Shown: positions 1 through 44,374 of the stretch, one piece after another | How positions within the stretch are numbered: the first letter of the stretch is position 1 | How the letters are laid out: every line of letters begins with the position of its first letter | Virus record (IMG/VR): IMGVR_UViG_2534681761_000010 | From: a virus | Taxonomy: Duplodnaviria > Heunggongvirae > Uroviricota > Caudoviricetes | Direction: 5' to 3' (one strand) | Length of the DNA: 44,374 nt | The notes under the pieces: generated by a model | Databases searched by the model: none | What the model saw: only the letters and a program-made list of their open reading frames with translations | What the model was told of the DNA's origin: nothing | Program-made: the position numbers and the translations under genes

Positions 1-7784: not shown

Positions 7785-9134
7785 TTATTCCGTTTTACAT
7801 ATCATAGTAGTCGATTGGAGAATATAGTTTCTGGGAATGTACTCTTCAAAGTGTTCGTCCTTTTTAAATACATGAACTACATTTGGGAATAATTGATAGT
7901 CAACAGGGTGTATAGCGTTTGGATTATGGTACATGTACATGGCTGTACACCATGGTTCTTGATAGTTAGGGTCACTTACATCGGCTGAAAATGGATGTGG
8001 GGCTGCATCCTGATCAGTTTTAACACCACTGACGTACACTTTGAATCCACTCGCCTCTACACCTGCAAGAATTCCCATCCGGTTAAACTTAGGTATGGTT
8101 GCTTGAGTAGTGAGTAAAACGGCAGAAACATAATTATTTTGTTCTGAGCCAAAAAAGTTCGACTTGATACTTCTATTTTCATCTGTATGTCTTTCAATAG
8201 AAATGCCTGACTCAATATCAATCCCGTACAAATAGCTATGCAAGGCTTCGCTTGAGAAGGCCATGGACATTCTTTTTGAATAATCCTGCATTGCTATGAC
8301 AAATGGTTTGTTCTTTGTATGGTTGAGTTCCCAGTAATGAACTTTCTCTGGCTCAGGGCAATGCCGGACTTTTTTTAATAAACTTCTTGCAAACTTAAAA
8401 GGCATGACATTTAGAACATGTTTTCTTAATTCATCCATCTGTTCATCGTTAATGACTTTTCTTTCAAGAGGGGCTTCTGCTTCAGCAATGCTTACAGCCT
8501 CTACAGCAATTTCCACTCCAAATTTAGATAGCAGAAAATCTGGTTGATTGTATTCTCTATTCATTTCAAAGTCGAGTTCATAAAATACAGCGTTCAAATA
8601 TAATTCAAATAACCTTGAATTAAATGCATCACTTTGAAAATCCCTTATAAATATTCCATCAGGATCTTTGAACCAGTATGCAAGTTCCTCAAGAACAATA
8701 TATGCAGGGAAATGAAGAGGGTCTTCGAGGAGCATTTTTATATAAACATTCCTTTTTTTCGCTGGGACCTTACTCAAGAATAATGAAAAAGGTTTGGTTG
8801 ATTCATCGCCTTGCATGAATGTACCATTTTGGTGCTGCGCCAGCATCTTTGGTATGTCATCGTTCAAATTATTAAGCAAGACATCCATTGAATCAAATGA
8901 AGCCAAGACGTTTATTGCTCTGAATTTTTTATCTAAATCCCGACCTAAGACTATTGCGTTAAAATCTTTATCAATATTGCATATGATTATTGTGGATAAC
9001 AATGTTATCCCATTCCCCTCATATTTAAACCAGCGTATCTCCTCAGAAAATGTCTTAAGGTAAGGTGAGCGACCGTAAAAATAAATATCAAATTGTTCTT
9101 TGCTGATCTCACTGAAGTGTAATCCTGCGTTCAT
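7785..9134 (-). CDS. Hypothetical 449-aa protein (AT-rich cargo gene; no motif recognised)
   Basis: Long ORF with AAGGA SD; AT-rich; divergent from the small recombinase gene. Confidence 0.55.
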   Translation of the reverse strand: MNAGLHFSEISKEQFDIYFYGRSPYLKTFSEEIRWFKYEGNGITLLSTIIICNIDKDFNAIVLGRDLDKKFRAINVLASFDSMDVLLNNLNDDIPKMLAQHQNGTFMQGDESTKPFSLFLSKVPAKKRNVYIKMLLEDPLHFPAYIVLEELAYWFKDPDGIFIRDFQSDAFNSRLFELYLNAVFYELDFEMNREYNQPDFLLSKFGVEIAVEAVSIAEAEAPLERKVINDEQMDELRKHVLNVMPFKFARSLLKKVRHCPEPEKVHYWELNHTKNKPFVIAMQDYSKRMSMAFSSEALHSYLYGIDIESGISIERHTDENRSIKSNFFGSEQNNYVSAVLLTTQATIPKFNRMGILAGVEASGFKVYVSGVKTDQDAAPHPFSADVSDPNYQEPWCTAMYMYHNPNAIHPVDYQLFPNVVHVFKKDEHFEEYIPRNYILQSTTMICKTE

Positions 9135-9256
9135 ACCAATTCCTTTTCAATGAATAATTGGCCTTTAGGAGTGATTCCCTTTGTCTTTAATTCAGTTCTA
9201 ACTAGTTCTTTAATCCAATAGCCTAAGCTCATCATGCAGTTGGATCATAAGACAAC

Positions 9257-9285
9257 GCCCTATAGTGCTCGTGATACTATAGGGC
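9257..9285. promoter_or_regulatory. Perfect inverted repeat GCCCTATAGT-N9-ACTATAGGGC in divergent intergenic region
   Basis: 10-bp perfect arms with 9-nt spacer, between the 449-aa gene and the recombinase gene. Confidence 0.4.
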
Positions 9286-9419
9286 ATCTGACCACACTGT
9301 TAACTGGAGTAACGACTATGGCAGGAATACAGCATAACCAAACTCACCCCAAACTTACATAGCGCTTTCTGGCCGTGAGCATAACAAGGTCCACTCCTCG
9401 CTCATAAGGGACAACCATA

Positions 9420-9450
9420 CTCAAATCTCCCACATTGCAGGAGATTTGAG
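9420..9450. promoter_or_regulatory. Perfect inverted repeat CTCAAATCTCC-N9-GGAGATTTGAG overlapping the recombinase Shine-Dalgarno
   Basis: 11-bp perfect arms; right arm contains the GGAG SD, ending 1 nt before ATG at 9452. Confidence 0.45.
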
Positions 9451-9451
9451 T

Positions 9452-10054
9452 ATGAACACGTCACCGTGGAACAAAGACCGTATCATAGGCCAAAAAAGAC
9501 CACTTCAGATATCTCATATCTGGGGTATCCGAATCCGACTTGAACTGGAAGGTAAAACTCGCGATTTAGCTCTGTTCAACATGGCCCTGGATAGTAAGCT
9601 TCGAGGCTGTGATCTGGTCAAACTCAAAGTATCTGATGTTGCATATGGTGGCTCTGTTTCAAGCAGAGCAACGGTGTTGCAACAGAAAACCGGTAGCCCT
9701 GTTCAATTTGAGATAACCAAAGGGACAAGAGAAGCTGTTGCTGCATTGATACAGCTTAGCAATTTGCACAGTAAAGACTTCTTGTTTCGGTCTAGGGTCG
9801 GAACTAACCAGCACATTTCAACCCGGCAATACAACCGAATCTTTCATGGGGGGGTAGAAAAGCTTGGTCTCGAAGATTCGCTTTACAGCACACATTCCAT
9901 GAGAAGAACAAAACCTTACCTGATCTACAAGAAAACCAAGAATCTCCGGGTGATCCAACTTCTGTTGGGTCATAAGAAACTGGAAAGCACAGTCCGTTAT
10001 CTGGGCATTGAAGTCGATGATGCGTTAGAGATTTCTGAATCGATTGAAGTCTAA
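9452..10054 (+). CDS. Small tyrosine recombinase (FimB/FimE/Xer catalytic-domain size class, about 200 aa)
   Basis: Box I-like ALDSKLRGCDLVKLKVSDV (Arg), HSMRRT (H-x-x-R), LLGHKKLESTVRYLG (His..Tyr); too short to carry the arm-binding domain of phage integrases. Confidence 0.7.
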   Translation: MNTSPWNKDRIIGQKRPLQISHIWGIRIRLELEGKTRDLALFNMALDSKLRGCDLVKLKVSDVAYGGSVSSRATVLQQKTGSPVQFEITKGTREAVAALIQLSNLHSKDFLFRSRVGTNQHISTRQYNRIFHGGVEKLGLEDSLYSTHSMRRTKPYLIYKKTKNLRVIQLLLGHKKLESTVRYLGIEVDDALEISESIEV

Positions 10055-10060
10055 GGTTGT

Positions 10061-10082
10061 CAGGGCTGCAACAGCAGCCCTG
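10061..10082 (+). terminator. Stem-loop (9-bp perfect stem CAGGGCTGC, 4-nt loop) directly after recombinase stop; no U-tract
   Basis: CAGGGCTGC-AACA-GCAGCCCTG starting 7 nt after the stop codon. Confidence 0.3.
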
Positions 10083-10413
10083 TGCCATAAGCGGAAGTAT
10101 TTAACAACTATCAGTGTTGTTCAACAGATAAAGGGGCACTTGATTTTTTCTGTTCTCAGGAAATGATAAAAGCGCGTCGGTTCAAGCCTGCTTAACGGGA
10201 GTTTGTTAATCCTGTTGCCGTGACGTTTTGACACCATTATGATGGGGAGACACTTAATGTATGAAGGTTCCGCCACTTATACCTGTCCAACAACTGCCTC
10301 GGATGTTTCTTTGTATGAATAAGTGGTAATGAGTAGTGAATCGCTAACAGTCACCCGAACAATCGGTGCCTGCAATTAATTCTATATTCTAAACGAGGGG
10401 GAGATTATTACAC

Positions 10414-11394
10414 ATGAAATTTAAGGACAAGAACCTTAAGGCTCTCGCGGAATGTATCATAGGAGATAATAAGGCATTTCTGTATCGTTCAAGCAGTCAC
10501 ATCACTGAATTTTTCCAGGACTGCGGCATGGATGTTACTCATGACGGATCCACTCGGTGGAAATGGACGGCCCAGAGGCTTGAAGAACTTCTTTATGAGC
10601 CACAGTCAAAGCCACATACTTTGCCGGAAAGGTTTGTTCATGTGCTCAGAACTTTAATGTTAAAAGAAGATGCAATGGATGACGATCCAGGAAGATTAAA
10701 GGCGCTTGAAGAACTGAACAAGCCTTTGATGCGGGAAGGCTATGAGGCATTCTATGGTGACGATCGCCTTTTGTATATACGCCATACCGATACCAAAACG
10801 GTTTCAGTCAGTAATAACCCTCATCGGCCCTTAACGCCTCACGAAGTAGAATGCAGAAGGTTACTGACCGCGTTTCTTGATACCTGCTCAGAAGATGAGT
10901 TAATAGAAGATATTCTCCTTCCTTTATTCCGGCAACTTGGTTTTCACCGGATAACAGCAGTGGGACATAAAGATAAAGCGCTGGAATACGGGAAAGACAT
11001 CTGGATGAAGTTCACACTGCCAACTCAGCATGTTCTTTATTTCGGCATTCAGGCAAAAAAAGGTAAGTTGGATGCGTCCGGTGCCAGCAAATCTACGAAT
11101 TCAAACGTGGCAGAAATCTTCAACCAGGTACTGATGATGCTTGGCCATGAAATATTTGACCCAGAAACAAATAGAAAGGTGCTGGTAGATCATGCCTTTA
11201 TCGTTGCTGGCGGAGAAATTACTAAACAGGCGAGGAACTGGCTGGGCGGGAAACTTGATGCCAGCAAAAGAAGCCAGATAATATTTATGGACCGGGAAGA
11301 CATTCTTAATTTATATACTGTAAGTAATGTACCTCTGCCAACAGGTGCTCTCATCTCTGATGATGCCGTTAAGAACGATGATATTCCTTTCTAA
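10414..11394 (+). CDS. Hypothetical 326-aa protein, possible PD-(D/E)xK-like nuclease fold
   Basis: Strong SD GAGGGGGAG; motif GKDIWMKF...YFGIQAKKGK is compatible with D...(E/Q)xK but unverified. Confidence 0.5.
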   Translation: MKFKDKNLKALAECIIGDNKAFLYRSSSHITEFFQDCGMDVTHDGSTRWKWTAQRLEELLYEPQSKPHTLPERFVHVLRTLMLKEDAMDDDPGRLKALEELNKPLMREGYEAFYGDDRLLYIRHTDTKTVSVSNNPHRPLTPHEVECRRLLTAFLDTCSEDELIEDILLPLFRQLGFHRITAVGHKDKALEYGKDIWMKFTLPTQHVLYFGIQAKKGKLDASGASKSTNSNVAEIFNQVLMMLGHEIFDPETNRKVLVDHAFIVAGGEITKQARNWLGGKLDASKRSQIIFMDREDILNLYTVSNVPLPTGALISDDAVKNDDIPF

Positions 11395-11618
11395 TCAGAA
11401 GTACGTCTTTTTCTGAAAGAATACGTGATAGGTAGCCACACCACACCTTTAGTGACCCCTTAATCTGGTAATATAACAGCCCGTATGAATGTCCGCGGCA
11501 TCGCGGGCTGAAATTTATTAAAAATACTTATTCATCAAGCTGGAGTAGTTTGCCGAGTAACTGTAAACGCCCAACTTAACCGGACCATTCACTTTTAGAT
11601 TGCTACCAGCAAACCAAC

Positions 11619-11642
11619 TTCCGTTTCTCGCTCAAAGCGGAC
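11619..11642. repeat. 24-bp palindromic element copy C (TTCCGTTTC-TCGCTC-AAAGCGGAC)
   Basis: About 20 of 24 identical to B1 by eye, same spacer TCGCTC; marks the right edge of the AT-rich island. Confidence 0.55.
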
Positions 11643-12122
11643 TAGAAGGTTAGCTTGCGTCGGACTTGGCGTATTTAAAGAAGTGCTGGTGGTAACTGGT
11701 TGTTGTGTTCCATTTCTACAAAACAAAATCACAGAAACTATACCCAATAGTTATATTGAATCAATGATGAGACAGCCTCATATTTATCAGAACTGGTGTA
11801 CGTCCAATACAGGAGGTTGTCGTGCTGGTTCTCAAATATGCGCTAGCTATTGCGGCTGTAATGGCAATTTATTGTCTTGCTATTGTTCTTACGGATCGCC
11901 TTTCTGATTGATTTTATATTGGCGAGGTGACGGGAGTTAAGTAGAATTGCTGCGGGTGCTTGAGGCTATCTGCCTCAGGCATGAACACCAAAGGCAGATA
12001 GAGAAAAGCCCCAGTTAACATTACGCGTCCTGCAAGACGTTTAACATTAATCTGAGGCTCAATCTATGAACGGCAAATCTAGGTTAGCCTCTTACGTGCC
12101 GAAAGGCAAGGAGAAGCAGGCT

Positions 12123-12278
12123 ATGAAGCAGCAAAAGGCGATGTTAATCGCCCTGATCGTCATCTGTTTAACCGTCATAATGACGGCACTGGTAACGAGG
12201 AAAGACCTCTGCGAGGTACGAATCCGAACCGGCCAGACGGAGGTCGCTGTCTTCACAGCTTACGAACCTGAGGAGTAA
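12123..12278 (+). CDS. hok: Hok/Gef-family type I toxin (51 aa)
   Basis: MKQQKAMLIALIVICLTVI.TALVTRKDLCEVRIRTGQTEVAVFTAYEPEE matches the Hok family; AAGGAG SD; in-frame upstream extension from 12066 may be mok-like. Confidence 0.8.
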   Translation: MKQQKAMLIALIVICLTVIMTALVTRKDLCEVRIRTGQTEVAVFTAYEPEE

Positions 12279-12346
12279 GAGACCAGGCGGGGGAGAATCC
12301 CTCGCCACCTCTGATGTGTCAGGCATCCTCAACGCACCCGCACTTA

Positions 12347-12372
12347 ACCCGCTTCGGCGGGTTTTTGTTTTT
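12347..12372 (+). terminator. Rho-independent terminator / hok mRNA 3' stem-loop
   Basis: ACCCGC-TTCG-GCGGGT followed by a T-run. Confidence 0.6.
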
Positions 12373-12493
12373 ATTTTCAACGCGTTTGAAGTTCTGGACG
12401 GTGCCGGAATAGAATCAAAAATACTTAAGTAGCGCGCAGGGATAAGAGGGATGGTCCCTTAAAGGGGAGAGCTAATTATCCGGAAGGATTCTG

Positions 12494-12745
12494 ATGATGA
12501 ACATCGAAGAACTGCGTAAAATTTTTTGTGAAGATGGCCTCTATGCTGTGTGCGTTGAAAATGGAAATCTTGTTAGTCATTACCGCATTATGTGTTTGCG
12601 AAAGAATGGGGCTGCGTTAATTAATTTTGTGGATGGTCGAGTGACAGACGGATTTATCTTGCGCGAAGGTGAGTTTGTCACTTCATTACAGGCACTGAAA
12701 GAGATTGGAATAAAAGCAGGCTTTTCAGCTTTTGCAGAAGAATAA
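12494..12745 (+). CDS. Small protein, Rem-like by size and position (83 aa)
   Basis: GGAAGGA SD; sits between hok and the DUF968-like gene, as rem does in the E. coli Qin prophage (recollection). Confidence 0.45.
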   Translation: MMNIEELRKIFCEDGLYAVCVENGNLVSHYRIMCLRKNGAALINFVDGRVTDGFILREGEFVTSLQALKEIGIKAGFSAFAEE

Positions 12746-12811
12746 ACTCATCTACAATCTTGCGCGGGGCTGAACTCCCGCTGAGTAACACCGTGCCACC
12801 GGAGAAAACCG

Positions 12812-13090
12812 ATGGCACGCAACGTAAAATATTACAATTCTGATAATTCGCCCGTTCTTGCCTGCACGCACGAGCGGTATTCTCACGCATTCAAGTCTGA
12901 ATGGTTCCAGCACCCTCCATGCACTGAAGAGCAGGCTGAATGGATAATTCAGTGTTACCGCAGGCGCGGATACGAGGTTAAGAAAGCTCTTAGTCTCGAC
13001 TACCGTCACTGGATAATCTCAGTCAGATTGCCTTACTCCGAACGCCCACCGCGTCCGTCCCGTACATTCCAGCAACGCATCTGGAGGTAA
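12812..13090 (+). CDS. Hypothetical 92-aa protein
   Basis: GGAGAAA SD; nin-region-like position. Confidence 0.4.
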   Translation: MARNVKYYNSDNSPVLACTHERYSHAFKSEWFQHPPCTEEQAEWIIQCYRRRGYEVKKALSLDYRHWIISVRLPYSERPPRPSRTFQQRIWR

Positions 13091-13091
13091 C

Positions 13092-14147
13092 GTGCGGGTA
13101 TTACTTCGACCTGTTCTGGTACCGGAACTCGGGCTGGTGGTCGTTAAGCCGGGCCGTGAATCCATGCCGGTATTCCACAATACCCGGGTACTGGTGGAGC
13201 CGGAACCGAAAAGCATGCGTAATCTGCCGTCCGGGGTCGTTCCTGCCGTTCGCCAGCCGCTGGTGGAAGACAAAACATTGCTGCCGTTTTTCAGTAACGC
13301 ACGGGTAATTCGTGCTGCTGGTGGTGCTGGTGCATTGTCTGACTGGCTGTTGCGCCATATTAAATCCTGCCAGTGGCCACACGGCGATTATCATCACAGC
13401 GAAACCGTTATTCACCGATATGGTACCGGCGCAATGGTGTTGTGCTGGCACTGCGACAACCAGCTGCGTGACCAGACATCCGAATCACTCGAGCAACTTG
13501 CTCATCAAAACCTGTCAGCATGGATGATTGATGTCATACGCCATGCAATGAATGGCACGCAGGAGCGGGAATTATCGCTGGCTGAATTATCCTGGTGGGC
13601 AACCATAAATAACGTAGCGGACGCACTACCGGAGACGGTATTACGTCGTTCGCTGGGATTACGCGCGGAAAAAATCCGCTCGGTGTACCGCGAAAGCGAC
13701 ATCATACCGGGAGAGCAGACAGCCACCAGCATCCTGAAACAGCGCACAAAAAGTATTGCGCTACTGCCTCACGCCCACCAGCAAAACCCGCCACAGGAAA
13801 AGACGGTGGTCAGCATTGCCGTTGATCCGGAGTCACCGGCTCAGTATCTCCAGCGCCAGAAACCACAACGGGAAGAGATGCCCGTATACACGCGCTGGGT
13901 AAAAACGCAGAAATGCATGACGTGTGGCAATCAGGCAGATGATCCGCATCACATCATTGGTCATGGACTGGGAGGGATGGGAACAAAGGCTGATGATTTG
14001 TTTGTTATTCCGCTGTGCCGTAAATGCCATAGCGAACTACACGCCGGGGTAAAAGATTTTGAAGAAAAACACGGCAGCCAGCTGTTGTTGCTGATTCGTT
14101 TTTTAATGCACGCGAGAAATTCGGGTGTCCTGAAGTGGAAAGCATGA
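13092..14147 (+). CDS. DUF968 (YdfU-like) protein with C-terminal HNH/zinc-ribbon-like motif
   Basis: GTG start with GGAGG SD; C-terminal CMTCGN...HHIIGH...CRKCHSELH metal-binding motif; precedes rusA as in lambdoid nin regions. Confidence 0.55.
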   Translation: MRVLLRPVLVPELGLVVVKPGRESMPVFHNTRVLVEPEPKSMRNLPSGVVPAVRQPLVEDKTLLPFFSNARVIRAAGGAGALSDWLLRHIKSCQWPHGDYHHSETVIHRYGTGAMVLCWHCDNQLRDQTSESLEQLAHQNLSAWMIDVIRHAMNGTQERELSLAELSWWATINNVADALPETVLRRSLGLRAEKIRSVYRESDIIPGEQTATSILKQRTKSIALLPHAHQQNPPQEKTVVSIAVDPESPAQYLQRQKPQREEMPVYTRWVKTQKCMTCGNQADDPHHIIGHGLGGMGTKADDLFVIPLCRKCHSELHAGVKDFEEKHGSQLLLLIRFLMHARNSGVLKWKA

Positions 14148-14525
14148 ATGACTGAACGCATAGAATTTGTTTTGCCTTACCCGCCAACGGTGAACACTTA
14201 CTGGCGACGTCGTGGCAGCACATATTTTGTATCAAAAGCCGGTGAGCGTTATCGCCGTGATGTGGCGCTTATTGTTCGCCAGCAGCGGCTGAAATTAAAC
14301 CTGTCCGGAAGGCTGGCGATAAAGGTGATTGCAGAGCCACCGGATAAGCGCCGCCGCGACCTGGACAATATCCTGAAGGCACCACTGGATGCGCTGACGC
14401 ATGCCGGACTACTTATAGACGACGAGCAGTTTGATGAAATCAATATTGTGCGCGGTCAGCTCGTTCCTGGTGGGCGGCTGGGCGTGAAGATTTGCGAAAT
14501 CAGAGGCGATGGTAATGGGGCGTGA
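14148..14525 (+). CDS. rusA: Holliday junction resolvase RusA
   Basis: LPYPPTVNTYWRRRG...DKRRRDLDNILKAPLDALTHAGLLIDD matches RusA catalytic motifs; start overlaps upstream stop. Confidence 0.8.
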   Translation: MTERIEFVLPYPPTVNTYWRRRGSTYFVSKAGERYRRDVALIVRQQRLKLNLSGRLAIKVIAEPPDKRRRDLDNILKAPLDALTHAGLLIDDEQFDEINIVRGQLVPGGRLGVKICEIRGDGNGA

Positions 14526-14865
14526 TATGTATGAGGTTTTAGATCGCTGGGGGGCATGGGCTGCAGCAGAAAATAGCGGTGTCGATTGGCAACCGATAGC
14601 AGCGGGCTTCAAGGGGCTTTTGCCACATGGCAAAAAGTCACGTCTCCAGTGTGATGATGATGAAGGCATCATGATAGACGGTTGTGTGGCTCGGTTGCGA
14701 AAGTATAAACCAGAGGAATATGAGCTGCTCATAGCTCACTTTGTTATTGGTGTTTCTCTACGCTCAATCGCGAAGAAACGCAGGTGCTCAGATGGAACTA
14801 TAAGAAAGGAGCTGCAAACTGCATTAGGCTTTATTGATGGATGTATATGCTTGATTCTATCATAA
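14509..14865 (+). CDS. Late-gene antiterminator Q-like protein (short Q family)
   Basis: 118 aa immediately after rusA; C-terminal HTH-like segment; assignment mostly positional. Confidence 0.45.
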   Translation: MVMGRDMYEVLDRWGAWAAAENSGVDWQPIAAGFKGLLPHGKKSRLQCDDDEGIMIDGCVARLRKYKPEEYELLIAHFVIGVSLRSIAKKRRCSDGTIRKELQTALGFIDGCICLILS

Positions 14866-14878
14866 GTTATGACTGTTA

Positions 14879-15265
14879 CTACTCGTTTGCTTGAGCTTTC
14901 GATTCGGCGTCAGATAAAGCATCAATACGAATATTTATGTTTTTTAATAGCTTATTGTCTAGATCGATAAGACATTGGTTGTAGTGCGCAATTTGGTCTG
15001 GTGTTAGGTTAGGGTTGGCCAGGCAGTTCGTGATGAATTTTCTGGCCGTTTTTATTTCCCTTTTCATTCTTACATCATTAAGCGTAGGCAAACCTATGTA
15101 AGCGATAAGAAGAATTACCACATGAGATAAGCCGACAGCAGCTCCAGGCGCCAATGATTTGAAGAAGGCTAATTGAGGAAGCCAGTCAAAAAGGAAATTC
15201 AATCCCGCAGTGATAAGGGTGGTAAACCATGCCTGCATTGCCAGGTAGGATTTAGTGTTCGCCAT
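14879..15265 (-). CDS. Membrane protein (2 predicted TM helices), third gene of divergent cargo operon
   Basis: Hydrophobic N-terminal half; start abuts stop of upstream gene; AT-rich. Confidence 0.5.
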   Translation of the reverse strand: MANTKSYLAMQAWFTTLITAGLNFLFDWLPQLAFFKSLAPGAAVGLSHVVILLIAYIGLPTLNDVRMKREIKTARKFITNCLANPNLTPDQIAHYNQCLIDLDNKLLKNINIRIDALSDAESKAQANE

Positions 15266-15511
15266 TCACCTTCCTGCACTTGCTTCGTTGCGAGTTTTGA
15301 GTTCGCGTAGCAGTAGCGCCAACTCTTCTGCGTCATTTTCGTTTCTAACGCTGACTTTCCTTTTAGCGGTTCTGCCTTCAGGATCGGTGTAGGTTAGTTC
15401 AATATACGCATTCGGCTTTACCCAAACCAAGAACCTAAGCACAGCATATCTGACCGTCGCTGCGACAGCCATGAATACAGTGATGTAAAGCATAATGCTT
15501 AGGATTGACAT
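15266..15511 (-). CDS. Small membrane protein (N-terminal TM helix), second gene of cargo operon
   Basis: MSILSIMLYITVFMAVAATV TM segment; 3-nt gap to upstream gene. Confidence 0.5.
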   Translation of the reverse strand: MSILSIMLYITVFMAVAATVRYAVLRFLVWVKPNAYIELTYTDPEGRTAKRKVSVRNENDAEELALLLRELKTRNEASAGR

Positions 15512-15514
15512 GAT

Positions 15515-16426
15515 TTAAAGTAGTTTCCTATCTGCCGCCGCTCTGTGGCGTATAACCTTAGTAATACTATAGCGTGGTTTAGACAGCGCGCCATTTGTTT
15601 CTTTTGTTGTTTCTGTCAGTTCTACAACAAAAAGATCACCCTTACAGAATGCTGCTTGGTTGTGTTCAACCCGTTCAAGAAAAGCCTCATCTTTCATAGA
15701 TGCACTAACTTCTTCGCCATTTGGCAGGATGATATCCCAGCTTTTGCCTTGCTTGAATCGAACATTAGCAAAATGTACATTAGCTTGGCGTGTCGTTACG
15801 TGCGTTTTCTCGACAAAGGTGGATTTTGCAGTTTTAAAACTTACTGCTTCAGCTTGCGTCACCCTGACTACCTTATGCTTCTGCTGTGAAACTGAGAACG
15901 TGGATGGTTTTTCAGTCTGCAGGGGTTTATAGATTAATTTATCCAGTTCTTTTCGGATGATTGGACTGGTTATTAATTTTTGAATGTCGTTACTGCATTT
16001 AACCTTCTCACCATCCACTTCGATTTCTGCTGTATCTTTTTGTTCATCGACGACAATGGAGCTGATTTTACGCCCTTTGAGCCATTCGATTATCCCGAGT
16101 ACGCCACCTGCGGCAACTCCACCACCTGCAACGAGGCCAAGGGCGTTAATAGTTTTTATGCTCCCCATCACAGCAACAAGCAAAGTAAATGAACCTTCTT
16201 TTGTTGCCTTGATGTTGACTTTCGGCTCTGCTGTTTCGCCATTAATTATTTTTTCGGCGTGTTCAATCAGGGCACTAAGAGAGGTTAAGGCTTCGCCTAA
16301 TGTTTTCGCGTCGATCTGATTATCTGCGTATGCCTCTCCACCGTAGGCAATTTCGATTTCTGTTATTGGCATGTTTTCGAGTTGCTGCGTCATCAAAAGC
16401 ATCCTTTGCGCAAGAGAAATAGCCAC
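15515..16426 (-). CDS. Hypothetical 303-aa protein with central hydrophobic/Gly-rich segment, first gene of cargo operon
   Basis: Central FTLLVAVMGSIKTINALGLVAGGGVAAGGVLGIIEW; no known motif recognised. Confidence 0.55.
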   Translation of the reverse strand: MAISLAQRMLLMTQQLENMPITEIEIAYGGEAYADNQIDAKTLGEALTSLSALIEHAEKIINGETAEPKVNIKATKEGSFTLLVAVMGSIKTINALGLVAGGGVAAGGVLGIIEWLKGRKISSIVVDEQKDTAEIEVDGEKVKCSNDIQKLITSPIIRKELDKLIYKPLQTEKPSTFSVSQQKHKVVRVTQAEAVSFKTAKSTFVEKTHVTTRQANVHFANVRFKQGKSWDIILPNGEEVSASMKDEAFLERVEHNQAAFCKGDLFVVELTETTKETNGALSKPRYSITKVIRHRAAADRKLL

Positions 16427-16516
16427 AGGATACAGATAATTATGAAAAAATCACTAACGCGTACGCAAAAACTATCTTAATCTGTTAAGAGTGGTCGCTT
16501 CGCCACACAACTTAAA

Positions 16517-16538
16517 CCCGCATCAAGCGGGTTTTTTT
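16517..16538 (+). terminator. Rho-independent terminator (tR'-like) upstream of the tRNA cluster
   Basis: CCCGC-ATCAA-GCGGG followed by a run of seven T. Confidence 0.6.
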
Positions 16539-16658
16539 GTGTCACTTATCTCGGATAGACATGGTGAATGCGCTGGTGGAGGAGATAAGGGTGATTTTTA
16601 ACCAGGTGATTTTTGAATGCTTGCAACATTGATTTCGTAACGTTATTATCCTGCGCCC

Positions 16659-16734
16659 GGCCCTTTAGCTCAGTGGTGAGAGCGAGCGACTCATAATCGC
16701 CAGGTCGCTGGTTCAAATCCAGCAAGGGCCACCA
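16659..16734 (+). tRNA. tRNA with CAU anticodon (tRNA-Ile2-like / Met)
   Basis: 76 nt; acceptor GGCCCTT/AAGGGCC, D-stem GCTC/GAGC, T-loop TTCAAAT, encoded CCA; resembles E. coli ileX as recalled. Confidence 0.8.
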
Positions 16735-16741
16735 TCACATA

Positions 16742-16814
16742 CCGCCATTAGCTCATCGACAGAGAGTGCCAGCTTTCGAAACTGGCTGTGTGGGGCTCGG
16801 GTCCCCGATGGCAA
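16742..16814 (+). tRNA. Degenerate tRNA-like element, possible tRNA-Arg (anticodon UCG)
   Basis: Cloverleaf can be drawn, but with 2 terminal acceptor mismatches, a C-A pair at 31-39 and a non-canonical T-loop CTCGGGT. Confidence 0.35.
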
Positions 16815-16831
16815 TCTATTATCTGCATTAT

Positions 16832-16908
16832 GCGTTGTTAGCTCAGCCGGACAGAGCAATTGCCTTCTAAGCAATCGGTCACTGGTTCGAATCCAGTACA
16901 ACGCGCCA
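16832..16908 (+). tRNA. tRNA-Arg (anticodon UCU)
   Basis: 77 nt; acceptor GCGTTGT/ACAACGC, anticodon loop CTTCTAA, T-loop TTCGAAT, encoded CCA. Confidence 0.85.
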
Positions 16909-17083
16909 CGCTTATTTTTCCAGGCTCGCTTCGGCGGGCCTTTTTCATATCCGCGCCACGCCCGGCGAATATCAAAAAACCACAGAGCCTTTCAGGGGTG
17001 AGCTTACGGGATGGTCAGTGTGACTTTCTCTGTGGGCTGGTCACCACCGGGCGCAGGCTCACCCACTAAAAGGAAAAGTCACG

Positions 17084-17509
17084 ATGTTTGGTATTTTCAA
17101 AAAGAAAACCCGCAAGGCCATTACCGAAGTGAAGAAGATGGAGAACCGCGACGCAGTGGAGGCGACCGTCTGGGGCGCGTATTCCATTGCATACGCTGAC
17201 GGCACCTGTGATGCGAAAGAAATCGCAGTACTGGAGAAAACCATTGCAGCACTTCCTGCCTTTGCGCCGTTCTCCGGTGAGATTGCCCAGATGAGCGCCA
17301 ATATCCGCGCCCGTTATGAAGCATCCCCGCGTTCAGCCAATGCCGAAGCCCTTCGTCAGCTGGCTGATGTCGCCGGTACTGATGATGCAGTTAATGTGCT
17401 GTGCCTGTGTCTGGATATCGCTGACCAGGATGGCATTGGTCCGGATGAAGAAGCACAGCTCAAGAAAATTGCGCAGGCGCTTCAGCTACCGCTGGAGCAG
17501 TACCTGTGA
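17084..17509 (+). CDS. Hypothetical 141-aa soluble protein, TerB-like by motif
   Basis: SD AAAGGAAAAG; two DG-x-D/E-E helix motifs (YADGTCDAKEIAVLEK and IADQDGIGPDEEAQLKK). Confidence 0.45.
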   Translation: MFGIFKKKTRKAITEVKKMENRDAVEATVWGAYSIAYADGTCDAKEIAVLEKTIAALPAFAPFSGEIAQMSANIRARYEASPRSANAEALRQLADVAGTDDAVNVLCLCLDIADQDGIGPDEEAQLKKIAQALQLPLEQYL

Positions 17510-17658
17510 AAAGTGCGCGCCTTGTGCTGGCTGCCATCCTGCTGTTTCTGGTAGTGGCAGTGGATTTCACCGGACGGCTGATGTCGGTGCTGGCAGATGG
17601 TGTGCTGGTGGTGATGGCGCTGGTCGTGCTCCGGCCTTTACTGCGTAAATCTGAATAA
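17506..17658 (+). CDS. Small hydrophobic protein (about 50 aa, GTG start) coupled to the upstream gene
   Basis: GTG overlaps upstream stop (GTGA); product is mostly hydrophobic; below the ORF-track size cut-off. Confidence 0.3.
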   Translation: MKSARLVLAAILLFLVVAVDFTGRLMSVLADGVLVVMALVVLRPLLRKSE

Positions 17659-17709
17659 CACCACACAAAAGGCATCTGCGGGTGCCTTTGACGGGGTATT
17701 GTTTTTTAC

Positions 17710-17731
17710 GGGCCGCTGGTGGCCCTTTTTT
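17710..17731 (+). terminator. Rho-independent terminator upstream of the lysis cassette
   Basis: GGGCC-GCTGGT-GGCCC followed by TTTTTT. Confidence 0.55.
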
Positions 17732-17750
17732 ATTTACAGGAGAAAAAAGT

Positions 17751-18143
17751 ATGTCTGAACCCTTATCCGGTTCCGGTACGGCTGCGGCGCTCGGTGGGGC
17801 GACGGTATTCGGGCTGTTTACCGGAACGGATTTCGGGATTGTGTTTGGTGCGTTCGCCGGGGCGTTATTTGTGGCAACAATTCCGCAGGCGCTTTCAGCC
17901 TGGCGTGTGGCGGCGCATTTTCTGGTGTCGTTCATTATCGGCGTGCTGGGGGCAGGGGTTCTGGCATCCTGGCTGGTAAAGCACACAGGGTTTGACGGAG
18001 CGCCTGTCGACGCACTGTGTGCAGTACTGGTGTCAGTGGTGTCGGTGAAGATTCTCTCGTTCATCCACCAACAGGATATCGCATCACTGGTGTCCGGCCT
18101 GTTATCTCGCCTGCGTGGCGGAGGAGGCGGCAATGTTAAGTAA
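17751..18143 (+). CDS. Membrane protein of lysis cassette (holin-like, Gly-zipper rich)
   Basis: AGGAGA SD; multiple hydrophobic GxxxG segments; directly precedes holin and endolysin. Confidence 0.45.
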   Translation: MSEPLSGSGTAAALGGATVFGLFTGTDFGIVFGAFAGALFVATIPQALSAWRVAAHFLVSFIIGVLGAGVLASWLVKHTGFDGAPVDALCAVLVSVVSVKILSFIHQQDIASLVSGLLSRLRGGGGGNVK

Positions 18144-18411
18144 CCTTCCCGGATTACTGAATGTGGCGTTATGCACGGTTATCGTGCTGACGCTCTTTTT
18201 TTATCGTCGCCGTGATTCCAGACATAAACCGCTGATGTCATGGCTGGCCTGGCTGCTGATGCTGCTGTATGCCTTTGTGCCCCTCAGCTATCTGTGTGGT
18301 CGCCCGTTAGCGGTGAACTGGCTGGCGGTGGGGCTTAATCTGCTGTTCTGCGTGCTGGTGATTCGCGCACGCGGGAACGTTTCAAAAATCTTTGTATTAC
18401 GAAGGCGCTGA
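18133..18411 (+). CDS. Holin (three predicted TM segments, about 92 aa)
   Basis: GGAGGAGG SD before ATG at 18133; three hydrophobic segments and charged C-terminus RRR; stop abuts endolysin start. Confidence 0.55.
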   Translation: MLSNLPGLLNVALCTVIVLTLFFYRRRDSRHKPLMSWLAWLLMLLYAFVPLSYLCGRPLAVNWLAVGLNLLFCVLVIRARGNVSKIFVLRRR

Positions 18412-18412
18412 T

Positions 18413-18958
18413 ATGAAGTCGAAAGATGAAATTTTTGACGAAGTTCTGGGAAAAGAGGGCGGTTACGTCAATCACCCGGATGATAAAGGCGGACCGACAA
18501 AATGGGGTATTACAGAAAAAGTCGCCCGCGCTCACGGATATCGCGGCGATATGCGTGACCTGACGCGCGGGCAGGCGCTGGAAATACTTGAGGCGGATTA
18601 CTGGTTCGGACCACGTTTTGACCAGGTCGCCGCATTATCCCCTGATATTGCTGCAGAGTTGTGTGATACCGGTGTGAATATGGGGCCGTCCGTAGCATCG
18701 AAAATGCTCCAGCGCTGGCTGAACGTTTTCAACCTGCAAGGCAAATTGTTCCCGGATATGGACGCAGACGGGCGTATCGGCCCCCGCACGATTAATGCAC
18801 TACGGGCTTATCTGCAAAAACGCGACAAAGACGGCGAACTGGTAATGCTGACTGCGCTGAACTGTACGCAGGGGGACCGCTATCTGGAGCTGGCAGAGAA
18901 ACGGGAGGCTAACGAGTCATTTGTCTACGGCTGGATGAAAGAGCGCGTAGCAGTTTAA
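18413..18958 (+). CDS. Endolysin, GH108-type lysozyme with C-terminal peptidoglycan-binding domain
   Basis: N-terminal EGGYVNHPDDKGGPTKWGIT is a GH108-type signature; follows holin. Confidence 0.7.
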   Translation: MKSKDEIFDEVLGKEGGYVNHPDDKGGPTKWGITEKVARAHGYRGDMRDLTRGQALEILEADYWFGPRFDQVAALSPDIAAELCDTGVNMGPSVASKMLQRWLNVFNLQGKLFPDMDADGRIGPRTINALRAYLQKRDKDGELVMLTALNCTQGDRYLELAEKREANESFVYGWMKERVAV

Positions 18959-19118
18959 AAACTGACGCTGAAGTGCTGAACACCCTCAACTCATGCAGGC
19001 TCTTTTCTGGGGTTACGATGAGCGAAAGCAAGGGGTACCGCATCAGATAGCAAAAACCCCGGCTGCTGGAACAGTCCGGGGTTTTCTGTTTCTGGCCTTG
19101 GGTAAGGCAAAGGAGAAC

Positions 19119-19301
19119 ATGAGGAAGTATAAACTAATTCTGTTGAGGTTGACTATGAAAAACGGCCTTGAATTGAAAGCGCCTGTAACTGATGACATCA
19201 GCAGAGCGGTGGCTTTTGCCATTAAGTGGGTGGCGGTTGGTATCGCCGTGTCTCCGATGCTGTATGGGCTGGCAAAACTGGTCATTGCGGTGAAATCGTA
19301 A
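19119..19301 (+). CDS. Small protein with C-terminal TM helix (possible spanin-like lysis accessory)
   Basis: AAGGAG SD before ATG at 19119; C-terminal hydrophobic segment. Confidence 0.35.
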   Translation: MRKYKLILLRLTMKNGLELKAPVTDDISRAVAFAIKWVAVGIAVSPMLYGLAKLVIAVKS

Positions 19302-19457
19302 GTGGGGCGGGGATGAGGATGTCAGATAGCATCATAAAACTGGCGCGGATTCTTTGTGTGGTTGTTGGCCTTTCATTTTCAGCAATGTTGGTTGCTATTT
19401 TCATTTCCACTGCCTGGCGAGTATTGAGCCTATCCGGATTGATTGGTGGATAGCGAG

Positions 19458-19640
19458 ATGAAGCGAAAACACTGGATACACAGAATGCCGCGAACGGCGG
19501 CGAAATGGGTACTGGTAGCGATACTTGTGCCTTTTTTATTGGTGGGATGCGTCAGCCTGGATAAGGCGCACCAGCTTTTCGATGCAGCTTCTCAGGTCTG
19601 TGAAATTGTCGACGGTGTTCGGCAGTGTATGCAGAACTGA
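19458..19640 (+). CDS. Small lipoprotein (lipobox LVGC), possible o-spanin or exclusion lipoprotein
   Basis: Basic n-region, hydrophobic core and LLVGC lipobox; short mature peptide with 2 Cys. Confidence 0.4.
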   Translation: MKRKHWIHRMPRTAAKWVLVAILVPFLLVGCVSLDKAHQLFDAASQVCEIVDGVRQCMQN

Positions 19641-19813
19641 TCGCCTGTAATAGCAGAATATTTTGCTGAAAAATGAAGAGCGTGCCAGCGTCCGGAAAGC
19701 ATGAAATTCTGCTGTGTGTGTCAATTTTTCTTATACATTCTGAATCTTGCCGAATCAGGATGAACTTTGAACAACAGTCCGGGCGGCAAGGGGTATTTTT
19801 ATCCGGAGGGGAT

Positions 19814-20038
19814 ATGAAGAGATTACTGGTAACCGTAAAGCCCTTTAACGGAACGATTCCATTCAGGGTTTTGCAGCGTGGACGTGTTCTGGTTAAGGAT
19901 ATCTTCAGTGGTAAATGCACGGAGTGTTACTCCCAGACATATGAAGTGGGTGCCACGGACGAAGAAATTTCTGTTGAATGCGATCTGAAGGCAAATATGG
20001 CGGGGATTGTAACAGCCACGTTGTTGCCTGTTTCATGA
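19814..20038 (+). CDS. Hypothetical 74-aa protein
   Basis: GGAGGGG SD before ATG at 19814. Confidence 0.35.
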   Translation: MKRLLVTVKPFNGTIPFRVLQRGRVLVKDIFSGKCTECYSQTYEVGATDEEISVECDLKANMAGIVTATLLPVS

Positions 20039-20078
20039 ATGACATAGAATGTCTCTGGGTACCCAAAAGGAGAACACT

Positions 20079-20294
20079 ATGTTTGTAGAAAATAACCTGA
20101 AGGCTGATCCTGATAATCAGGGATGGGTTCTGGGTTGGGCTGTAGTACGTGACAAACCCTGGCATCTGGTCGGCATTTATGCAACGGAGGATGGCGCAAA
20201 GTCTAAACGCTCTGAATTGAATGGGGAGTATGAAGTTCGTTATGGTTCCCATCGTTTAGGTAGTGATGATTTTATGTCTGTCGGACTCAGCTAA
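20079..20294 (+). CDS. Hypothetical 71-aa protein with its own terminator (moron)
   Basis: AAGGAG SD before ATG at 20079; terminator 22 nt downstream. Confidence 0.4.
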   Translation: MFVENNLKADPDNQGWVLGWAVVRDKPWHLVGIYATEDGAKSKRSELNGEYEVRYGSHRLGSDDFMSVGLS

Positions 20295-20315
20295 CTGGCT
20301 GTGATGCCTGTTTGT

Positions 20316-20342
20316 AGCCCCGCAAATGCGGGGCTTTTTTAT
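20316..20342 (+). terminator. Rho-independent terminator
   Basis: AGCCCCGC-AAAT-GCGGGGCT followed by TTTTTT. Confidence 0.7.
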
Positions 20343-20956
20343 ATCTGGAGATGATGATGGAAAAACAGAAAACAAACCGATTGTAATCGGCGTTGCTGCT
20401 GTTCCGTTTGAGTTTGAGTTGTGTCAACTGGTGGGGATGCGCATCAGTGATGAATGGGGTGAGGTTAAAGCCAGCGCGCAGTATGCGGATGGCGAAAACC
20501 AGTACTTGATCCACTACAAAGCAGCTGATGGTCGCGCCACGACGGAGTGGTTTGGTGAGTCAATGTTGGAAGCAACAGAAGATGATCGTCATCCGGGTTG
20601 TCCGGTATTTGCCGGTATGGAATTACCGGAAGGTGCAGTCGTTACTGAGTAACAGGCATTACAGCAGCCCTTCACACAGCGAGGGGCTGCGATAATGCAG
20701 GTGTTGGAGTGTGTGTAAATGATGATCGCTCTCATTTTGCGGGTCCTCCCGGTGGGGTACCCTTGCCACGGGGCGGGAGCGGCGCGGAAAAAGGCTAGTT
20801 TTTGCATTTTTATCGGCCACCATCATCTTTGCATCTTATTGATTATTAATGGTTATTTGTTTTTTGTATGTCTAATTGAGCGGTTTTTGTTCGACATCGA
20901 ACGCGTTTTCTTAAAGTTGTTCGCACGATGCATGTTTAAAGCTCTCCGGAGGAAAT

Positions 20957-21448
20957 ATGGATCATGAGTTGAAAAACCTGGTGCTGAATATTAATCAACT
21001 GGCGGCTTTATCTGGTCTGCACCGCCAGACTGTCGTGGCAAGACTGAAAAACATTCGTCCCGCTGGTGGACATGACAAACTCAAGCTATACCGGTTGACC
21101 GATATTCTGACTGAATTTATGGGGTTACCACCGCCGGTTGCTGAGGGCGAAATGGATCCACATGAACGCAAAGCCTGGTATCAGTCTGAACGTGAGCGTC
21201 TTAAGTTCGAACAGGAAACGGCACAACTCATTCCGGCCAGTGATGTCAGACGGGAGTTTGCCATCTGGGCAAAAGCGGTCGTGCAGGTGCTGGAGACATT
21301 ACCGGATATTCTTGAACGTGACTGCGGTCTGCAGCCTGCCGCTGTGAGCCGTGTTCAGTCCATTATTGATGATCTGCGCGATCAGATAGCCCTGCGGGTG
21401 ACTGAAGCAGGTGCGGATGATGAGGAGGAATTACAGCAGGAGGAGTAA
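20957..21448 (+). CDS. Nu1: Terminase small subunit (lambda Nu1-like)
   Basis: GGAGG SD; N-terminal HTH LNINQLAALSGLHRQTVVARL resembles Nu1 winged HTH; stop overlaps terminase large start. Confidence 0.75.
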   Translation: MDHELKNLVLNINQLAALSGLHRQTVVARLKNIRPAGGHDKLKLYRLTDILTEFMGLPPPVAEGEMDPHERKAWYQSERERLKFEQETAQLIPASDVRREFAIWAKAVVQVLETLPDILERDCGLQPAAVSRVQSIIDDLRDQIALRVTEAGADDEEELQQEE

Positions 21449-23550
21449 TGCTGAATCAGGAAACCGCAAAGGCAGCACGAACCGATTCAGGTTATATCCT
21501 TCGCGCACCGAGACGAATGCGGGTTGCTGATGCCGTTGCTCAGTATATGCGGGTGCCCATGGGGGCCGGGAACTCAGTCCCGTGGGATCCGCTGGTGGCA
21601 CCGTATGTTATTGAGCCGATGAACTGCCTGGCCTCGCGTGAATACGACGCAGTGATATTTGTTGGCCCGGCACGAACCGGCAAGACTATCGGCCTGATTG
21701 ACGGCTGGGTGATTTACAACGTGATTTGCGATCCTGCTGATATGCTGATCATTCAGATGACGGAGGAAAAAGCCCGCGAACACTCCAAAAAACGACTCGC
21801 CAGAACGTTTCGCGTCAGCCCGGAAGTGGTCAGTCGCCTGAGTCCGAACAAAAATGACAACAACGTTTATGACAGAACATTCCTTGCTGGCAACTACCTG
21901 AAAATCGGCTGGCCGTCAGTCAATATCATGTCCTCATCAGATTATAAATGTGTGGCGCTGACGGATTATGACCGTTTTCCGGAAGATATTGATGGTGAGG
22001 GGGATGCCTTCTCTCTTGCTTCAAAACGTACCACCACATTTATGTCCAGCGGTATGACGTTGGTGGAGAGTTCCCCCGGCAGGGATGTGAAGGATGTGAA
22101 ATGGCGACGGACTTCACCGCATGAGGCTCCACCAACCACGGGGATCCTGTCGCTCTATAACCGTGGTGATCGCCGTCGCTGGTACTGGCCCTGCCCACAC
22201 TGTGGTGAGTATTTTCAGCCCTGTGGCGATGTGGTTGCTGGTTTTCGTGATATTGCCGATCCCGTGCTGGCAAGTGAGGCAGCTTATATTCAGTGCCCTT
22301 CCTGTTCCGGGCGAATTATGCCTGACCAGAAACGCGAGCTGAACGGACGTGGGGTCTGGTTGCGGGATGGTGAATCCATCAATGCAGACGACAGTCGTTA
22401 TGGTGAGCCCCGGCGCTCACGTATTGCGTCATTCTGGATGGAAGGCCCCGCTGCGGCATATCAGACGCTGTCCCAGCTGGTCTATAAGTTGCTGACCGCC
22501 GAACAGGAATACGAGTCGACCGGAAGCGAAGAAACGCTCAAGACAGTCATCAACACCGACTGGGGATTACCTTATCTTCCCCGGGCCAGCATGGAGCAAC
22601 GAAAAAGCGAACTGCTTGAGCAGCGGGTAGAGCCTGTTCCTCCCCGAAGTGTGCCGGATGGCGTTAATTTCCTTGTGGCGACAGTGGATGTGCAGGCGGG
22701 ACGTCATCGCCGTTTTGTGGTTCAGGTAACGGGCTATGGCAGTCGTGGCGAACGCTGGATAGTTGATCGTTACAACATCACGCAGTCGCTGCGTTGTGAC
22801 AATAACGGGGAAAGCCTGCGTATTGACCCTGCCGGTTATCCGGAGGACTGGGATGTTCTGCTGACGGATGTTTTTCATAAAGGCTGGCCGCTGGCTTCTG
22901 ACTCCTCTCAGCGCATGCGGGTAATGGCAATGGCGGTGGACTCCGGCGGTGAAGATGGGGTTACCGATAATGCCTATAAATTCTGGCGTCGTTGTCGTCT
23001 TGATGGTCTTGGCAAGCGTATTTACCTGTTTAAGGGCGACAGTATCCGTCGCGCAAAACTGATAACCCGTACATTTCCGGATAACACCGGACGAACGGGG
23101 CGACGGGCGCAGGCTTCGGGTGATGTTCCACTCTGGCTCCTTCAGACGGATGCCCTGAAAGACCGGGTGAATAACGCGTTATGGCGTGACTCGCCAGGTC
23201 CCGGCTATGTGCATTTTCCTGACTGGCTGGGGAGCTGGTTTTACGACGAACTGACGTATGAAGAGCGGAGCAGTGACGGAAAGTGGAGCAAGCCGGGTCG
23301 CGGTGCCAACGAAGCCTTTGACCTGATGGTGTATGCCGAGGCGCTGGTTATTCTGCATGGGTACGAGAAAATTCAGTGGCCGGATGCGCCGGAATGGGCA
23401 TGCAGGGAAACCTGGCTGGAATACGTCAGTGACAACGCTGAGCAGGCTGTTCTGCCGGAACCAGTCTCTCTGCCTGCCAGAAAAAAGAAACGAAAAAAAG
23501 TGACGCCCGATGAGGATAACCCCTGGGTGACTTCCGGAGGATGGTTATGA
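21448..23550 (+). CDS. A: Terminase large subunit (lambda gpA-like)
   Basis: 700 aa; Walker A-like VGPARTGKT; WPCPHCGEYFQP resembles lambda A ACPHCGEEQ; position after Nu1. Confidence 0.85.
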   Translation: MLNQETAKAARTDSGYILRAPRRMRVADAVAQYMRVPMGAGNSVPWDPLVAPYVIEPMNCLASREYDAVIFVGPARTGKTIGLIDGWVIYNVICDPADMLIIQMTEEKAREHSKKRLARTFRVSPEVVSRLSPNKNDNNVYDRTFLAGNYLKIGWPSVNIMSSSDYKCVALTDYDRFPEDIDGEGDAFSLASKRTTTFMSSGMTLVESSPGRDVKDVKWRRTSPHEAPPTTGILSLYNRGDRRRWYWPCPHCGEYFQPCGDVVAGFRDIADPVLASEAAYIQCPSCSGRIMPDQKRELNGRGVWLRDGESINADDSRYGEPRRSRIASFWMEGPAAAYQTLSQLVYKLLTAEQEYESTGSEETLKTVINTDWGLPYLPRASMEQRKSELLEQRVEPVPPRSVPDGVNFLVATVDVQAGRHRRFVVQVTGYGSRGERWIVDRYNITQSLRCDNNGESLRIDPAGYPEDWDVLLTDVFHKGWPLASDSSQRMRVMAMAVDSGGEDGVTDNAYKFWRRCRLDGLGKRIYLFKGDSIRRAKLITRTFPDNTGRTGRRAQASGDVPLWLLQTDALKDRVNNALWRDSPGPGYVHFPDWLGSWFYDELTYEERSSDGKWSKPGRGANEAFDLMVYAEALVILHGYEKIQWPDAPEWACRETWLEYVSDNAEQAVLPEPVSLPARKKKRKKVTPDEDNPWVTSGGWL

Positions 23551-23759
23551 ATCAGAATGATATTGAAGCCATGATCCAGCGTTATATCGATGCGGAAATG
23601 GCAGTGCTGGACGGAAAATCCGTCACCTTTAATGGTCAGCAGATGACCATGGAAAATCTGTCCGAGATCCGACGGGGGCGTCAGGAGTGGGAGCGGCGTC
23701 TTGCTGCCCTGACTGCGCGGCGACGGGGGAATCCGGGATATAAACTGGTGAGGTTCTGA
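23547..23759 (+). CDS. W: Head-tail joining protein gpW-like
   Basis: About 70 aa; GGAGG SD; position between terminase and portal. Confidence 0.6.
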   Translation: MNQNDIEAMIQRYIDAEMAVLDGKSVTFNGQQMTMENLSEIRRGRQEWERRLAALTARRRGNPGYKLVRF

Positions 23760-25264
23760 TGGCAATTCTGGATGATGTGATTGGTGTTTTTTCTCCAGGC
23801 TGGAAAGCTGCGAGGTTGCGATCAAGAGCGTTAATCCGCGCTTATGAGGCCGTGAAACCCACACGCACACACAAAGCCCGACGGGAAAACCGTTCTGCCG
23901 ACCAGCTCAGTAAGTACGGGGCGGTTTCCCTGCGGGAGCAGGCCCGTTTTCTGGATATCAATCATGACCTCGTAATCGGCGTTTTCGACAAGCTTGAGGA
24001 GCGGGTGATTGGTGCAAAAGGGATTATTGTTGAACCCCAGCCATTACTGAAAAACGGTGGTGTGGCTACAGAGCTGGCAATGATTATCCGTCGTTTGTGG
24101 GCGGAATGGTCTGTCAGTCCGGATGTGACCGGACAGCATACGCGCCCCATGCTCGAACGTCTGCTGTTGCGTACCTGGTTACGTGATGGCGAAGTTTTTG
24201 CCCAGATGGTCAGAGGCGCAGGTGCCGGGCTGGCGCGGACTGCCGGTGTGCCTTTCTGGCTCGAGGCTATGGAGCCGGATTTTGTGCCCATGCTCAGTGA
24301 TGAGTCTGCGGGAATGAATCAGGGGGTTTTTCTGGATGAGTGGGGCAGACCGAAAAAATACCTTGTTTATAAAAATTATCCGGTTACCGGACGGCAGAGT
24401 GATACCAAAGAGATTGCAGCTGAAAATATGGTGCATCTGAAGTTTACCCGCCGGCTGCACCAGACGCGTGGTACATCCATGTTGTCGGGTGTGCTGATGC
24501 GGATCAGTGCACTTAAGGAGTACGAGGATTCTGAGTTGGTTGCAGCGCGTGTTGCTGCGGCTCTGGGGTTATATATTCGTAAAGGAGATGGACAGGATTA
24601 TGAAGATGTTGTGACAAATAAAGATAATGACCGGGAGTTGCATATCACTCCCGGCATTATTTATGACGATCTTCGTAAGGGGGAAGATATTGGCATGGTC
24701 AAATCTGACAGGCCTAACCCTAACCTGGAAACTTTTCGTAATGGTCAGTTGCGGGCCATGGCGGCGGGCACACGTCTGAGTTTTTCCAGTACAGCACGTA
24801 ACTATAACGGTACCTACAGCGCCCAGCGACAGGAACTGGTTGAGTCCACCGATGGCTATCTGATCCTGCAGGACTGTTTTATTGGTGGCGTAACCCGTCC
24901 GGTGTACCGGGCATGGCTGAATATGGTGGTCGCCGCGGGGTTACTGAAAATTCCGTCGGATGTGGATATGAAAACGTTATATAACGCAACATATTCTGGC
25001 CCGGTGATGCCGTGGATCGACCCGGTCAAGGAGGCTGAAGCCTGGAAAATTCAGATCCGGGGTGGTGCGGCGACAGAATCAGACTGGGTGCGCGCCAGTG
25101 GTCGTAATCCGGATGACGTCAAACGTCGGCGTAAGGCTGAGATTGATGAAAACCGCAGGCTGGAACTGGTATTTGATACCGATCCGGCAAGTGATAAAGG
25201 AGGTGGTAATGCTGAAACAGAACGCGTGGTTCCGCGGCGAACCGAAGGCCAGCCTGAAGAATAA
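23759..25264 (+). CDS. B: Portal protein (lambda gpB-like)
   Basis: 501 aa; position after W; start overlaps W stop (TGATG). Confidence 0.75.
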   Translation: MAILDDVIGVFSPGWKAARLRSRALIRAYEAVKPTRTHKARRENRSADQLSKYGAVSLREQARFLDINHDLVIGVFDKLEERVIGAKGIIVEPQPLLKNGGVATELAMIIRRLWAEWSVSPDVTGQHTRPMLERLLLRTWLRDGEVFAQMVRGAGAGLARTAGVPFWLEAMEPDFVPMLSDESAGMNQGVFLDEWGRPKKYLVYKNYPVTGRQSDTKEIAAENMVHLKFTRRLHQTRGTSMLSGVLMRISALKEYEDSELVAARVAAALGLYIRKGDGQDYEDVVTNKDNDRELHITPGIIYDDLRKGEDIGMVKSDRPNPNLETFRNGQLRAMAAGTRLSFSSTARNYNGTYSAQRQELVESTDGYLILQDCFIGGVTRPVYRAWLNMVVAAGLLKIPSDVDMKTLYNATYSGPVMPWIDPVKEAEAWKIQIRGGAATESDWVRASGRNPDDVKRRRKAEIDENRRLELVFDTDPASDKGGGNAETERVVPRRTEGQPEE

Positions 25265-27281
25265 TTCCTGGTTCAGGATGAAGGCGGGTCATAAAAGTGA
25301 TGCGGATATTTATATCTACGATGAGATTGGTTTCTGGGGAGTTACGGCGAAGCAGTTTGTCAGTGATCTGAATGCGCTGGGTAATATCACCCACATTAAT
25401 CTCCATATCAATTCACCGGGTGGCGATGTCTTTGAAGGCATCGCCATTTTTAATGCGCTGAAAAATCACGGAGCATCCATCACTGTTTATGTGGATGGCG
25501 TTGCCGCATCCATGGCATCGGTCATTGCAATGGTGGGGGATCCTGTCATCATGCCAGAAAATGCATTCATGATGATCCATAAACCATGGGGAGTGAGTGG
25601 TGGCGATGCGGATGATATGCGCGATTATGCCGACCTGCTTGATAAAGTTGAATCGGTCCTGTTGCCTGCTTATGCGCAAAAAACCGGAAAAACTACCGAT
25701 GAAATTGCCGCCTTGCTGAAGGATGAAACCTGGATGTCTGGTGCCGAATGCCTAGCACACGGATTTGCTGACCAGGTGACACCGGAAGTTAAGGCAATGG
25801 CATGTATTCAGTCAAAACGTACAGAGGAATTTAAAAAAATGCCGGAATCCATCCGAAATATGATTATTCCGCCACGCAACAGTGCAACGCGTGAGCCTGA
25901 AAACAAAAATACTGTATCTCAGACACAGGAGCAGACTACGGCTCAGGTTGTCGCAACCGCGACCAGTACCGTGACCACTGCAAATGCGTCTTCCGCAGAT
26001 GAAAGCAGTATCCGTGCACAGGTGCTGGCTGAGCAAAAAACACGCGTGAGTGGTATTAATGATCTGTTTGGTATGTTTGGCGGGCGTTATCAGACATTGC
26101 AGGCCAGTTGTCTTTCCGATCCGGAGTGCTCGCTTGAGCAGGCTCGCGAGAAGTTACTGAATGAAATGGGTAAGGAATTTTCACCATCAAATAAAAATAC
26201 CCCGTCCCATATTTATGCCGGCAACGGTAATTTTGTGGGGGACGGGATTCGTCAGGCGCTGATGGCGCGTGCCGGATTTGCTGAGCGTGAACAGGATAAC
26301 GTCTATAACGGGATGACCCTGCGTGAATATGCCCGAATGTCACTGACAGAACGTGGTATTGGGGTTTCCGGTTATAACCCGATGCAGATGGTCGGGGCTG
26401 CGTTCACGCACAGCACGTCTGACTTCGGTAATATTCTCCTGGATGTCGCGAACAAAGCCATTCTGCAGGGATGGGAAGAAGCCCCTGAGACTTACGAACA
26501 GTGGACCCGGAAAGGTCAGCTGTCTGATTTTAAAATTGCCCATCGTGTGGGAATGGGGGGCTTCAGTTCTCTGCGTCAGGTGCGTGAAGGGGCTGAATAT
26601 AAGTACGTCACCACCGGAGATAAACAGGCCACGATTGCACTGGCGACTTATGGTGAACTGTTCAGCATCACCCGTCAGGCCATTATCAACGATGATCTGA
26701 ATATGCTGACCGATGTTCCGATGAAACTGGGGCGTGCGGCGAAATCCACGATTGCCGATCTGGTTTATGCCATTCTGACATCTAACCCGAAAATCTCCAC
26801 GGATAATGTGAGCCTGTTCGATAAAGCGAAACATGCAAACGTGCTGGAGAATGCAGTAATGGACGTGGCGTCACTGGATAAAGCCCGCCAGTTGATGCGC
26901 GTTCAGAAAGAGGGCGAGCGTCATCTGAATATTCGTCCTGCGTTCGTACTTGTCCCGACGGCGATGGAATCCGTGGCTAACCAGGTGATCCGTTCTGCCA
27001 GTGTGAAAGGCGCAGATATTAATGCCGGTATTATTAACCCGGTGAAAGATTTTGCGACCGTTATTGCAGAGCCGCGCCTTGATGATAACAGCCAGACCAC
27101 CTTTTATCTGGCTGCGGCGAAAGGTACGGATACCATCGAAGTGGCTTATCTCAATGGGGTGGATACGCCATATATTGATCAGATGGAGGGCTTCAGCGTG
27201 GACGGCGTGACAACGAAAGTGCGTATTGACGCCGGTGTTGCACCAGTTGATCACCGCGGTCTGGTGAAATGTACGGCGTAA
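25209..27281 (+). CDS. Prohead protease (ClpP/S14-like) fused to HK97-fold major capsid protein
   Basis: Strong SD AAAGGAGGTGGTA before ATG at 25209; N-terminal ClpP-like region (INSPGGDVFEG, MAS, MIHKPWG); C-terminal 350 aa capsid-like; single uninterrupted frame. Confidence 0.7.
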   Translation: MLKQNAWFRGEPKASLKNNSWFRMKAGHKSDADIYIYDEIGFWGVTAKQFVSDLNALGNITHINLHINSPGGDVFEGIAIFNALKNHGASITVYVDGVAASMASVIAMVGDPVIMPENAFMMIHKPWGVSGGDADDMRDYADLLDKVESVLLPAYAQKTGKTTDEIAALLKDETWMSGAECLAHGFADQVTPEVKAMACIQSKRTEEFKKMPESIRNMIIPPRNSATREPENKNTVSQTQEQTTAQVVATATSTVTTANASSADESSIRAQVLAEQKTRVSGINDLFGMFGGRYQTLQASCLSDPECSLEQAREKLLNEMGKEFSPSNKNTPSHIYAGNGNFVGDGIRQALMARAGFAEREQDNVYNGMTLREYARMSLTERGIGVSGYNPMQMVGAAFTHSTSDFGNILLDVANKAILQGWEEAPETYEQWTRKGQLSDFKIAHRVGMGGFSSLRQVREGAEYKYVTTGDKQATIALATYGELFSITRQAIINDDLNMLTDVPMKLGRAAKSTIADLVYAILTSNPKISTDNVSLFDKAKHANVLENAVMDVASLDKARQLMRVQKEGERHLNIRPAFVLVPTAMESVANQVIRSASVKGADINAGIINPVKDFATVIAEPRLDDNSQTTFYLAAAKGTDTIEVAYLNGVDTPYIDQMEGFSVDGVTTKVRIDAGVAPVDHRGLVKCTA

Positions 27282-27303
27282 ACGTCGCAGACAACAACTC
27301 TGA

Positions 27304-27325
27304 TGGCCCGTAAGGGCTTTTTTTG
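27304..27325 (+). terminator. Terminator-like hairpin with U-tract after the capsid gene
   Basis: GCCC-GTAA-GGGC followed by TTTTTTT. Confidence 0.4.
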
Positions 27326-27368
27326 TACCTGAAATCAGCCCCGTTCAGGGGGCTTTGCGGAGGCTGTT

Positions 27369-27692
27369 ATGGCAAAGAATTTTGTGGAAGACGGGAAAAC
27401 GGTGGAGATTGTCGCTGGCGCAAATATCAGTAGCGGAGAGCTGGTACAGGTGGGCGATATTTTTGCTGTGGCACTGACCGATATTGCAAAAGGCGAAATT
27501 GGGGACGGCATGACTGAAGGTGTATTTATGCTGCCGAAACTGAAAACGGATGATATGAAAACCGGTAAGAAGGTTTATCTGAAATCCGGAAAAGTTCAGC
27601 TGACGAACAGCGGCTCTGATCCGCTGGTCGGGGTTGTCTGGGCAGATGCCGGAACCAGTGCAGAAGACGTGCCGGTAAAACTCAATGTCTGA
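27369..27692 (+). CDS. Head protein (decoration or head-completion; function uncertain)
   Basis: GGAGG SD; 107 aa; position between capsid and FII-like gene. Confidence 0.4.
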   Translation: MAKNFVEDGKTVEIVAGANISSGELVQVGDIFAVALTDIAKGEIGDGMTEGVFMLPKLKTDDMKTGKKVYLKSGKVQLTNSGSDPLVGVVWADAGTSAEDVPVKLNV

Positions 27693-27960
27693 TCCCTTTT
27701 CCCGGTTGGCAGCCCGTATGGATGCTGTCACGATCAGAAAAATGGGGAAAACGGCCTCGATTAATGATGCGGATATGATTGTGATCCCGGGAGAAACACT
27801 GGCAGAGCTGAATGCGCTGTCCGGATCGGCGGTTTCTCTGGTGGGGTTTTCTTCGGGGTATCGTCCGCGGCGCGGGGACCGCGTTGTTTATGACGGACAA
27901 CAATGGACGGTCACACGGCATGAACGCTTTAACGGTAAACCCGTGATCTTTATTGAGTAA
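27685..27960 (+). CDS. FII: Head-tail joining protein (lambda FII-like)
   Basis: 91 aa; RRGDRVVYDGQQWTVTRHER parallels lambda FII RRGDTLTIGEENFWVDRV. Confidence 0.6.
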   Translation: MSDPFSRLAARMDAVTIRKMGKTASINDADMIVIPGETLAELNALSGSAVSLVGFSSGYRPRRGDRVVYDGQQWTVTRHERFNGKPVIFIE

Positions 27961-27970
27961 AGGGGGATGG

Positions 27971-28549
27971 ATGAAGGGGCTTGAGAATGCTATTCGCAAT
28001 CTGAACAGCCTTGATACCCGTATGGTACCGCAGGCCAGTGCATGGGCGATAAACCGTGTGGCGCAGAAAGCGGTCTCGGTAGCTACCCGGCAGGTTGCGC
28101 AGAATACCGTTGCGGGTGACAACCACGTAAAAGGGATCCCCCTGAAAACGGTGCGTCAGCGCGTCCGGATATTGAAGGCCAGCCCGTCAGGAAAAATGTA
28201 TGCCCGTATCCGGATTAACCGGGGCAACCTGCCAGCCATTAAGCTCGGGGCGGCTCAGGTCAGGCTGGCGCGGCGTGGCGGAAAGCTACGGTACCGGGGA
28301 AGTCTGCTGAAGGTGGGCAAATATCTTTTCCGGGATGCGTTTATTCAGCAACTGGCGAACGGTCGCTGGCATGTGATGCGGCGTATTGACGGCAAAAATC
28401 GTTACCCCATTGATGTGGTGAAAATCCCGTTGTCCGGACCGCTGACGCAGGCATTTACGGAAGCCAGTCGGCATATTGCTGAAACGGAGATGCCGAAACA
28501 ACTGGGTTATGCACTGAAGCAGCAACTGAGGTTATTTCTGACACGATGA
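27971..28549 (+). CDS. Z: Tail completion protein gpZ
   Basis: KGLENAIRNL...AFIQQLANGRWHVMRRIDGKNRYPIDVVKIPL closely parallels lambda Z. Confidence 0.85.
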   Translation: MKGLENAIRNLNSLDTRMVPQASAWAINRVAQKAVSVATRQVAQNTVAGDNHVKGIPLKTVRQRVRILKASPSGKMYARIRINRGNLPAIKLGAAQVRLARRGGKLRYRGSLLKVGKYLFRDAFIQQLANGRWHVMRRIDGKNRYPIDVVKIPLSGPLTQAFTEASRHIAETEMPKQLGYALKQQLRLFLTR

Positions 28550-28947
28550 ACAGACATACAAAAATCCGTCAGGCGGTACTGGCACGTCTGTGTGAGGAGT
28601 GTGGCGAGTGCGCCACATTTTTTGACGGGCTTCCGGCCTTTATTGATGCACAGGAGTTGCCCGCTGTGGCGGTCTGGCTGAGCGATGCCCGGTATACCGG
28701 AAAAATGACAGATGAGGACGACTGGCAGGCCGTTCTGCATATCGCTGTGTTTATCCGTGCGCAGGCACCGGATTCAGAGCTGGATGAGTGGATGGAAAAT
28801 AGCATTTATCCGGCGCTGAGGCATATACCGGCGCTTTCCGGGCTGATCGACACCATGACACCGCAGGGGTTTAACTACCAGCGCGATGATGAGATGGCGA
28901 CGTGGGCGATGGCGGAAATCACGTATCAGATCGCCTACACGAACTGA
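28546..28947 (+). CDS. U: Tail terminator protein gpU
   Basis: ATFFDG..PAVAVWL..ARYTG..WQAVLHI..PDSELDEWME..IPALSGLI parallels lambda U. Confidence 0.9.
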   Translation: MNRHTKIRQAVLARLCEECGECATFFDGLPAFIDAQELPAVAVWLSDARYTGKMTDEDDWQAVLHIAVFIRAQAPDSELDEWMENSIYPALRHIPALSGLIDTMTPQGFNYQRDDEMATWAMAEITYQIAYTN

Positions 28948-28969
28948 ATAAATAATGTAAGGAGGAGTG

Positions 28970-29740
28970 ATGTCCACACCGAATCCACTGGAGAAAACGA
29001 AAGGCGCAGGGACAACATTCTGGATGTATACCGGGATGGGAGATCCGTTTGCGTCTGCATTGTCAGACACGGACTGGCTGCGACTGGCAATGGGGAAGGA
29101 TTTGCAGCCGGGCGAAATGACGGCTGATGCGGAAGACGACACGTATCTTGATGATGAGAATGCGGACTGGAAGAGCACATCTCAGGGCCAGAAAACCGCT
29201 GGCGATACGTCTGCCACACTGGCATGGCGTCCGGGCGACAGCGGACAGAAAAAACTGGTTGAGTTGTTTTATTCCGGCGAGGTTTGTGCGTTCCGCATTC
29301 TGTATCCCAACGGAACGGTTGATGTTTTTCGTGGCTGGCTTAGTTCGCTGGGCAAGGCGGTGACGTCAACGGAAGTGATGACCAGGACCATCAAAATCAC
29401 CGGGATTGGGCGTCCACACCTGGCGGAAGAGAGCCAGGAGGTGGTCAGCGTCACTGGTGTGACGGTGACACCGACGGCGGTGACACTCCAGCCTGGTGAA
29501 ATGTCCGTACTGAAGTTTGCGCTTGTACCGGAAAACGCCTCGGATAAAACGCTCACGGTGTTTTCCACGGATCCGCAGACAGCAACGGTAAGCCTGAGCG
29601 GCCTTGTGGCTACGGTATCTGCCCGCCAGGAAGGGACGGTCAGTATTGTGGGTATGAGCGGTGATGGCCGTACGGGGCAGGTGGTCACAGTGACCGTGGT
29701 CTCTGCTGAGGAGAAGGGTACCGGACGCGCCAGGGGATAA
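28970..29740 (+). CDS. V: Major tail protein gpV (with C-terminal Big_2-like domain)
   Basis: PNP..KGAGTT.W.Y.G.GDP...LSD.DW.RLA..KDL.PGE.TA....DSYLDDE.ADW....QGQK.AGDTS.TLAW.PG parallels lambda V. Confidence 0.9.
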   Translation: MSTPNPLEKTKGAGTTFWMYTGMGDPFASALSDTDWLRLAMGKDLQPGEMTADAEDDTYLDDENADWKSTSQGQKTAGDTSATLAWRPGDSGQKKLVELFYSGEVCAFRILYPNGTVDVFRGWLSSLGKAVTSTEVMTRTIKITGIGRPHLAEESQEVVSVTGVTVTPTAVTLQPGEMSVLKFALVPENASDKTLTVFSTDPQTATVSLSGLVATVSARQEGTVSIVGMSGDGRTGQVVTVTVVSAEEKGTGRARG

Positions 29741-29761
29741 CCGGGCCGTATTTATCATCAG

Positions 29762-29784
29762 CCCCGGTTCGCCGGGGTTTTTTA
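29762..29784 (+). terminator. Intrinsic terminator with UUCG tetraloop between V and G
   Basis: CCCCGG-TTCG-CCGGGG followed by TTTTTTATT. Confidence 0.6.
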
Positions 29785-29800
29785 TTCGGGGAGAAGAGTG

Positions 29801-30190
29801 ATGTTTCTGAAACAGGATACGTTTAATTACGGCAATCAGTCGGTGGTACTGAATGAACTGTCTGGTCTGCAGCGTGTGGAATACCTGGCTTATGCCCGTG
29901 AACGCGCGGCGCAGTTTGATGAGGCTTCTGCAGGAATGGAAGAAGGGGCCCGCCAGATTGCTTTCATGGAAATGGGGATGGACATCAACGCCTGGCTGGT
30001 TTCCCGTTCGCTGTGGAATGCCGACCAGTCTCAGAATGTGGCGGCGCTTTTTTCCTCCGTGCGCGTGACATGGTCCTGGGATGCGCTGGGGATGGCGGCG
30101 GAAAGCATTCTGGCGCTGAGCGGTATGGCACTGACAGTGGCGACAGAGGGGGATGACGTGAAGGAGGTGCTGACGCCGGAAAAGTCCTGA
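29801..30190 (+). CDS. G: Tail assembly chaperone gpG
   Basis: MFLK....F.....V.L.ELS.LQR.E.LA matches lambda G N-terminus. Confidence 0.85.
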   Translation: MFLKQDTFNYGNQSVVLNELSGLQRVEYLAYARERAAQFDEASAGMEEGARQIAFMEMGMDINAWLVSRSLWNADQSQNVAALFSSVRVTWSWDALGMAAESILALSGMALTVATEGDDVKEVLTPEKS

Positions 30191-30513
30191 CGCAGGAAAT
30201 GCAGTTTGTCATGCGGCTGGCCCGGGAGTTCCGGCGGGGCGACTGGCGGCGAATGCTGTCAGAAATGTCAGCCACAGAACTGGGAGAGTGGGGGGATTAT
30301 TTCCGGCGGCAGAGTTTCAGTGATGTGTGGCTGGATGCGCAATTTGCCACACTGAAAACGCTGATTGTGCAGATGGTTTCCGGAAAAACCGTGGCGGCGG
30401 ATATGTTCAGCCTGTTGCCTTCAGAGACAGAAGCGCCCGTCCGGACAGATGAAGAGCTGATGTTTCTGGGGGAAGGTATCGCGGGAGGAATAAGAATTGA
30501 GCCAGATAGCTGA
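30157..30513 (+). CDS. T: gpT reading frame (expressed as G-T fusion by -1 frameshift near 30178-30184)
   Basis: Open -1 frame begins at 30157 and overlaps the last 11 codons of G; same arrangement as lambda G/GT. Confidence 0.7.
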   Translation, partial: REGGADAGKVLTQEMQFVMRLAREFRRGDWRRMLSEMSATELGEWGDYFRRQSFSDVWLDAQFATLKTLIVQMVSGKTVAADMFSLLPSETEAPVRTDEELMFLGEGIAGGIRIEPDS

Positions 30514-33500
30514 CCTTGTTATTGATTTAAGTGTTGATACGGCTGATTTTAAGGAACAGCTTCCGCGTATTAAAGCGCAACTCAATGGTACCGCCAGCGA
30601 AGCGGCGCGCGCAGAAGCGCGGGTCAGACAGTTTGAAGCGAGTCAGAAGCAGGCGGCGACTACCGCGGTGAAACAGACTCAGGCACTGGCGGGGAATGCG
30701 CAGGCGCATGTTTCGTTGTCAGAGGATGTGGAACAGACCCGTCAGCGACTTGATGCCCTGAACCGGAAAATGCGTGAGGAGCAGGCGCAGGCGGCGGCAC
30801 TGGCTGCTGCTCAGGATAAAGCCGCTGCTGCATTTTATCGTCAGATTGACAGTGTGAAACAGGCGGGGGCCGGACTGCAGGAGCTGCAGCGTATTCAGCA
30901 GCAGGTCCGTCAGGCCAGAAACAATGGTGGCATCGCGCAGCAGGATTATCTGGCGTTAATCTCCGAAGTGACGGCAAAAACCCGCGTGCTGGCTCAGGCT
31001 GAAGAATCCGCCACCCGCCAGAAGACGGCCTTTATCCGGCGGCTGAAGGAGCAGGTATCCGCTCAGAATCTTTCATCCACGGAGCTGCTCAGGGCAAAAG
31101 CCGCGCAGCTGGGTGTCAGTAGTGCGGCTGAGGTGTATATCAGCAAAATGGAAAAAGCCGGGAAGGTCACGCATTCGCTGGGGCTGAAAAGTGCGGCGGC
31201 CCGCCAGGAGATAGGTGTTCTGATAGGTGAAATTGCCCGGGGTAATTTCGGTGCGCTTCGTGGCTCCGGGATCACCCTGGCTAACCGTGCCGGATGGATT
31301 GACGCGCTGATGTCCCCGAAAGGCATGGCTGTCGGCGGGGTTATCGGTGGACTCACTGCTGCTGTTGTCGGGCTGGGAAAGGCCTGGTATGACGGTCAGA
31401 AGGAGGGGGAGGTGTTTAATCGTCAGCTGGCGTTGACAGGGCATTATGCGGGCATCACTACCGGACAGCTGTGGACTCTCAGTCGCGCCATTTCCGGGAA
31501 TGGTATCACGCAACATGCTGCAGCCAGTGCGCTGGCTCAGGCGGTTGGCAGCGGTGCATTTCGTGGAGGTGATATCGCCATGGTGGCGAAAGCTGCCGCG
31601 CAAATGGAAAGTTCAGTGGGGCAGTCTGTCAGCGACACCATCAGTCAGTTTAAGCGACTGAAGGATGACCCGGTAAATGCAGCCAGGACGCTGGATAATG
31701 AACTGCATTTCCTGACTGCCACCCAGCTTGAACAAATCCGTGTTCTCGGGGAACAGGGGCGTGCCAGTGATGCTGCCCGGATCGCCATGTCAGCGCTGGC
31801 AGAGGAAACCGGTAAACGCACATCTGATATTGATAATAATCTCAATGCGCTGGGCAGTACGCTGCAAACCTTATCTGACTGGTGGAAGCAGTTCTGGGAT
31901 GCCGCCATGAATATCGGGCGTAATGATTCCCTTGATGCGCAGATTGCGGCGCTGCAGGAAAAAATTCAGCGTGCGAAAAAATCGCCCTGGACAAATGCAT
32001 CCACCACAGTGGAATACGACCAGCAGCGCCTTGATGAACTTCAGGAGAAAAAGCGCCAGAAAGATTTACAGGATGCAAAAGAGCAGGCAGAGCGGAATTA
32101 TCAGGAGCAACAGAAACGCCGGAATGCTGAAAATGCCGCGCTGAACCGGATGAACGAAACGGAAGCGGCACGACATCAGCGTGAAATTGCGCGTATTAAT
32201 GCCATGCAGTACGCAGATCAGTCGGTCAGGGACGCAGCGATACAGCGTGAAAATAAACGTCACAAAAAAGCCATTAAGAAAGAAACGCCTGCCACCCGTA
32301 ATGATGAGGCCACCCGGTTATTACTGCAGTACAGCCAGCAACAGGCGCAGGTGGAGGGGCAGATCGCCGCCGCCAGACAGTCCGCGGGACTGACCACGAA
32401 AAAAATGACGGAAGCGCATAAGCAGCTTCTGGCCCTGCAGCAGCGTATCAGTGATTTAGCCGGTAAAAAGCTGACGGCAGATGAAAAAAGCGTGCTGGCG
32501 CATAAGGATGAACTGATTCAGGCGCTGACGCTGCTGGATGCAAAACAGCAGGAGCTGCAGAAGCAGACGGCGCTGAATGACCTTAAGAAAAAATCCATTC
32601 AGCTTGCCAGCCAGCTGGCGGAAGAGGAGCGGGTTCTGCGTCAGCAACATGACCTGGATATCGCCACGACAGGGATGGGGGATAAACAGCGTCAGCGATA
32701 CCAGGCACAGTTCAGTCTGCAACAAAAATATCAGCAGCAGCGGGAACAGTTGGAGCGTGACAGTAAGCGGAAAGGAACATATGGCACAGATGAATACCGG
32801 AATGCTGAGCAGACGCTGACAGACAGTCTTAACCGGCAACTGAACGAAAACAGACGCTACTGGCAGGAGCAGGAACTGATGCAGGCAGACTGGAAAAACG
32901 GTGCCATGCGGGCGTTTCAGAATTTTACGGCAGATGCGGATAATGCGGCAGGAACTGCTGAGCAGATGTTTACAGCGGCATTTAACAGTGCAGGTAATGC
33001 ACTGGCGACGTTCTGCACGACAGGTAAACTGAATTTCAAATCCTTTACCGCCTCGCTTCTTTCCGACCTGGCAAAAATCATGGCGCAGATGGCCATTATG
33101 CAGGCGGTGAAGGGGATTGGTTCGGCGTTTGGCTGGGGGAGCGCATCCGCTGCCAGTGTGACGCCCAATGCAGATGGCGGTGTTTATCAGTCTGCGGATT
33201 TGAGCCGTTACAGTGGCTCAGTGGTTAACCGCCCGACGTTTTTTGCCTTTGCAAAAGGCGCGGGGGTGATGGGAGAAGCGGGACCTGAAGCCATTCTGCC
33301 ACTGCGTCGTGGTGCCGACGGTAAGCTGGGCGTTGTGGCGGATATTGGTGGTTCAGGCATGGTGATGTTTGCCCCGCAGTACAACATCGCGATCAATAAC
33401 GACGGTACGAACGGGCAGATAGGTCCGGCTGCCCTGAAGGTGGTTTATGACCTCGGGAAAAAAGCTGCAGCGGACTTTATGCAACAGCAGTCCCGTGATG

Positions 33501-33529
33501 GCGGTCAGTTAAGCGGAGTGTATCGGTAA
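30497..33529 (+). CDS. H: Tail tape measure protein gpH
   Basis: 1010 aa, Ala/Gln-rich coiled coil; C-terminal region parallels lambda H; followed by M. Confidence 0.9.
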   Translation: MSQIADLVIDLSVDTADFKEQLPRIKAQLNGTASEAARAEARVRQFEASQKQAATTAVKQTQALAGNAQAHVSLSEDVEQTRQRLDALNRKMREEQAQAAALAAAQDKAAAAFYRQIDSVKQAGAGLQELQRIQQQVRQARNNGGIAQQDYLALISEVTAKTRVLAQAEESATRQKTAFIRRLKEQVSAQNLSSTELLRAKAAQLGVSSAAEVYISKMEKAGKVTHSLGLKSAAARQEIGVLIGEIARGNFGALRGSGITLANRAGWIDALMSPKGMAVGGVIGGLTAAVVGLGKAWYDGQKEGEVFNRQLALTGHYAGITTGQLWTLSRAISGNGITQHAAASALAQAVGSGAFRGGDIAMVAKAAAQMESSVGQSVSDTISQFKRLKDDPVNAARTLDNELHFLTATQLEQIRVLGEQGRASDAARIAMSALAEETGKRTSDIDNNLNALGSTLQTLSDWWKQFWDAAMNIGRNDSLDAQIAALQEKIQRAKKSPWTNASTTVEYDQQRLDELQEKKRQKDLQDAKEQAERNYQEQQKRRNAENAALNRMNETEAARHQREIARINAMQYADQSVRDAAIQRENKRHKKAIKKETPATRNDEATRLLLQYSQQQAQVEGQIAAARQSAGLTTKKMTEAHKQLLALQQRISDLAGKKLTADEKSVLAHKDELIQALTLLDAKQQELQKQTALNDLKKKSIQLASQLAEEERVLRQQHDLDIATTGMGDKQRQRYQAQFSLQQKYQQQREQLERDSKRKGTYGTDEYRNAEQTLTDSLNRQLNENRRYWQEQELMQADWKNGAMRAFQNFTADADNAAGTAEQMFTAAFNSAGNALATFCTTGKLNFKSFTASLLSDLAKIMAQMAIMQAVKGIGSAFGWGSASAASVTPNADGGVYQSADLSRYSGSVVNRPTFFAFAKGAGVMGEAGPEAILPLRRGADGKLGVVADIGGSGMVMFAPQYNIAINNDGTNGQIGPAALKVVYDLGKKAAADFMQQQSRDGGQLSGVYR

Positions 33530-33858
33530 TGGAGACGTTTCACTGGAAAATTCGTCCTGATATGACAGTGGCATCGGAACCGAAGGTGTTGACGGTAAAG
33601 CTGGGGGATGGCTATGAACAGCGGCGACCGGCAGGACTGAATAATTTATTGTCTGTTTACAGTGTGACTATCCGGATACGTAAAGGAGAACATCAGTCAC
33701 TGGAGGATTTTCTGGCGCGGCATGGCGGTGTCAGGGCGTTTCAGTGGGTGCCGCCTTATGGCTGGAAACCAGTCAGGGTGGTTTGTCGTAAATGGTCGAC
33801 ACGCGTTGGGGCGTTATGGGTGACTGTAACGGCAGATTTTGAGCAGGTGGTGAACTGA
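33529..33858 (+). CDS. M: Tail tip protein gpM
   Basis: FHWKIRPDM.VAS.P.V..V..GDGY.QR.PAGLN..L..YSVT...EFEQVVN parallels lambda M. Confidence 0.9.
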   Translation: METFHWKIRPDMTVASEPKVLTVKLGDGYEQRRPAGLNNLLSVYSVTIRIRKGEHQSLEDFLARHGGVRAFQWVPPYGWKPVRVVCRKWSTRVGALWVTVTADFEQVVN

Positions 33859-34556
33859 TGCAGGATATACAGCAGGAAACACTGAATGAATGCACCCGTG
33901 CGGAGCAGTCGGCCAGCGTGGTGCTCTGGGAAATCGATCTGACAGAGGTCGGTGGAGAACGTTATTTTTTCTGTAATGAGCAGAACGAAAAAGGTGAGCC
34001 GGTCACCTGGCAGGGGCGACAGTATCAGGCGTATCCCATTCAGGGGAGTGGTTTTGAACTGAATGGCAAGGGCAGTGCTGCCCGTCCGACACTGACGGTT
34101 TCTAACCTGCACGGCATGGTCACCGGGATGGCGGAAGACCTGCAGAGTCTGGTCGGCGGAACGGTGGTCCGGCGTAAGGTTTACGCCCGTTTTCTGGATG
34201 CGGTGAACTTCGTCAACGGAAACAGTGACGCCGATCCGGAGCAGGAGGTGATCAGCCGCTGGCGCATCGAGCAGTGCAGCGAACTGAGCGCGGTCAGTGC
34301 CTCTTTTGTACTGTCCACGCCGACGGAAACGGACGGCGCTGTTTTTCCGGGACGTATCATGCTGGCCAACACCTGCACCTGGACCTATCGCGGCGATGAG
34401 TGCGGTTATAGCGGTCCGGCGGTCGCGGATGAATATGACCAGCCGACGTCCGATATCACGAAGGATAAATGCAGCAAATGCCTGAGTGGCTGTAAGTTTC
34501 GCAATAACGTCTGCAACTTTGGCGGCTTCCTTTCCATTAACAAATTTTCGCAGTAA
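33858..34556 (+). CDS. L: Tail tip protein gpL
   Basis: Near-identical to lambda L as recalled (MQDIQQETLNECTRAEQSASVVLWEIDLTEVGGERYFFCNEQ...). Confidence 0.9.
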   Translation: MQDIQQETLNECTRAEQSASVVLWEIDLTEVGGERYFFCNEQNEKGEPVTWQGRQYQAYPIQGSGFELNGKGSAARPTLTVSNLHGMVTGMAEDLQSLVGGTVVRRKVYARFLDAVNFVNGNSDADPEQEVISRWRIEQCSELSAVSASFVLSTPTETDGAVFPGRIMLANTCTWTYRGDECGYSGPAVADEYDQPTSDITKDKCSKCLSGCKFRNNVCNFGGFLSINKFSQ

Positions 34557-34560
34557 TCCC

Positions 34561-35304
34561 ATGACAGAGACAGAATCAGCGATTCTGGCGCACGCCCGGC
34601 GATGTGCGCCAGCGGAGTCGTGCGGCTTCGTGGTGAGAACGCCGGAGGGGGAAAGATATTTTCCCTGCGTGAATATCTCCGGTGAGCCGGAGGATTATTT
34701 CCGGATAGCTCCGGAGGACTGGCTGCAGGCAGAAATGCAGGGGGAGATTGTGGCGCTGGTCCACAGTCATCCCGGTGGTCTGCCCTGGCTGAGTGATGCT
34801 GACCGGCGGCTGCAGGTGCAGAGTGATTTGCCGTGGTGGCTGGTCTGCCGGGGGGCGATTCATAAGTTCCGCTGTGTGCCGCATCTCACCGGGCGGCGCT
34901 TTGAGCACGGGTCGACGGACTGTTACACGCTGTTCCGGGATGCTTATCATCTGGCGGGGATTGAGATGCCGGATTTTCATCGCGGGTATGACTGGTGGCG
35001 TAACGGTCAGAATCTCTATCTGGATAATCTGGAGGCCACAGGGCTGTATCAGGTGCCGTTGTCAGCGGCGCAGCCGGGCGATGTGCTGCTGTGCTGTTTT
35101 GGTTCATCGGTGCCGAATCATGCCGCCATTTACTGTGGTGACAGCGAGCTGCTGCACCATATTCCTGAACAACTGAGCAAACGAGAGAGGTACACCGACA
35201 AATGGCAGCGACGCACACACTCCCTCTGGCGTCACCGGGCATGGCACGCATCTGCCTTTACGGGGATTTACAACGATTTGGCCGCCGCATCGACCTTCGA
35301 GTGA
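34561..35304 (+). CDS. K: Tail tip assembly protein gpK (JAB/MPN plus NlpC/P60-like)
   Basis: ATG at 34561 inside the 34486 ORF; MTETESAILAHARRCAPAESCGFVV and HSHPGG motif. Confidence 0.85.
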   Translation: MTETESAILAHARRCAPAESCGFVVRTPEGERYFPCVNISGEPEDYFRIAPEDWLQAEMQGEIVALVHSHPGGLPWLSDADRRLQVQSDLPWWLVCRGAIHKFRCVPHLTGRRFEHGSTDCYTLFRDAYHLAGIEMPDFHRGYDWWRNGQNLYLDNLEATGLYQVPLSAAQPGDVLLCCFGSSVPNHAAIYCGDSELLHHIPEQLSKRERYTDKWQRRTHSLWRHRAWHASAFTGIYNDLAAASTFE

Positions 35305-35849
35305 AAACGGGGTCCGAAGCCATCCGGGCGCTGGCCATGCAGAACCCGGCGTTTCGTCAGAAACTGAGCGACGGCTGGTACCAGGTACGCATTGCCGGGC
35401 GTGATGCAGGTGAAACCGAATTGTCTGCCCGTCTTAATGAGCCGCTGGCAAATGGTGCCGTGATCCACATCGTGCCGCATCTGGCGGGAGCTAAAAGTGG
35501 CGGTGTGTTTCAGGTGGTGCTGGGGGCGGCGCTGATTGCGGTGGCATGGTGGAACCCTGTGGGCTGGCTGGGTGCCGCGGCTGTATCGGGCATGTATGCG
35601 GCAGGGGCCAGTATGATCCTGGGCGGAGTGGCGCAGATGCTGGCACCGAAAGCCAGGACGCCCACGGCAGCAAGTACAGATAACGGCAAACAGAACACCT
35701 ATTTCTCCTCACTGGATAACATGGTTGCCCAGGGCAATGTTCTGCCCGTTCTGTACGGTGAAATGCGCGTGGGGTCGCGGGTGGTCTCTCAGGAGATCAG
35801 CACGGCAGACGAAGGGGATGGTGGTCAGGTTGTGGTGATTGGTCGCTGA
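35202..35849 (+). CDS. I: Tail tip assembly protein gpI
   Basis: MAATHTLPLASPGMARICLYGDLQRFGRRIDLRVKTG... and C-terminal NGKQNTYFSSLDNMVAQGNVLPVLYGEMRVGSRVVSQEIS as in lambda I; long overlap with K frame. Confidence 0.85.
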   Translation: MAATHTLPLASPGMARICLYGDLQRFGRRIDLRVKTGSEAIRALAMQNPAFRQKLSDGWYQVRIAGRDAGETELSARLNEPLANGAVIHIVPHLAGAKSGGVFQVVLGAALIAVAWWNPVGWLGAAAVSGMYAAGASMILGGVAQMLAPKARTPTAASTDNGKQNTYFSSLDNMVAQGNVLPVLYGEMRVGSRVVSQEISTADEGDGGQVVVIGR

Positions 35850-35909
35850 TGCAAAATGTTTTATGTGAAACCGCCTCCGGGCGGTTTTGTCGTTTATGGA
35901 GCGTGATGA

Positions 35910-38900
35910 ATGGGTAAAGGCAGCAGTAAGGGGCATACCCCGCGCGAAGCGAAGGACAACCTGAAGTCCACGCAGTTGCTGAGTGTGATCGATGCCATCA
36001 GCGAAGGGCCGGTTGAAGGTCCGGTGGATGGATTAAAAAGCGTGCTGCTGAACAGTACGCCGGTGCTGGACAGTGAGGGGAATACCAATATATCCGGCGT
36101 CACGGTGGTGTTCCGGGCCGGTGAGCAGGAGCAGACACCGCCGGAGGGATTTGAATCCTCCGGCTCCGAGACGGTGCTGGGTACGGAAGTGAAATATGAC
36201 ACGCCGATCACCCGGACCATCACGTCGGCAAACATCGACCGACTGCGCTTTACCTTCGGTGTGCAGGCACTGGTGGAAACCACCTCAAAGGGGGACCGGA
36301 ATCCGTCGGAAGTCCGCCTGCTGGTTCAGATACAGCGTAATGGTGGCTGGGGGACGGAAAAAGACATCACCATTAAAGGCAAAACCACCTCACAGTATCT
36401 GGCCTCGGTGGTGGTGGGTAACCTGCCGCCGCGCCCGTTCAATATCCGGATGCGCAGGATGACGCCGGACAGCACCACAGACCAGCTGCAGAACAAAACG
36501 CTCTGGTCGTCATACACCGAAATCATCGATGTGAAACAGTGCTACCCGAACACGGCACTGGTCGGCGTACAGGTGGATTCGGAGCAGTTCGGCAGCCAGC
36601 AGGTGAGCCGTAATTATCATCTGCGCGGGCGTATTCTGCAGGTGCCGTCGAACTATAACCCGCAGACTCGGCAATACAGCGGTATCTGGGACGGAACGTT
36701 TAAGCCAGCATACAGCAATAACATGGCCTGGTGTCTGTGGGATATGCTGACCCATCCACGCTACGGCATGGGGAAACGTCTTGGTGCGGCGGATGTGGAC
36801 AAATGGGCGCTGTATGTCATCGGCCAGTACTGCGACCAGTCAGTGCCGGACGGCTTTGGCGGCACGGAGCCGCGAATCACCTGTAATGCGTACCTGACCA
36901 CACAGCGCAAGGCGTGGGATGTGCTCAGTGATTTCTGCTCGGCGATGCGCTGTATGCCGGTATGGAACGGGCAGACGCTGACGTTCGTGCAGGACCGACC
37001 GTCGGATAAGGGGTGGACCTATAACCGCAGTAATGTGGTGATGCCGGATGATGGCGCGCCGTTCCGCTACAGCTTCAGCGCCCTGAAGGACCGCCATAAT
37101 GCCGTTGAGGTGAACTGGATTGACCCGGACAACGGCTGGGAGACGGCGACAGAGCTTGTTGAAGATACGCAGGCCATTGCCCGTTACAGTCGTAATGTCA
37201 CGAAGATGGATGCCTTTGGCTGTACCAGCCGGGGGCAGGCACACCGCGCCGGGCTGTGGCTGATTAAAACGGAACTGCTGGAGACGCAGACCGTGGATTT
37301 CAGCGTGGGTGCTGAAGGGCTTCGCCATGTACCGGGCGATGTCATTGAAATCTGCGATGATGACTATGCCGGTATCAGCACCGGTGGTCGCGTGCTGGCG
37401 GTGAACAGCCAGACCAGGACGCTGACGCTCGACCGTGAAATCACGCTGCCATCCTCCGGTACCACGCTGATAAGCCTGGTTGACGGTCAGGGTAATCCGG
37501 TCAGCGTGGAGGTCCAGTCCGTCACCGACGGCGTGAAGGTAAAAGTGAGCCGTGTTCCTGACGGTGTTGCTGAATACAGCGTATGGGGGCTGAAGTTGCC
37601 GACGCTGCGCCAGCGACTGTTCCGCTGCGTGAGTATCCGTGAGAACGACGACGGCACGTATGCCATCACCGCCGTGCAGCATGTGCCGGAAAAAGAGGCC
37701 ATCGTGGATAACGGGGCGCACTTTGACGGCGACCAGAGCAGCACGGTGAATGGTGTCACGCCGCCAGCGGTGCAGCACCTGACCGCCGAAGTCACCGCAG
37801 ACAGCGGGGAATATCAGGTGCTGGCGCGCTGGGACACGCCGAAGGTGGTGAAGGGCGTGAGCTTCCTGCTCCGTCTGACCGTAACAGCGGATGACGGCAG
37901 TGAGCGGCTGGTCAGCACGGCCCGGACGACGGAAACCACATACCGCTTCACGCAACTGGCGCTGGGGAACTACAGGCTGACAGTCCGGGCGGTAAATGCG
38001 TGGGGACAGCAGGGCGATCCTGCCACCACCACCTTCCGGATTAACGCACCTGCAAAACCCGCCACCATTGAGCTGACGCCGGGGTATTTTCAGATAACGG
38101 CGGTCCCGCGTCTTGCGGTGTATGACCCGACGGTACAGTTTGAATTCTGGTTCTCAGAAAAACGCATCACGAACACAGCACAGGTGGAAAAATCTGCCCG
38201 TTATCTGGGGACAGGCAGTCAGTGGACTGTCCAGGGGAGCCGGATTAAGCCGGGGACGGATTTCTGGTTTTACGTGCGAAGCGTCAACCTGGTGGGAAAA
38301 TCTGCTTTTGTGGAAGCCAGCGGGCAGCCCAGCAATGATGGTGAAGGGTATCTGGAAATTTTCCGGGGGCTGATAGATGAGACGCTTCTTGGTCAGGCAC
38401 TGAAAGAGCGCATTGATGCTTCAGCGCTGCGTACGGAGGTCACGCAACTGGAAGAAGACATCCGTCAGCGGATGGACACGGATATCGCAGAAGTGACCCG
38501 GAAAATCGGGAAGGCGGAAAACACTCTCACGCAGCTGGTTGCGAAAAAGAATGAGGACCAGGCACTGGCCATCGCGCAGGTGAACCAGAAAGTGGACCGG
38601 GTGAGCAGTGAAATCTCACAGACTGTCAGCCAGGGGCAGTCAGAAAACGCCCGACAGATAGCACAGGTCCGCCAGTACGTGGATAAAAAAGGGAGTGAAA
38701 TTACCTCGACCACGGATAAAAAGCTGGGTGACCAGGCCGTGACCATACAGCAAATCCAGCGGGTTCAGTCAGACACGCGCAATGAGCTGAATGCCATGTA
38801 TATGCTGAAGGTGCAGAAAACAAAAAACGGTATTCCCTATGTGGCTGGGATTGGCGCGGGGATTGAGGATGTTGATGGTCAGACGCTGAGCAGTATTCTG

Positions 38901-39611
38901 CTGCAGGCTGACCGTATCGCGATGATTACCCCGGAGAACGGCAACACCACGCCGCTGTTTGTGGCGCAGGGGAATCAGCTGTTCATGAACGACGTGTTCC
39001 TGAAGCGACTGTTTGCGGTGAGCATCACGTCATCCGGCAATCCTCCTACGTTTTCCCTGACGCCGGACGGGCGGCTGACGGCGAAAAATGCAGATATTAG
39101 CGGTAACGTGAATGCGAACTCCGGGACGCTCAACAACGTCACGATTAACCAGAACTGCCGGGTTCTGGGAAAACTGTCCGCGAACCAGATTGAAGGCGAT
39201 CTCGTTAAAACAGTGGGAAAAGCCTTTCCGAGAAATGGCAGTTATGCCAGCGGTACAATAACGGTCACTGTGTACGATGACCAGGCTTTTGACCGTCAGA
39301 TAGTAGTCCCCCCCGTTCTGTTTCGTGGGGGTAAGCATGAAAACTTCAACAGCCACAACCAACATTCATACTGGTATTCAACCTGTAAGCTGCAGGTACT
39401 GAAGAACGGACAGGAAATCTTTCAGCAACCCGCGACGGATGTCAGCAGGGTATTTTCATCCGTCATTGATATGCCTGCCGGACACGGCCATGTCACCCTG
39501 ACTTTCAATGTTTCTTCATATGGTGCTAATAACTGGACGCCAACGACCAGTATCAGCGACCTTCTTGTTATTGTGATGAAGAAATCTACAGCCGGTATCA
39601 GTATCAGTTGA
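35910..39611 (+). CDS. J: Central tail fibre / host specificity protein gpJ
   Basis: 1233 aa; N-terminal about 900 aa closely parallel lambda J; C-terminal receptor-binding region differs. Confidence 0.9.
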
Positions 39612-39678
39612 ATTTTATAACCCCAATACGGGCGCCAGAAATGGCGCCTTTTTTATTGCAGAAAAGCGAGAGGTAATT

Positions 39679-40278
39679 ATGCGTAAATTATGTGCTGTTA
39701 TTCTGTCCGCAGTAGTCTGGCTGGTTGCCGCTGGTACGCCAGCGAGCGCAGCAGAACATCAGTCCACGCTGAGCGCGGGGTATCTTCATGCCCGTACGAA
39801 CGCTCCCGGTAGTGATGATCTGAACGGGATTAACGTGAAATACCGTTATGAGTTTACGGACATGCTGGGTGTTGTGACGTCATTCAGTTATGCCAATGCC
39901 AAAGATGAGCAAAAAACGCATTACAGCGATACCCGCTGGCATGAGGATTCCGTGCGTAACCGCGGGTTCAGTGTGATGGCGGGGCCGTCTGTTCGCGTGA
40001 ATGAATGGTTCAGCGCGTATGCGATGGCGGGTATGGCTTACAGCCGTGTGTCGACTTTCTCCGGGGATTATATCCGCGTAACTGACAACAAGGGGAAAAC
40101 GCACGATGTGCTGACCGGAAGTGATGACGGTCGCCACAGCAACACGTCTCTGGCGTGGGGAGCTGGCGTGCAGTTTAACCCGACCGAATCCGTGGCCATT
40201 GATATTGCTTATGAAGTCTCCGGCAGTGGCGACTGGCGCACTGACGGTTTCATCGTGGGTGTCGGTTATAAGTTCTGA
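39679..40278 (+). CDS. lom: Outer-membrane beta-barrel protein Lom (Ail/Lom family)
   Basis: Signal peptide; GINVKYRYEF and C-terminal YEVSGSGDWRTDGFIVGVGYKF as in lambda Lom. Confidence 0.85.
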   Translation: MRKLCAVILSAVVWLVAAGTPASAAEHQSTLSAGYLHARTNAPGSDDLNGINVKYRYEFTDMLGVVTSFSYANAKDEQKTHYSDTRWHEDSVRNRGFSVMAGPSVRVNEWFSAYAMAGMAYSRVSTFSGDYIRVTDNKGKTHDVLTGSDDGRHSNTSLAWGAGVQFNPTESVAIDIAYEVSGSGDWRTDGFIVGVGYKF

Positions 40279-40309
40279 TTAGCCAGGTAACACAGTGTTA
40301 TGACAGCAT

Positions 40310-40336
40310 GCCTGTTCAATCAGGCGGGCTTTTTTG
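40310..40336 (+). terminator. Terminator-like hairpin after lom
   Basis: GCCTG-TTCAAT-CAGGC followed by GGGCTTTTTT. Confidence 0.4.
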
Positions 40337-40346
40337 TGGGGTGAAT

Positions 40347-43300
40347 ATGGCAGTAAAGATTTCAGGTGTACTGAAAGATGGGGCGGGTAAACCTGTCGTA
40401 AATTGTGCGATTGAACTGCGGGCCAGAAGAACCAGCCCGACCGTTGTGGCGCACGTTGTCGCCACTTGTGTGACGGACAATAACGGTGCTTATGTGATTG
40501 AGGCTGAGCCGGGGTATTACGAGGTTGCGCTTCACCGTAACGGCTGGCAGCCAACCCGTGTCGGGGATATTTATGTGGCACCGACTGATGCACCGGGGAC
40601 ACTGAATGCGTTTCTGGATGCACCAAAGGATAGGGATTTACGTCCGGAGGTGATGAAGCGCTTTGAGGAAATGGTGGATGCGGTTGCCCGGCAGTCGGAG
40701 CAGGTCACCAATGATCGTGAAAGGGCAGAGGCGGTAGCGGAGGCAGCAACAAACGCAGCGAACTCTGCTCTTGACAGTAAAAATAAGGCAGAAGATCTAA
40801 AAAATAAGGCACAGCAAAATGCCGAAGCCGCTGCAGAAAGCGAACGACAGGCCGGGCAACATGTCGCTGATGCGCAGAAGATTAAGGGTGATTGCCAGAC
40901 GCTGGCGGATAACGTACAGCAGAATGCAGAATCCGTTGCCGAAGATAAAAAGCAGGTGGCACAGCTGGCATCATCTGCCACACAGGATGCGGCCAGCGCA
41001 GAGCAGGCTGTCAAGGATGCTGACTCGATAGTCCGGAAAGCGGTCGATAAACTCGGTGAAGCTGCAACGCTGACCGGCGAGGCAAAAGCCAGCGCCGAAG
41101 CGGCAGCAAAAAGCGAACAGAACGCGAAACAGCACAGGGACGAGGCGCAACGGATAGTTGATGACCTGAAGGGAAGCAATGCTTCCACGACAGAAAAAGG
41201 CCTGGTGCAACTCTGTAGTGATACGGACAACGACAGCGAAGAACTGGCAGCCACACCGAAGGCCGTCAAAACCGTCATGGACGAGACGAAAACAAAAGCG
41301 CCGCTGGACAGCCCGGCATTCACCGGCACGCCCACCACACCAACCCCACCGGACGATGCTGCCGGTCTGGAAACAGCGAACGCGGCATTTGTCCGCAAAC
41401 TGCTCGCTGCACTGGTTGACTCGTCACCGGAGGCCCTGGACACGCTGAACGAGCTGGCAGCGGCGCTGGGAAATGACCCGAATTTTGCGACGACAGTCAC
41501 CAAAGCACTGGCAGGTAAACAGCCACTCAGTGACGTGTTAACCGCAATCAGTAATCTGGAAGAACGGGCAGATAATCTTCTGTGCTTTAATCAGGACGGA
41601 AATGCTTCACTGTCTCCACTGTCAGAAAAAGCCCGGTCACTGCTGGCACAGGCCACAGTGGAAGCTATGCGCAATGAGCTTGAGCTGAAAAGCGCAGCGG
41701 TAATGGATATTCAGACAGACATTCACGACAGCACGAAAGGCCGCATTGCGCTTCCCGGTGCGTATGGTTACGGAATGACGGACGCCGGAGCGCGTTCAAT
41801 TATTGCCAGCGATATGGCGACTGTAGCCAGAACCGCTCACAACCTGCATCCGGGACGCTATTACACCTTTGCCACACGAACGGAAGAAACAACCGGGATA
41901 ACAGAAATTATCTGGCTGGATAATGGCCGGGCCGACAAAACCAGCCAGACAGCAACAAAGCTGGTTCTGTTTTTTGGAAAAGACGGACGGATTCTTATGA
42001 CCGTTCGTGGCGATAATATCTCCGCCCCGGTCACCTGGACGAATCTGACGCCACAACTTGGCAATGCAGCACAGAAGGATGCGCAGGAGAATATTTACGA
42101 CCGCACCGAAGGCCGTCTGGCGATTCCCGGCATGTTTGGATTCGGGAAAGTATTTTTCATCGGCGACAGGACCGAGTTTAAAACAGAGGCCGATTTTCTC
42201 CGCTGGGTAAAAACGGCAAATCCCGGACGCTATGCCGTTTATGCAGATACAAATGCGGTAATACAGGGCGTGCTGTTCAAGGGTACCGTTGAAATTATCT
42301 GGCCGGAACCTCAAATCAGCCATGATACGGCATATGTGGCCAAAATCATTATTTTTTACGGTATTAACGGTCATATTTATTACAATCGCTACTGGACTAC
42401 CGGAGGTGGTTATCTGGTTGGCTGGGAAAACCTGAAAGTCAACGAGGCTTCACTCCGGGCACTGATTGAAACCCGAGCGCCACTGAACAGTCCGGCACTG
42501 ACCGGAACGCCGTCCACGCCAACACCACCGGATGATGCAGCAGGTAATGAAATAGCCAATGCGGCGTTTGTCCGCAAACTGCTCGCCACGCTGGTTGGCT
42601 CATCACCGGAAGCCCTGGACACGCTGAACGAGCTGGCAGCGGCACTGGGCAATGACCCGAACTTTGCGACAACCGTCACTAATGCACTGGCAGGGAAACA
42701 GCCGCTTAATGACGTGTTAACGGCTGTCAGCAAGATAACACCGGAAGAAAACACACTGCCCTATTTCAGTGCAGATGGCAGGATTTTACTGGCGCAGTTG
42801 TCAGAAAAAGCCCGCGCATTACTGGCACTGGACACACCTGAAGCCATGCGCACGGAGCTTGAACTGAAAGCGGCTGCGACGATGGAACCCCAGAGCGATA
42901 TCCGCGACCGCACACCGGGCAGACTGGCACTGTCCGGCATGCATGGATTCGGTCAGGCATTCACCAGTGCCGACGCTCTGACATTTAACGGGCAGGCCGA
43001 TTTTGTTGAATGGCTGAAAAAGGCCGCCCCGGGGCGTTATGCGGTCAGTATTGCGGACTCTTCCATGCTGCTGGTTGGCACCAAGAAATTTAACGGCACC
43101 ATTGATGTGATGTGGTCGCCCTTTGATAACGATGAATCGGACACAGTGCGTAAATTCAAAACGTTGCTGTTTTTTAACCAGTATTACGAAGGTGAGCACA
43201 GTATTCATCGCCTGACTTACAGCTTTAGTGGAAACAACTGGAATGCAACAGTAAACCCCATTATTTACGACGGCGATTCGCTGGCGTTCCTGCTGTCCAG

Positions 43301-43610
43301 GACGGCGGGCTCAGGCTCATATTACAAATATCCGGCAGTTGGTGTGCCGATTATGGCGGCATATCAGGGGGAAAGTTTTGGTGCTGATGTGTCTCTGGGA
43401 CTCGGTGATATTGTGCCGGGTTCCCGTCTTGGCCCTCTGGCTATGAATGCTTCAGTTAGCGATTCAGGGACATACGGATCCACACCGCAAGTGTCAATTG
43501 GTAGTGCCAGTACATACAACTTCCCCGGTCGTTATATGGCACTTTCTGGGTCACGCAGTAATCACGGTAGAAAACTTGGCTATATTGGTCTTTTTGTGCG
43601 CATCGATTAA
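40347..43610 (+). CDS. stf: Side tail fibre protein (Stf-like) with internal about 85-aa duplication
   Basis: N-terminus MAVKISGVLKDGAGKPV as in lambda Stf; Ala/Glu-rich coiled coil; two copies of the T(P)KAVK...SPA(F/L)TGTP(T/S)TPTPPDDAAG...LNELAAALGNDPNFATTVT segment. Confidence 0.85.
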   Translation: MAVKISGVLKDGAGKPVVNCAIELRARRTSPTVVAHVVATCVTDNNGAYVIEAEPGYYEVALHRNGWQPTRVGDIYVAPTDAPGTLNAFLDAPKDRDLRPEVMKRFEEMVDAVARQSEQVTNDRERAEAVAEAATNAANSALDSKNKAEDLKNKAQQNAEAAAESERQAGQHVADAQKIKGDCQTLADNVQQNAESVAEDKKQVAQLASSATQDAASAEQAVKDADSIVRKAVDKLGEAATLTGEAKASAEAAAKSEQNAKQHRDEAQRIVDDLKGSNASTTEKGLVQLCSDTDNDSEELAATPKAVKTVMDETKTKAPLDSPAFTGTPTTPTPPDDAAGLETANAAFVRKLLAALVDSSPEALDTLNELAAALGNDPNFATTVTKALAGKQPLSDVLTAISNLEERADNLLCFNQDGNASLSPLSEKARSLLAQATVEAMRNELELKSAAVMDIQTDIHDSTKGRIALPGAYGYGMTDAGARSIIASDMATVARTAHNLHPGRYYTFATRTEETTGITEIIWLDNGRADKTSQTATKLVLFFGKDGRILMTVRGDNISAPVTWTNLTPQLGNAAQKDAQENIYDRTEGRLAIPGMFGFGKVFFIGDRTEFKTEADFLRWVKTANPGRYAVYADTNAVIQGVLFKGTVEIIWPEPQISHDTAYVAKIIIFYGINGHIYYNRYWTTGGGYLVGWENLKVNEASLRALIETRAPLNSPALTGTPSTPTPPDDAAGNEIANAAFVRKLLATLVGSSPEALDTLNELAAALGNDPNFATTVTNALAGKQPLNDVLTAVSKITPEENTLPYFSADGRILLAQLSEKARALLALDTPEAMRTELELKAAATMEPQSDIRDRTPGRLALSGMHGFGQAFTSADALTFNGQADFVEWLKKAAPGRYAVSIADSSMLLVGTKKFNGTIDVMWSPFDNDESDTVRKFKTLLFFNQYYEGEHSIHRLTYSFSGNNWNATVNPIIYDGDSLAFLLSRTAGSGSYYKYPAVGVPIMAAYQGESFGADVSLGLGDIVPGSRLGPLAMNASVSDSGTYGSTPQVSIGSASTYNFPGRYMALSGSRSNHGRKLGYIGLFVRID
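41285..41550 (+). repeat. Intragenic direct repeat copy 1 within stf
   Basis: DNA and protein near-identical to 42475-42730. Confidence 0.7.
42475..42730 (+). repeat. Intragenic direct repeat copy 2 within stf
   Basis: Shares GTTTGTCCGCAAACTGCTCGC...GACACGCTGAACGAGCTGGCAGCGGC with copy 1. Confidence 0.7.
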
Positions 43611-43623
43611 CGGGGAATAAAAC

Positions 43624-44208
43624 ATGAAAATCAGAGCAGTAAAGGGCATCAGAAACGCCCATTATCTCGAAAATGGGGCGGTTGACTGCGAGGTGTTATT
43701 TGAAGGTGAAACGGAATTCGTCCCGTATACCGCCATGCAGGACGATAGCGCCCCGACAGGCCAGCACGTCTGGGAGGAACTTCAAAGCGGCAAATGGGGT
43801 GAAATCACCCCGTTTACAGTCACGCCTGAACTTATCGCAGCGGCAAAAGATGCCAAAAAGATGGAAATCGAGGCGTGGCGTACAGAACAGGAAGCACTGC
43901 CGTTCACGTTCGAATGGAACGGTCGCACCTGGAATGCTGGCCCTGACTCAATGGCTCGTCTTTATCCGGTAGTAATGGCGGCGAAATCCGATACGGCACG
44001 AACCACCCTTACGTGGGGTGATGCCGATAATCAACAGGTGAAACTGTCGATGCAGGAACTTGAAGAACTGGCGGCAGCAATGGCGCAGGCGCAGCTCGAT
44101 CGCAATGACGAGATTTATCGACGTCAGCGGGAGATGAAGGAAGAACTGAATAATCTGGAGGATTTGGGTTCAATCAGGAAACTGGTCGTTAGCTCAGAAA
44201 AACCTTGA
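43624..44208 (+). CDS. tfa: Tail fibre assembly protein (Tfa-like chaperone)
   Basis: 194 aa immediately downstream of stf; typical position and size. Confidence 0.65.
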   Translation: MKIRAVKGIRNAHYLENGAVDCEVLFEGETEFVPYTAMQDDSAPTGQHVWEELQSGKWGEITPFTVTPELIAAAKDAKKMEIEAWRTEQEALPFTFEWNGRTWNAGPDSMARLYPVVMAAKSDTARTTLTWGDADNQQVKLSMQELEELAAAMAQAQLDRNDEIYRRQREMKEELNNLEDLGSIRKLVVSSEKP

Positions 44209-44349
44209 GGCCACAAAGACATCAAAAGAGGTGCTCGCGGGAAAAATATCGCAGATATTAAAGACTGAAAATATACCAATTGGTATACCAAGTTTATACC
44301 AAGAGCCAAAAAAGCAAAGGGGCTACCATTTTGTAACCCCTTGATTATT
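44209..44349. promoter_or_regulatory. attR arm region with clustered integrase arm-type repeats (TATACCAAG x3, one as palindrome ATACCAATTGGTAT)
   Basis: 44273-44303 ATATACCAATTGGTATACCAAGTTTATACCAAG; same 9-mer occurs once in the left arm (134-143). Confidence 0.45.

Positions 44350-44374: not shown

Follow-up and report, generated by a model that had tools for sequence, protein, structure and literature searches.

PD-T7-1, a single-gene anti-phage defence with a putative PD-(D/E)xK nuclease core, on a palindrome-bordered block of a lambdoid prophage island

PD-T7-1 and its counterpart in the window

PD-T7-1 is one of 21 systems that were recovered by functional selection of E. coli isolates (Vassallo et al. 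2022, Nat Microbiol, PMC9519451). It comes from strain ECOR46 (protein RCQ85672.1, contig QOYF01000088, ORF 2183-3533, 1350 nt), and the published clone contained this ORF alone, with flanks of 45 nt on one side and 302 nt on the opposite one (PMC9519451). [quoted passage not shown] A homologue from NILS69 protects against a Teseptimavirus and shrinks T7 plaques (PMC12409345). Both PD-T7-1 and PD-T7-5 are labelled "Nuclease" in the source table, and HHpred gave weak PD-(D/E)xK matches for PD-T7-1 at residues 171-219, Hjc among them at 80% probability (PMC9519451). A search of papers naming the system turned up neither biochemistry nor mutants of PD-T7-1.

The window, that is, the whole 44,374-nt stretch of viral DNA analysed here (IMG/VR record IMGVR_UViG_2534681761_000010), carries a minus-strand ORF with an ATG start, whose position and 449-aa length in the ORF list are exactly those given by an earlier sequence-only reading (Table 1). 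Its product (52 kDa, predicted pI 5.5) matches the PADLOC PD-T7-1 profile (PDLC04073) over its full length: E=7.3e-157, 520.7 bits, with residues 8-447 on profile positions 2-448 of 452. The gene has the same length, 1350 nt, as the ECOR46 reference, and the window copy keeps every family-invariant residue. The PADLOC PD-T7-5 profile (PDLC04110) matches more weakly (E=3.3e-40) and only over residues 117-427, and PHROG 8571, to which no function is assigned, matches residues 111-449 (E=5e-120). On these profile matches the window protein is almost certainly PD-T7-1 and the product of a defence gene. PD-T7-1 in the window is thus a real defence gene that has been known since 2022 and is not new; what RefSeq calls a "hypothetical protein" can now be annotated cleanly as a validated anti-phage system.

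The ORF is a genuine gene and no chance ORF, since the exact protein (RefSeq WP_001678529.1) is present on at least 1000 contigs, 203 homologues are found at E<=1e-3 in a 90%-identity database, and invariant columns are numerous along the entire length of the family alignment. The family profile matches 2679 clusters at the 50% identity level. The gene is present over at least 80% of its length in 201 of the 5426 complete E. coli genomes (~4%), and all 201 full-length E. coli copies are apparently ~99% identical or more. The foreign base composition noted in the sequence-only reading is borne out by a G+C content of 36.6% in the ORF (GC3 33.8%) versus 51.9% in the window outside the 6232-11642 island. 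So is its own ribosome-binding site, AAGGA (Table 1). The divergent orientation with respect to the recombinase gene was also correctly read; the two are separated by a 317-nt spacer, with the recombinase on the plus strand. The GIY-YIG-like ORF does lie 3' of PD-T7-1 on the same strand, and the two palindromic elements that the reading had called B1 and B2 were found between them, at 7406-7429 and 7448-7471.

The sequence-only reading had guessed at an accessory anti-phage or abortive-infection gene and had proposed a search with defence HMMs; the guess is supported by the full-length PADLOC match to an experimentally validated system. Its description of the protein as one of unknown function holds for Pfam and NCBIfam, neither of which gave any match, in line with its statement that no motif could be recognised; it does not hold for the literature, where the protein is known as PD-T7-1. 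When 54 family members were searched one by one against Pfam at E<=1, only scattered single matches appeared. Sequence searches of the PDB (2026 copy), run once with the protein itself and once with the profile of its family, returned nothing even at E<=10, and that copy holds no solved structure of the family. No GIY-YIG, HNH or HEPN motif or profile was found in the protein with Pfam, NCBIfam and PADLOC. A structural or housekeeping role was considered and rejected: no such homology was found, and the protein gave the full-length PD-T7-1 match instead. The reading had named homology of that kind as arguing against a defence role, and with no housekeeping or structural relatives found that argument falls away.

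Some records (KY653118.1, CP125156.1 and the UniRef names of the relatives P0051 and P0067) carry the name "glycosaminoglycan attachment site protein"; no profile or structural support for this name was found here.

Table 1. Features of the PD-T7-1 locus and its island, in window positions
Feature	Position	Strand	Remarks
PD-T7-1 coding sequence	7785..9134	minus	449 aa plus stop; ORF list, PADLOC, PHROG 8571, WP_001678529.1
Accessory N-terminal domain, ~aa 1-105	8820..9134	minus	four-stranded beta-meander plus helices (AF2 model)
Putative PD-(D/E)xK nuclease core, aa 167-257	8364..8636	minus	holds Q167, R174, E177, P198-D199, E212, K255
C-terminal alpha/beta region, aa 258-449	7788..8363	minus	invariant W268, G304, F328, F350, R352, E393, W395
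Ribosome-binding site AAGGA	9141..9145	minus	from sequence; 6 nt 5' of the PD-T7-1 ATG
Palindrome CCCTATAGT-9 nt-ACTATAGGG	9258..9284	minus	9-bp arms; overlaps the -10 hexamer of the predicted promoter
Promoter-like TTAACA-16 nt-TATAGT	9276..9303	minus	10/12 matches; ~140 nt 5' of the PD-T7-1 ATG
Conserved PD-T7-1 block	7448..9412	minus	1965 bp; nearly unchanged in unrelated phages
Site A GTCCACTCCTCGCTCATAAGGGAC	9389..9412		promoter-side border of the conserved PD-T7-1 block
Site B GTCCGCTCTGTGCAAAGAGCGGAC	7448..7471		9-bp perfect hairpin; block border downstream of PD-T7-1
Order of elements, left		plus	B 6232-6255, GIY-YIG gene, A 7406-7429, 18 nt, B 7448-7471
Order of elements, right		plus	PD-T7-1, A 9389-9412, recombinase and 326-aa genes, A 11619-11642
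GIY-YIG-like protein, 314 aa	6293-7237	minus	sub-threshold N-terminal Pfam GIY-YIG match, E=0.017
Perfect 15-bp inverted repeat CATACTCAAATCTCC / GGAGATTTGAGTATG	9416-9454		covers the recombinase ribosome-binding site and start codon
Tyrosine recombinase, 200 aa	9452-10054	plus	Pfam Phage_integrase E=2e-17; site A ~40 nt upstream of start
326-aa protein	10414-11394	plus	3' of the recombinase gene, inside the island

Domain architecture and the putative nuclease core

The AF2 model of the PD-T7-1 protein (pLDDT 87.6, pTM 0.88) shows an N-terminal accessory domain, followed by the putative nuclease core and a C-terminal alpha/beta region. An alignment of 54 members, reaching down to 27% identity, has Q167, F171, R174, E177, P198, D199, E212 and K255 as invariant positions, and the C-terminal invariants of Table 1 come from the same alignment. 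In the model, E177 lies on the helix 171-186, D199 opens the strand 200-204, E212 lies on the strand 207-216, and K255 ends the helix 230-257. The published HHpred matches coincide with the putative core stretch. The canonical (D/E)xK lysine is missing, the residue at +2 after E212 being a valine (E212-A213-V214), and we infer that K255 takes its place. As modelled, the layout of the core is the usual one for the PD-(D/E)xK superfamily except for the position of the lysine; by fold the protein is a PD-(D/E)xK member whose motif is atypical. The four residues E177, D199, E212 and K255 are ready targets for mutation.

The closest folds include those of the XisH-like protein 2okf and the CdiA-CT toxin domains 4g6v, 4g6u, 4zqu and 5j4a, at 10-15% identity. 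The structural match list includes LlaBIII, BsmI, FokI, Vsr, NucC, HamA, Shedu SduA, Can2, Hjc and NgoMIV. A Foldseek search with the whole chain against PDB and BFVD gave nothing significant (TM below 0.15).

The accessory domain has its own invariant charged residues (D55, D57, R65, D66 and R72). It is found at the opposite end of the relative P0199, in which aa 365-456 align with residues 10-103 here, and family forms of 345-347 aa are without it. A module that can be moved or dropped around a fixed core fits a regulatory or sensing role, making the domain a candidate infection sensor. That the short forms might carry it as a separate neighbouring gene was considered and rejected: the 145-aa neighbour of P0276, judged by its LDHINGV and CPNCN motifs, appears to be HNH-type and unrelated.

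A 347-aa member without the accessory domain is encoded on the metagenome contig SRR13287451_186979 (L008 3001-4487). It is preceded there by the gene for a 366-aa TIR-type (CAP12-PCTIR_TIR) protein, and the gene for a 145-aa HNH-motif protein begins 5 nt downstream of it. Such a neighbourhood hints that the nuclease core can also act as part of multi-gene arrangements.

Phage contexts, palindromic borders and the recombinase

An identical 5.5-kb stretch is present in E. coli WCHEC035148, in a lambdoid prophage beside rspA and rspB, where the island is flanked by the DUF977 gene and hokD. Copies of the protein that are 98-99.6% identical occur in three other phages, alone in each: Escherichia phage mEp460_ev081, in the same slot as in the window; the Yersinia P2-like phage vB_YpM_46, flanked by the tail-fibre assembly gene and, on the other side, sheath gene FI; and Morganella phage IME1369_01, beside umuDC. 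The GIY-YIG, recombinase and 326-aa genes are absent near PD-T7-1 in all three, and several other viral contigs likewise have PD-T7-1 without them. These solitary copies, together with the published single-gene clone, show that the neighbours in the window are not partners. The link to the GIY-YIG gene at which the sequence-only reading had hinted is therefore not required, and a two-gene system with the GIY-YIG protein is rejected: the clone lacks that gene, and near-identical copies of PD-T7-1 occur without it.

The promoter-like site upstream of PD-T7-1 is kept in four of the four phage contexts and, if the 302-nt flank of the published clone is taken as the upstream one, probably falls inside that clone. 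The palindrome overlapping it has conserved arms and differs only in its loop in Morganella phage IME1369_01; it may be an operator for some regulator. The non-coding tail of the block contains, in all four phage contexts, a fragment of a helix-turn-helix/AlpA-family regulator gene (7643-7723, plus strand; RefSeq annotation) from which the N-terminus is missing. Possibly the fragment is left over from a former location next to an AlpA-type gene.

A four-way DNA alignment of these contexts shows ~99% identity that starts at site A and stops at site B. Both sites are 24-nt palindromes with the arms GTCCGCT/AGCGGAC and differ in their centres, CTCGCTC in A and TGTGCCA, or more generally TGTGCMA, in B. 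Each gene block of the island is bracketed by such sites, and A-18 nt-B composites stand at the block junctions. Lambdoid, P2-like and Morganella phages have PD-T7-1 proteins of at least 98% identity, on a block whose borders are exact and common to other defence cargo.

The same borders recur around other genes. A scan of IMG/VR for site B gave 34 viral contigs. In P2-like contigs B lies ~60-70 nt after the tail-fibre assembly gene G and A, where detected, ~190-215 nt before FI. Lambdoid contigs have B at the start of the slot that follows the DUF977 gene, and this slot contains PD-T7-1 alone, an uncharacterised 484-aa protein, or the four-gene island of the window. The cargo between the sites in the P2-like contigs varies and includes PD-T7-1, a Lit-like peptidase with an HNH nuclease, and several uncharacterised proteins. 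On one contig, whose flanks are unplaced, a ThsB-like TIR protein (PADLOC E=9e-128) lies in a B...A pair. Nilsson et al. (2004, Mol Biol Evol 21:1) may have described A/B-type sites in P2-like phages.

The 200-aa tyrosine recombinase is a candidate mover of the blocks. About 50 nt upstream of its start, site A included, recur in some 600 E. coli genomes, and in all three of the E. coli genomes inspected this stretch precedes a homologous 200-aa recombinase gene. The homologues in E. coli Nissle 1917, ATCC 25922 and EC6868 have variable cargo alongside, which in Nissle 1917 is HEC-08. Fourteen loci of recombinase homologues (12 from other Enterobacterales species and two from E. coli) contain 34 A/B-type sites in 209 kb, where 0.25 sites are expected from shuffled sequence, and A-18 nt-B composites recur among the real ones. 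The sites form arrays to either side of the recombinase gene. The recombinase family is widespread: at least 547 stretches of species-representative genomes have a member, and it extends, at 60% identity or more, into Pseudomonas and Betaproteobacteria. No close solved relative of the recombinase was found by sequence. The inverted repeat over the start of its gene changes in concert in the two arms in distant homologues, so that complementarity is kept (GTCCTCC...GGAGGAC in Pseudomonas); this pattern suggests a hairpin that would hide the recombinase ribosome-binding site.

The borders of the A/B blocks and their varied cargo are plain from these comparisons. It is possible, and is offered here with considerable reserve, that the A/B-bordered stretches are exchangeable defence blocks of which PD-T7-1 is one cargo, and that the recombinase swaps A with A and B with B; what the recombinase does and how blocks are exchanged are what we infer from this arrangement. 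Were this so, an integron-like system, mechanistically distinct from integrons, would be carrying defence genes from one prophage to another, unrelated one.

The remaining two island genes are candidates for defence genes by their position alone. The GIY-YIG-like gene lies in its own B...A block, has 36% G+C and occurs in Salmonella and Erwinia with at least 90% identity; its protein gave only weak sub-threshold matches in PADLOC. The 326-aa protein gave no match in Pfam, NCBIfam, PADLOC and PHROGs. Its sequence includes D...(I)QAK (GKDIW...YFGIQAKKGK), similar to the motif of Mrr-type restriction endonucleases, and it may be another uncharacterised nuclease.

Proposed mechanism and comparison with known systems

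Taken as a whole, PD-T7-1 is very probably a self-sufficient single-protein defence with its own promoter, and probably a gated nuclease. In such a system the central part of the protein would act as a metal-dependent nuclease of the PD-(D/E)xK type, with a probable catalytic set of E177 from a helix, D199 and E212 from neighbouring strands and K255 from the next helix. The ~100-residue accessory domain would serve as the sensor or gate that keeps the nuclease off until infection. After an infection cue the nuclease would cut phage nucleic acid, most likely DNA, and T-even and T7-like phages would be stopped. Self and non-self would be told apart by the infection cue and not by host methylation, since there is no partner methylase. 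The parts of this proposal differ in strength. That the nuclease active site does the work is reasonably probable; that phage DNA is the direct target is put forward more tentatively. DNA is a likelier substrate than RNA, and an RNA substrate is possible in that the closest folds include tRNA-cleaving toxins.

In another reading, PD-T7-1 is an abortive-infection toxin: a triggered nuclease that destroys host and phage nucleic acid indiscriminately, or that cuts tRNA or rRNA in the manner of CdiA-CT, so that the infected cell dies or stalls before phage release. We consider this somewhat unlikely. Among the putative DNase systems of the source study, 7 of 11 gave direct immunity (PMC9519451), and more than 200 complete E. 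coli genomes stably carry PD-T7-1 with no antitoxin-like partner. Partnerless carriage is unusual for an ungated toxin, yet it is compatible with tight autoinhibition. Alternatively, PD-T7-1 might be a modification-dependent, type IV-like restriction enzyme directed at T-even DNA, in which the cytosine is glucosyl-hydroxymethylcytosine. A nuclease that is a single protein and has no methylase would suit this role, and one review places PD-T7-1 among restriction-like systems. T7-like DNA is not known to carry a modification of the glucosyl-hydroxymethylcytosine type. [quoted passage not shown] This reading is improbable.

Two further readings concern the surroundings of the gene. It is very improbable that PD-T7-1 works only with the GIY-YIG-like protein or other island genes, as a multi-gene system. 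PD-T7-1 and the GIY-YIG gene are AT-rich neighbours on the same strand, and the four-gene island is unchanged in several viral contigs; however, the 45-nt and 302-nt flanks of the published clone are too small for the 945-nt GIY-YIG gene (PMC9519451), near-identical copies exist without any of the three neighbours, and the two genes are parted by an A/B junction of the kind that bounds independent blocks. PD-(D/E)xK enzymes serve transposons elsewhere, TnsA being an example. The sharply defined ends of the block and its movement between unrelated phages could be read in the same sense, with the nuclease serving the mobility (homing or transposition) of its own DNA block and not defence. This is hardly credible: blocks with A/B ends also carry the ThsB-like TIR protein, the Lit-like peptidase with its HNH nuclease, and HEC-08, and since the same A and B ends surround unrelated cargo, it is not the cargo protein that serves them. 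For PD-T7-1 a defence phenotype is moreover published (PMC9519451).

Compared with the PD-T7-1 reference by profile, gene length, organisation and context, the window copy shows no difference: it matches the full-length profile, is a single gene of 1350 nt with its own promoter region, and lies in a prophage hotspot of the same species. PD-T7-5 (~390 aa) is homologous to the window protein in the nuclease core and the C-terminal region, but its profile leaves out the ~105-residue accessory domain, and it represents a sister family and not the same one. Shedu SduA, Hachiman HamA, NucC and Can2 are likewise single-protein PD-(D/E)xK nucleases; they have no detectable sequence similarity to PD-T7-1 and carry other accessory domains, and it is in PD-T7-1 that the motif lysine is displaced. 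The XisH-like protein 2okf and the CdiA-CT toxins are domains or chains of 116-213 residues, whereas PD-T7-1 has 449 aa. CdiA-CT toxins are delivered between bacteria and neutralised by immunity proteins; an immunity gene is absent at PD-T7-1.

With classical restriction enzymes the PD-T7-1 protein shares no sequence similarity. No methyltransferase was found in the PD-T7-1 block or the island, and PD-T7-1 is therefore not a classical restriction-modification system of types I-III. Type IV-like restriction would account for the strong effect against T-even phages but not for the selection with T7.

The block itself can be compared with known hotspots and cassettes. In vB_YpM_46 it is found in the interval from the tail-fibre assembly gene to FI, which we take to be the Z/fun position on the P2 map, and other P2-like contigs have other cargo there. 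Unlike the variable Z/fun locus of P2-like phages (Nilsson et al. 2004) and the defence hotspots of P2 and P4 (Rousset et al. 2022), the window block lies in a lambdoid prophage. An integron gene cassette was considered for the PD-T7-1 block and rejected, the recombinase score and the type of site both being wrong. Integron cassettes depend on an IntI-type integrase with an extra domain and on attC sites with R''/L''-L'/R' boxes. The window recombinase has only 200 aa and scores 17 bits with the integron-integrase models, far below their cut-offs of 435 and 265, and the 24-nt palindromes at the borders have GTCCGCT arms in place of GTTRRRY cores. The present analysis extends what was known of PD-T7-1 with an E-D-E-K set that is invariant in the family, an accessory domain that can change place, and block borders that are common to other defence cargo.

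Follow-up and report, generated by a model that had tools for sequence, protein, structure and literature searches.

The locus studied here raises the question of why two perfect inverted repeats lie between an anti-phage gene and the gene for a small recombinase, and whether they belong together. Both genes are carried by a viral sequence of 44,374 nucleotides (IMG/VR record IMGVR_UViG_2534681761_000010), the whole of which is referred to below as the window. An earlier, sequence-only reading had placed the repeats, named IR-A and IR-B here, in one divergent promoter region and had offered two explanations for the second repeat, namely an operator for a dimeric regulator and an RNA hairpin occluding the ribosome-binding site (RBS) of the recombinase.

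Layout of the interval between PD-T7-1 and the recombinase gene

Both repeats were present as described, at 9257-9285 (IR-A) and 9420-9450 (IR-B), each perfect and with an N9 spacer. The divergent geometry was also correct, with the minus-strand PD-T7-1 ending at 9134 and the plus-strand recombinase gene starting at 9452, but the 317-bp spacer between them is a mosaic of three unrelated pieces. The interval 9135-9451 is a junction of two mobile modules and not one regulatory region. Nor do the palindromes form a pair: IR-B lies inside the conserved recombinase module, whereas IR-A lies outside it, is satellite-derived and most likely folds on the opposite strand.

The number of perfect inverted repeats in the 44-kb window (spacer 3-20 nt) was compared with block shuffles. 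Five repeats with arms of at least 10 nt were observed against 0.65 in the shuffles, one with arms of at least 12 nt (IR-B) against 0.05, and one with arms of at least 15 nt against 0. IR-B is far beyond chance; IR-A by itself is at chance level, with about 0.65 such repeats expected per window. A search for the palindromes elsewhere in the 44-kb window gave no further copies of either repeat, IR-B being unique, and a third occurrence of GCCCTATAGT, the first arm of IR-A, at position 1083 is in line with a chance expectation of 1.3. At gathering score, Rfam models matched only sok and two tRNAs in the whole window, none at either repeat, and in the region 9100-10150 no match at IR-A or IR-B was found at E <= 1.

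The stem-loop IR-A and its satellite-derived fragment

IR-A (GCCCTATAGT-N9-ACTATAGGGC, 9257-9285, perfect 10-bp arms) was accepted as a real structure only because it is conserved and covaries in related sequences, where 5 of 11 pairs carry compensatory changes (at least 39 variants). When read on the plus strand, its non-Watson-Crick cells comprise 11 A.C or C.A and one G.U. The plus-strand A.C cells are therefore G.U on the minus strand, and the RNA in which IR-A most likely folds is that of the minus strand, on which PD-T7-1 lies.

The stem-loop is located within a 131-bp fragment (9247-9377) that is 77-82% identical to the leader and first codons of a satellite gene termed "Icd-like". This gene is 366 bp long in full in the loci L088 and L089, while in the window a reading frame of 14 codons is left (9318-9362, plus strand), which ends at a TAG where the satellites have TAC. 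By this homology, IR-A descends from the icd-like leader, a control region of P4/PICI-type satellites, and is unrelated to the recombinase; together with the 14-codon stump it is carried inside the PD-T7-1 cassette. A candidate minus-strand promoter, TTAACA-16-TATAGT, overlaps IR-A and was considered as the reason for the repeat. It was rejected because the satellite homologues do not share its -10 element and have CCTAGG or TGCAGG instead.

The ancestor of IR-A resembles the immI region of P1 (c4 antisense RNA-icd-ant) in that it is a structured leader directly upstream of the RBS of the Icd-like gene in the satellites. In P1, control of the icd/ant operon is exerted by an antisense RNA that undergoes processing (PMC8546580 and references therein). 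Unlike P1 immI, SymR or the R1162 ctRNA, the region described here reaches the gathering score of no Rfam family and its icd-like gene is cut to 14 codons; because of this truncation, the target of any antisense RNA is gone in the window. C4 antisense RNA gave no Rfam match at E <= 1, either in the satellite homologue or in the window.

IR-A may nevertheless have kept a function as a terminator or leader structure in front of PD-T7-1. If so, it would be no fossil, and as a minus-strand terminator or attenuator of transcription from the promoter region derived from the satellite, or as the 3' stem-loop of a small cis-antisense RNA, it would set the level of the defence gene. The minus-strand folding, the location of the stem on the strand of PD-T7-1, with 123 nt separating it from the downstream start codon of that gene, the tail GUUGUCUU that follows it on the minus strand (5 U in 8) and the end of the retained fragment 9247-9377 just beyond the hairpin are all consistent with such a role, as is the minus-strand YlcI/Abi operon that follows the hairpin in satellites. 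The satellite homologue also gave weak Rfam matches to SymR on the minus strand (27.1 bits, E = 0.0076) and to R1162 antisense RNA (26.0 bits), but these lie far under the gathering scores of 61 and 55. Moreover, no promoter was identified, the gene that any antisense RNA would act on is the truncated one, and the fold z-score is only -1.6 to -2.3. The intrinsic-terminator scan left IR-A unflagged, its loop of 9 nt exceeding the scan's loop limit of 8 nt. On balance, we regard a working IR-A as possible but doubtful.

The recombinase module and its 24-bp sites

The gene at 9452-10054 (plus strand) encodes a protein of 200 amino acids, which by profile match is a member of the tyrosine recombinase superfamily (PF00589, 2e-17; 63.9 bits against a cut-off of 27.1). 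It comprises the catalytic domain only, lacks a core-binding domain and aligns to residues 131-279 of XerD, the catalytic domain. Residues R51, K79, H148, R151, H174 and Y183 are invariant in 15 diverse homologues, and their presumed catalytic roles (R-K-H-R-H-Y) were assigned by eye from the alignment. The protein fell under the cut-offs of every Xer, integron and Fim model (for Xer, 44.7 against 335 with XerC and 27.6 against 330 with XerD). A phmmer search of solved structures with the recombinase gave no match, and a profile search got no further than the catalytic domains of Xer proteins. Across Gammaproteobacteria, more than 8000 homologues with 77-98% identity were found.

The gene travels in a portable module of about 700 bp (9399-10087), which is delimited by the centres of sites S3 and S4 and comprises IR-B, the gene and a 3' hairpin, in that order. 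The module was present in 932 of 5426 E. coli genomes. In about 750 further E. coli genomes it is about 93% identical, with unrelated neighbours and sharp ends of homology, and the same boundaries were seen in 80 loci from other genera.

Six 24-bp sites of 9-6-9 geometry, with arms GTCCGCT/AGCGGAC and centres TCGCTC or GTGCCA, bound every gene of an island at 6232-11642, and homology between genomes breaks inside them. The left end of the island is S1 (B-type, 6232-6255, GTCCGCTTT|GTGCCA|AGAGCGGAC), inside which homology to the phage backbone ends. It is followed by a cassette gene of 314 amino acids (6293-7237, minus strand) with no Pfam, NCBIfam or credible PADLOC match, and by a junction of two cassettes at 7406-7471, made up of S2a (A-type, 7406-7429), an 18-nt spacer and S2b (B-type, 7448-7471), a design shared by 26 distinct junctions of other loci. 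Between S2b and S3 lies the cassette with PD-T7-1 as its cargo (7785-9134, minus strand, 449 amino acids; PADLOC model, 7.3e-157, residues 8-447 against profile positions 2-448 of 452). S3 (GTCCACTCC|TCGCTC|ATAAGGGAC) lies at 9389-9412, between IR-A and IR-B. This recombination-type site is the main feature of the interval and had been overlooked by the sequence-only reading. Its left arm differs according to the neighbouring cassette, whereas the centre and the right arm stay constant as part of the recombinase module. The reverse applies to S4 (B-type, 10073-10096, AGCAGCCCT|GTGCCA|TAAGCGGAA), where left arm and centre stay the same along with the module and the right arm changes from one downstream cassette to another; homology to that cassette begins at 10081 in strain CRE1493. 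The downstream cassette carries a gene of 326 amino acids (10414-11394, plus strand) without family matches in Pfam, NCBIfam or PADLOC. S5 (A-type, 11619-11642, TTCCGTTTC|TCGCTC|AAAGCGGAC) closes the island on the right; its centre is where homology to the backbone sets in again, and in more than 1300 E. coli genomes the match begins only at 11616-11628. No empty phage site without any cassette was found: BL21-AI shows a deletion, and strain A20 contains a module of 230 bp that lacks any gene.

The recombinase is tied to these sites by association. As an alternative, the 24-bp repeats could be bidirectional terminators or REP-like elements, with the recombinase as a passenger and the mosaic made by homologous recombination. 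They are indeed hairpin-forming palindromes between genes, but their 9-6-9 geometry is strict and no T-tracts accompany them. They occur in more than 1300 lambdoid prophages while the recombinase is found in only 932 genomes, yet site density near the recombinase is 2.35-4.1 per 10 kb against 0.16 in DNA without it (1 Mb of prophage and satellite DNA), which is 15-25 times higher, and the recombinase gene always lies between one A-type and one B-type site. Circular or excised forms were not observed; on the other hand, homology breaks at the arm/centre boundary, and each of the two centre types is tied to orientation relative to the recombinase gene (plus, TCGCTC in 134 of 149; minus, TGGCAC in 54 of 69). 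We therefore consider terminators or REP-like elements an unlikely explanation of the repeats. A separate proposal, in which B sites mark the 5' end of a cassette gene and A sites the 3' end, proved wrong, as the type of a site depends on how it is oriented with respect to the recombinase and not to the cargo gene.

It is quite possible, and we propose it tentatively, that the recombinase and its two heterospecific 9-6-9 site types constitute a self-encoded, dif-module-like platform for cassette exchange across Gammaproteobacteria, apparently undescribed, in which IR-B keeps the recombinase silent wherever the module lands. Such a platform would shuffle cassettes of one to two genes among lambdoid prophages, P4/PICI-type satellites, plasmids and chromosomes, and the cassettes would behave as in a natural form of recombinase-mediated cassette exchange. 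The sampled cargo comprised 149 reading frames in 130 clusters with many known defence systems, and includes PD-T7-1, Septu, PARIS, CBASS, Tmn and restriction enzymes. When full texts were searched for an earlier account of this recombinase with its sites, only papers on integrons, dif modules, GMT and serine recombinases came up, which is weak evidence as subscription journals were thinly covered.

The closest parallel is with the dif modules of Acinetobacter (pdif, XerC/XerD), which form arrays of one- to two-gene modules between short arm-6 bp-arm sites of alternating orientation, have two module kinds that alternate with the backbone counting as a module, and show breakpoints within sites and very diverse cargo (PMC13141974). 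The arrays studied here share the alternating site orientation, the alternation of module types, with A-B junctions and B..A modules, and the in-site breakpoints; by analogy they would work like dif modules, which does not imply membership of that family. The sites described here are 9-6-9 (24 bp) rather than 11-6-11 (28 bp) and are unrelated to dif in sequence; a dedicated, catalytic-domain-only recombinase travels in the array in place of host XerC/XerD; the centre (TCGCTC or GTGCCA) is tied to orientation; and at most junctions there are two sites, separated by 14-19 nt. The hosts also differ, being Enterobacterales, Alteromonadales and Pseudomonas, with the arrays in prophages, satellites, plasmids and chromosomes, and the cargo is rich in anti-phage systems.

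As in integrons, a tyrosine recombinase stands beside an array of short, mostly single-gene and extremely diverse cassettes that include defence systems, each bounded by imperfect palindromes, and the site adjoining the recombinase gene has a distinct arm. However, the protein reached about 17 bits with the integrase models (17.2 against a cut-off of 265 for TIGR02249 and 17.6 against 435 for NF011946), and it has neither the IntI-specific insertion nor an N-terminal domain. The sites lack the attC organisation (R''-L''...L'-R') and GTTRRRY cores, and cassettes occur on both sides of the recombinase gene, in both gene orientations and with two heterospecific site types. The FimB/FimE invertases are likewise tyrosine recombinases of about 200 amino acids without a separate core-binding domain, acting on short sites with 9-bp repeats, but the scores here were 19-27 bits (27.5 against 222 for NF007371 and 19.2 against 221 for NF007370), there is no single invertible promoter segment, and the sites flank many different cassettes.

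Taken by itself, the concealment of a recombinase start site in a hairpin is a familiar trick of mobile elements; of greater weight is its setting. The cassette system occurs in roughly one in six complete E. coli genomes and extends to many further Gammaproteobacteria. If the recombinase moves the cassettes, this would account for the movement of individual defence genes, PD-T7-1 among them, between hotspots in prophages and satellites, and new defence genes could be mined by a simple sequence signature made up of the sites and the recombinase. The puzzling gene shuffling known from dif modules would also gain a second natural example, one that has its own enzyme, and the IR-B hairpin would be the control point for the timing of shuffling in this system.

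The hairpin in the recombinase leader

IR-B had been described as CTCAAATCTCC-N9-GGAGATTTGAG (9420-9450) with 11-bp arms. This inner part is perfect and has the 9-nt spacer, but the description was too short: the perfect arms are 15 nt long, with CATACTCAAATCTCC on the left (9416-9430), a 9-nt loop (9431-9439) and GGAGATTTGAGTATG on the right (9440-9454). The Shine-Dalgarno sequence GGAG (9440-9443) is inside the right arm as noted. The repeat does not end 1 nt before the start codon as had been stated; its right arm contains the ATG (9452-9454), so that both translation signals lie within a perfect 15-bp stem. Folding of the leader RNA (9399-9480) gave -27.1 kcal/mol with z = -5.25, while an RNA started at 9427, in which the left-arm pairing is lost, showed no significant structure. 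IR-B, which is followed by AACACGUC, has no combination of GC-rich stem and U-tract and was not flagged in the terminator scan.

Conservation of the hairpin was examined in the leaders of 69 loci, from Enterobacterales to Alteromonas, Colwellia and Idiomarina, which gave 40 unique leaders. The Shine-Dalgarno sequence and AUG were paired in all 40 folds despite differing arm sequences. Across 25 diverse leaders, 88.8% of cells were paired, against 34-44% when the partner was slid, and 9 cells were changed on both sides. Four of 500 shuffles came to the latter figure; proportions such as this, 4-5 of 500, are not p-values because the shuffle control ignores phylogeny. Mismatch cells read on the sense strand were G.U in 19 and A.C in 7 cases (p = 0.03), or 9 and 2 when counted as events (p = 0.065), a modest strand bias separating RNA from DNA. 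These counts replaced a comparison of sense and antisense folding energies as the strand test, which was dropped because loop and terminal energies dominate and make it uninformative. Covariation of the arms is equally predicted by a DNA palindrome. The evidence that pairing is conserved through compensatory and wobble changes on the sense strand is moderate, because many leaders are closely related; most copies from Enterobacterales are nearly identical, and independent evidence therefore rests on a few diverged lineages. The loop is conserved in length at 9-10 nt while its sequence drifts, and this constancy is not required by an RNA model.

The proposal of the sequence-only reading that an RNA hairpin occludes the RBS is thus supported by comparison across genera, and it extends to the start codon. 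IR-B probably acts, by analogy with IS10, as an RNA block to translation of read-through transcripts. In RNA entering the module from outside, the left arm would pair with the Shine-Dalgarno GGAG, the 8-nt spacer and the AUG, and the 15-bp stem would block 30S binding, so that no recombinase would be made from read-through transcripts in any genomic context. The productive mRNA would start inside the hairpin from a weak promoter whose -10 element would be the CATAMT at the 5' end of the left arm; without the left arm, such a transcript would remain unstructured, as in the logic of IS10 "fold-back inhibition". The left arm indeed opens with CATACT, a motif that resembles a -10 element, and the A and T positions of CATAMT are invariant by column conservation though their pairing partners vary. 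The internal promoter is a guess, because the promoter scan found no credible -35 before the candidate -10, and the recombinase could simply be silent. The recombinase had been described as apparently tightly gated, and we infer the same. The account as a whole, with IR-B as an RNA translation block in a portable module, IR-A as an unrelated satellite stem-loop and, between them, S3 as one of the six sites where cassettes of this and related islands have been exchanged, appears to us rather probable.

In IS10 and IS3, translation signals of the transposase are sequestered in secondary structure, according to the work of Davis, Simons and Kleckner (1985) as cited in PMC13181058. The likeness to fold-back inhibition in IS10/Tn10 (also IS50 and IS3) lies in a recombinase gene near one end of a mobile module and in an inverted repeat that pairs the RBS and start codon in outside transcripts, by which, in the account of that 1985 study given in PMC13181058, accidental activation is prevented. 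The present system differs in having a tyrosine recombinase and not a DDE transposase, in a hairpin that is not a terminal inverted repeat of the element, and in an internal promoter proposed from the invariant -10-like CATAMT.

The operator reading is disfavoured for both repeats because their arms covary instead of holding a fixed sequence. For IR-B it would require that a dimeric repressor supplied by the host, or else the recombinase acting as one, binds the two arms as duplex DNA and shuts off a promoter overlapping the left arm. A perfect palindrome, a spacer of constant length with drifting sequence and the -10-like motif within the left arm would suit such an operator, but the module holds no regulator gene, only the recombinase, and the IR-B arms are unlike the GTCCGCT arms of the recombinase-associated sites. 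Covariation of the arms between genera is ill-suited to a conserved host repressor, as are the bulges and unequal arms (15 against 13-14 nt) found in diverged lineages to an operator in general; the palindrome is always anchored exactly on the Shine-Dalgarno sequence and AUG, and its mismatches favour G.U on the sense strand. We judge an operator at IR-B to be quite improbable.

Very improbable is a role of IR-B as an attI-like recombination or accessory site of the recombinase, possibly as a folded single strand like attC of integrons: it lies 4 nt from S3, shares the arm-spacer-arm geometry of a core site and has a sense-strand wobble bias that folded top-strand DNA would also explain, but homology breakpoints between genomes fall in S3 and S4 and none in IR-B, its arms were never seen at cassette ends, its 9-nt spacer exceeds the 6-nt centre of the sites found here, and its right arm is made of translation signals. 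IR-B as the core site itself was rejected because the breakpoints fall in S3/S4 and the arms never recur, being absent away from recombinase leaders.

With IR-B taken as a block to translation at one end of the module, the other end would be insulated by the 3' hairpin at 10061-10082 (plus strand, CAGGGCTGC-AACA-GCAGCCCTG), the right arm of which doubles as the left arm of S4. This hairpin is conserved in the 80 loci from other genera, and is fully compensated in Colwellia and Pseudoalteromonas, where it reads GAGGCAGA-TAAT-TCTGCCTC.

Sites and genes of the prophage island

Both inverted repeats noticed in the sequence-only reading were present, one at 9257-9285 with 10-bp arms (IR-A) and one at the start of the recombinase gene (IR-B), and the most interesting content of this interval was found to be a recombination-type site lying between them, together with the cassette system thereby revealed. 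The window is a lambdoid (Qin-type) E. coli prophage inserted in ydfJ, with a 5.4-kb island of four genes flanked by a DUF977 replication-region gene on one side and hokD/sok on the other. The genes encode a 314-aa cassette protein (6293-7237, minus strand), PD-T7-1 (7785-9134, minus strand; PADLOC 7e-157), which is among the systems recovered by functional selection by Vassallo et al. (PMC9519451), a 200-aa tyrosine recombinase (9452-10054, plus strand; PF00589) and a 326-aa cassette protein (10414-11394, plus strand). For the 314-aa and 326-aa proteins, neither Pfam nor NCBIfam gave a match and PADLOC none that was credible; both are candidates for unknown defence genes. By eye, a GIY-YIG-like motif (GVYLI...YVG...R..EH) was seen at the N-terminus of the former and a PD-(D/E)xK-like stretch (GKDIW...IQAKKG) in the latter. 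The island is followed directly on its right, at 11954-12278, by the hokD toxin frame and a sok antisense RNA (Rfam, 111.7 bits); in lambdoid prophages this segment is the conserved backbone on the right-hand side of the cassette hotspot. Two tRNA genes are located in the late region (16659-16731 and 16832-16905), where tRNA-Ile, tRNA-Thr and tRNA-Gly are annotated in the same prophage in RefSeq.

Repeat analysis identified 24-bp imperfect palindromes at all gene junctions of the island and, across the 44-kb window, only there: S1 (6232-6255), S2a (7406-7429), S2b (7448-7471), S3 (9389-9412, between IR-A and IR-B), S4 (10073-10096) and S5 (11619-11642). The sites have a 9-6-9 format with arms GTCCGCTnn/nnAGCGGAC. 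The centre was TCGCTC (A-type) in 134 of 149 sites co-oriented with the recombinase gene and TGGCAC (GTGCCA on the plus strand; B-type) in 54 of 69 sites of opposite orientation. Junctions between cassettes, of which 26 distinct examples were collected, read [arm][TCGCTC][arm], 14-19 nt, [arm][GTGCCA][arm]. Loci with the recombinase had 2.35-4.1 sites per 10 kb, compared with 0.16 per 10 kb across 1.0 Mb of recombinase-free prophage and satellite DNA, and shuffled sequence contained none.

When genomes are compared, homology stops where an arm meets the centre of one of these sites: S3 and S4 bound the recombinase module in this way, and S1 and S5 the phage backbone. In more than 1300 E. coli genomes, only the backbone half of S5 is shared. 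Identical backbone half-sites enclose a different single-gene cassette in strain 120899 (locus L006, 1930-2975) and a 230-bp module without a gene in E. coli A20 (locus L191, 480-750); a truly empty phage hotspot site was not found. From association and breakpoints only, we infer that the recombinase acts at the 9-6-9 sites.

Recombinase module, cargo and related systems

The recombinase scored below all curated Xer, integron and Fim models and could be aligned to XerD over the catalytic domain only (XerD residues 131-279), indicating that it has no core-binding domain. Its family comprises more than 8000 members of 77-98% identity, with conserved catalytic residues, in Enterobacterales, Pseudomonas, Idiomarina, Alteromonas and Colwellia. 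The segment 9399-10087 (about 700 bp) recurs with about 93% identity in some 750 additional E. coli genomes, and matches to the module were found in 932 of 5426 E. coli genomes in total, on chromosomes and plasmids. Its neighbours on both sides are unrelated between genomes (DUF4145, ETEC_3214 and CBS-domain genes, among others), and its edges are sharp, the left one starting with CGCTCATAAGGGAC, 17 nt ahead of IR-B, and the right one ending with ...GCAGCCCTGTGCCA, 33 nt past the recombinase stop codon. IR-B is unchanged across the E. coli copies, and IR-A falls beyond the module boundaries. The module stands where the spacer of a junction would be, with one divergent arm in each flanking site.

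A GC-rich hairpin, CAGGGCTGC-AACA-GCAGCCCTG, lies at 10061-10082, 6 nt past the stop codon. It is kept across genera, with full compensation in Colwellia and Pseudoalteromonas; it lacks a U-tract and shares its right arm with S4 as a site arm, and could mark the 3' end of an RNA or be an arm in the DNA. Some loci (L073, L077 and L008) have two recombinase modules, or a second remnant of S3 plus the left arm, within 12 kb.

The layout upstream and downstream of the module was repeated in 80 loci from different species, with identical site types around homologous recombinases, and the enclosed modules of one or two genes were very diverse. Between a B-type and an A-type site, 89 modules were delimited (median 1.6 kb, mostly one or two reading frames), and their 149 frames fell into 130 clusters. 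Defence cargo included Tmn, Septu PtuA, PARIS AriA/AriB, NsnA, PD-T4-2, Ppl, dCTPase, a CBASS cyclase with a 4TM effector, type II and IV restriction enzymes and Lamassu LmuB, and other accessory cargo included GNAT, MFS, LysR, AraC, TetR, SDR and hydrolase genes.

An integron was rejected, as the recombinase fell below the integrase model and attC sites were absent. The architecture is closely paralleled by the dif modules of Acinetobacter plasmids, in which alternately oriented arm-6-arm sites delimit two alternating module types, the backbone itself is a module, adjacent module pairs are excised, and single modules move via cointegrate formation and resolution (PMC13141974). In contrast to dif modules, the sites here are 24 bp long with no relationship to dif, the array contains its own dedicated recombinase with only a catalytic domain, the centre sequence goes with site orientation, and host range and cargo differ. 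These orientation-tied centres should work against A x B inversion, leaving only A x A and B x B recombination, as in engineered cassette exchange using heterospecific sites. No description of this recombinase/site system was found in the full-text literature, coverage of which was incomplete; the probability that the cassette platform is both real and undescribed is put at slightly less than even.

The hairpin at the recombinase start

The original description of IR-B (9420-9450, ending 1 nt before the ATG) was confirmed but proved too short. A repeat search gave perfect 15-nt arms, CATACTCAAATCTCC (9416-9430) and GGAGATTTGAGTATG (9440-9454), with a 9-nt loop, spanning the GGAG (9440-9443), an 8-nt spacer and the ATG itself (9452-9454). 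Counting perfect inverted repeats with spacers of 3-20 nt against block shuffles of the 44-kb window, five with arms of at least 10 nt were observed (0.65 expected) and one, IR-B, with arms of at least 12 nt (0.05 expected). IR-B is far beyond chance, whereas IR-A by itself is not.

IR-B had been proposed to act either as RNA occluding the recombinase ribosome-binding site or as the operator of a dimeric regulator. Comparative evidence supported the RNA. GGAG and AUG were paired in the minimum-energy fold of all 40 distinct leaders from 69 loci, and RNA 9399-9480 folded at -27.1 kcal/mol (z = -5.25). The arms have diverged in distant lineages, for example CATAATCACATCTCC/GGAGATTGAGCATG in an enterobacterial clade, CATACTTAAGTCTCC/GGAGATTAATATG in Colwellia and CATAATTATGTTTCC/GGAGACAAATCATG in Alteromonas, yet the hairpin is retained, with C-G to U-A and A-U to G-C exchanges and also bulges. 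Across 25 diverse aligned leaders, 88.8% of cells were paired versus 34-44% with partner columns slid; double-sided changes in 9 cells were equalled in 4 of 500 shuffles, and the covariation score, 0.153 versus 0.130, was reached in 5 of 500, which is moderate support because the shuffles ignore phylogeny. Among 23 leaders with 15-9-15 geometry, G.U outnumbered A.C (19 cells in 9 events versus 7 in 2; p = 0.03 and 0.065), as predicted for sense-strand RNA, whereas a palindrome in duplex DNA would predict equal numbers. This bias and the lack of a regulator gene in the module disfavour the operator. As the arms are also unlike those of the 9-6-9 sites, IR-B is probably an RNA hairpin blocking translation initiation. 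Its arms were found nowhere outside recombinase leaders, and Rfam has no family at this position.

The A and T of CATAMT in the left arm are invariant even where pairing partners vary (at one pair, A.C in 11 of 25 sequences), so that a constraint other than pairing acts on those bases. CATAMT matches positions 2, 3, 4 and 6 of the -10 hexamer, and a transcript from 9427, about 7 nt downstream, has no significant structure. CATAMT might serve as the -10 of an internal promoter starting there, although no -35 is evident ahead of it. If so, the module's own mRNA would be translatable and read-through RNA from any neighbouring cassette would not, a logic resembling that of Tn10/IS10 (Davis, Simons and Kleckner 1985, as cited in PMC13181058).

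The stem-loop ahead of PD-T7-1

The two repeats did not prove to form one gated divergent promoter, IR-A being satellite-derived, on the minus strand and part of the PD-T7-1 cassette. The segment 9247-9377 shares 77-82% identity with the start (leader plus first codons) of genes annotated as 'host cell division inhibitor Icd-like protein', which a distant search found in about 175 E. coli genomes. These genes sit in satellites ordered int - HTH - Abi - YlcI / Icd-like - DUF4222 - primase/helicase, divided after YlcI. In the window the frame has only 14 codons (9318-9362), preceded by GGAG and ending in TAG where the satellites have TAC, and the homology stops at the cassette boundary, so that IR-A was inherited from a satellite with the cassette. 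The stump shows that the PD-T7-1 cassette was excised from the control region of a P4/PICI-type satellite.

The aligned stems form a compensatory series (TATAG/CTATA, TAGG/CCTA, CGCA/TGCA). Scanning IMG/VR for the conserved icd-like gene start gave 101 stretches, with 51 unique upstream sequences, 39 of which were unique over the stem-loop. For 28 stem-loop sequences RNAalifold predicted 11 pairs with double changes at 5, one pair being CG 9, GC 8, UA 6 and AU 1. Plus-strand non-standard cells were A.C or C.A in 11 cases versus G.U in 1, indicating a stem that is wobble-tolerant on the minus strand, on which the hairpin is followed by GUUGUCUU and, 123 nt on, the PD-T7-1 start. By these alignments, IR-A is a structured RNA element without connection to the recombinase; it may still be a terminator or leader ahead of PD-T7-1. 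A -10-like TATAGT in its right arm was rejected as the reason for IR-A, not being conserved in homologues. A third GCCCTATAGT, at 1083-1092 and lacking a partner arm, fits the chance expectation of 1.3 matches.

Rfam hits to the satellite leader were sub-threshold only, with SymR at 27 bits on the minus strand (gathering score 61) and R1162 antisense RNA at 26 bits (gathering score 55). In L088, a satellite with a full icd-like gene, the SymR antitoxin and R1162 antisense hits overlap on opposite strands of the leader (3004-3081). This overlap suggests that such satellites may encode a cis-antisense RNA that is still undescribed.

What the first reader, a model, noticed from the sequence alone, without database searches (positions are those of the whole stretch)
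9452..10054. FimB/FimE-size tyrosine recombinase inside a prophage, distinct from the phage integrase
The prophage already has a full-length lambda-type Int at 172-1191. This second recombinase is only about 200 aa (catalytic domain only, with R, H-x-x-R, H and Y motifs), the size class of fim-switch invertases and Xer-like resolvases. Such enzymes usually act on short inverted or direct repeats to invert promoters or resolve cassettes, which suggests phase-variable or mobile control of the neighbouring cargo genes.
Basis: partly seen in the sequence, partly recalled or inferred. Interest (0 to 1): 0.7.

Follow-up and report, generated by a model that had tools for sequence, protein, structure and literature searches.

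The report
Cassette-swapping recombinase of defence hotspots
This 200-residue enzyme is most likely the dedicated cut-and-paste recombinase of a barely described system that moves anti-phage and other cargo genes, each bracketed by two kinds of 24-bp sites, between prophages, genomic islands and plasmids.

Summary
The ORF at 9452-10054 is real. It encodes an intact 200-aa tyrosine recombinase (R51 K79 H148 R151 H174 Y183) under strong purifying selection, separate from the prophage integrase. It is not a FimB/FimE, Xer or integron integrase by profile score. Its gene sits in a sharply bounded 0.7-kb module. The same module (90-94% nt) occurs in about 850 of 5426 E. coli genomes: in lambdoid and P2-like prophages, CP4-like islands and plasmids, each time beside different cargo. 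The module ends inside the 6-bp spacers of two 24-bp sites (9-6-9): type A (TCGCTC) and type B (GTGCCA). The window reads B | gene | A-18bp-B | PD-T7-1 | A | recombinase | B | gene | A, all in direct orientation. A related prophage differs from the window by two precise deletions or insertions whose junctions are hybrid sites joined at the spacers. Half-sites stay with their own flank in every context examined. Phage P2's fun(Z) gene is also a B..A cassette; its flanking repeats were noted in 2004. The best reading is a cassette insertion, excision and exchange system that works like an integron but uses a different enzyme and different sites. Promoter inversion is not supported. No experiment yet links this enzyme to these sites.

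The parts
6232..6255 (+). Type B site at the left edge of the array: GTCCGCTTT GTGCCA AGAGCGGAC. The left arm belongs to the prophage backbone.
   Evidence: The same backbone half-site is found in L009, L012, L095 and L100.
6293..7237 (-). Cargo gene 1, 314 aa, with a weak GIY-YIG match.
   Evidence: The segment 6232-7441 occurs 99.3% identical in a CP4-like island, bounded by a B and an A site (L010).
7406..7471 (+). Composite junction: A site 7406-7429 (spacer TCGCTC), 18-bp linker, B site 7448-7471 (spacer GTGCAA).
   Evidence: The 66-bp composite is present in 635 of 5426 E. coli genomes and in arrays of other genera.
7785..9134 (-). Cargo gene 2: PD-T7-1 anti-phage defence protein, 449 aa.
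   Evidence: PADLOC PDLC04073, E 7e-157. It occurs as a lone B..A cassette in L009.
9389..9412 (+). Recombinase-proximal A site: GTCCACTCC TCGCTC ATAAGGGAC. The conserved module begins at the spacer. The left arm varies with the neighbouring cassette.
9416..9454 (+). Perfect 15-bp stem (9416-9430 / 9440-9454) that pairs the Shine-Dalgarno GGAG and the ATG of the recombinase.
   Evidence: dG -22.5 kcal/mol, z -6.8. The SD is paired in 50 of 55 non-redundant leaders across the family, with compensatory changes.
9452..10054 (+). 200-aa tyrosine recombinase.
10061..10082 (+). GC-rich 9-bp hairpin directly after the stop codon, abutting the B spacer.
   Evidence: dG -22, z -4.4. The stem covaries in other genera.
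10073..10096 (+). Recombinase-proximal B site: AGCAGCCCT GTGCCA TAAGCGGAA. The conserved module ends at the spacer. The right arm varies with the next cassette.
10414..11394 (+). Cargo gene 3, 326 aa, with no family match.
11619..11642 (+). Type A site at the right edge of the array: TTCCGTTTC TCGCTC AAAGCGGAC. The right arm belongs to the prophage backbone.
   Evidence: Backbone homology in many other genomes starts at 11628, the first base of the spacer.

Best explanation
The ORF encodes an active, minimal tyrosine recombinase. I infer that it is the dedicated enzyme of a gene-cassette system.

Cargo segments of one to several genes, in either orientation and with their own expression signals, lie between a type B site on the left (spacer GTGCCA) and a type A site on the right (spacer TCGCTC). 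Both sites are 24 bp: two inverted 9-bp arms (GTCCGCTnn / nnAGCGGAC) around a 6-bp spacer, where strand exchange takes place. Because the two spacers differ, A recombines with A and B with B.

In an array, AxA or BxB recombination excises a circle that carries one cargo and an A-linker-B junction. The circle can re-insert at any A or B site. Two crossovers (AxA plus BxB) between two replicons swap the whole cargo, which is a natural form of recombinase-mediated cassette exchange. B..A 'landing pads' sit in fixed hot spots: the DUF977-hokD gap of lambdoid prophages, the G-FI (Z/fun) gap of P2-like phages, CP4-like islands and plasmids.

The recombinase gene occupies the linker position of one junction (A-rec-B). 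It therefore travels with an adjacent cargo as a self-mobilising unit of about 2.2 kb, for example 9404-11633.

A 15-bp leader hairpin that buries the SD and AUG, together with a 3' hairpin, keeps expression low and insulated from whatever context the module lands in.

Shown here: the sites, their grammar, the module boundaries at the spacers, the hybrid junctions, the conservation of the enzyme, and the conservation of the hairpins. Inferred: that this enzyme is the catalyst, that circles form, and that the hairpin controls translation.
For: (1) The enzyme is intact and under selection.

(2) The same gene (90-94% nt identity) sits in at least 850 E. coli records in unrelated contexts with different neighbours. 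Homology between contexts is confined to window 9390-10098.

(3) That block starts in the A spacer and ends in the B spacer. Among 23 non-redundant modules, 18 have TCGCTC upstream and 22 have GTGCCA downstream. The inner half-sites are constant, while the outer half-sites show 16 and 18 distinct variants.

(4) The window grammar is B|c|A-18-B|c|A|rec|B|c|A, all in direct orientation, with sites confined to 6.2-11.7 kb. The same grammar holds in L002-L008 and in Buttiauxella, Pectobacterium, Klebsiella, Erwinia, Phytobacter, Providencia and Pseudidiomarina loci.

(5) Natural recombinants exist. L009 equals the window minus 6256-7471 and minus 9404-11633. Its right junction, GTCCACTCC TCGCTC AAAGCGGAC, is the left arm plus spacer of A-9389 joined to the right arm of A-11619. 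The two parental sites share only 8 identical bases there. The PD-T7-1 cassette is 99.6% identical between the two, while the flanks are 89% and 94.5% identical.

(6) In six cargo variants at the lambdoid hot spot, the backbone half-sites are constant (B left arm GTCCGCTTT, or GTCCACTTT in one variant; A right arm AAAGCGGAC) and the cargo-side half-sites vary.

(7) Cassette 6232-7441 is 99.3% identical in a CP4-like island, ending at the sites.

(8) Phage P2's fun(Z) is B..A. A review states that Nilsson et al. 2004 proposed site-specific recombination at the inverted repeats flanking fun.

(9) Pseudomonas-type relatives (about 64% aa identity) have the same module architecture with other spacer pairs, and homology again starts at the first spacer base.

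(10) The SD-sequestering hairpin is conserved with compensatory changes.
Against: There is no experimental or read-level evidence of recombination, circles or heterogeneity.

The enzyme-site link is by position and co-variation only. Many B..A hot spots, including P2, L009, L010 and L012, have no recombinase nearby. Only about 16% of E. coli genomes carry the gene, whereas the right-hand backbone A site is in 1408 genomes.

Both half-sites next to the gene are degenerate (ATAAGGGAC; AGCAGCCCT). No sigma-70 consensus promoter lies in the leader, and the RBS is locked in a stable stem, so expression is unproven.

A 200-aa enzyme without a core-binding domain is unusual. The AlphaFold model was too poor to judge DNA binding (pLDDT 47).

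Some hot-spot variants lack a recognisable A site (L096, L097, L011) or lack both sites (L099).

The single-stranded A-18-B composite also folds like an attC site, so the double-strand AxA / BxB scheme is not the only possible chemistry.
Confidence: 0.7

Rival explanations
1. It is a FimB/FimE-like invertase that flips a promoter-bearing segment to phase-vary the neighbouring cargo genes.
For: The size class matches FimB/FimE. There are weak hits to tyrosine-type DNA invertase profiles (E 2e-6 and 7e-4). A divergent upstream gene and a co-directional downstream gene flank the ORF. In some Pseudomonas-type relatives the two sites flanking the gene have reverse-complementary spacers (TGGCCG / CGGCCA). 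In L021 an array lies inverted relative to the gene.
Against: The profile scores are about tenfold below the family cut-offs. All six window sites are direct repeats, and the A and B spacers differ. The same cassettes keep the same orientation relative to their sites in different contexts. 181 genomes show one orientation in a single alignment piece.
Confidence: 0.05
2. The recombinase module is a selfish minimal mobile element that merely targets pre-existing A-B junctions for its own spread. Cargo turnover at the hot spots is then driven by homologous recombination in the conserved flanks or by another enzyme, and the palindromes serve mainly as terminators or insulators.
For: Most B..A hot spots lack the gene in cis. 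The gene occupies exactly the linker position of a junction. The palindromes lie 3' of the cargo genes, and one is annotated near a terminator in P2. Recent hot-spot studies explain turnover without mentioning any recombinase.
Against: Breakpoints fall inside a 6-bp spacer with only about 8 bp of shared identity, far too short for RecA recombination. The spacer is invariant while the arms drift, as expected of a crossover region. Most palindromes lack a T-run. Site spacer pairs change together with the enzyme lineage.
Confidence: 0.15
3. It is a Xer/Cre-like multimer-resolution or dimer-resolution recombinase for the replicon that carries it.
For: The best sub-threshold profile hits are XerA and XerC. 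The family is common on plasmids, 347 records including alphaproteobacterial megaplasmids. The site is a simple palindromic core like dif or loxP.
Against: In E. coli, 848 of 870 places are chromosomal. Several sites of two types occur per locus and bracket variable cargo. An integrated prophage has no need for a resolution system.
Confidence: 0.05
4. It is an inactive remnant: the catalytic-domain fragment of a decayed integrase.
For: It is short and lacks the N-terminal DNA-binding domains. No promoter was found. Truncated copies exist elsewhere.
Against: Length is fixed at about 200 aa across more than 8000 homologues in many genera. All catalytic residues are at least 97% conserved. dN/dS is 0.03-0.2. 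Structured leader and trailer sequences are conserved.
Confidence: 0.02

Closest known systems
Integrons (IntI integrase, attI, attC gene cassettes)
   Same: A tyrosine recombinase gene sits next to a special proximal site and an array of exchangeable cassettes separated by imperfect-palindrome junctions. Circular cassette intermediates are the natural prediction. Much of the cargo is anti-phage defence. The 66-bp A-18-B junction, taken as a single strand, folds into an attC-like stem / internal loop / stem / loop.
   Different: The enzyme is 200 aa, not about 320 aa, and scores 17 bits against IntI profiles with cut-offs of 265-435. The sites are two classical 9-6-9 double-strand-type cores with different spacers, not one folded attC. 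Cassettes carry one to several genes in either orientation, apparently with their own signals, and lie on both sides of the enzyme gene. There is no common Pc promoter. Landing pads without the enzyme are scattered over several kinds of mobile element.
pdif modules of Acinetobacter plasmids (XerC/XerD sites flanking resistance and toxin-antitoxin modules); from my own knowledge
   Same: Discrete cargo modules are bracketed by short dif-like palindromic core sites that alternate in kind or orientation. The modules are found in many plasmid contexts with breakpoints at the sites.
   Different: pdif sites are 28 bp (11-6-11) and are thought to use the host XerCD. Here the sites are 24 bp, unrelated in sequence to dif, and a dedicated small recombinase is part of the system. 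The hosts are prophages and islands as well as plasmids.
Engineered recombinase-mediated cassette exchange (Cre with loxP/lox2272, Flp with FRT/F3); from my own knowledge
   Same: Two heterospecific sites share arms but differ in spacers, and they flank a cassette. Like sites recombine only with like, so a double crossover swaps the cassette between two molecules.
   Different: That is a laboratory design. Here the arrangement appears to be natural, and it also forms tandem arrays.
Inverted repeats flanking fun(Z) in P2-like phages (Nilsson, Karlsson, Haggard-Ljungquist 2004, Mol Biol Evol 21:1; PMID 12949155)
   Same: This is very likely the same sites. P2 carries B at 15335-15358 and A at 17432-17455 around fun(Z). 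[quoted passage not shown]
   Different: I could not read the paper, so I do not know whether it identified this recombinase, the two site types, the arrays or the non-P2 hot spots. Later hot-spot papers do not mention any of this.
FimB/FimE and related fim-switch recombinases (IpuA, IpuB, IpbA/FimX of UPEC; the latter from my own knowledge)
   Same: They are about 200-aa tyrosine recombinases without a separate core-binding domain, encoded in E. coli islands and acting on short repeats.
   Different: Those enzymes invert a promoter segment between 9-bp inverted repeats. This protein fails their profiles by about 200 bits, and its sites are direct.
Fold-back inhibition of IS10/IS50 transposase translation; from my own knowledge
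   Same: A leader inverted repeat pairs the ribosome-binding site, so transcripts reading in from outside the element are not translated.
   Different: Here it is only inferred from the conserved structure. The element's own promoter and transcript start are unknown.

Membership tests
Tyrosine recombinase superfamily (Pfam PF00589) | Profile match above the gathering score. | tested here: met
   63.9 bits against 27.1, E 2e-17.
Tyrosine recombinase superfamily (Pfam PF00589) | Catalytic R-K-H-R-H/W-Y residues. | tested here: met
   R51, K79, H148, R151, H174 and Y183 are at least 97% conserved in 80 homologues. H148, R151, H174 and Y183 align to XerD H244, R247, H270 and Y279 (XerD numbering from my own knowledge). 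R51 (LRGCDL) and K79 (QQKTG) are assigned by motif resemblance to XerD and lambda Int, from my own knowledge.
FimB/FimE-type DNA invertases (NCBIfam NF007371, NF007370) | Profile score above the curated cut-off. | tested here: not met
   27.5 against 222 bits, and 19.2 against 221 bits.
FimB/FimE-type DNA invertases (NCBIfam NF007371, NF007370) | Inverted repeats bracketing a short invertible promoter segment next to the gene. | tested here: not met
   All sites are direct and of two spacer types. Only one orientation is seen in 181 genomes.
XerC/XerD/XerA/XerS chromosome-dimer resolvases | Profile score above the curated cut-off; two-domain protein of about 300 aa. | tested here: not met
   XerA 54.6 against 220, XerC 44.7 against 335, XerD 27.6 against 330, XerS 27.2 against 267. 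The protein is 200 aa, and only the catalytic half aligns.
XerC/XerD/XerA/XerS chromosome-dimer resolvases | A single dif-like 28-bp site at the replication terminus or on the plasmid. | tested here: not met
   There are six 24-bp sites in 5.4 kb of a prophage. Their sequence is unrelated to dif (dif sequence from my own knowledge).
Integron integrases (IntI; NCBIfam NF011946, TIGR02249) | Profile score above the cut-off, including the IntI-specific extra segment. | tested here: not met
   17.6 against 435 and 17.2 against 265 bits. At 200 aa there is no room for the insertion.
Integron (as a system) | Integrase gene with an adjacent primary site and an array of cassettes, each ending in a recombination site. 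| tested here: inconclusive
   The functional layout is analogous. However, the sites are of two double-strand-type kinds, cassettes lie on both sides of the gene in either orientation, and no Pc promoter was found.
Integron (as a system) | attC recombines as a folded single strand. | not testable with these tools
   The composite can fold like attC, but that follows from the palindromic arms. The chemistry needs experiments.
Cassette system of the P2 Z/fun region (Nilsson et al. 2004) | Cargo flanked by the conserved inverted-repeat elements between P2 genes G and FI. | tested here: met
   P2 has B at 15335 and A at 17432 around fun(Z). The P2-like prophage L007 has B, cargo, the recombinase, cargo and A in the same gap.
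PADLOC / known defence-system components | Match to a defence-system protein model. | tested here: not met
   There is no PADLOC hit for the recombinase. The neighbour 7785-9134 is PD-T7-1.

The most novel reading that the evidence does not exclude
This would be a previously uncharacterised, integron-analogous but mechanistically distinct gene-cassette system that is widespread in Proteobacteria. It would consist of a catalytic-domain-only tyrosine recombinase plus two heterospecific 24-bp sites, together performing natural recombinase-mediated cassette exchange. It would be a main route by which anti-phage systems (and other cargo, such as an iron-uptake operon in CFT073 PAI-aspV) hop between the classic hot spots of P2-like phages, lambdoid prophages, genomic islands and plasmids. 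Different enzyme lineages would use different spacer pairs, that is, orthogonal specificities.
Probability: 0.45. Interest if true: 0.85.

Novelty: new variant of a known kind. Interest (0 to 1): 0.78.

Why it matters
How defence systems move so quickly between fixed hot spots of prophages, satellites and islands is an open question. Recent large surveys of P2/P4 and phage hot spots do not invoke any dedicated recombinase.

If this enzyme works on the A and B sites, three things follow:
- It gives a concrete, testable mechanism for that turnover.
- It provides a sequence signature (B..A brackets) for delimiting cargo and for finding new defence genes by position.
- It links phage P2's classic fun(Z) moron, lambdoid morons and pathogenicity-island cargo in one exchange network.

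A 200-aa recombinase with 24-bp heterospecific sites, and apparently several natural specificity classes, would also be an attractive compact tool for cassette exchange.

Tried and rejected
- Structure: the AlphaFold2 model built on a 27-sequence alignment (all at least 77% identical) was unusable (mean pLDDT 47, pTM 0.38). I ran no fold search and make no claim about the N-terminal 35 residues.
- Isolated phage genomes: tblastn against 50,697 phage records found no relative above 58% identity. The module is seen in prophages and IMG/VR proviral contigs, not in cultured phages.
- Promoter and terminator scans found no sigma-70 consensus promoter in the module and no canonical terminator at the 3' hairpin. 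A possible -10 (CATACT, 9416-9421) is my own reading and is untested.
- Rfam found nothing in 6000-12500 except sok.
- PADLOC, Pfam and NCBIfam give no family for cargo gene 10414-11394, and only a weak GIY-YIG hint for 6293-7237.
- Literature: eight full-text searches found no description of the enzyme, the 24-bp sites or the protein accessions. The one relevant prior paper (Nilsson et al. 2004) and Odegrip et al. 2006 are not held. I know their content only through a review sentence.
- Sites in distant relatives: a heuristic search for sites around relatives of 60-65% identity is noisy. Only recurring spacer pairs were taken from it.
- Considered and rejected: REP/ERIC-type host repeats (sequence unlike them; copies confined to arrays), plain terminators (no T-runs; breakpoints in spacers), and an inversion switch (direct orientation).
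Full report
**The observation**

The ORF is real. It runs 9452-10054 on the + strand, with an ATG preceded by GGAG, and encodes 200 aa. RefSeq annotates the identical gene as a 'site-specific integrase' in E. coli genomes. It matches Pfam Phage_integrase (E 2e-17, residues 35-184).

No curated subfamily is reached. XerA, XerC, XerD, XerS, the FimB/FimE-type invertases and IntI all score 17-55 bits against cut-offs of 220-435.

An alignment of 80 homologues down to 60% identity keeps R51, K79, H148, R151, H174 and Y183 at 97% or more. It also keeps an N-terminal motif (PWNK..GQK.P..IW..R). The XerD alignment confirms HxxR, H and Y. dN/dS against relatives is 0.03-0.2. The phage integrase at 172-1191 is a separate 339-aa protein.

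**Context**

The window is a lambdoid (Qin/Rac-like) prophage of E. coli inserted beside rspB. The recombinase lies between DUF977 (5741-6163) and hok/sok (sok at 11954-12128). In about 4900 of 5426 complete E. coli genomes this gap holds highly variable cargo: AbiH, retron Ec67, Kiwa, SIR2, ABC-3C, QueH and more. The divergent upstream neighbour, 7785-9134, is the PD-T7-1 defence protein (PADLOC 7e-157).

**The gene is a portable module**

Copies at 90-94% nucleotide identity occur in about 850 E. coli records, 848 places on chromosomes and 22 on plasmids. Their contexts are unrelated:
- CP4-like islands next to Ag43/YeeP or YpjA
- the tail-fibre/sheath gap of a P2-like prophage
- a plasmid
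- another island next to vat

The flanking genes differ each time: dynamin-like, a frameshifted reverse transcriptase, ETEC_3214, CBS, DUF4145, DUF5677, ComEC-like. Between contexts, homology is confined to window 9390-10098.

**Sites**

A 24-bp element recurs around the cargo. It has two inverted 9-bp arms (GTCCGCTnn / nnAGCGGAC) around a 6-bp spacer, and comes in two kinds: A (TCGCTC) and B (GTGCCA or GTGCAA). In the window the order is:

| Position | Element |
|---|---|
| 6232 | B |
| 6293-7237 (-) | cargo gene |
| 7406 | A |
| 7430-7447 | 18-bp linker |
| 7448 | B |
| 7785-9134 (-) | PD-T7-1 |
| 9389 | A |
| 9452-10054 (+) | recombinase |
| 10073 | B |
| 10414-11394 (+) | cargo gene |
| 11619 | A |

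All are in the same orientation, and there are no further good copies in the other 39 kb. The scan gave 9 strand-matches against 0.36 expected.

The same grammar holds in every E. coli context fetched. It also holds in arrays from Buttiauxella, Pectobacterium, Klebsiella, Phytobacter, Erwinia, Providencia, Rahnella and Pseudidiomarina. Across these genera the spacers are invariant while the arms drift, which is what a crossover region should look like. The 66-bp A-18-B junction is present in 635 E. coli genomes.

**Boundaries fall in the spacers**

The conserved recombinase module begins at the A spacer and ends at the B spacer. Among 23 non-redundant modules of at least 84% aa identity, 18 have TCGCTC and 22 have GTGCCA at the expected place. 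The inner half-sites are nearly constant (ATAAGGGAC; AGCAGCCCT). The outer half-sites show 16 and 18 different variants of the consensus arm.

At the lambdoid hot spot, six different cargoes were compared (window, L009, L012, L095, L098, L100). The backbone half-sites are nearly constant (left arm of B GTCCGCTTT, GTCCACTTT in L098; right arm of A AAAGCGGAC) and the cargo-side half-sites change with the cargo. Backbone homology in many other genomes begins at 11628, the first spacer base.

**Natural recombinants**

Prophage L009 (strain STEC2017-197) carries PD-T7-1 alone between B and A. Against the window it lacks exactly 6256-7471 and 9404-11633.

Its right junction, GTCCACTCC TCGCTC AAAGCGGAC, is the left arm plus spacer of the window's A-9389 fused to the right arm of A-11619. 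Its left junction is B-6232 (left arm, spacer GTGCCA) fused to the sequence right of B-7448. The two A sites share only 8 contiguous identical bases, too few for homologous recombination.

The cassette is 99.6% identical between the two prophages, while their backbones are 89% and 94.5% identical. Cassette 6232-7441 is also found 99.3% identical in a CP4-like island, again from B to A.

The simplest history is two single-crossover insertions into an L009-like prophage. One circle, [gene-A-linker-B], entered at the B site. Another circle, [recombinase-B-gene-A], entered at the A site. This is inference.

**Link to phage P2**

In P2 itself, a B site (15335-15358) and an A site (17432-17455, right arm decayed) bracket fun(Z). 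[quoted passage not shown]

I could not obtain that paper. The repeats were therefore noticed twenty years ago. Whether the recombinase, the two site types and the arrays were also described, I cannot say. Rousset et al. 2022, a 2026 NAR study of P2/P4 hot-spot evolution and the iLund4u preprint do not mention a hot-spot recombinase. Eight full-text searches found nothing else.

**Regulation**

The 60-nt leader inside the module contains a perfect 15-bp stem, 9416-9430 / 9440-9454, that pairs GGAG and the ATG (dG -22.5 kcal/mol, z -6.8). In 50 of 55 non-redundant leaders across the family the SD is at least 3/4 paired in the minimum-energy fold, with compensating sequence changes such as ATCTCC/GGAGAT, GTCCTCC/GGAGGAC and GACTCC/GGAGTC.

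A 9-bp GC hairpin follows the stop codon and abuts the B spacer (z -4.4). It too covaries between genera. No consensus promoter lies in the module.

I read this as insulation of a module that must tolerate arbitrary neighbours, by analogy with IS10 fold-back inhibition. This is inference.

**Breadth**

More than 8000 homologues score below 1e-5. Identity is 84-98% in other Enterobacterales, 77-84% in Idiomarina, Cycloclasticus and Colwellia, and 60-65% in Pseudomonas, Burkholderiales and methylotrophs. The family is present on 347 plasmids, including alphaproteobacterial ones, and in IMG/VR proviral contigs. No cultured phage carries it at more than 58% identity.

Pseudomonas-type modules have the same anatomy. 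Homology between loci starts at the first base of an upstream spacer (L045 7907) and ends at a downstream spacer next to a hairpin. The spacer pairs are different, however: GGGTCG/CGGCCA, TGGCCG/CGGCCA and TGGCCG/CGACCC. Change of site together with enzyme lineage supports the enzyme-site link.

**Mechanism and rivals**

Best explanation (0.7): the enzyme recombines A with A and B with B. This yields excision and insertion of circles carrying an A-linker-B junction and, by double crossover, exchange of whole B..A cargoes between mobile elements.

Rivals:
- A selfish module that only exploits sites made for another purpose (0.15).
- A fim-like inversion switch (0.05). This is contradicted by the direct orientation of the sites and the single orientation seen in 181 genomes.
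- Multimer resolution (0.05).
- A dead remnant (0.02).

The double-strand scheme is not proven. The composite junction as a single strand folds like an attC site (dG -34.4, z -5.2), although that follows from the palindromic arms.

Weak points:
- There is no experimental or read-level evidence.
- Many landing pads have no enzyme nearby.
- The proximal half-sites are degenerate.
- Expression is unproven.
- The structure model was unusable.

**Comparison and novelty**

The system works like an integron: an enzyme, a proximal site and a cassette array, with much of the cargo being defence genes. It also works like engineered heterospecific-site cassette exchange, and it resembles Acinetobacter pdif modules.

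It is not a member of any of these. The IntI, Xer and Fim profile tests fail. The sites are two 9-6-9 cores. Cassettes lie on both sides of the gene in either orientation. Landing pads are dispersed over P2-like phages, lambdoid prophages, islands and plasmids.

Because the P2 repeats were reported in 2004, I rate it a new variant of a known kind rather than categorically new. I score interest at 0.78. It offers a testable mechanism for defence hot-spot turnover and a compact candidate tool.

Noticed in passing
window 11954-12128 (sok) and ORF 12066-12278: A hok/sok type I toxin-antitoxin locus (Rfam sok, E 1.5e-25) lies immediately right of the cassette array. hokD is the conserved right-hand landmark of this lambdoid hot spot.
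   Followed up: partly
window 16659-16734 and 16832-16908: tRNA-Met (CAT) and tRNA-Arg (TCT) genes lie inside the prophage, upstream of the late region.
   Followed up: no
window 6293-7237 (-): This 314-aa cargo protein has a weak GIY-YIG nuclease match (Pfam E 0.017) and a faint PADLOC PDC-S14 hit. The same cassette is 99.3% identical in a CP4-like island (L010 8001-9210).
   Followed up: partly
window 10414-11394 (+): This 326-aa cargo protein has no hit in Pfam, NCBIfam or PADLOC. It is found in only 188 E. coli genomes; all those I inspected carry this array. It may be an undescribed defence gene.
   Followed up: partly
L002 10704-16435 and L101 (CFT073 PAI-aspV): A 5.7-kb TonB-dependent receptor plus ABC-transporter operon sits between a B site and an A site in the same array as the recombinase. 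The cargo is therefore not restricted to defence genes and can be a whole operon.
   Followed up: partly
L002 16454-16477, L003 12641-12664, L005 9672-9695: Arrays in CP4-like islands end with an A site followed, after 18 bp, by a conserved decayed B-like element (GGCCGCTTC ATGCMA TGAATGTAC). This may be the original landing site of the island backbone.
   Followed up: no
L103 9001-9063: An A-18-B composite junction lies downstream of pinE in the tail-fibre region of a Mu/e14-like prophage, with no tyrosine recombinase within 9 kb. This may be a fourth kind of hot spot using the same sites.
   Followed up: no
L045 7898-7921 and 8619-8642; L056, L084, L038, L080: Pseudomonas and Vreelandella relatives (about 62-64% aa identity) use other spacer pairs (TGGCCG, CGGCCA, GGGTCG, CGACCC). 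In some loci the two sites flanking the gene have reverse-complementary spacers, which would predict inversion rather than excision there.
   Followed up: partly
H68-H70 (E. coli) and L156-L159 (IMG/VR): Isolated 3' remnants of the recombinase gene (codons 162-200 only) recur in several genomes and proviral contigs. This suggests repeated truncation of the module at a similar internal point.
   Followed up: no
L102 10611-12526; H71 and H189: IS3- and IS1-family insertions interrupt the recombinase gene or the array in some strains.
   Followed up: no

Follow-up and report, generated by a model that had tools for sequence, protein, structure and literature searches.

What are three closely packed genes doing between the antiterminator and the lysis genes of a prophage, on the strand opposite to the late operon? 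The stretch of DNA analysed here (hereafter the window) is 44,374 nucleotides long, and sequence comparison and profile searches identified it as an Escherichia coli lambdoid prophage. Profile searches placed on its plus strand a DUF968/HNH gene (13092-14147), a RusA gene (14148-14525) and a gene for a Q antiterminator of 118 aa (14509-14865; PF06530, 3.7e-45). The Q gene is convergent with gene C (14879-15265, 128 aa), the nearest of three minus-strand open reading frames; gene B (15266-15511, 81 aa) and gene A (15515-16393, 292 aa when counted from its ATG) follow, and the three are hereafter called the cassette. A hairpin scan found a tR'-like intrinsic terminator with an 8-bp stem and a T-run on the plus strand at 16514-16541. 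Beyond it lie tRNA-Met(CAT) and tRNA-Arg(TCT) genes, and then a TerB-like gene, two holin genes and a GH108 endolysin gene. The homologous CAT-anticodon tRNA of other E. coli genomes is a tRNA-Ile in the PGAP annotation.

A first-pass annotation, made from the letters of the window, had described three tightly packed minus-strand genes between Q and a tR'-like terminator, opposite in direction to the late operon and richer in AT than their surroundings. This description was borne out. There are 3 nt between A and B, whereas B and C adjoin directly (0 nt), and the convergent stop codons of Q (14865) and C have 13 nt between them. The cassette has a GC content of 43.3%. The value is 50.5% in the window as a whole and 53-56% in the flanking rusA, DUF968, TerB and holin genes, though that of the Q gene is likewise low (46%).

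The three open reading frames were compared with those of two diverged IMG/VR loci (L037 and L042) at dS values of 0.5-1.4. The dN/dS ratio of A was 0.05 with both loci; that of B was 0.08 and 0.06, and that of C 0.06 and 0.04, respectively. Since the ratios lie at 0.04-0.08 for all three, A, B and C are real genes under purifying selection. Most RefSeq genomes with the cassette lack an annotation of B. The start codon of C abuts the stop codon of B, and this arrangement suggests that the two genes are translationally coupled.

The length of 303 aa previously given for A is that of the open reading frame up to a GTG at 16426. This GTG is not preceded by a Shine-Dalgarno sequence and lies within a candidate promoter region, and the ATG at 16393 has the Shine-Dalgarno sequence AAAGGA 8 nt upstream. 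The homologues of A are 288-300 aa long, and the PGAP annotation gives 292 aa. Judging from these four points, translation of A very probably begins at this ATG; the figure of 303 aa would thus hold for the open reading frame and not for the protein. The candidate promoter, TTGCGT-18 nt-CATAAT on the minus strand (16439-16468), may be that of the cassette, a role assigned from its agreement with the consensus at 8 of 12 positions. It was missed by the promoter scan since its score was under the threshold of the tool. On the plus strand, the scan returned a promoter-like site, TTGATG-18 nt-TATCAT, at the 3' end of Q (14834-14863). If this site is the putative late promoter, late transcription would run antisense across the whole cassette. 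The same scan of the window identified no confident candidate for a late promoter between A and the hairpin.

The cassette had been thought to have no recognisable homology, and this proved wrong. Each protein falls into a PHROG family of unknown function: phrog_3243 for A (2.7e-94), phrog_27630 for B and phrog_26468 for C. A also matches the NCBIfam model NF053583, "LAPAL motif-containing putative phage structural protein", with 225.3 bits against a curated cutoff of 60. In the defence-system search, A matched the PADLOC model PDLC05015 of the candidate PDC-S42 over its full length (3.3e-53; residues 22-299 against model positions 4-294 of 302), as did, with the same model, all 56 diverse A relatives tested. 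PADLOC returned only PDC-S42 for A and nothing for B and C; Rst_3HP and other named three-gene systems were discarded because there was no PADLOC match beyond this one. None of the three proteins had a significant match in Pfam. A sub-threshold EACC1 match in A (E 0.016) was repeated in 0 of the 56 relatives and was dropped as chance. The N-terminal half of 16 of these 56 relatives matches DUF7946; our literature search returned nothing on this domain, nor on PDC-S42 or the LAPAL motif.

The PDC entries are untested candidates, which were predicted since some of their members are embedded in RM, BREX or DISARM loci (bioRxiv 10.1101/2024.01.29.577857). A more direct clue to the function of A was found in the GenBank entry PQ189332, a corticovirus-like prophage element of Vibrio, in which a homologue of A is labelled "MMB_gp29_gp30__gp29". 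In the mycobacteriophage MichelleMyBell (KF986246), gp29 (310 aa) is followed by gp30, a protein of 67 aa with two hydrophobic helices. The identity between gp29 and A is only about 21%. Comparison by hhalign of gp29 with a 39-sequence alignment of the A family gave a probability of 96.8% (E 2.4e-10), and comparison with the profile of the 56 diverse relatives gave 99.0% (E 6.3e-18) over 270 aligned columns. The most conserved positions of the A family, K.GSF, W219, D..FL.RV, D(L/I)F and TKV..HR, align with gp29. In addition, gp29 itself matches the PDC-S42 model PDLC05015 at 1.6e-16. By these profile comparisons, A is a full-length homologue of MichelleMyBell gp29. Since the hhalign matches agree with the match of gp29 to the PDC-S42 model, A, PDC-S42 and gp29 are, at the level of profiles, a single family.

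This family is large. A word-indexed search with A returned 41 clusters, all from Enterobacterales or Orbaceae. With thresholds of E<=1e-3, E<=1e-10 and E<=1e-30, an exhaustive profile search returned 3,573, 2,045 and 300 representative clusters, respectively, and the size of the gp29/PDC-S42 family is about 3,500 clusters when sequences are grouped at 50% identity. Among the 150 matches listed, the proteins are about 205-430 aa long; most of them have about 290-310 aa and are aligned over nearly their full length.

The gp29/gp30 prophage defence of cluster N mycobacteriophages was reportedly described by Dedrick et al. in 2017, and it is the DefenseFinder system MMB_gp29_gp30. One preprint conflates this system with the Phrann (p)ppGpp-synthetase system and was therefore set aside. 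The properties of the defence are taken here from secondary citations. According to one report, the plating of phage Tweety on MichelleMyBell lysogens is reduced by 4-5 orders of magnitude, and escape mutants lie in Tweety gene 54 (PMC8549241). A second report calls the defence "typical of abortive infection" and states that adsorption and injection proceed (PMC6426606). The first-pass annotation had offered exclusion, abortive infection or envelope modification as the role of the cassette. Of these, abortive infection is favoured, because A is homologous to gp29 of an abortive-infection-like prophage defence. We consider it reasonably probable that the prophage carries the cassette to the advantage of the lysogen, as an abortive-infection type of defence against phages that is related to MichelleMyBell gp29/gp30.

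The resemblance goes beyond the homology of A (292 aa) with gp29 (310 aa) and their common PADLOC model. In both cases a gene for a small membrane protein lies directly downstream, and in both the genes are temperate-phage cargo outside the core modules and near the lysis genes. In contrast to the single gp30 (67 aa, two TM helices), the cassette encodes two membrane proteins, one of 81 aa with one TM helix and one of 128 aa with two TM helices and a helical arm. The host of the cassette is Gram-negative, and neither B nor C has a detectable relation to gp30; hhalign of the family alignments with gp30 gave probabilities of 0.2% and 0.9%, respectively. The cassette thus contains a gp29 homologue, carried as non-core cargo of a temperate phage, and not a recognisable gp30 homologue. 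Its membrane components hence differ from those of the validated relative, a point that speaks against the defence reading, as does the low identity of A with gp29. It is worth noting that a similar combination is found in other prophage-encoded systems. Lambda RexA/RexB, Sbash gp30/31 and CarolAnn gp44/43 pair a cytoplasmic protein of about 280-370 aa with a small membrane protein, and their abortive infection is thought to act via membrane depolarisation (PMC6426606). The cassette shares this logic of a cytoplasmic protein with small membrane proteins. It is not a RexAB system in composition: no RexA/DUF4747-like match was found in Pfam, the fold searches gave OB-fold domains alone, and B and C have one and two TM helices in place of a four-TM RexB-like protein.

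An alternative interpretation is superinfection exclusion at the envelope, in which B and C together with A would block DNA entry or receptor function, like Sie, Imm or Sp-type proteins. The presence of two small inner-membrane proteins encoded on a prophage is compatible with this interpretation, as is the antisense orientation to the late genes, which is expected of a lysogen-expressed gene. Exclusion of DNA entry is less likely, however, because adsorption and DNA injection proceed in the homologous system (PMC6426606). Moreover, the predictions for A, the largest and best conserved of the three proteins, point to a cytoplasmic location and a fold of the nucleic-acid-binding type, which would be unexpected for an entry block. 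We regard this interpretation as quite improbable. Envelope modification of the Gtr/Oac type is unsupported because no enzyme domain was found; Pfam and NCBIfam searches returned no glycosyltransferase, flippase or acyltransferase domain.

It would also be conceivable that the cassette is a toxin-antitoxin-like addiction module, in which A is toxic, B and/or C neutralise it, and the prophage or island is stabilised with no dedicated anti-phage role. One paper (PMC11856565) calls gp29 toxic and gp30 a putative membrane protein, so that a toxic protein with a membrane partner has a precedent in the family. The tight coupling of the three genes, the carriage of the cassette on several kinds of mobile element, and its sole loss in E. 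coli (strain TUM9757, see below), which hit all three genes together, would be consistent with addiction. On the other hand, the plating defect caused by the MichelleMyBell system is strong and specific to particular phages, which escape it through mutations in one of their own genes (PMC8549241), and no known toxin or antitoxin domain was found in the cassette by Pfam and PADLOC. On balance, addiction as the whole explanation seems unlikely to us. Addiction and abortive infection are mutually compatible.

The structures of the three proteins were analysed by prediction. The AlphaFold2 model of A, built from the 39-sequence alignment, has a pLDDT of 82 and a pTM of 0.76. It comprises an N-terminal beta-alpha-beta-beta domain (residues 10-76), two short helices (79-85 and 98-105) that flank a low-confidence Gly-rich loop, a middle alpha/beta domain (112-186) and a C-terminal beta1-beta2-beta3-alpha-beta4-beta5 barrel with an OB fold (195-284). 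Fold searches with A returned OB-fold domains only. The OB fold ends in an invariant RHRAA motif.

The central Gly-rich hydrophobic segment described in the first-pass annotation does exist, at residues ~69-103; in the domain layout of A, a Gly/Ala-rich hydrophobic linker is placed at residues ~77-105. The position of the segment is conserved. Its hydrophobicity is borderline: the best 19-mer on the Kyte-Doolittle scale has a median of 1.56 over the 56 A relatives and a value of 1.09 in gp29. AlphaFold2 builds no single membrane helix there, and on both counts we down-weighted A as an integral membrane protein. Since the segment is merely borderline hydrophobic across the family, A is probably soluble or peripheral and not an integral membrane protein. 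The topology predictions for the other two proteins, one TM helix in B and two in C, agreed with the first-pass annotation. In B, the single TM helix is strongly predicted and N-terminal, and it precedes a conserved KP..YI.L.Y.D..G motif and a charged tail. The model of C (pLDDT 76) shows a helical hairpin (2-28 and 30-57), which bears an invariant PG..V..SH motif, and then long helices at 62-82 and 89-127. C is predicted to be a two-helix membrane hairpin with two long cytoplasmic helices. The term "membrane-protein operon" is therefore apt for B and C and probably not for A.

The three genes travel together. At 31 of the 33 A-homologue loci, A is followed by two same-strand open reading frames, the first of about 80 aa with a TM helix at its N-terminus, the second of about 125-160 aa with 1-2 TM helices; the two align with B and C and have the motifs in common. 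This triad is kept down to 26-29% identity of A, in Vibrio, Pseudomonas and IMG/VR contigs. PDC-S42 was defined as a single-gene candidate in RM, BREX and DISARM loci, whereas the cassette consists of three genes in a prophage, and in the clade of A the single gene is not the rule, given the presence of B and C at those 31 loci. Distant members of the A family have other partners or none visible; one of them neighbours the HsdR gene of a type I restriction system and a gene for a soluble protein of 190 aa.

The surroundings of the triad are diverse. In Morganella prophages with two other Q families (PF03589 and PF06323), it lies antisense between Q and the holin gene. In a Mu-like Orbaceae prophage it lies on the same strand just ahead of the holin gene, and in Pantoea and Serratia it is close to tail genes. 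It was also found at the border of an Enterobacter island that is not lambdoid and contains a VapE-like primase and a resolvase, and next to the integrase gene of the Vibrio corticovirus-like non-tailed element. Further locations are directly behind a CI-like repressor gene and ahead of a GH108 endolysin gene. A-B-C is thus one mobile accessory operon that moves between unrelated elements.

In E. coli, the cassette is present in 37 of 5426 complete genomes, always with at least 99.7% nucleotide identity, and the flanking rusA, Q and tRNA sequences are matched in about 3200 E. coli genomes. The Q allele of the window occurs in complete E. coli genomes only with the cassette or, in the one exception TUM9757, with its deletion scar. 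In this strain, positions 14924-16398 have been deleted through microhomology, between two copies of AAAGCATC, and both ends of the cassette remain. This deletion shows that the cassette is dispensable for keeping the prophage. The rarity of the cassette, its variable sites and its loss in TUM9757 agree with an accessory distribution, as presumed in the first-pass annotation, and not with core phage content.

These facts also bear on the possibility that the cassette has a phage-intrinsic function, that is, that it encodes a virion or structural protein or an accessory module for lysis or lysis timing. The name of NF053583 points to a structural protein, and the cassette often adjoins holin and endolysin genes, on the lysis-gene strand at two loci (L010 and L067), as well as the tail genes of Pantoea and Serratia. 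In E. coli and Morganella, however, it is antisense to the late operon. It is found in a non-phage island and beside integrase or repressor genes, and it is missing from close prophage relatives in addition to being deleted in TUM9757. Its occurrence on tailed and non-tailed phages alike is not expected of a structural protein. B and C match no holin, spanin or structural family in Pfam or PHROG, and the two holins and the endolysin of the window itself are encoded on the other strand. We consider a phage-intrinsic function very unlikely. Four of these points speak against the virion role implied for A by NF053583, namely the antisense orientation to late genes, the non-phage island, the occurrence on both tailed and non-tailed phages, and the dispensability.

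From these results, the cassette most likely represents a form of the gp29-type defence that has three genes and is so far uncharacterised. We infer its defence activity, its trigger, the identity of its effector and its lysogenic expression. In the mechanism that we propose for abortive infection, the operon would be transcribed in the lysogen from its own promoter, antisense to the phage late operon; the antisense orientation and the weak candidate promoter are only suggestive of such expression. A, being largely soluble, would sense a product that a heterologous phage makes during infection, either with the OB fold at its C-terminus or with its N-terminal domains, and would be held at the inner membrane, or restrained, by B with its one TM helix and by C with its two TM helices and helical cytoplasmic arm. 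On detection, the A-B-C complex would turn toxic, most likely by compromising the inner membrane, and phage production would be stopped after DNA entry. Two versions of this mechanism may be envisaged. In one, A is a toxin restrained by B and C. In the other, A is a sensor and B and C are the effector.

A wider generalisation can be put forward only tentatively, and we are inclined to doubt it. The gp29/PDC-S42 family may form a mechanistically new sensor-effector class of abortive infection, in which the OB fold would read phage nucleic acid or protein, the Gly/Ala-rich, glycine-zipper-like segment would insert into the inner membrane, and lineage-specific small membrane proteins, here B and C, would act as partners. 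The three-gene form would then be the main Gram-negative version, mis-annotated as structural.

What was already known is that the family is listed as a single-gene candidate (PDC-S42) and that one distant member, gp29, has been validated. No link between PDC-S42 and gp29 was found in the searchable text or supplement of the PDC-S42 source paper. As far as the searchable literature shows, this link is new, as are the three-gene Gram-negative architecture with partners unrelated to gp30, the OB-fold prediction and the indication that the NCBI name is misleading. A widespread candidate family, with the 2,045 representative clusters found at E<=1e-10, is thereby connected to the experimentally validated MichelleMyBell gp29/gp30. 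In Enterobacterales, Vibrio and Pseudomonas, the functional unit consists of three genes, of which B is routinely missed by annotation, and "putative phage structural protein", as NCBI names the product, probably misleads. The member carried by E. coli offers the easiest host for working out the mechanism of the family.

The boundaries of the cassette were analysed by comparison with related prophages. In the cassette-free phage PPompW, the similarity to the window ends within rusA, near the start of Q (14482), and is back exactly at the hairpin (16514). PPompW has a different Q gene, which ends 65 nt before the hairpin. These junctions indicate that the exchangeable module consists of Q, the cassette and about 120 nt, and on this comparison the terminator hairpin is the right-hand boundary of the Q and cassette module. 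The cassette had been placed between Q and the late promoter and terminator; the position relative to the terminator is supported by this junction, and the promoter was not confidently found. A module of this extent would fit a late promoter between A and the hairpin. As to whether the interval from Q to pR' is normally empty in relatives, PPompW provides a cassette-free example, and the search of E. coli genomes found no ancestral empty site for this Q, only the deletion derivative in TUM9757.

The interval between Q and the lysis genes of lambdoid phages is a known place for antisense morons, such as the nmpC/lc porin genes downstream of quuD-type Q, and for stx in Stx phages. The cassette occupies the same genomic niche with unrelated cargo. 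The Stx1a phage Stx1_499 has a Q gene with 92% identity and, in the corresponding position behind it, another antisense cassette of three genes, which encodes proteins of 350, 130 and 221 aa without TM helices. These proteins had no significant match in Pfam or PADLOC. The alternative cassette indicates that the site behind this Q is a cargo hotspot, and the interval can be regarded as a swap site for alternative antisense cassettes.

The Stx1a-converting phage Stx1_499 (locus L063; LC567825) encodes a Q protein that is 92% identical to the antiterminator protein Q of the window. In this phage, Q is followed by a different three-gene cassette (3876-5983 of L063, minus strand), which lies antisense at the same position after Q as the cassette of the window, and then by stx1A. 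The presence of a different antisense cassette after such a similar Q suggests that the interval behind this type of Q is a cargo hotspot.

The products of the Stx1_499 cassette consist of 350, 130 and 221 aa. No TM helices were found in the three proteins, and searches of Pfam and PADLOC with them gave no significant match. The last protein (221 aa) contains a D...GEAK motif, which recalls PD-(D/E)xK nucleases.

In E. coli TUM9757 (locus L018; NZ_CP128931; 1998-2024), the segment corresponding to 14924-16398 of the window, and with it the cassette, has been lost. The deletion runs between two copies of the microhomology AAAGCATC, and this genome still has the two ends of the cassette, the flanks and the same Q allele.

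The partner proteins of gene A, the homologue of the PADLOC candidate PDC-S42, differ among clades of its family. This is shown by an ENA contig (L065; ERZ1757541 contig_11236, 4001-5702), in which a type I restriction gene, HsdR, lies just upstream of the gene for a distant homologue of 315 aa (PDC-S42 match, 7e-94); after this homologue, a soluble protein of 190 aa takes the place of the small membrane proteins B and C. Pfam DUF7946 was matched by the N-terminal half of 16 of the 56 diverse A homologues aligned (best E-value, 1.4e-06); the A protein of the window itself showed no match to this Pfam family, and no mention of DUF7946 was found in the literature. Gene B (15266-15511, minus strand; 81 aa) is conserved across genera with a dN/dS of 0.06-0.08, and is left without annotation in most of the cassette-bearing RefSeq E. 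coli genomes.

At the place homologous to 16491-16601 (plus strand), PGAP annotates a 36-aa 'antiterminator' CDS (WP_086259018.1) in other genomes. This ORF spans the terminator hairpin (16514-16534), reading straight through it, and the CDS is probably spurious.

Two phage-borne tRNA genes, tRNA-Met(CAT) (16659-16734) and tRNA-Arg(TCT) (16832-16908), lie on the plus strand. The former was assigned by ARAGORN, whereas PGAP calls its homologue tRNA-Ile (ileZ-like). The tRNA sets at this spot vary in relatives (Ile-Arg-Arg, Met-Lys-Arg and Ile-Lys-Thr-Gly). A gene for a TerB-like protein (17084-17509, plus strand; PF05099, 1.2e-07; phrog_632 'tellurite resistance', moron category), which lies after the tRNA genes and before the lysis cassette, is a second accessory gene of the late leader region. 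The lysis genes comprise two consecutive, slightly overlapping holin-family genes on the plus strand, Phage_holin_8 (17682-18143) and Phage_holin_3_7 (18115-18411), followed by a GH108 endolysin gene (18392-18958).

Follow-up and report, generated by a model that had tools for sequence, protein, structure and literature searches.

Two small genes lie between the tRNA genes and the lysis genes in a 44,374-nt stretch of viral DNA (IMG/VR record IMGVR_UViG_2534681761_000010), referred to here as the window, in whose positions all coordinates are given. What these genes are, and whether they are cargo or belong to the lysis region that they adjoin, is the question addressed here. A sequence-only reading had taken them for a moron encoding a TerB-like protein and a hydrophobic peptide of about 50 residues. 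The pair is almost certainly the tciA/tciB cargo cassette of the type found in phage P1; gene pairs of this type are already known and widely annotated and are not new in themselves.

Identity of the two genes

tciA (17084–17509, plus strand) starts with an ATG preceded 10 nt upstream by AAAGGA and encodes a predicted cytoplasmic protein of 141 aa. Profile searches for TerB and DUF families, which the sequence-only reading had suggested as a check, gave matches to Pfam TerB, Pfam DUF3927, and PHROGs 632 and 1470. TciA scored 32.4 bits against Pfam TerB (PF05099), for which the curated cut-off is 24.4, and matched PHROG 632 ("tellurite resistance") over its full length (E 4.3e-65). The predicted structure (pLDDT 90) has an all-alpha TerB-like fold, and its best matches in a fold search were TerB-like crystal structures, in agreement with the TerB-like character proposed for this product. 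A sequence search of the PDB with TciA returned only spurious matches to PNPase and histones; the fold search was needed to reveal the TerB relationship. A further fold search against BFVD yielded four viral TerB-like proteins without names and was uninformative, and neither TciA nor TciB has a family in NCBIfam, where the sole match was a sub-threshold one to DjlA (E 0.06).

Both of the acidic DG motifs that had been pointed out in TciA are present, at residues 38–46 (ADGTCDAKE) and 114–123 (DQDGIGPDEE). Across an alignment of 53 family sequences, E20, D39, E46, G117, and E122 are invariant and G40 is nearly so; the paired D-G...E motifs are proposed metal-binding sites. Residues 1–22 form a basic N-terminal tail (charge +5.5) with the family-wide motif MFGxFKKK, and the helical core is acidic (charge −11). 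This combination of a basic tail, an acidic core, and invariant D/E pairs would suit a peripheral, cation-binding membrane protein. Purifying selection on TciA is unusually strong, with a median pairwise dN/dS of 0.045 at a dS of ∼1.2–1.3.

tciB (17506–17658, plus strand) encodes 50 aa and starts with a GTG that shares bases with the stop codon of tciA (CTGTGA), with GGAG 11 nt upstream. The extents of the two frames and their GTGA overlap are as originally read. The hydrophobic peptide, for its part, proved to be the product of a conserved gene, matching Pfam DUF3927 (E 5.9e-13) and PHROG 1470 ([quoted passage not shown]; E 6.5e-24). Of 91 close loci, 90 preserve the whole frame, and in the remaining one it runs off the end of the contig; the start is a GTG overlapping by 4 nt in 78 loci and an ATG overlapping by 1 nt in 12. 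With a median pairwise dN/dS of 0.28 at a dS of ∼1.3, tciB is, judging by its conservation, a real gene, and the GTGA overlap is predicted to couple its translation to that of tciA. Relatives share the core LLFLVVxxDFTG(R/K)xMSxLADGVLV, which includes the conserved DFTG(R/K)xMSxLADG in the middle of the peptide. Hydropathy analysis gave two hydrophobic segments with basic ends, which fits an N-in/C-in helical hairpin in the inner membrane, the likely topology of the peptide. TerB and DUF3927 are fused in frame in two database proteins (P0051 and P0279); these were given little weight because they are possibly the result of single-base sequencing errors.

A nucleotide search located tciA of P1, which is 82% identical to tciA of the window; at the protein level TciA is 86% (85.8%) and TciB 47% identical between the two phages. 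The P1 record gives the gene order tciA-tciB-tciC with names assigned "by homology," and the naming of tciAB reportedly originates in the P1 genome paper. The phenotype implied by "Tci" (resistance to tellurite and colicins, inhibition of cell division) thus appears to be homology-based even in P1. RefSeq genomes of Escherichia coli label the same pair "tellurite resistance TerB family protein" and "DUF3927 family protein." There is no third ORF between the end of tciB (17658) and the start of the holin gene (17751), where tciC is absent, and the window therefore carries a two-gene variant, as do most lambdoid loci.

Genomic setting

The genes were said to sit between a tRNA cluster and a holin gene, and tRNA genes are indeed found 5′ and two holin genes 3′ of the cassette. 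From left to right, the region consists of a hairpin at 16514–16534, the tRNA genes, a second hairpin, an untranslated leader, tciA-tciB, two further hairpins, and the lysis genes. Upstream of it all lies the Q antiterminator gene (14509–14865; PF06530, E 3.7e-45), preceded by genes for RusA and a DUF968 protein. ARAGORN identified a tRNA with a CAT anticodon (16659–16734), annotated as tRNA-Ile in both phiP27 and the ETEC4090 genome, and a tRNA-Arg (TCT) (16832–16908). Just 3′ of the latter, a scan found a terminator-like hairpin on the plus strand, AGGCTCGCTTCGGCGGGCCT followed by TTTTC (16922–16941), which, in alignments with phiP27 and ETEC4090, marks the left edge of a variable cargo slot.

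Terminator-like hairpins had also been noted 3′ of the pair, and two hairpins are present, at 17668–17689 and 17710–17725, both on the plus strand. The first, found by folding, is a 9-bp hairpin within a conserved pre-holin block, and its columns are invariant in a three-way alignment of the window, phiP27, and ETEC4090. The second, found by both scan and folding, resembles an intrinsic terminator (GGGCCGCTGGTGGCCC plus a T-run, 17710–17735), with a GC-rich stem followed by a U-run; it is conserved in phiP27 and stands directly 5′ of the ribosome-binding site of the holin gene. The two have an MFE of −28.7 kcal/mol (z −2.2), and read-through of the second by Q-modified polymerase would be needed. 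Pfam assigns the lysis genes that follow to two holin families (PF16931, 17751–18143; PF05449, 18133–18411) and to a GH108/PG_binding_3 endolysin (18413–18958).

Other features of the window were also recorded. The strong terminator hairpin at 16514–16534 separates a block of minus-strand genes from the tRNA genes and may end a short PR′ transcript, as its tR′ terminator. Other prophages become homologous to the window at 16461–16537, a segment in which a weak isrK-like match (E 0.8) was the only RNA-family signal. A decayed tRNA (16742–16815; 23.7 bits in Rfam, below the threshold of 29, and without an ARAGORN call) lies between the two intact tRNAs and occupies the spot of tRNA-Arg(TCG) in related prophages, that is, the argN position of the ileZ-argN-argO trio of Stx phages. 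The stretch from Q to the tRNA genes also holds an insert of three minus-strand genes (14879–16426; G+C 40–46%). The largest of them, with a product of 303 aa, matches the PADLOC candidate defense family PDC-S42 (E 3e-53), PHROG 3243, and the NCBIfam "LAPAL motif-containing putative phage structural protein"; its small partners (81 and 128 aa) have no family match; this block resembles a classic moron or defense insert more than tciAB does. Elsewhere, an Rfam match to sok antitoxin RNA (11954–12128; 111.7 bits) indicates a hok/sok-type toxin–antitoxin locus in the early region, and the tail-fiber region contains a gene for an Ail/Lom outer-membrane protein (39679–40278; E 3e-123), a well-known cargo gene of lambdoid phages.

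A cargo slot shared with toxin genes

The cassette lies 3′ of Q and the phage tRNA genes and directly 5′ of the holin-holin-endolysin genes. This is the PR′-proximal moron site of lambdoid phages, a known cargo site (PMC4104026), and because the pair is present in some related phages and absent from others at this site, tciAB is optional cargo of a lambdoid prophage. It had further been suggested that this is the slot in which Stx phages carry their toxin genes. That suggestion is borne out by phiP27, where the tRNA-Arg and the holins that flank tciAB here enclose stxA2e-stxB2e instead.

Alignment with phiP27 (L001, AJ298298) extends up to ∼16957–16965, ∼20 nt 3′ of the hairpin at 16922–16941, and resumes from 17564 onward, at 87–92% nucleotide identity. 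The slot thus holds 606 bp in the window (16958–17563) versus 1512 bp in phiP27, the latter including stxA2e-stxB2e. The right-hand junction falls within tciB: positions 4853–4950 of phiP27 correspond to 17560–17658 of the window and contain an unannotated remnant of the tciB 3′ end of ∼95 nt, frameshifted by a 1-nt deletion, just 3′ of stxB2e. From this truncated remnant it follows that tciB was present in an ancestor of phiP27 and that resident cargo, namely tciA together with the 5′ part of tciB, gave way to the stx2e cassette. No statement of such a replacement of tciAB by stx2e was found in the literature searched. The remnant illustrates concretely how toxin genes can enter a phage by replacing resident cargo.

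The same holin block is found 3′ of the LT-IIb genes in SerU-LTIIb and 3′ of the stx2k genes in phiSTEC1575, and tciAB is, on the gene content of these loci, interchangeable with toxin genes in the slot. One IMG/VR locus (L218) has lost tciAB cleanly, through a deletion that extends from midway in the leader as far as the 3′ end of tciB. As a separate observation, L218, L202, and L174 are natural rearrangements of the cassette among the IMG/VR contigs, with foreign DNA cutting off tciA after its first codons in L202. Recombination junctions recur in the 3′ half of tciB, and the C terminus of TciB is altered at several loci.

The leader and expression of the cassette

tciA is accompanied by a conserved untranslated leader of ∼100 nt (16985–17083, plus strand). 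It is predicted to fold into a long stem-loop (MFE −40.5 kcal/mol, z −2.3), in the outer stem of which CCUUU (16988–16992) would pair with the Shine–Dalgarno sequence of tciA, AAAGG (17069–17073). In every pair of loci tested, the leader was 79–99% identical versus 44–82% for third-codon positions of tciA at identical residues, so that it changes more slowly than synonymous sites of tciA, and it is ∼85% identical between window-type cassettes and a TciA subfamily with 44% protein identity. A 20-nt leader motif, present on at least 120 IMG/VR contigs, is followed by tciA in 113 of 120 copies; four of the seven others are at contig ends and three are rearranged. The leader was not found in P1, and Rfam searches of 16400–17800 (E ≤ 1) and of the whole window (gathering scores) gave no match to it, nor, near tciB, to an AsxR/AgvB-type sRNA.

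Both outer stems are kept in two divergent leader variants (L008 and L104) that differ in the interior, and the second stem is weakened in others (the L004 type, L034, and L051). In a covariation analysis of these highly similar sequences, 95.7% of cells were paired versus 95.0% in shuffles; pairs changed on both sides numbered 3 versus 1.5 expected, a value reached in 54 of 500 shuffles. Because the leader sequences are too similar to one another, the structure is predicted rather than proven. The conservation nonetheless argues for a genuine cis element, and the simplest idea is that it may serve in translational damping or RNA processing within a long late transcript. An ORF at 17011–17199 was considered as a coding leader peptide and rejected, as it does not keep a constant frame with respect to tciA (in frame in L014, out of frame here).

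The description of the cassette as a moron stands in part. The pair is present or absent among related phages and is flanked by hairpins, as expected of a moron, but no promoter of its own was found, and its G+C content (54–57%) matches that of the lysis genes. Neither a scan nor inspection by eye detected a sigma-70-like promoter in 16909–17083; an unconventional promoter could be hidden in the conserved leader. Given that no promoter of its own was detected, the hairpins on both sides, and the location of the P1 genes in the C1-repressed ban operon, tciAB is probably transcribed mainly by Q-antiterminated polymerase as part of the late transcript.

Distribution and distant relatives

The gene pair occurs on at least 495 IMG/VR contigs; a TciB identical to that of the window is found on 234 contigs and an identical TciA on five IMG/VR contigs. 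At 80 IMG/VR loci that were compared, tciAB follows varied sets of tRNA genes (Met/Arg/Arg, Thr/Gly, Val, and others), and the gene next 3′ is usually the PF16931 holin, including at loci where holin identity falls to ∼50%. A second tciA subfamily of 848 sequences, 44% identical to the first, is located between Q/tRNA genes and a DUF1737/SASA gene. As a side observation, tciA-tciB and both holin genes of the window have counterparts, at 90.7% nucleotide identity, in Actinobacillus phage vB_Apl-pPE4 (PP818812.1, 17432–18905); this phage was deposited as infecting Actinobacillus pleuropneumoniae, and such closeness is unexpected for a phage of the Pasteurellaceae.

More distant TerB-like genes (28–36% identical) were also found with a small hydrophobic ORF directly behind them. 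The stop and start codons overlap in a Thauera prophage (60-aa ORF) and in a phage contig that encodes a primase-helicase and DNA polymerase A (35-aa ORF), and in an N4-like phage the 72-aa ORF starts 4 nt past the stop codon. In Pseudomonas phage PMBT3, the TerB-like gene is not accompanied by a small ORF. In four contigs of the N4-like and primase-helicase/DNA polymerase A kinds (L023–L026), TciA-like genes that are 28–32% identical, each with a small hydrophobic ORF, lie in accessory blocks beside Sequestin, Tad2-like, and gp49_66 genes.

Proposed role and alternatives

The explanation of the locus that we favor, with confidence somewhat above even for the whole, is that tciAB is cargo, perhaps encoding a membrane-stress module. 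TerB proteins have been reported to associate with the inner membrane and to interact with the membrane protein TerC, and clusters containing TerB have been linked to filamentation and to resistance to tellurite, pore-forming colicins, and phages. The pair would be transcribed mainly within the Q-antiterminated late transcript, and the leader stem-loop, by pairing with the Shine–Dalgarno sequence, may damp translation of tciA. TciB would insert into the inner membrane as an N-in/C-in hairpin and recruit, or work with, TciA, which would place its basic tail and its acidic, probably cation-binding TerB core at the cytoplasmic face. Such a complex might buffer or sense inner-membrane and ion stress, much as ter operons do against pore-forming colicins, phages, and tellurite. 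That the pair acts on inner-membrane stress during phage development is, taken by itself, a tentative proposal that we consider less likely than not. Gene order, the predicted coupling, and two possibly artifactual fusions are what suggest an interaction between TciA and TciB. The genes would be accessory and stand outside the lysis machinery; in P1, tciA, tciB, and tciC are nonessential by CRISPRi (PMC10695390), and the tci operon has been lost from about half of one P1 subgroup (PMC9603915).

The cassette might instead be a moron for lysogenic conversion, expressed in the uninduced lysogen from an unrecognized promoter in the leader and giving the host, for example, colicin resistance or superinfection exclusion. 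The layout, with terminator-like hairpins on each side, is that of a classic moron, the leader is both conserved and cassette-specific, and the phenotypes historically attached to ter genes protect the host. This reading is nevertheless unlikely, because no sigma-70-like promoter was found in the leader, the cassette is unremarkable in G+C content, the ban operon that holds the P1 genes is repressed by C1 and has no annotated promoter specific to them, and relatives occur in phages without signs of lysogeny.

Those same relatives bear on a second alternative, counter-defense, in which TciA would interfere with membrane-acting host immunity, for instance by mimicking or titrating the TerB parts of systems such as Bunzi, Shango, or Dionysus or by blocking pore-forming Abi effectors, with TciB as its membrane tether. 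TerB-domain proteins are found in these three validated defense systems, distant TciA-like genes stand beside Sequestin and Tad2-like genes in phages without signs of lysogeny, the operons of P1 and lambdoid phages alike are active in lytic growth, and the low dN/dS of TciA fits a conserved host target. On the other hand, neither TciA nor TciB matches any PADLOC model, those for Bunzi and Shango included, and anti-defense neighbors were seen in only a few contigs; we rank this idea next and regard it, too, as improbable.

Adjacency to the two-holin cassette raises a further possibility, that TciB, with or without TciA, is an antiholin or other holin modulator that sets the timing of lysis. TciB is a small membrane peptide with two segments, and in most lambdoid loci the cassette lies ∼90–240 nt 5′ of the PF16931 holin gene, even where the holin is only ∼50% identical. 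That association does not hold generally, however, because the adjacent holin is missing at many loci (L008–L012 and the L081–L096 group) and the P1 pair is far from the lysis genes, in the ban operon. Phage phiP27, which was reportedly isolated as an infectious phage, has lost tciA and most of tciB, other variants such as L218 are naturally deleted, and tciABC is dispensable in P1. A role in lysis timing is accordingly given little credence. Least probable by far is that the small ORF is a chance untranslated frame that leaves tciA as the sole gene: short and GTG-initiated as it is, it matches DUF3927 and PHROG 1470, is intact with a conserved 4- or 1-nt overlap in 90 of 91 loci, has a dN/dS well below 1 (0.28 at dS ∼1.3), is preceded by GGAG, and keeps its core motif in relatives at just 47% identity.

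Beyond the favored reading of tciAB as cargo with a membrane-stress role, a broader and distinctly speculative idea is that TciA plus a small membrane peptide is a widespread lytic-phase module that guards the inner membrane of the infected cell against premature depolarization or neutralizes membrane-acting defenses and that is controlled, in enterobacterial lambdoid phages, by the leader through the Shine–Dalgarno sequence. If true, the module would span temperate lambdoid phages and P1-like phages, together with N4-like and other phages that show no sign of lysogeny.

The main yield of the analysis is a tidier annotation, in that the "TerB-like moron" is P1-type tciAB, present in hundreds of prophages, and shares an exchangeable slot with Shiga toxin and LT-II genes. 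Three points appear to have gone unremarked: the tciB remnant of phiP27, the cassette-specific leader, and the recurrence, in distant phages that include some without signs of lysogeny, of a TerB-like gene paired with a small membrane peptide. As TerB is now known from validated defense systems, a phage TerB protein with a membrane partner and a leader is a cheap and sensible target for experiments; tciAB is a reasonable small experimental target rather than a surprising discovery.

Comparison with known systems

TciA has a TerB domain in common with Bunzi (BnzA), Shango (SngA), and Dionysus (DinB), for the TerB-domain parts of which membrane association or surveillance has been proposed. It differs from those systems in being phage-encoded and single-domain, without a helicase, pore-forming, or other effector partner. 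A PADLOC scan of TciA and TciB gave no match at E ≤ 1, and by this measure tciAB is not a known defense system.

With TerB of the terZABCDEF operon, TciA shares PF05099, the fold, and the paired D-G...E motifs; the structures 2ou3 and 2h5n are TerB-like. Sequence similarity to canonical TerB is distant, with no PDB sequence match and no NCBIfam equivalog, and whereas the partner of TerB in the ter operon is the multi-pass TerC, that of TciA is a 50-aa peptide. TerC, TerD, TerE, TerZ, and TerA are not encoded nearby, and no Ter protein was found among the window ORFs scanned; the neighbors of the cassette are tRNA genes and genes for holins, endolysin, Q, RusA, and a DUF968 protein. On this gene content, tciAB stands outside the ter tellurite-resistance operons, lacking the operon described as required (PMC8123226).

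The slot in phiP27 matches that of the window in its position relative to Q and PR′, in the tRNA-Arg terminator on the left, and in the hairpin block and two holins on the right. The closest parallel to the genes themselves is tci of P1, which likewise encodes a TciA of 141 aa and a TciB with a DFT...S/ADG core, has the stop/start overlap, and lies near tRNA genes that include one with a CAT anticodon; in both phages the genes are accessory, and in P1 they are nonessential. P1 differs in possessing tciC, in lacking the leader, and in being a phage-plasmid that carries the genes in its C1-controlled ban operon, whereas those of the window belong to an integrated lambdoid prophage, in a probably Q-dependent late operon with holin genes adjacent.

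What the first reader, a model, noticed from the sequence alone, without database searches (positions are those of the whole stretch)
30157..30201. G-T programmed -1 frameshift site is non-canonical (CCG GAA AAG rather than lambda G GGA AAG)
The T frame is open only from 30157 and G stops at 30190, so the shift must occur in these last 11 codons. The only shifty element is GAA-AAG at 30179-30184, where the A-site Lys tRNA can re-pair on AAA but the P-site Glu tRNA re-pairs imperfectly on GGA. This suggests a lower or differently tuned G to G-T ratio than in lambda.
Basis: partly seen in the sequence, partly recalled or inferred. Interest (0 to 1): 0.45.

Follow-up and report, generated by a model that had tools for sequence, protein, structure and literature searches.

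The report
Common GGAAAAG tail-chaperone frameshift site
This is the ribosome-slip site that lets a lambda-like E. coli prophage make a little fused G-T tail-assembly chaperone; its GGAAAAG sequence differs by one base from lambda's, but it is the commonest form in this gene family and was already annotated in phage N15, so it is ordinary, apart from a perfect ribosome-binding-like sequence just upstream.

Summary
Gene G (29798/29801..30190) is a lambda gpG homologue. The -1 frame opens at 30157, after a TGA at 30154-56, and encodes a gpT domain up to 30513. G stops at 30188-90. The only in-frame slippery element in the 34-nt overlap is G_GAA_AAG (30178-30184), one base different from lambda's G_GGA_AAG at the homologous position.

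It is not unusual. Among 271 related loci (127 distinct G proteins, 26 clusters at 70% identity), 20 clusters use G_GAA_AAG and only 3 use lambda's heptamer. phi80, HK225, mEp213, cdtI, Gifsy-1/2 and Fels-1 all have it. The N15 RefSeq record labels GGAAAAG as the slippery sequence.

Selection acts on the nucleotides. Lys is AAG in 26 of 28 representatives (35% elsewhere in G). Glu is always GAA. Heptamer base 1 is G in 126 of 127 genes, although the preceding codon encodes five different amino acids. This fits two-tRNA slippage, with tRNA-Glu re-pairing on GGA through a G·U pair.

Published in vitro work used this exact heptamer as a poorly slippery control, so a lower intrinsic rate is plausible but unmeasured.

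One new lead: a perfect 9-nt Shine-Dalgarno match (AAGGAGGTG, 30161-30169) lies at dnaX-like spacing, in this lineage only. No 3' structure was found.

The parts
29798..30190 (+). Gene G, the tail assembly chaperone (lambda gpG homologue). The ORF starts at GTG 29798. RefSeq relatives start at the ATG that corresponds to 29801. The stop is TGA at 30188-30190.
   Evidence: Pfam PF06894 Phage_TAC_2 at 5e-35. The gene lies between the V-like tail tube gene (28967..29740) and the tape measure gene (30497..33529). PGAP annotates it as gpG in 97%-identical E. coli prophages.
30154..30156 (+). TGA in the -1 frame. It closes that frame upstream and so sets the 5' limit of the shift window.
   Evidence: Direct reading of the sequence and ORF analysis.
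30157..30513 (+). Open -1 frame that encodes the T domain of the G-T fusion. After the shift, translation resumes at GTC 30184-30186.
   Evidence: Pfam PF06223 Phage_tail_T at 4e-12. Among 26 cluster representatives, conservation in this -1 frame starts immediately 3' of the heptamer.
30178..30184 (+). Slippery heptamer G_GAA_AAG. The P-site Glu codon GAA re-pairs on GGA, and the A-site Lys codon AAG re-pairs on AAA.
   Evidence: It is the only in-frame Z_ZZN element in the overlap. It is homologous to lambda's G_GGA_AAG by -1 frame alignment (GKV). It is conserved in 20 of 26 gpG clusters. Codon-choice and position-1 bias point to nucleotide-level selection. The identical heptamer is annotated as the slippery sequence in N15.
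30161..30169 (+). Orphan Shine-Dalgarno-like 9-mer AAGGAGGTG, a perfect complement to the 16S 3' end. It is a candidate 5' stimulator of the shift. This role is inferred and is specific to this lineage.
   Evidence: There are only two exact copies in the 44 kb; the other, at 25197, lies immediately upstream of a 692-codon ORF that opens at 25203. The duplex energy is -13.0 kcal/mol, and only 0.05% of positions in 25300-41000 are as strong. No ATG, GTG or TTG lies at an initiation distance that opens a real ORF. It sits 8 nt 5' of the heptamer. Its GGAG core is 11 nt away, against 10 nt in dnaX (PMC6924986 construct) and a published stimulatory range of 9-14 nt (PMC5009743).
30185..30197 (+). 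Small hairpin UCCUG-ACG-CAGGA that directly abuts the heptamer. It is probably not a stimulator.
   Evidence: Folding. With zero spacer it would lie inside the mRNA channel while the heptamer is being decoded. It is absent from most other lineages.

Best explanation
This is the programmed -1 ribosomal frameshift site of a lambda-type tail assembly chaperone gene pair. Most ribosomes translate G to the TGA at 30188 and make a protein of about 129 aa. A small fraction slip back one base on G_GAA_AAG (30178-30184). A-site tRNA-Lys (anticodon mnm5s2UUU) moves from AAG to AAA. P-site tRNA-Glu moves from GAA to GGA, keeping G:C at codon position 1 and A:U at position 3, with a G·U pair at position 2. 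Translation then continues at GTC 30184 in the -1 frame to 30513. The product is a G-T fusion of about 238 aa with the junction ...EVLTPEK|VLTQEMQFVMRLAREF...

By analogy with lambda, the G part binds the tape measure protein, and the T part recruits the tail tube protein; neither ends up in the virion.

This heptamer is the standard one for the family, not a peculiarity of this phage. It is probably less slippery in itself than lambda's. In this lineage only, a perfect 9-nt Shine-Dalgarno-like sequence 8 nt upstream probably pairs with 16S rRNA in the elongating ribosome and raises the shift rate, as in dnaX.

Shown here: gene identities, frames, uniqueness of the site, and conservation with nucleotide-level selection. 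Inferred: the tRNA re-pairing geometry, the level of shifting, and the effect of the SD-like sequence.
For: - Gene identities and order V-G-T-H.
- The frames and the 34-nt overlap.
- The heptamer aligns with lambda's experimentally established G_GGA_AAG through the -1 frame GKV (lambda facts from PMC5009743).
- In relatives the overlap shrinks to 16 nt (L194), 19 nt (L211) and 25 nt (cdtI group), and it always contains GG[A/G]AAAG.
- 20 of 26 clusters at 70% identity carry G_GAA_AAG.
- At the site, Lys is AAG in 26 of 28 representatives, against 35% of Lys codons elsewhere in G. Glu is GAA in 22 of 22, against 57% elsewhere.
- Heptamer position 1 is G in 126 of 127 distinct genes, although the preceding codon is CCG, GCG, GTG, ACG or CTG; those codon families end in G only 32-68% of the time elsewhere. 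This argues for P-site re-pairing rather than A_AAG alone.
- Information content peaks on the heptamer. The 5' flank is variable, and the 3' flank is conserved with -1 frame periodicity.
- The N15 record labels GGAAAAG 'slippery sequence for -1 translational frameshift'.
- Precedents for imperfect P-site re-pairing next to A_AAG: IS3 C_CAA_AAG, IS1222 G_CGA_AAG and B. subtilis cdd A_CGA_AAG (PMC5009743).
- A precedent for GAA to GGA re-pairing through G:U is GGGGGAA in actinophages (PMC10885494).
- SD-like sequence: with spacing rules from PMC5009743.
Against: - There is no direct evidence of a G-T fusion protein for this phage or for any G_GAA_AAG phage in the literature I could search.
- In a reconstituted E. 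coli system, AUG GAA AAG gave mainly 0-frame product at all EF-G concentrations (PMC6924986).
- The A_AAG tetramer without a stimulator is near background in vivo, at about 0.15% (PMC4066793). The intrinsic rate may therefore be well below lambda's roughly 1:30.
- No stable or conserved 3' structure was found (z between -0.9 and +1.7 in 18 of 19 lineages, the exception being L025 at -2.2). There was no Rfam hit.
- The strong SD-like element is confined to the window lineage. Across other G_GAA_AAG lineages, SD-likeness at this register is unremarkable (median background percentile 0.21). Internal SD-like sequences are not rare in this window. A second G-rich SD-like stretch (30145-30153) lies just 5' and might compete.
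Confidence: 0.85

Rival explanations
1. Single-tRNA slippage. Only tRNA-Lys slips on the A_AAG tetramer, either in the A site or in the P site while the A site waits for the UCC decoder. The upstream GG plays no part. The protein product would be identical.
For: A_AAG is the most shift-prone tetramer in E. coli (PMC4066793). Natural sites such as IS1222 G_CGA_AAG and B. subtilis cdd A_CGA_AAG have no P-site re-pairing (PMC5009743). [quoted passage not shown] Rare family variants C_GCA_AAG (L213) and G_GCA_AAA (L239) lack good P-site re-pairing.
Against: Heptamer position 1 is G in 126 of 127 distinct G genes even though the amino acid encoded by that codon varies (P, A, V, T, L). GCG is used 49 of 49 times at the site, against 32% G-ending elsewhere in G. 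Position 2 is always G, and position 3 is only A or G. This pattern is expected if the P-site tRNA must re-pair on GGA or GGG, and it is not expected for a bare tetramer.
Confidence: 0.1
2. There is no frameshift. T is made as a separate protein from ATG 30199, as PGAP and most phage records annotate it, possibly by re-initiation after termination at TGA 30188.
For: An ATG at 30199 lies 8 nt past the G stop. PGAP and several GenBank records call a separate 104-aa T CDS there. The ATG is present in the window and cdtI groups.
Against: At the aligned position the codon is CTG (Leu) in Gifsy-1, Fels-1, N15, phi80, lambda and most other lineages. Conservation in the -1 frame begins right after the heptamer, upstream of that ATG. 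The only purine-rich stretch (AGGA, 30194-97) is 1 nt from the ATG, and the strong SD is 29 nt away. The heptamer shows nucleotide-level selection that a simple gene boundary would not need. In lambda the product of -1 frameshifting is the gpGT fusion (PMC5009743). From my own recollection of Levin et al. 1993, which I did not read here, T is found only as that fusion.
Confidence: 0.04
3. The AAGGAGGTG 9-mer is a by-product of the Lys-Glu-Val codons in the variable acidic tail of G. It has no selected role, and the frameshift runs on the heptamer alone, as in other lineages.
For: The 9-mer is found only in the window lineage, whose members are at least 97% identical, so conservation carries no weight. 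18 of 21 G_GAA_AAG representatives have no notable SD-like element at this register. Several strong internal SD-like sequences occur elsewhere in the window's genes. The region is rich in GAR/GGN codons.
Against: It is the joint strongest anti-SD match in 44 kb. It lies within the published 9-14 nt stimulatory range, next to the only recoding site in the window (PMC5009743). Anti-SD pairing at this spacing stimulates -1 shifting at A_AAA_AAG in dnaX for physical reasons, whether or not it was selected. G_GAA_AAG lineages as a group are more SD-like at this register than G_GGA_AAG lineages (one-sided Mann-Whitney p = 0.016, not corrected for phylogeny).
Confidence: 0.5
4. Transcriptional slippage on the A-run gives an mRNA with one A fewer, and this mRNA encodes the fusion.
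For: The site contains a homopolymer of four A residues.
Against: From general knowledge, productive RNA polymerase slippage in bacteria needs runs of about 7-9 identical bases, and four is far too short. Conservation of the flanking G, G and G positions fits tRNA re-pairing and not polymerase slippage.
Confidence: 0.01

Closest known systems
Phage lambda G / G-T programmed -1 frameshift (G_GGA_AAG; Levin, Hendrix and Casjens 1993; Xu, Hendrix and Duda 2004, 2013, 2014, as cited in PMC5009743)
   Same: The protein families are the same (PF06894 G and PF06223 T), and so is the gene order V-G-T-H. The direction of the shift is the same. The position of the heptamer in the -1 frame alignment (GKV) is homologous. 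No conserved 3' structure is evident in either. The expected role is the same: a minor fusion chaperone at a fixed ratio.
   Different: Heptamer position 3 is A, not G, so the P-site codon is GAA (tRNA-Glu) rather than GGA (tRNA-Gly). Re-pairing therefore needs a second-position G·U. The G stop follows one codon after the heptamer, against five codons in lambda. The overlap is 34 nt, against 64 nt. A perfect SD-like 9-mer lies upstream, and lambda has none at this register.
Phage N15 genes 14/15 (also phi80, HK225, mEp213, cdtI, mEp460, Gifsy-1/2, Fels-1)
   Same: The heptamer is the identical GGAAAAG in the same frame and place. In N15 it is annotated 'slippery sequence for -1 translational frameshift'. 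The Gifsy-1/2 records mention the frameshift.
   Different: The G proteins are only 31-65% identical to the window's. None of these phages has the 9-nt SD-like sequence; the Ayreon subgroup has GAGGTG and the cdtI subgroup GAGGCG at the same place. In N15, phi80, HK225 and mEp213 the stop is 15 nt after the heptamer.
IS3 (C_CAA_AAG), IS1222 (G_CGA_AAG) and B. subtilis cdd (A_CGA_AAG): -1 frameshifting centred on A_AAG with imperfect P-site re-pairing
   Same: The A-site AAG to AAA slip by the single E. coli tRNA-Lys is the driver. The P-site codon cannot re-pair canonically. IS3 has the same X_XAA_AAG shape, with a tRNA of the same s2U34 class (that last point is general knowledge).
   Different: IS3 depends on a strong 3' pseudoknot (5.6% with it and about background without; PMC4066793). 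No 3' structure is present here. The C·U mismatch in IS3 is worse than the G·U here.
E. coli dnaX -1 frameshift (SD-like AGGGAG, 10 nt, A_AAA_AAG, 3' stem-loop)
   Same: Both have an internal SD-like sequence about 10 nt 5' of a heptamer that ends in A_AAG (the core GGAG is 11 nt away here, 10 nt in dnaX).
   Different: The SD match is longer here (9 nt). The heptamer is weaker. There is no 3' stem-loop. The expected efficiency is a few per cent or less, against about 50% for dnaX. The SD-like sequence is not conserved beyond one lineage.
PRFect 'twofour' (XXYYYY) and 'fivetwo' (GGGGGAA) slippery motifs in annotated phage tail chaperone frameshifts (PMC10885494)
   Same: GGAAAA fits the twofour pattern. 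The GAA to GGA re-pairing through G:U is the explanation those authors offer for GGGGGAA.
   Different: Those motifs were catalogued mainly from actinophage annotations and were not tested. In GGGGGAA the Glu codon is in the second (3') codon position of the motif, whereas here it is in the first, the P site.

Membership tests
Lambda-type gpG/gpGT tail assembly chaperone with programmed -1 frameshift | The upstream ORF is a gpG-family chaperone located between the tail tube gene and the tape measure gene | tested here: met
   PF06894 at 5e-35. The flanking genes are PF16461 (tail tube) and PF06791/PF09718 (tape measure).
Lambda-type gpG/gpGT tail assembly chaperone with programmed -1 frameshift | The T domain is encoded in the -1 frame, overlaps the 3' end of G, and has no conserved start of its own | tested here: met
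   PF06223 at 4e-12 in the -1 frame, which is open from 30157. The ATG at 30199 is replaced by CTG in most lineages, and -1 frame conservation starts at the heptamer.
Lambda-type gpG/gpGT tail assembly chaperone with programmed -1 frameshift | A slippery sequence lies in the overlap in the correct register and is conserved among homologues | tested here: met
   G_GAA_AAG at 30178-84. 20 of 26 clusters have it, and 3 of 26 have G_GGA_AAG at the same place. Codon-choice bias supports selection.
Lambda-type gpG/gpGT tail assembly chaperone with programmed -1 frameshift | Both G and a minor G-T fusion are produced (about 30:1 in lambda), and both are needed for tail assembly | not testable with these tools
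   This needs protein or reporter data. None was found in the literature for this heptamer type.
Canonical X_XXY_YYZ slippery heptamer | The first three bases are identical, so the P-site tRNA re-pairs with only a wobble-position change | tested here: not met
   The first three bases are G, G, A. The P-site codon GAA would re-pair on GGA with a second-position G·U. The site works like a heptamer but does not fit the strict pattern.
Canonical X_XXY_YYZ slippery heptamer | The A-site codon YYZ re-pairs cognately on YYY | tested here: met
   AAG moves to AAA. This is the most efficient A-site pair in E. coli (PMC4066793).
dnaX/IS911-type SD-stimulated -1 frameshift | An internal sequence is complementary to the 16S 3' end | tested here: met
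   AAGGAGGTG gives 9 of 9 pairs and -12.6 to -13.0 kcal/mol. It is one of two exact copies in the window.
dnaX/IS911-type SD-stimulated -1 frameshift | The spacing to the shift site is about 9-14 nt | tested here: inconclusive
   The gap is 8 nt from the 3' end of the 9-mer, 10 nt from GGAGG and 11 nt from GGAG. dnaX GGAG is 10 nt away. The result depends on how the spacing is counted, but the register is within 1 nt of dnaX.
dnaX/IS911-type SD-stimulated -1 frameshift | The SD-like element is conserved among homologous frameshift sites | tested here: not met
   It occurs only in the window lineage. Other lineages have at best 4-6 nt matches (GAGGTG, GAGGC, AGGAG) or none.
dnaX/IS911-type SD-stimulated -1 frameshift | A 3' stem-loop or pseudoknot lies 5-9 nt after the heptamer | tested here: not met
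   Folding z-scores are about 0 in the window and in 18 of 19 lineages. No element is shared. There was no Rfam hit.

The most novel reading that the evidence does not exclude
The perfect 9-nt Shine-Dalgarno-like sequence (30161-30169) may be a selected, dnaX-style 5' stimulator that this lineage recruited to raise shifting on an intrinsically weak G_GAA_AAG heptamer. That would give natural sister lineages (9-nt SD; GAGGTG; GAGGCG; none) with graded G:GT ratios on an otherwise identical site. More broadly, most lambda-family tail chaperone genes rely on a heptamer that biochemists use as a non-slippery control, with no RNA stimulator. This could mean that an unrecognised stimulator operates, for example the conserved S/T-P/A-E-K nascent peptide or the E-site NCG codon.
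Probability: 0.3. Interest if true: 0.4.

Novelty: new member of a known kind. Interest (0 to 1): 0.2.

Why it matters
The value is mainly practical.

1. Annotation. PGAP and nearly all phage records examined call T as a free-standing CDS and miss the fusion. Searches restricted to strict X_XXY_YYZ patterns, as in PMC4066793, cannot see the heptamer that most of this family uses.

2. Mechanism. Selection on heptamer position 1 across 127 genes is comparative evidence that a P-site tRNA re-pairing through a second-position G·U contributes to programmed frameshifting. The sequence concerned is one that in vitro work treats as 'one tRNA only'.

3. Tuning. Lambda's G:GT ratio is known to be critical. 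Lineages with the same heptamer but different upstream SD strength offer a simple test of how that ratio is set.

None of this changes the accepted picture of tail chaperone frameshifting.

Tried and rejected
- 3' stimulatory RNA structure. Folding 30185-30300 gave z = -0.94. The 60 nt after the heptamer in 19 lineages gave z between -0.7 and +1.7, except L025 at -2.2, with no shared element. The 5-bp hairpin at 30185-30197 abuts the heptamer, and I rejected it on spacing.
- Rfam scan of 29600-30700 at E up to 1: nothing.
- SD-like stimulator as a family-wide feature: rejected. The median background percentile was 0.21, and only 3 of 21 representatives were at or below 0.1.
- Looking for records that annotate a slippage join at GGAAAAG. 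None was found among cdtI, Ayreon, Tritos, HannyBb, mEp460, PhiR40_1, phi80, HK225, mEp213 or RefSeq E. coli. Only N15 marks the heptamer, and O276 (lambda type) carries a join.
- Looking for a G-T fusion protein in the 5.8-billion-protein set. Only three singleton proteins carry both domains, and all are in-frame fusions through internal deletions, not the PEK|VL junction.
- Literature. Xu et al. 2004 (Mol Cell) and Licznar et al. 2003 (EMBO J), which may hold direct data on NNA_AAG and on phage heptamers, are not in the held library. Full-text searches for GGAAAAG with 'phage' and 'slippery' found only the EF-G paper.
- Collision or termination-pause effects of the nearby UGA. I considered these and set them aside because the stop position varies among lineages (0, 3 or 15 nt after the heptamer).
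Full report
**1. What is in the window**

The + strand carries a lambda-like tail module. It comprises a V-like tail tube gene (28967..29740; PF16461 plus an Ig-like domain), gene G (29798/29801..30190; PF06894, lambda gpG, 5e-35), a -1 frame ORF with a gpT domain (PF06223, 4e-12), a tape measure gene (30497..33529) and an M-like gene.

The zero frame of G ends ...GTG AAG GAG GTG CTG ACG CCG GAA AAG TCC TGA, with the stop at 30188-30190. The -1 frame has TGA at 30154-30156, so it opens at 30157 and runs to 30513. Every coordinate in the finding is correct.

Within the 34-nt overlap, the only in-frame Z_ZZN element is A_AAG, inside G_GAA_AAG at 30178-30184. In-frame A_AAG occurs at about 0.44% of codon junctions in the window's long ORFs. 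At least one among ten junctions is therefore expected about 4% of the time. Of five in-frame slippery heptamers checked in the window, only this one leads into a long -1 ORF (109 aa). The others, including a canonical G_GGA_AAG inside the tape measure gene at 31375, meet a stop after 3-8 codons.

**2. Relation to lambda**

When the -1 frames are aligned (window A-GKV-L, lambda C-GKV-F), the two heptamers sit at the homologous position. They differ by one base: GGAAAAG here and GGGAAAG in lambda.

**3. How common the heptamer is**

I collected relatives from three sources:
- annotated phage and E. coli records;
- one genome per species in GTDB;
- IMG/VR, using three scans seeded with different family members, including lambda-type ones.

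This gave 271 loci with complete G and T frames, 127 distinct G proteins and 26 single-linkage clusters at 70% identity. The heptamers are distributed as follows:

| Heptamer | Clusters |
|---|---|
| G_GAA_AAG | 20 |
| G_GGA_AAG (lambda type) | 3 |
| C_GCA_AAG | 1 |
| G_GAA_AAA followed directly by TAG | 1 |
| G_GCA_AAA followed directly by TAG | 1 |

Named phages with G_GAA_AAG are N15, phi80, HK225, mEp213, cdtI, mEp460, Ayreon, Tritos, Gifsy-1, Gifsy-2 and Fels-1. Relatives at about 75% DNA identity are present in roughly 1,296 chromosome or plasmid records from complete E. coli genomes. Every member of that group that I fetched has the heptamer.

The RefSeq record of N15 carries a misc_feature 'slippery sequence for -1 translational frameshift' at 10027..10033, and that sequence is GGAAAAG. 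The heptamer type is therefore already recognised. It is the norm for the family, and lambda is the minority form.

**4. Evidence that the shift happens on the heptamer, and that it acts as a heptamer**

(a) Across lineages the overlap between the -1 frame opening and the G stop shrinks to 16 nt (L194), 19 nt (L211) and 25 nt (cdtI group). It always contains GG[A/G]AAAG.

(b) In an ungapped alignment of 26 cluster representatives anchored on the site, information content peaks on the heptamer. The 5' flank (the acidic tail of G) is variable. The 3' flank is conserved with the periodicity of the -1 frame (x-L-x-x-E-L-x-F-V/A-M/L-x-L-A). The T reading frame is thus under selection from the heptamer onward, upstream of the ATG at 30199 that annotators use.

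(c) Codon choice at the site is strongly biased. Lys is AAG in 26 of 28 representatives, against 35% of Lys codons elsewhere in the same genes. Glu is GAA in 22 of 22, against 57% elsewhere.

(d) Heptamer position 1, the third base of the preceding codon, is G in 126 of 127 distinct genes. That codon encodes Pro, Ala, Val, Thr or Leu, and those codon families end in G only 32-68% of the time elsewhere in G.

Point (d) would not be expected if only the A_AAG tetramer mattered. It is expected if the P-site tRNA-Glu must re-pair on GGA, with G:C at position 1, G·U at position 2 and A:U at position 3. These counts are not phylogenetically independent. The pattern nonetheless holds across lineages that share only 30-40% protein identity.

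**5. Expected efficiency**

Lambda makes G and G-T at about 30:1, and the ratio matters for tail assembly (PMC5009743). Three published results bear on the site here:
- In E. coli, A_AAG alone is near background (about 0.15%) and reaches 5.6% only with the IS3 pseudoknot. G_GGA_AAG is among the best heptamers (PMC4066793).
- Peng et al. 2019 (PMC6924986) used exactly AUG GAA AAG as the 'less slippery' control against AUG GGA AAG. With GAA AAG they saw mainly 0-frame product at all EF-G concentrations.
- Natural precedents for imperfect P-site re-pairing next to A_AAG are IS3 (C_CAA_AAG), IS1222 (G_CGA_AAG) and B. subtilis cdd (A_CGA_AAG) (PMC5009743). PRFect lists a 'twofour' motif and explains GGGGGAA by GAA to GGA re-pairing through G:U (PMC10885494).

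It remains untested: I found no in vivo measurement for any phage with this heptamer.

**6. Stimulators**

I found no 3' structure. The 116 nt after the heptamer fold no better than shuffles (z = -0.94). The first 60 nt in 19 lineages give z close to 0, with no common element. Rfam finds nothing. The small hairpin at 30185-30197 abuts the heptamer and would be inside the ribosome during decoding.

AAGGAGGTG at 30161-30169 is a perfect 9-nt complement of the 16S 3' end.
- Only two exact copies exist in the 44 kb. The other (25197) lies immediately upstream of a 692-codon ORF that opens at 25203, which I read as the ribosome-binding site of the 739-aa protease-capsid ORF.
- The one at 30161 has no usable start codon after it.
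- Its duplex energy (-13.0 kcal/mol) is matched at only 0.05% of positions in 25300-41000.
- It ends 8 nt before the heptamer. Its GGAG core is 11 nt away, against 10 nt in dnaX (sequence in PMC6924986) and a stated stimulatory range of 9-14 nt (PMC5009743).

On physical grounds it should promote -1 slippage. However, it is confined to the window lineage: two E. coli genomes (97.4% identical over the region queried) and several IMG/VR contigs (G protein 99-100% identical). Sister groups have GAGGTG or GAGGCG at the same place, L053 has nothing, and most G_GAA_AAG lineages show no SD-likeness beyond background. G_GAA_AAG lineages as a group are somewhat more SD-like at this register than G_GGA_AAG lineages (one-sided p = 0.016, not corrected for phylogeny). 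Strong internal SD-like sequences also occur elsewhere in the window. I rate a real stimulatory effect at about even odds, and selection for it lower.

**7. Rival readings**

Independent initiation of T at ATG 30199 is what PGAP and most submitters annotate. Four observations argue against it:
- The ATG is CTG in most lineages.
- Conservation in the -1 frame starts upstream of it.
- It has no SD at a workable distance.
- The heptamer carries selection that a plain gene boundary would not need.

Single-tRNA slippage on A_AAG would give the same protein, but it is disfavoured by the position-1 result. Transcriptional slippage on four A residues is implausible (general knowledge).

A search of the large protein collection for the predicted 238-aa fusion returned only three singleton proteins that carry both domains. 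All are in-frame fusions created by internal deletions, not the PEK|VL junction. This reflects gene callers that do not model slippage, and it is not evidence against the fusion.

**8. Verdict**

It is a new member of a known kind. The heptamer is the family's usual one and is already annotated in N15. The only new lead is the lineage-specific perfect SD-like sequence at dnaX-like spacing, which can be tested with a simple reporter series. Interest is low to modest.

Noticed in passing
window 29760-29779 (hairpin) plus the T-run to about 29789: A terminator-like GC hairpin with a T-run lies in the 57-nt gap between the tail tube gene V (ends 29740) and G. The same position is annotated as a rho-independent terminator or stem-loop in the N15, mEp460, Ayreon and HK225 records. 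This suggests conserved partial termination that lowers G/T/H expression relative to V.
   Followed up: partly
L216:overlap (G_GAA_AAA TAG), L239 (G_GCA_AAA TAG), L213 (C_GCA_AAG): These are rare family variants of the shift site. In two lineages the heptamer ends in AAA and is followed directly by the G stop codon TAG, which could mean stop-codon-assisted P-site slippage. One lineage has a bare A_AAG with no P-site re-pairing.
   Followed up: no
window 30173-30178 and the homologous positions in L001-L290: The zero-frame peptide just before the shift is conserved as S/T-P/A-E/G-K across the family, lambda included (VSAGK). The E-site codon is nearly always CCG or GCG. Part of this is the requirement for G at position 1. 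The rest could reflect a nascent-peptide or E-site effect, or simply linker function.
   Followed up: partly
window 31375-31381 and 23481-23487: A canonical G_GGA_AAG lies in frame inside the tape measure gene, and an A_AAA_AAG lies in frame in an upstream gene. Slipping at either would terminate after 3 or 8 codons. They are probably incidental sources of a little truncated product.
   Followed up: partly
window 30145-30153: A second G-rich SD-like stretch, AGAGGGGGA (-11.1 kcal/mol), lies 8 nt 5' of the AAGGAGGTG 9-mer. According to the literature, competing upstream SD-like sequences are usually absent 5' of stimulatory ones.
   Followed up: no
L026-L039 (GTDB genome contigs): G-T overlap regions identical to phage lambda's, on short contigs, several at about 1x coverage, in assemblies of unrelated bacteria (Neobacillus, Oceanobacillus, Pseudomonas, Kitasatospora, Shewanella, Leeuwenhoekiella and others). 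This is almost certainly lambda DNA contamination of sequencing libraries, not real prophages.
   Followed up: no
P0001, P0002, P0003: These are singleton database proteins in which the G and T domains of cdtI-type phages are fused in frame by internal deletions of different sizes. They are either defective prophages or assembly errors.
   Followed up: partly
window 30497-30513: The tape measure gene starts with TTG at 30497, preceded by GGAGGA, and overlaps the last 17 nt of the T frame. PGAP uses the same start in the 97%-identical E. coli prophages.
   Followed up: no
window 30182-30186 (junction Lys|Val): The predicted fusion junction PEK|VL is a tryptic cleavage site.
   Followed up: yes
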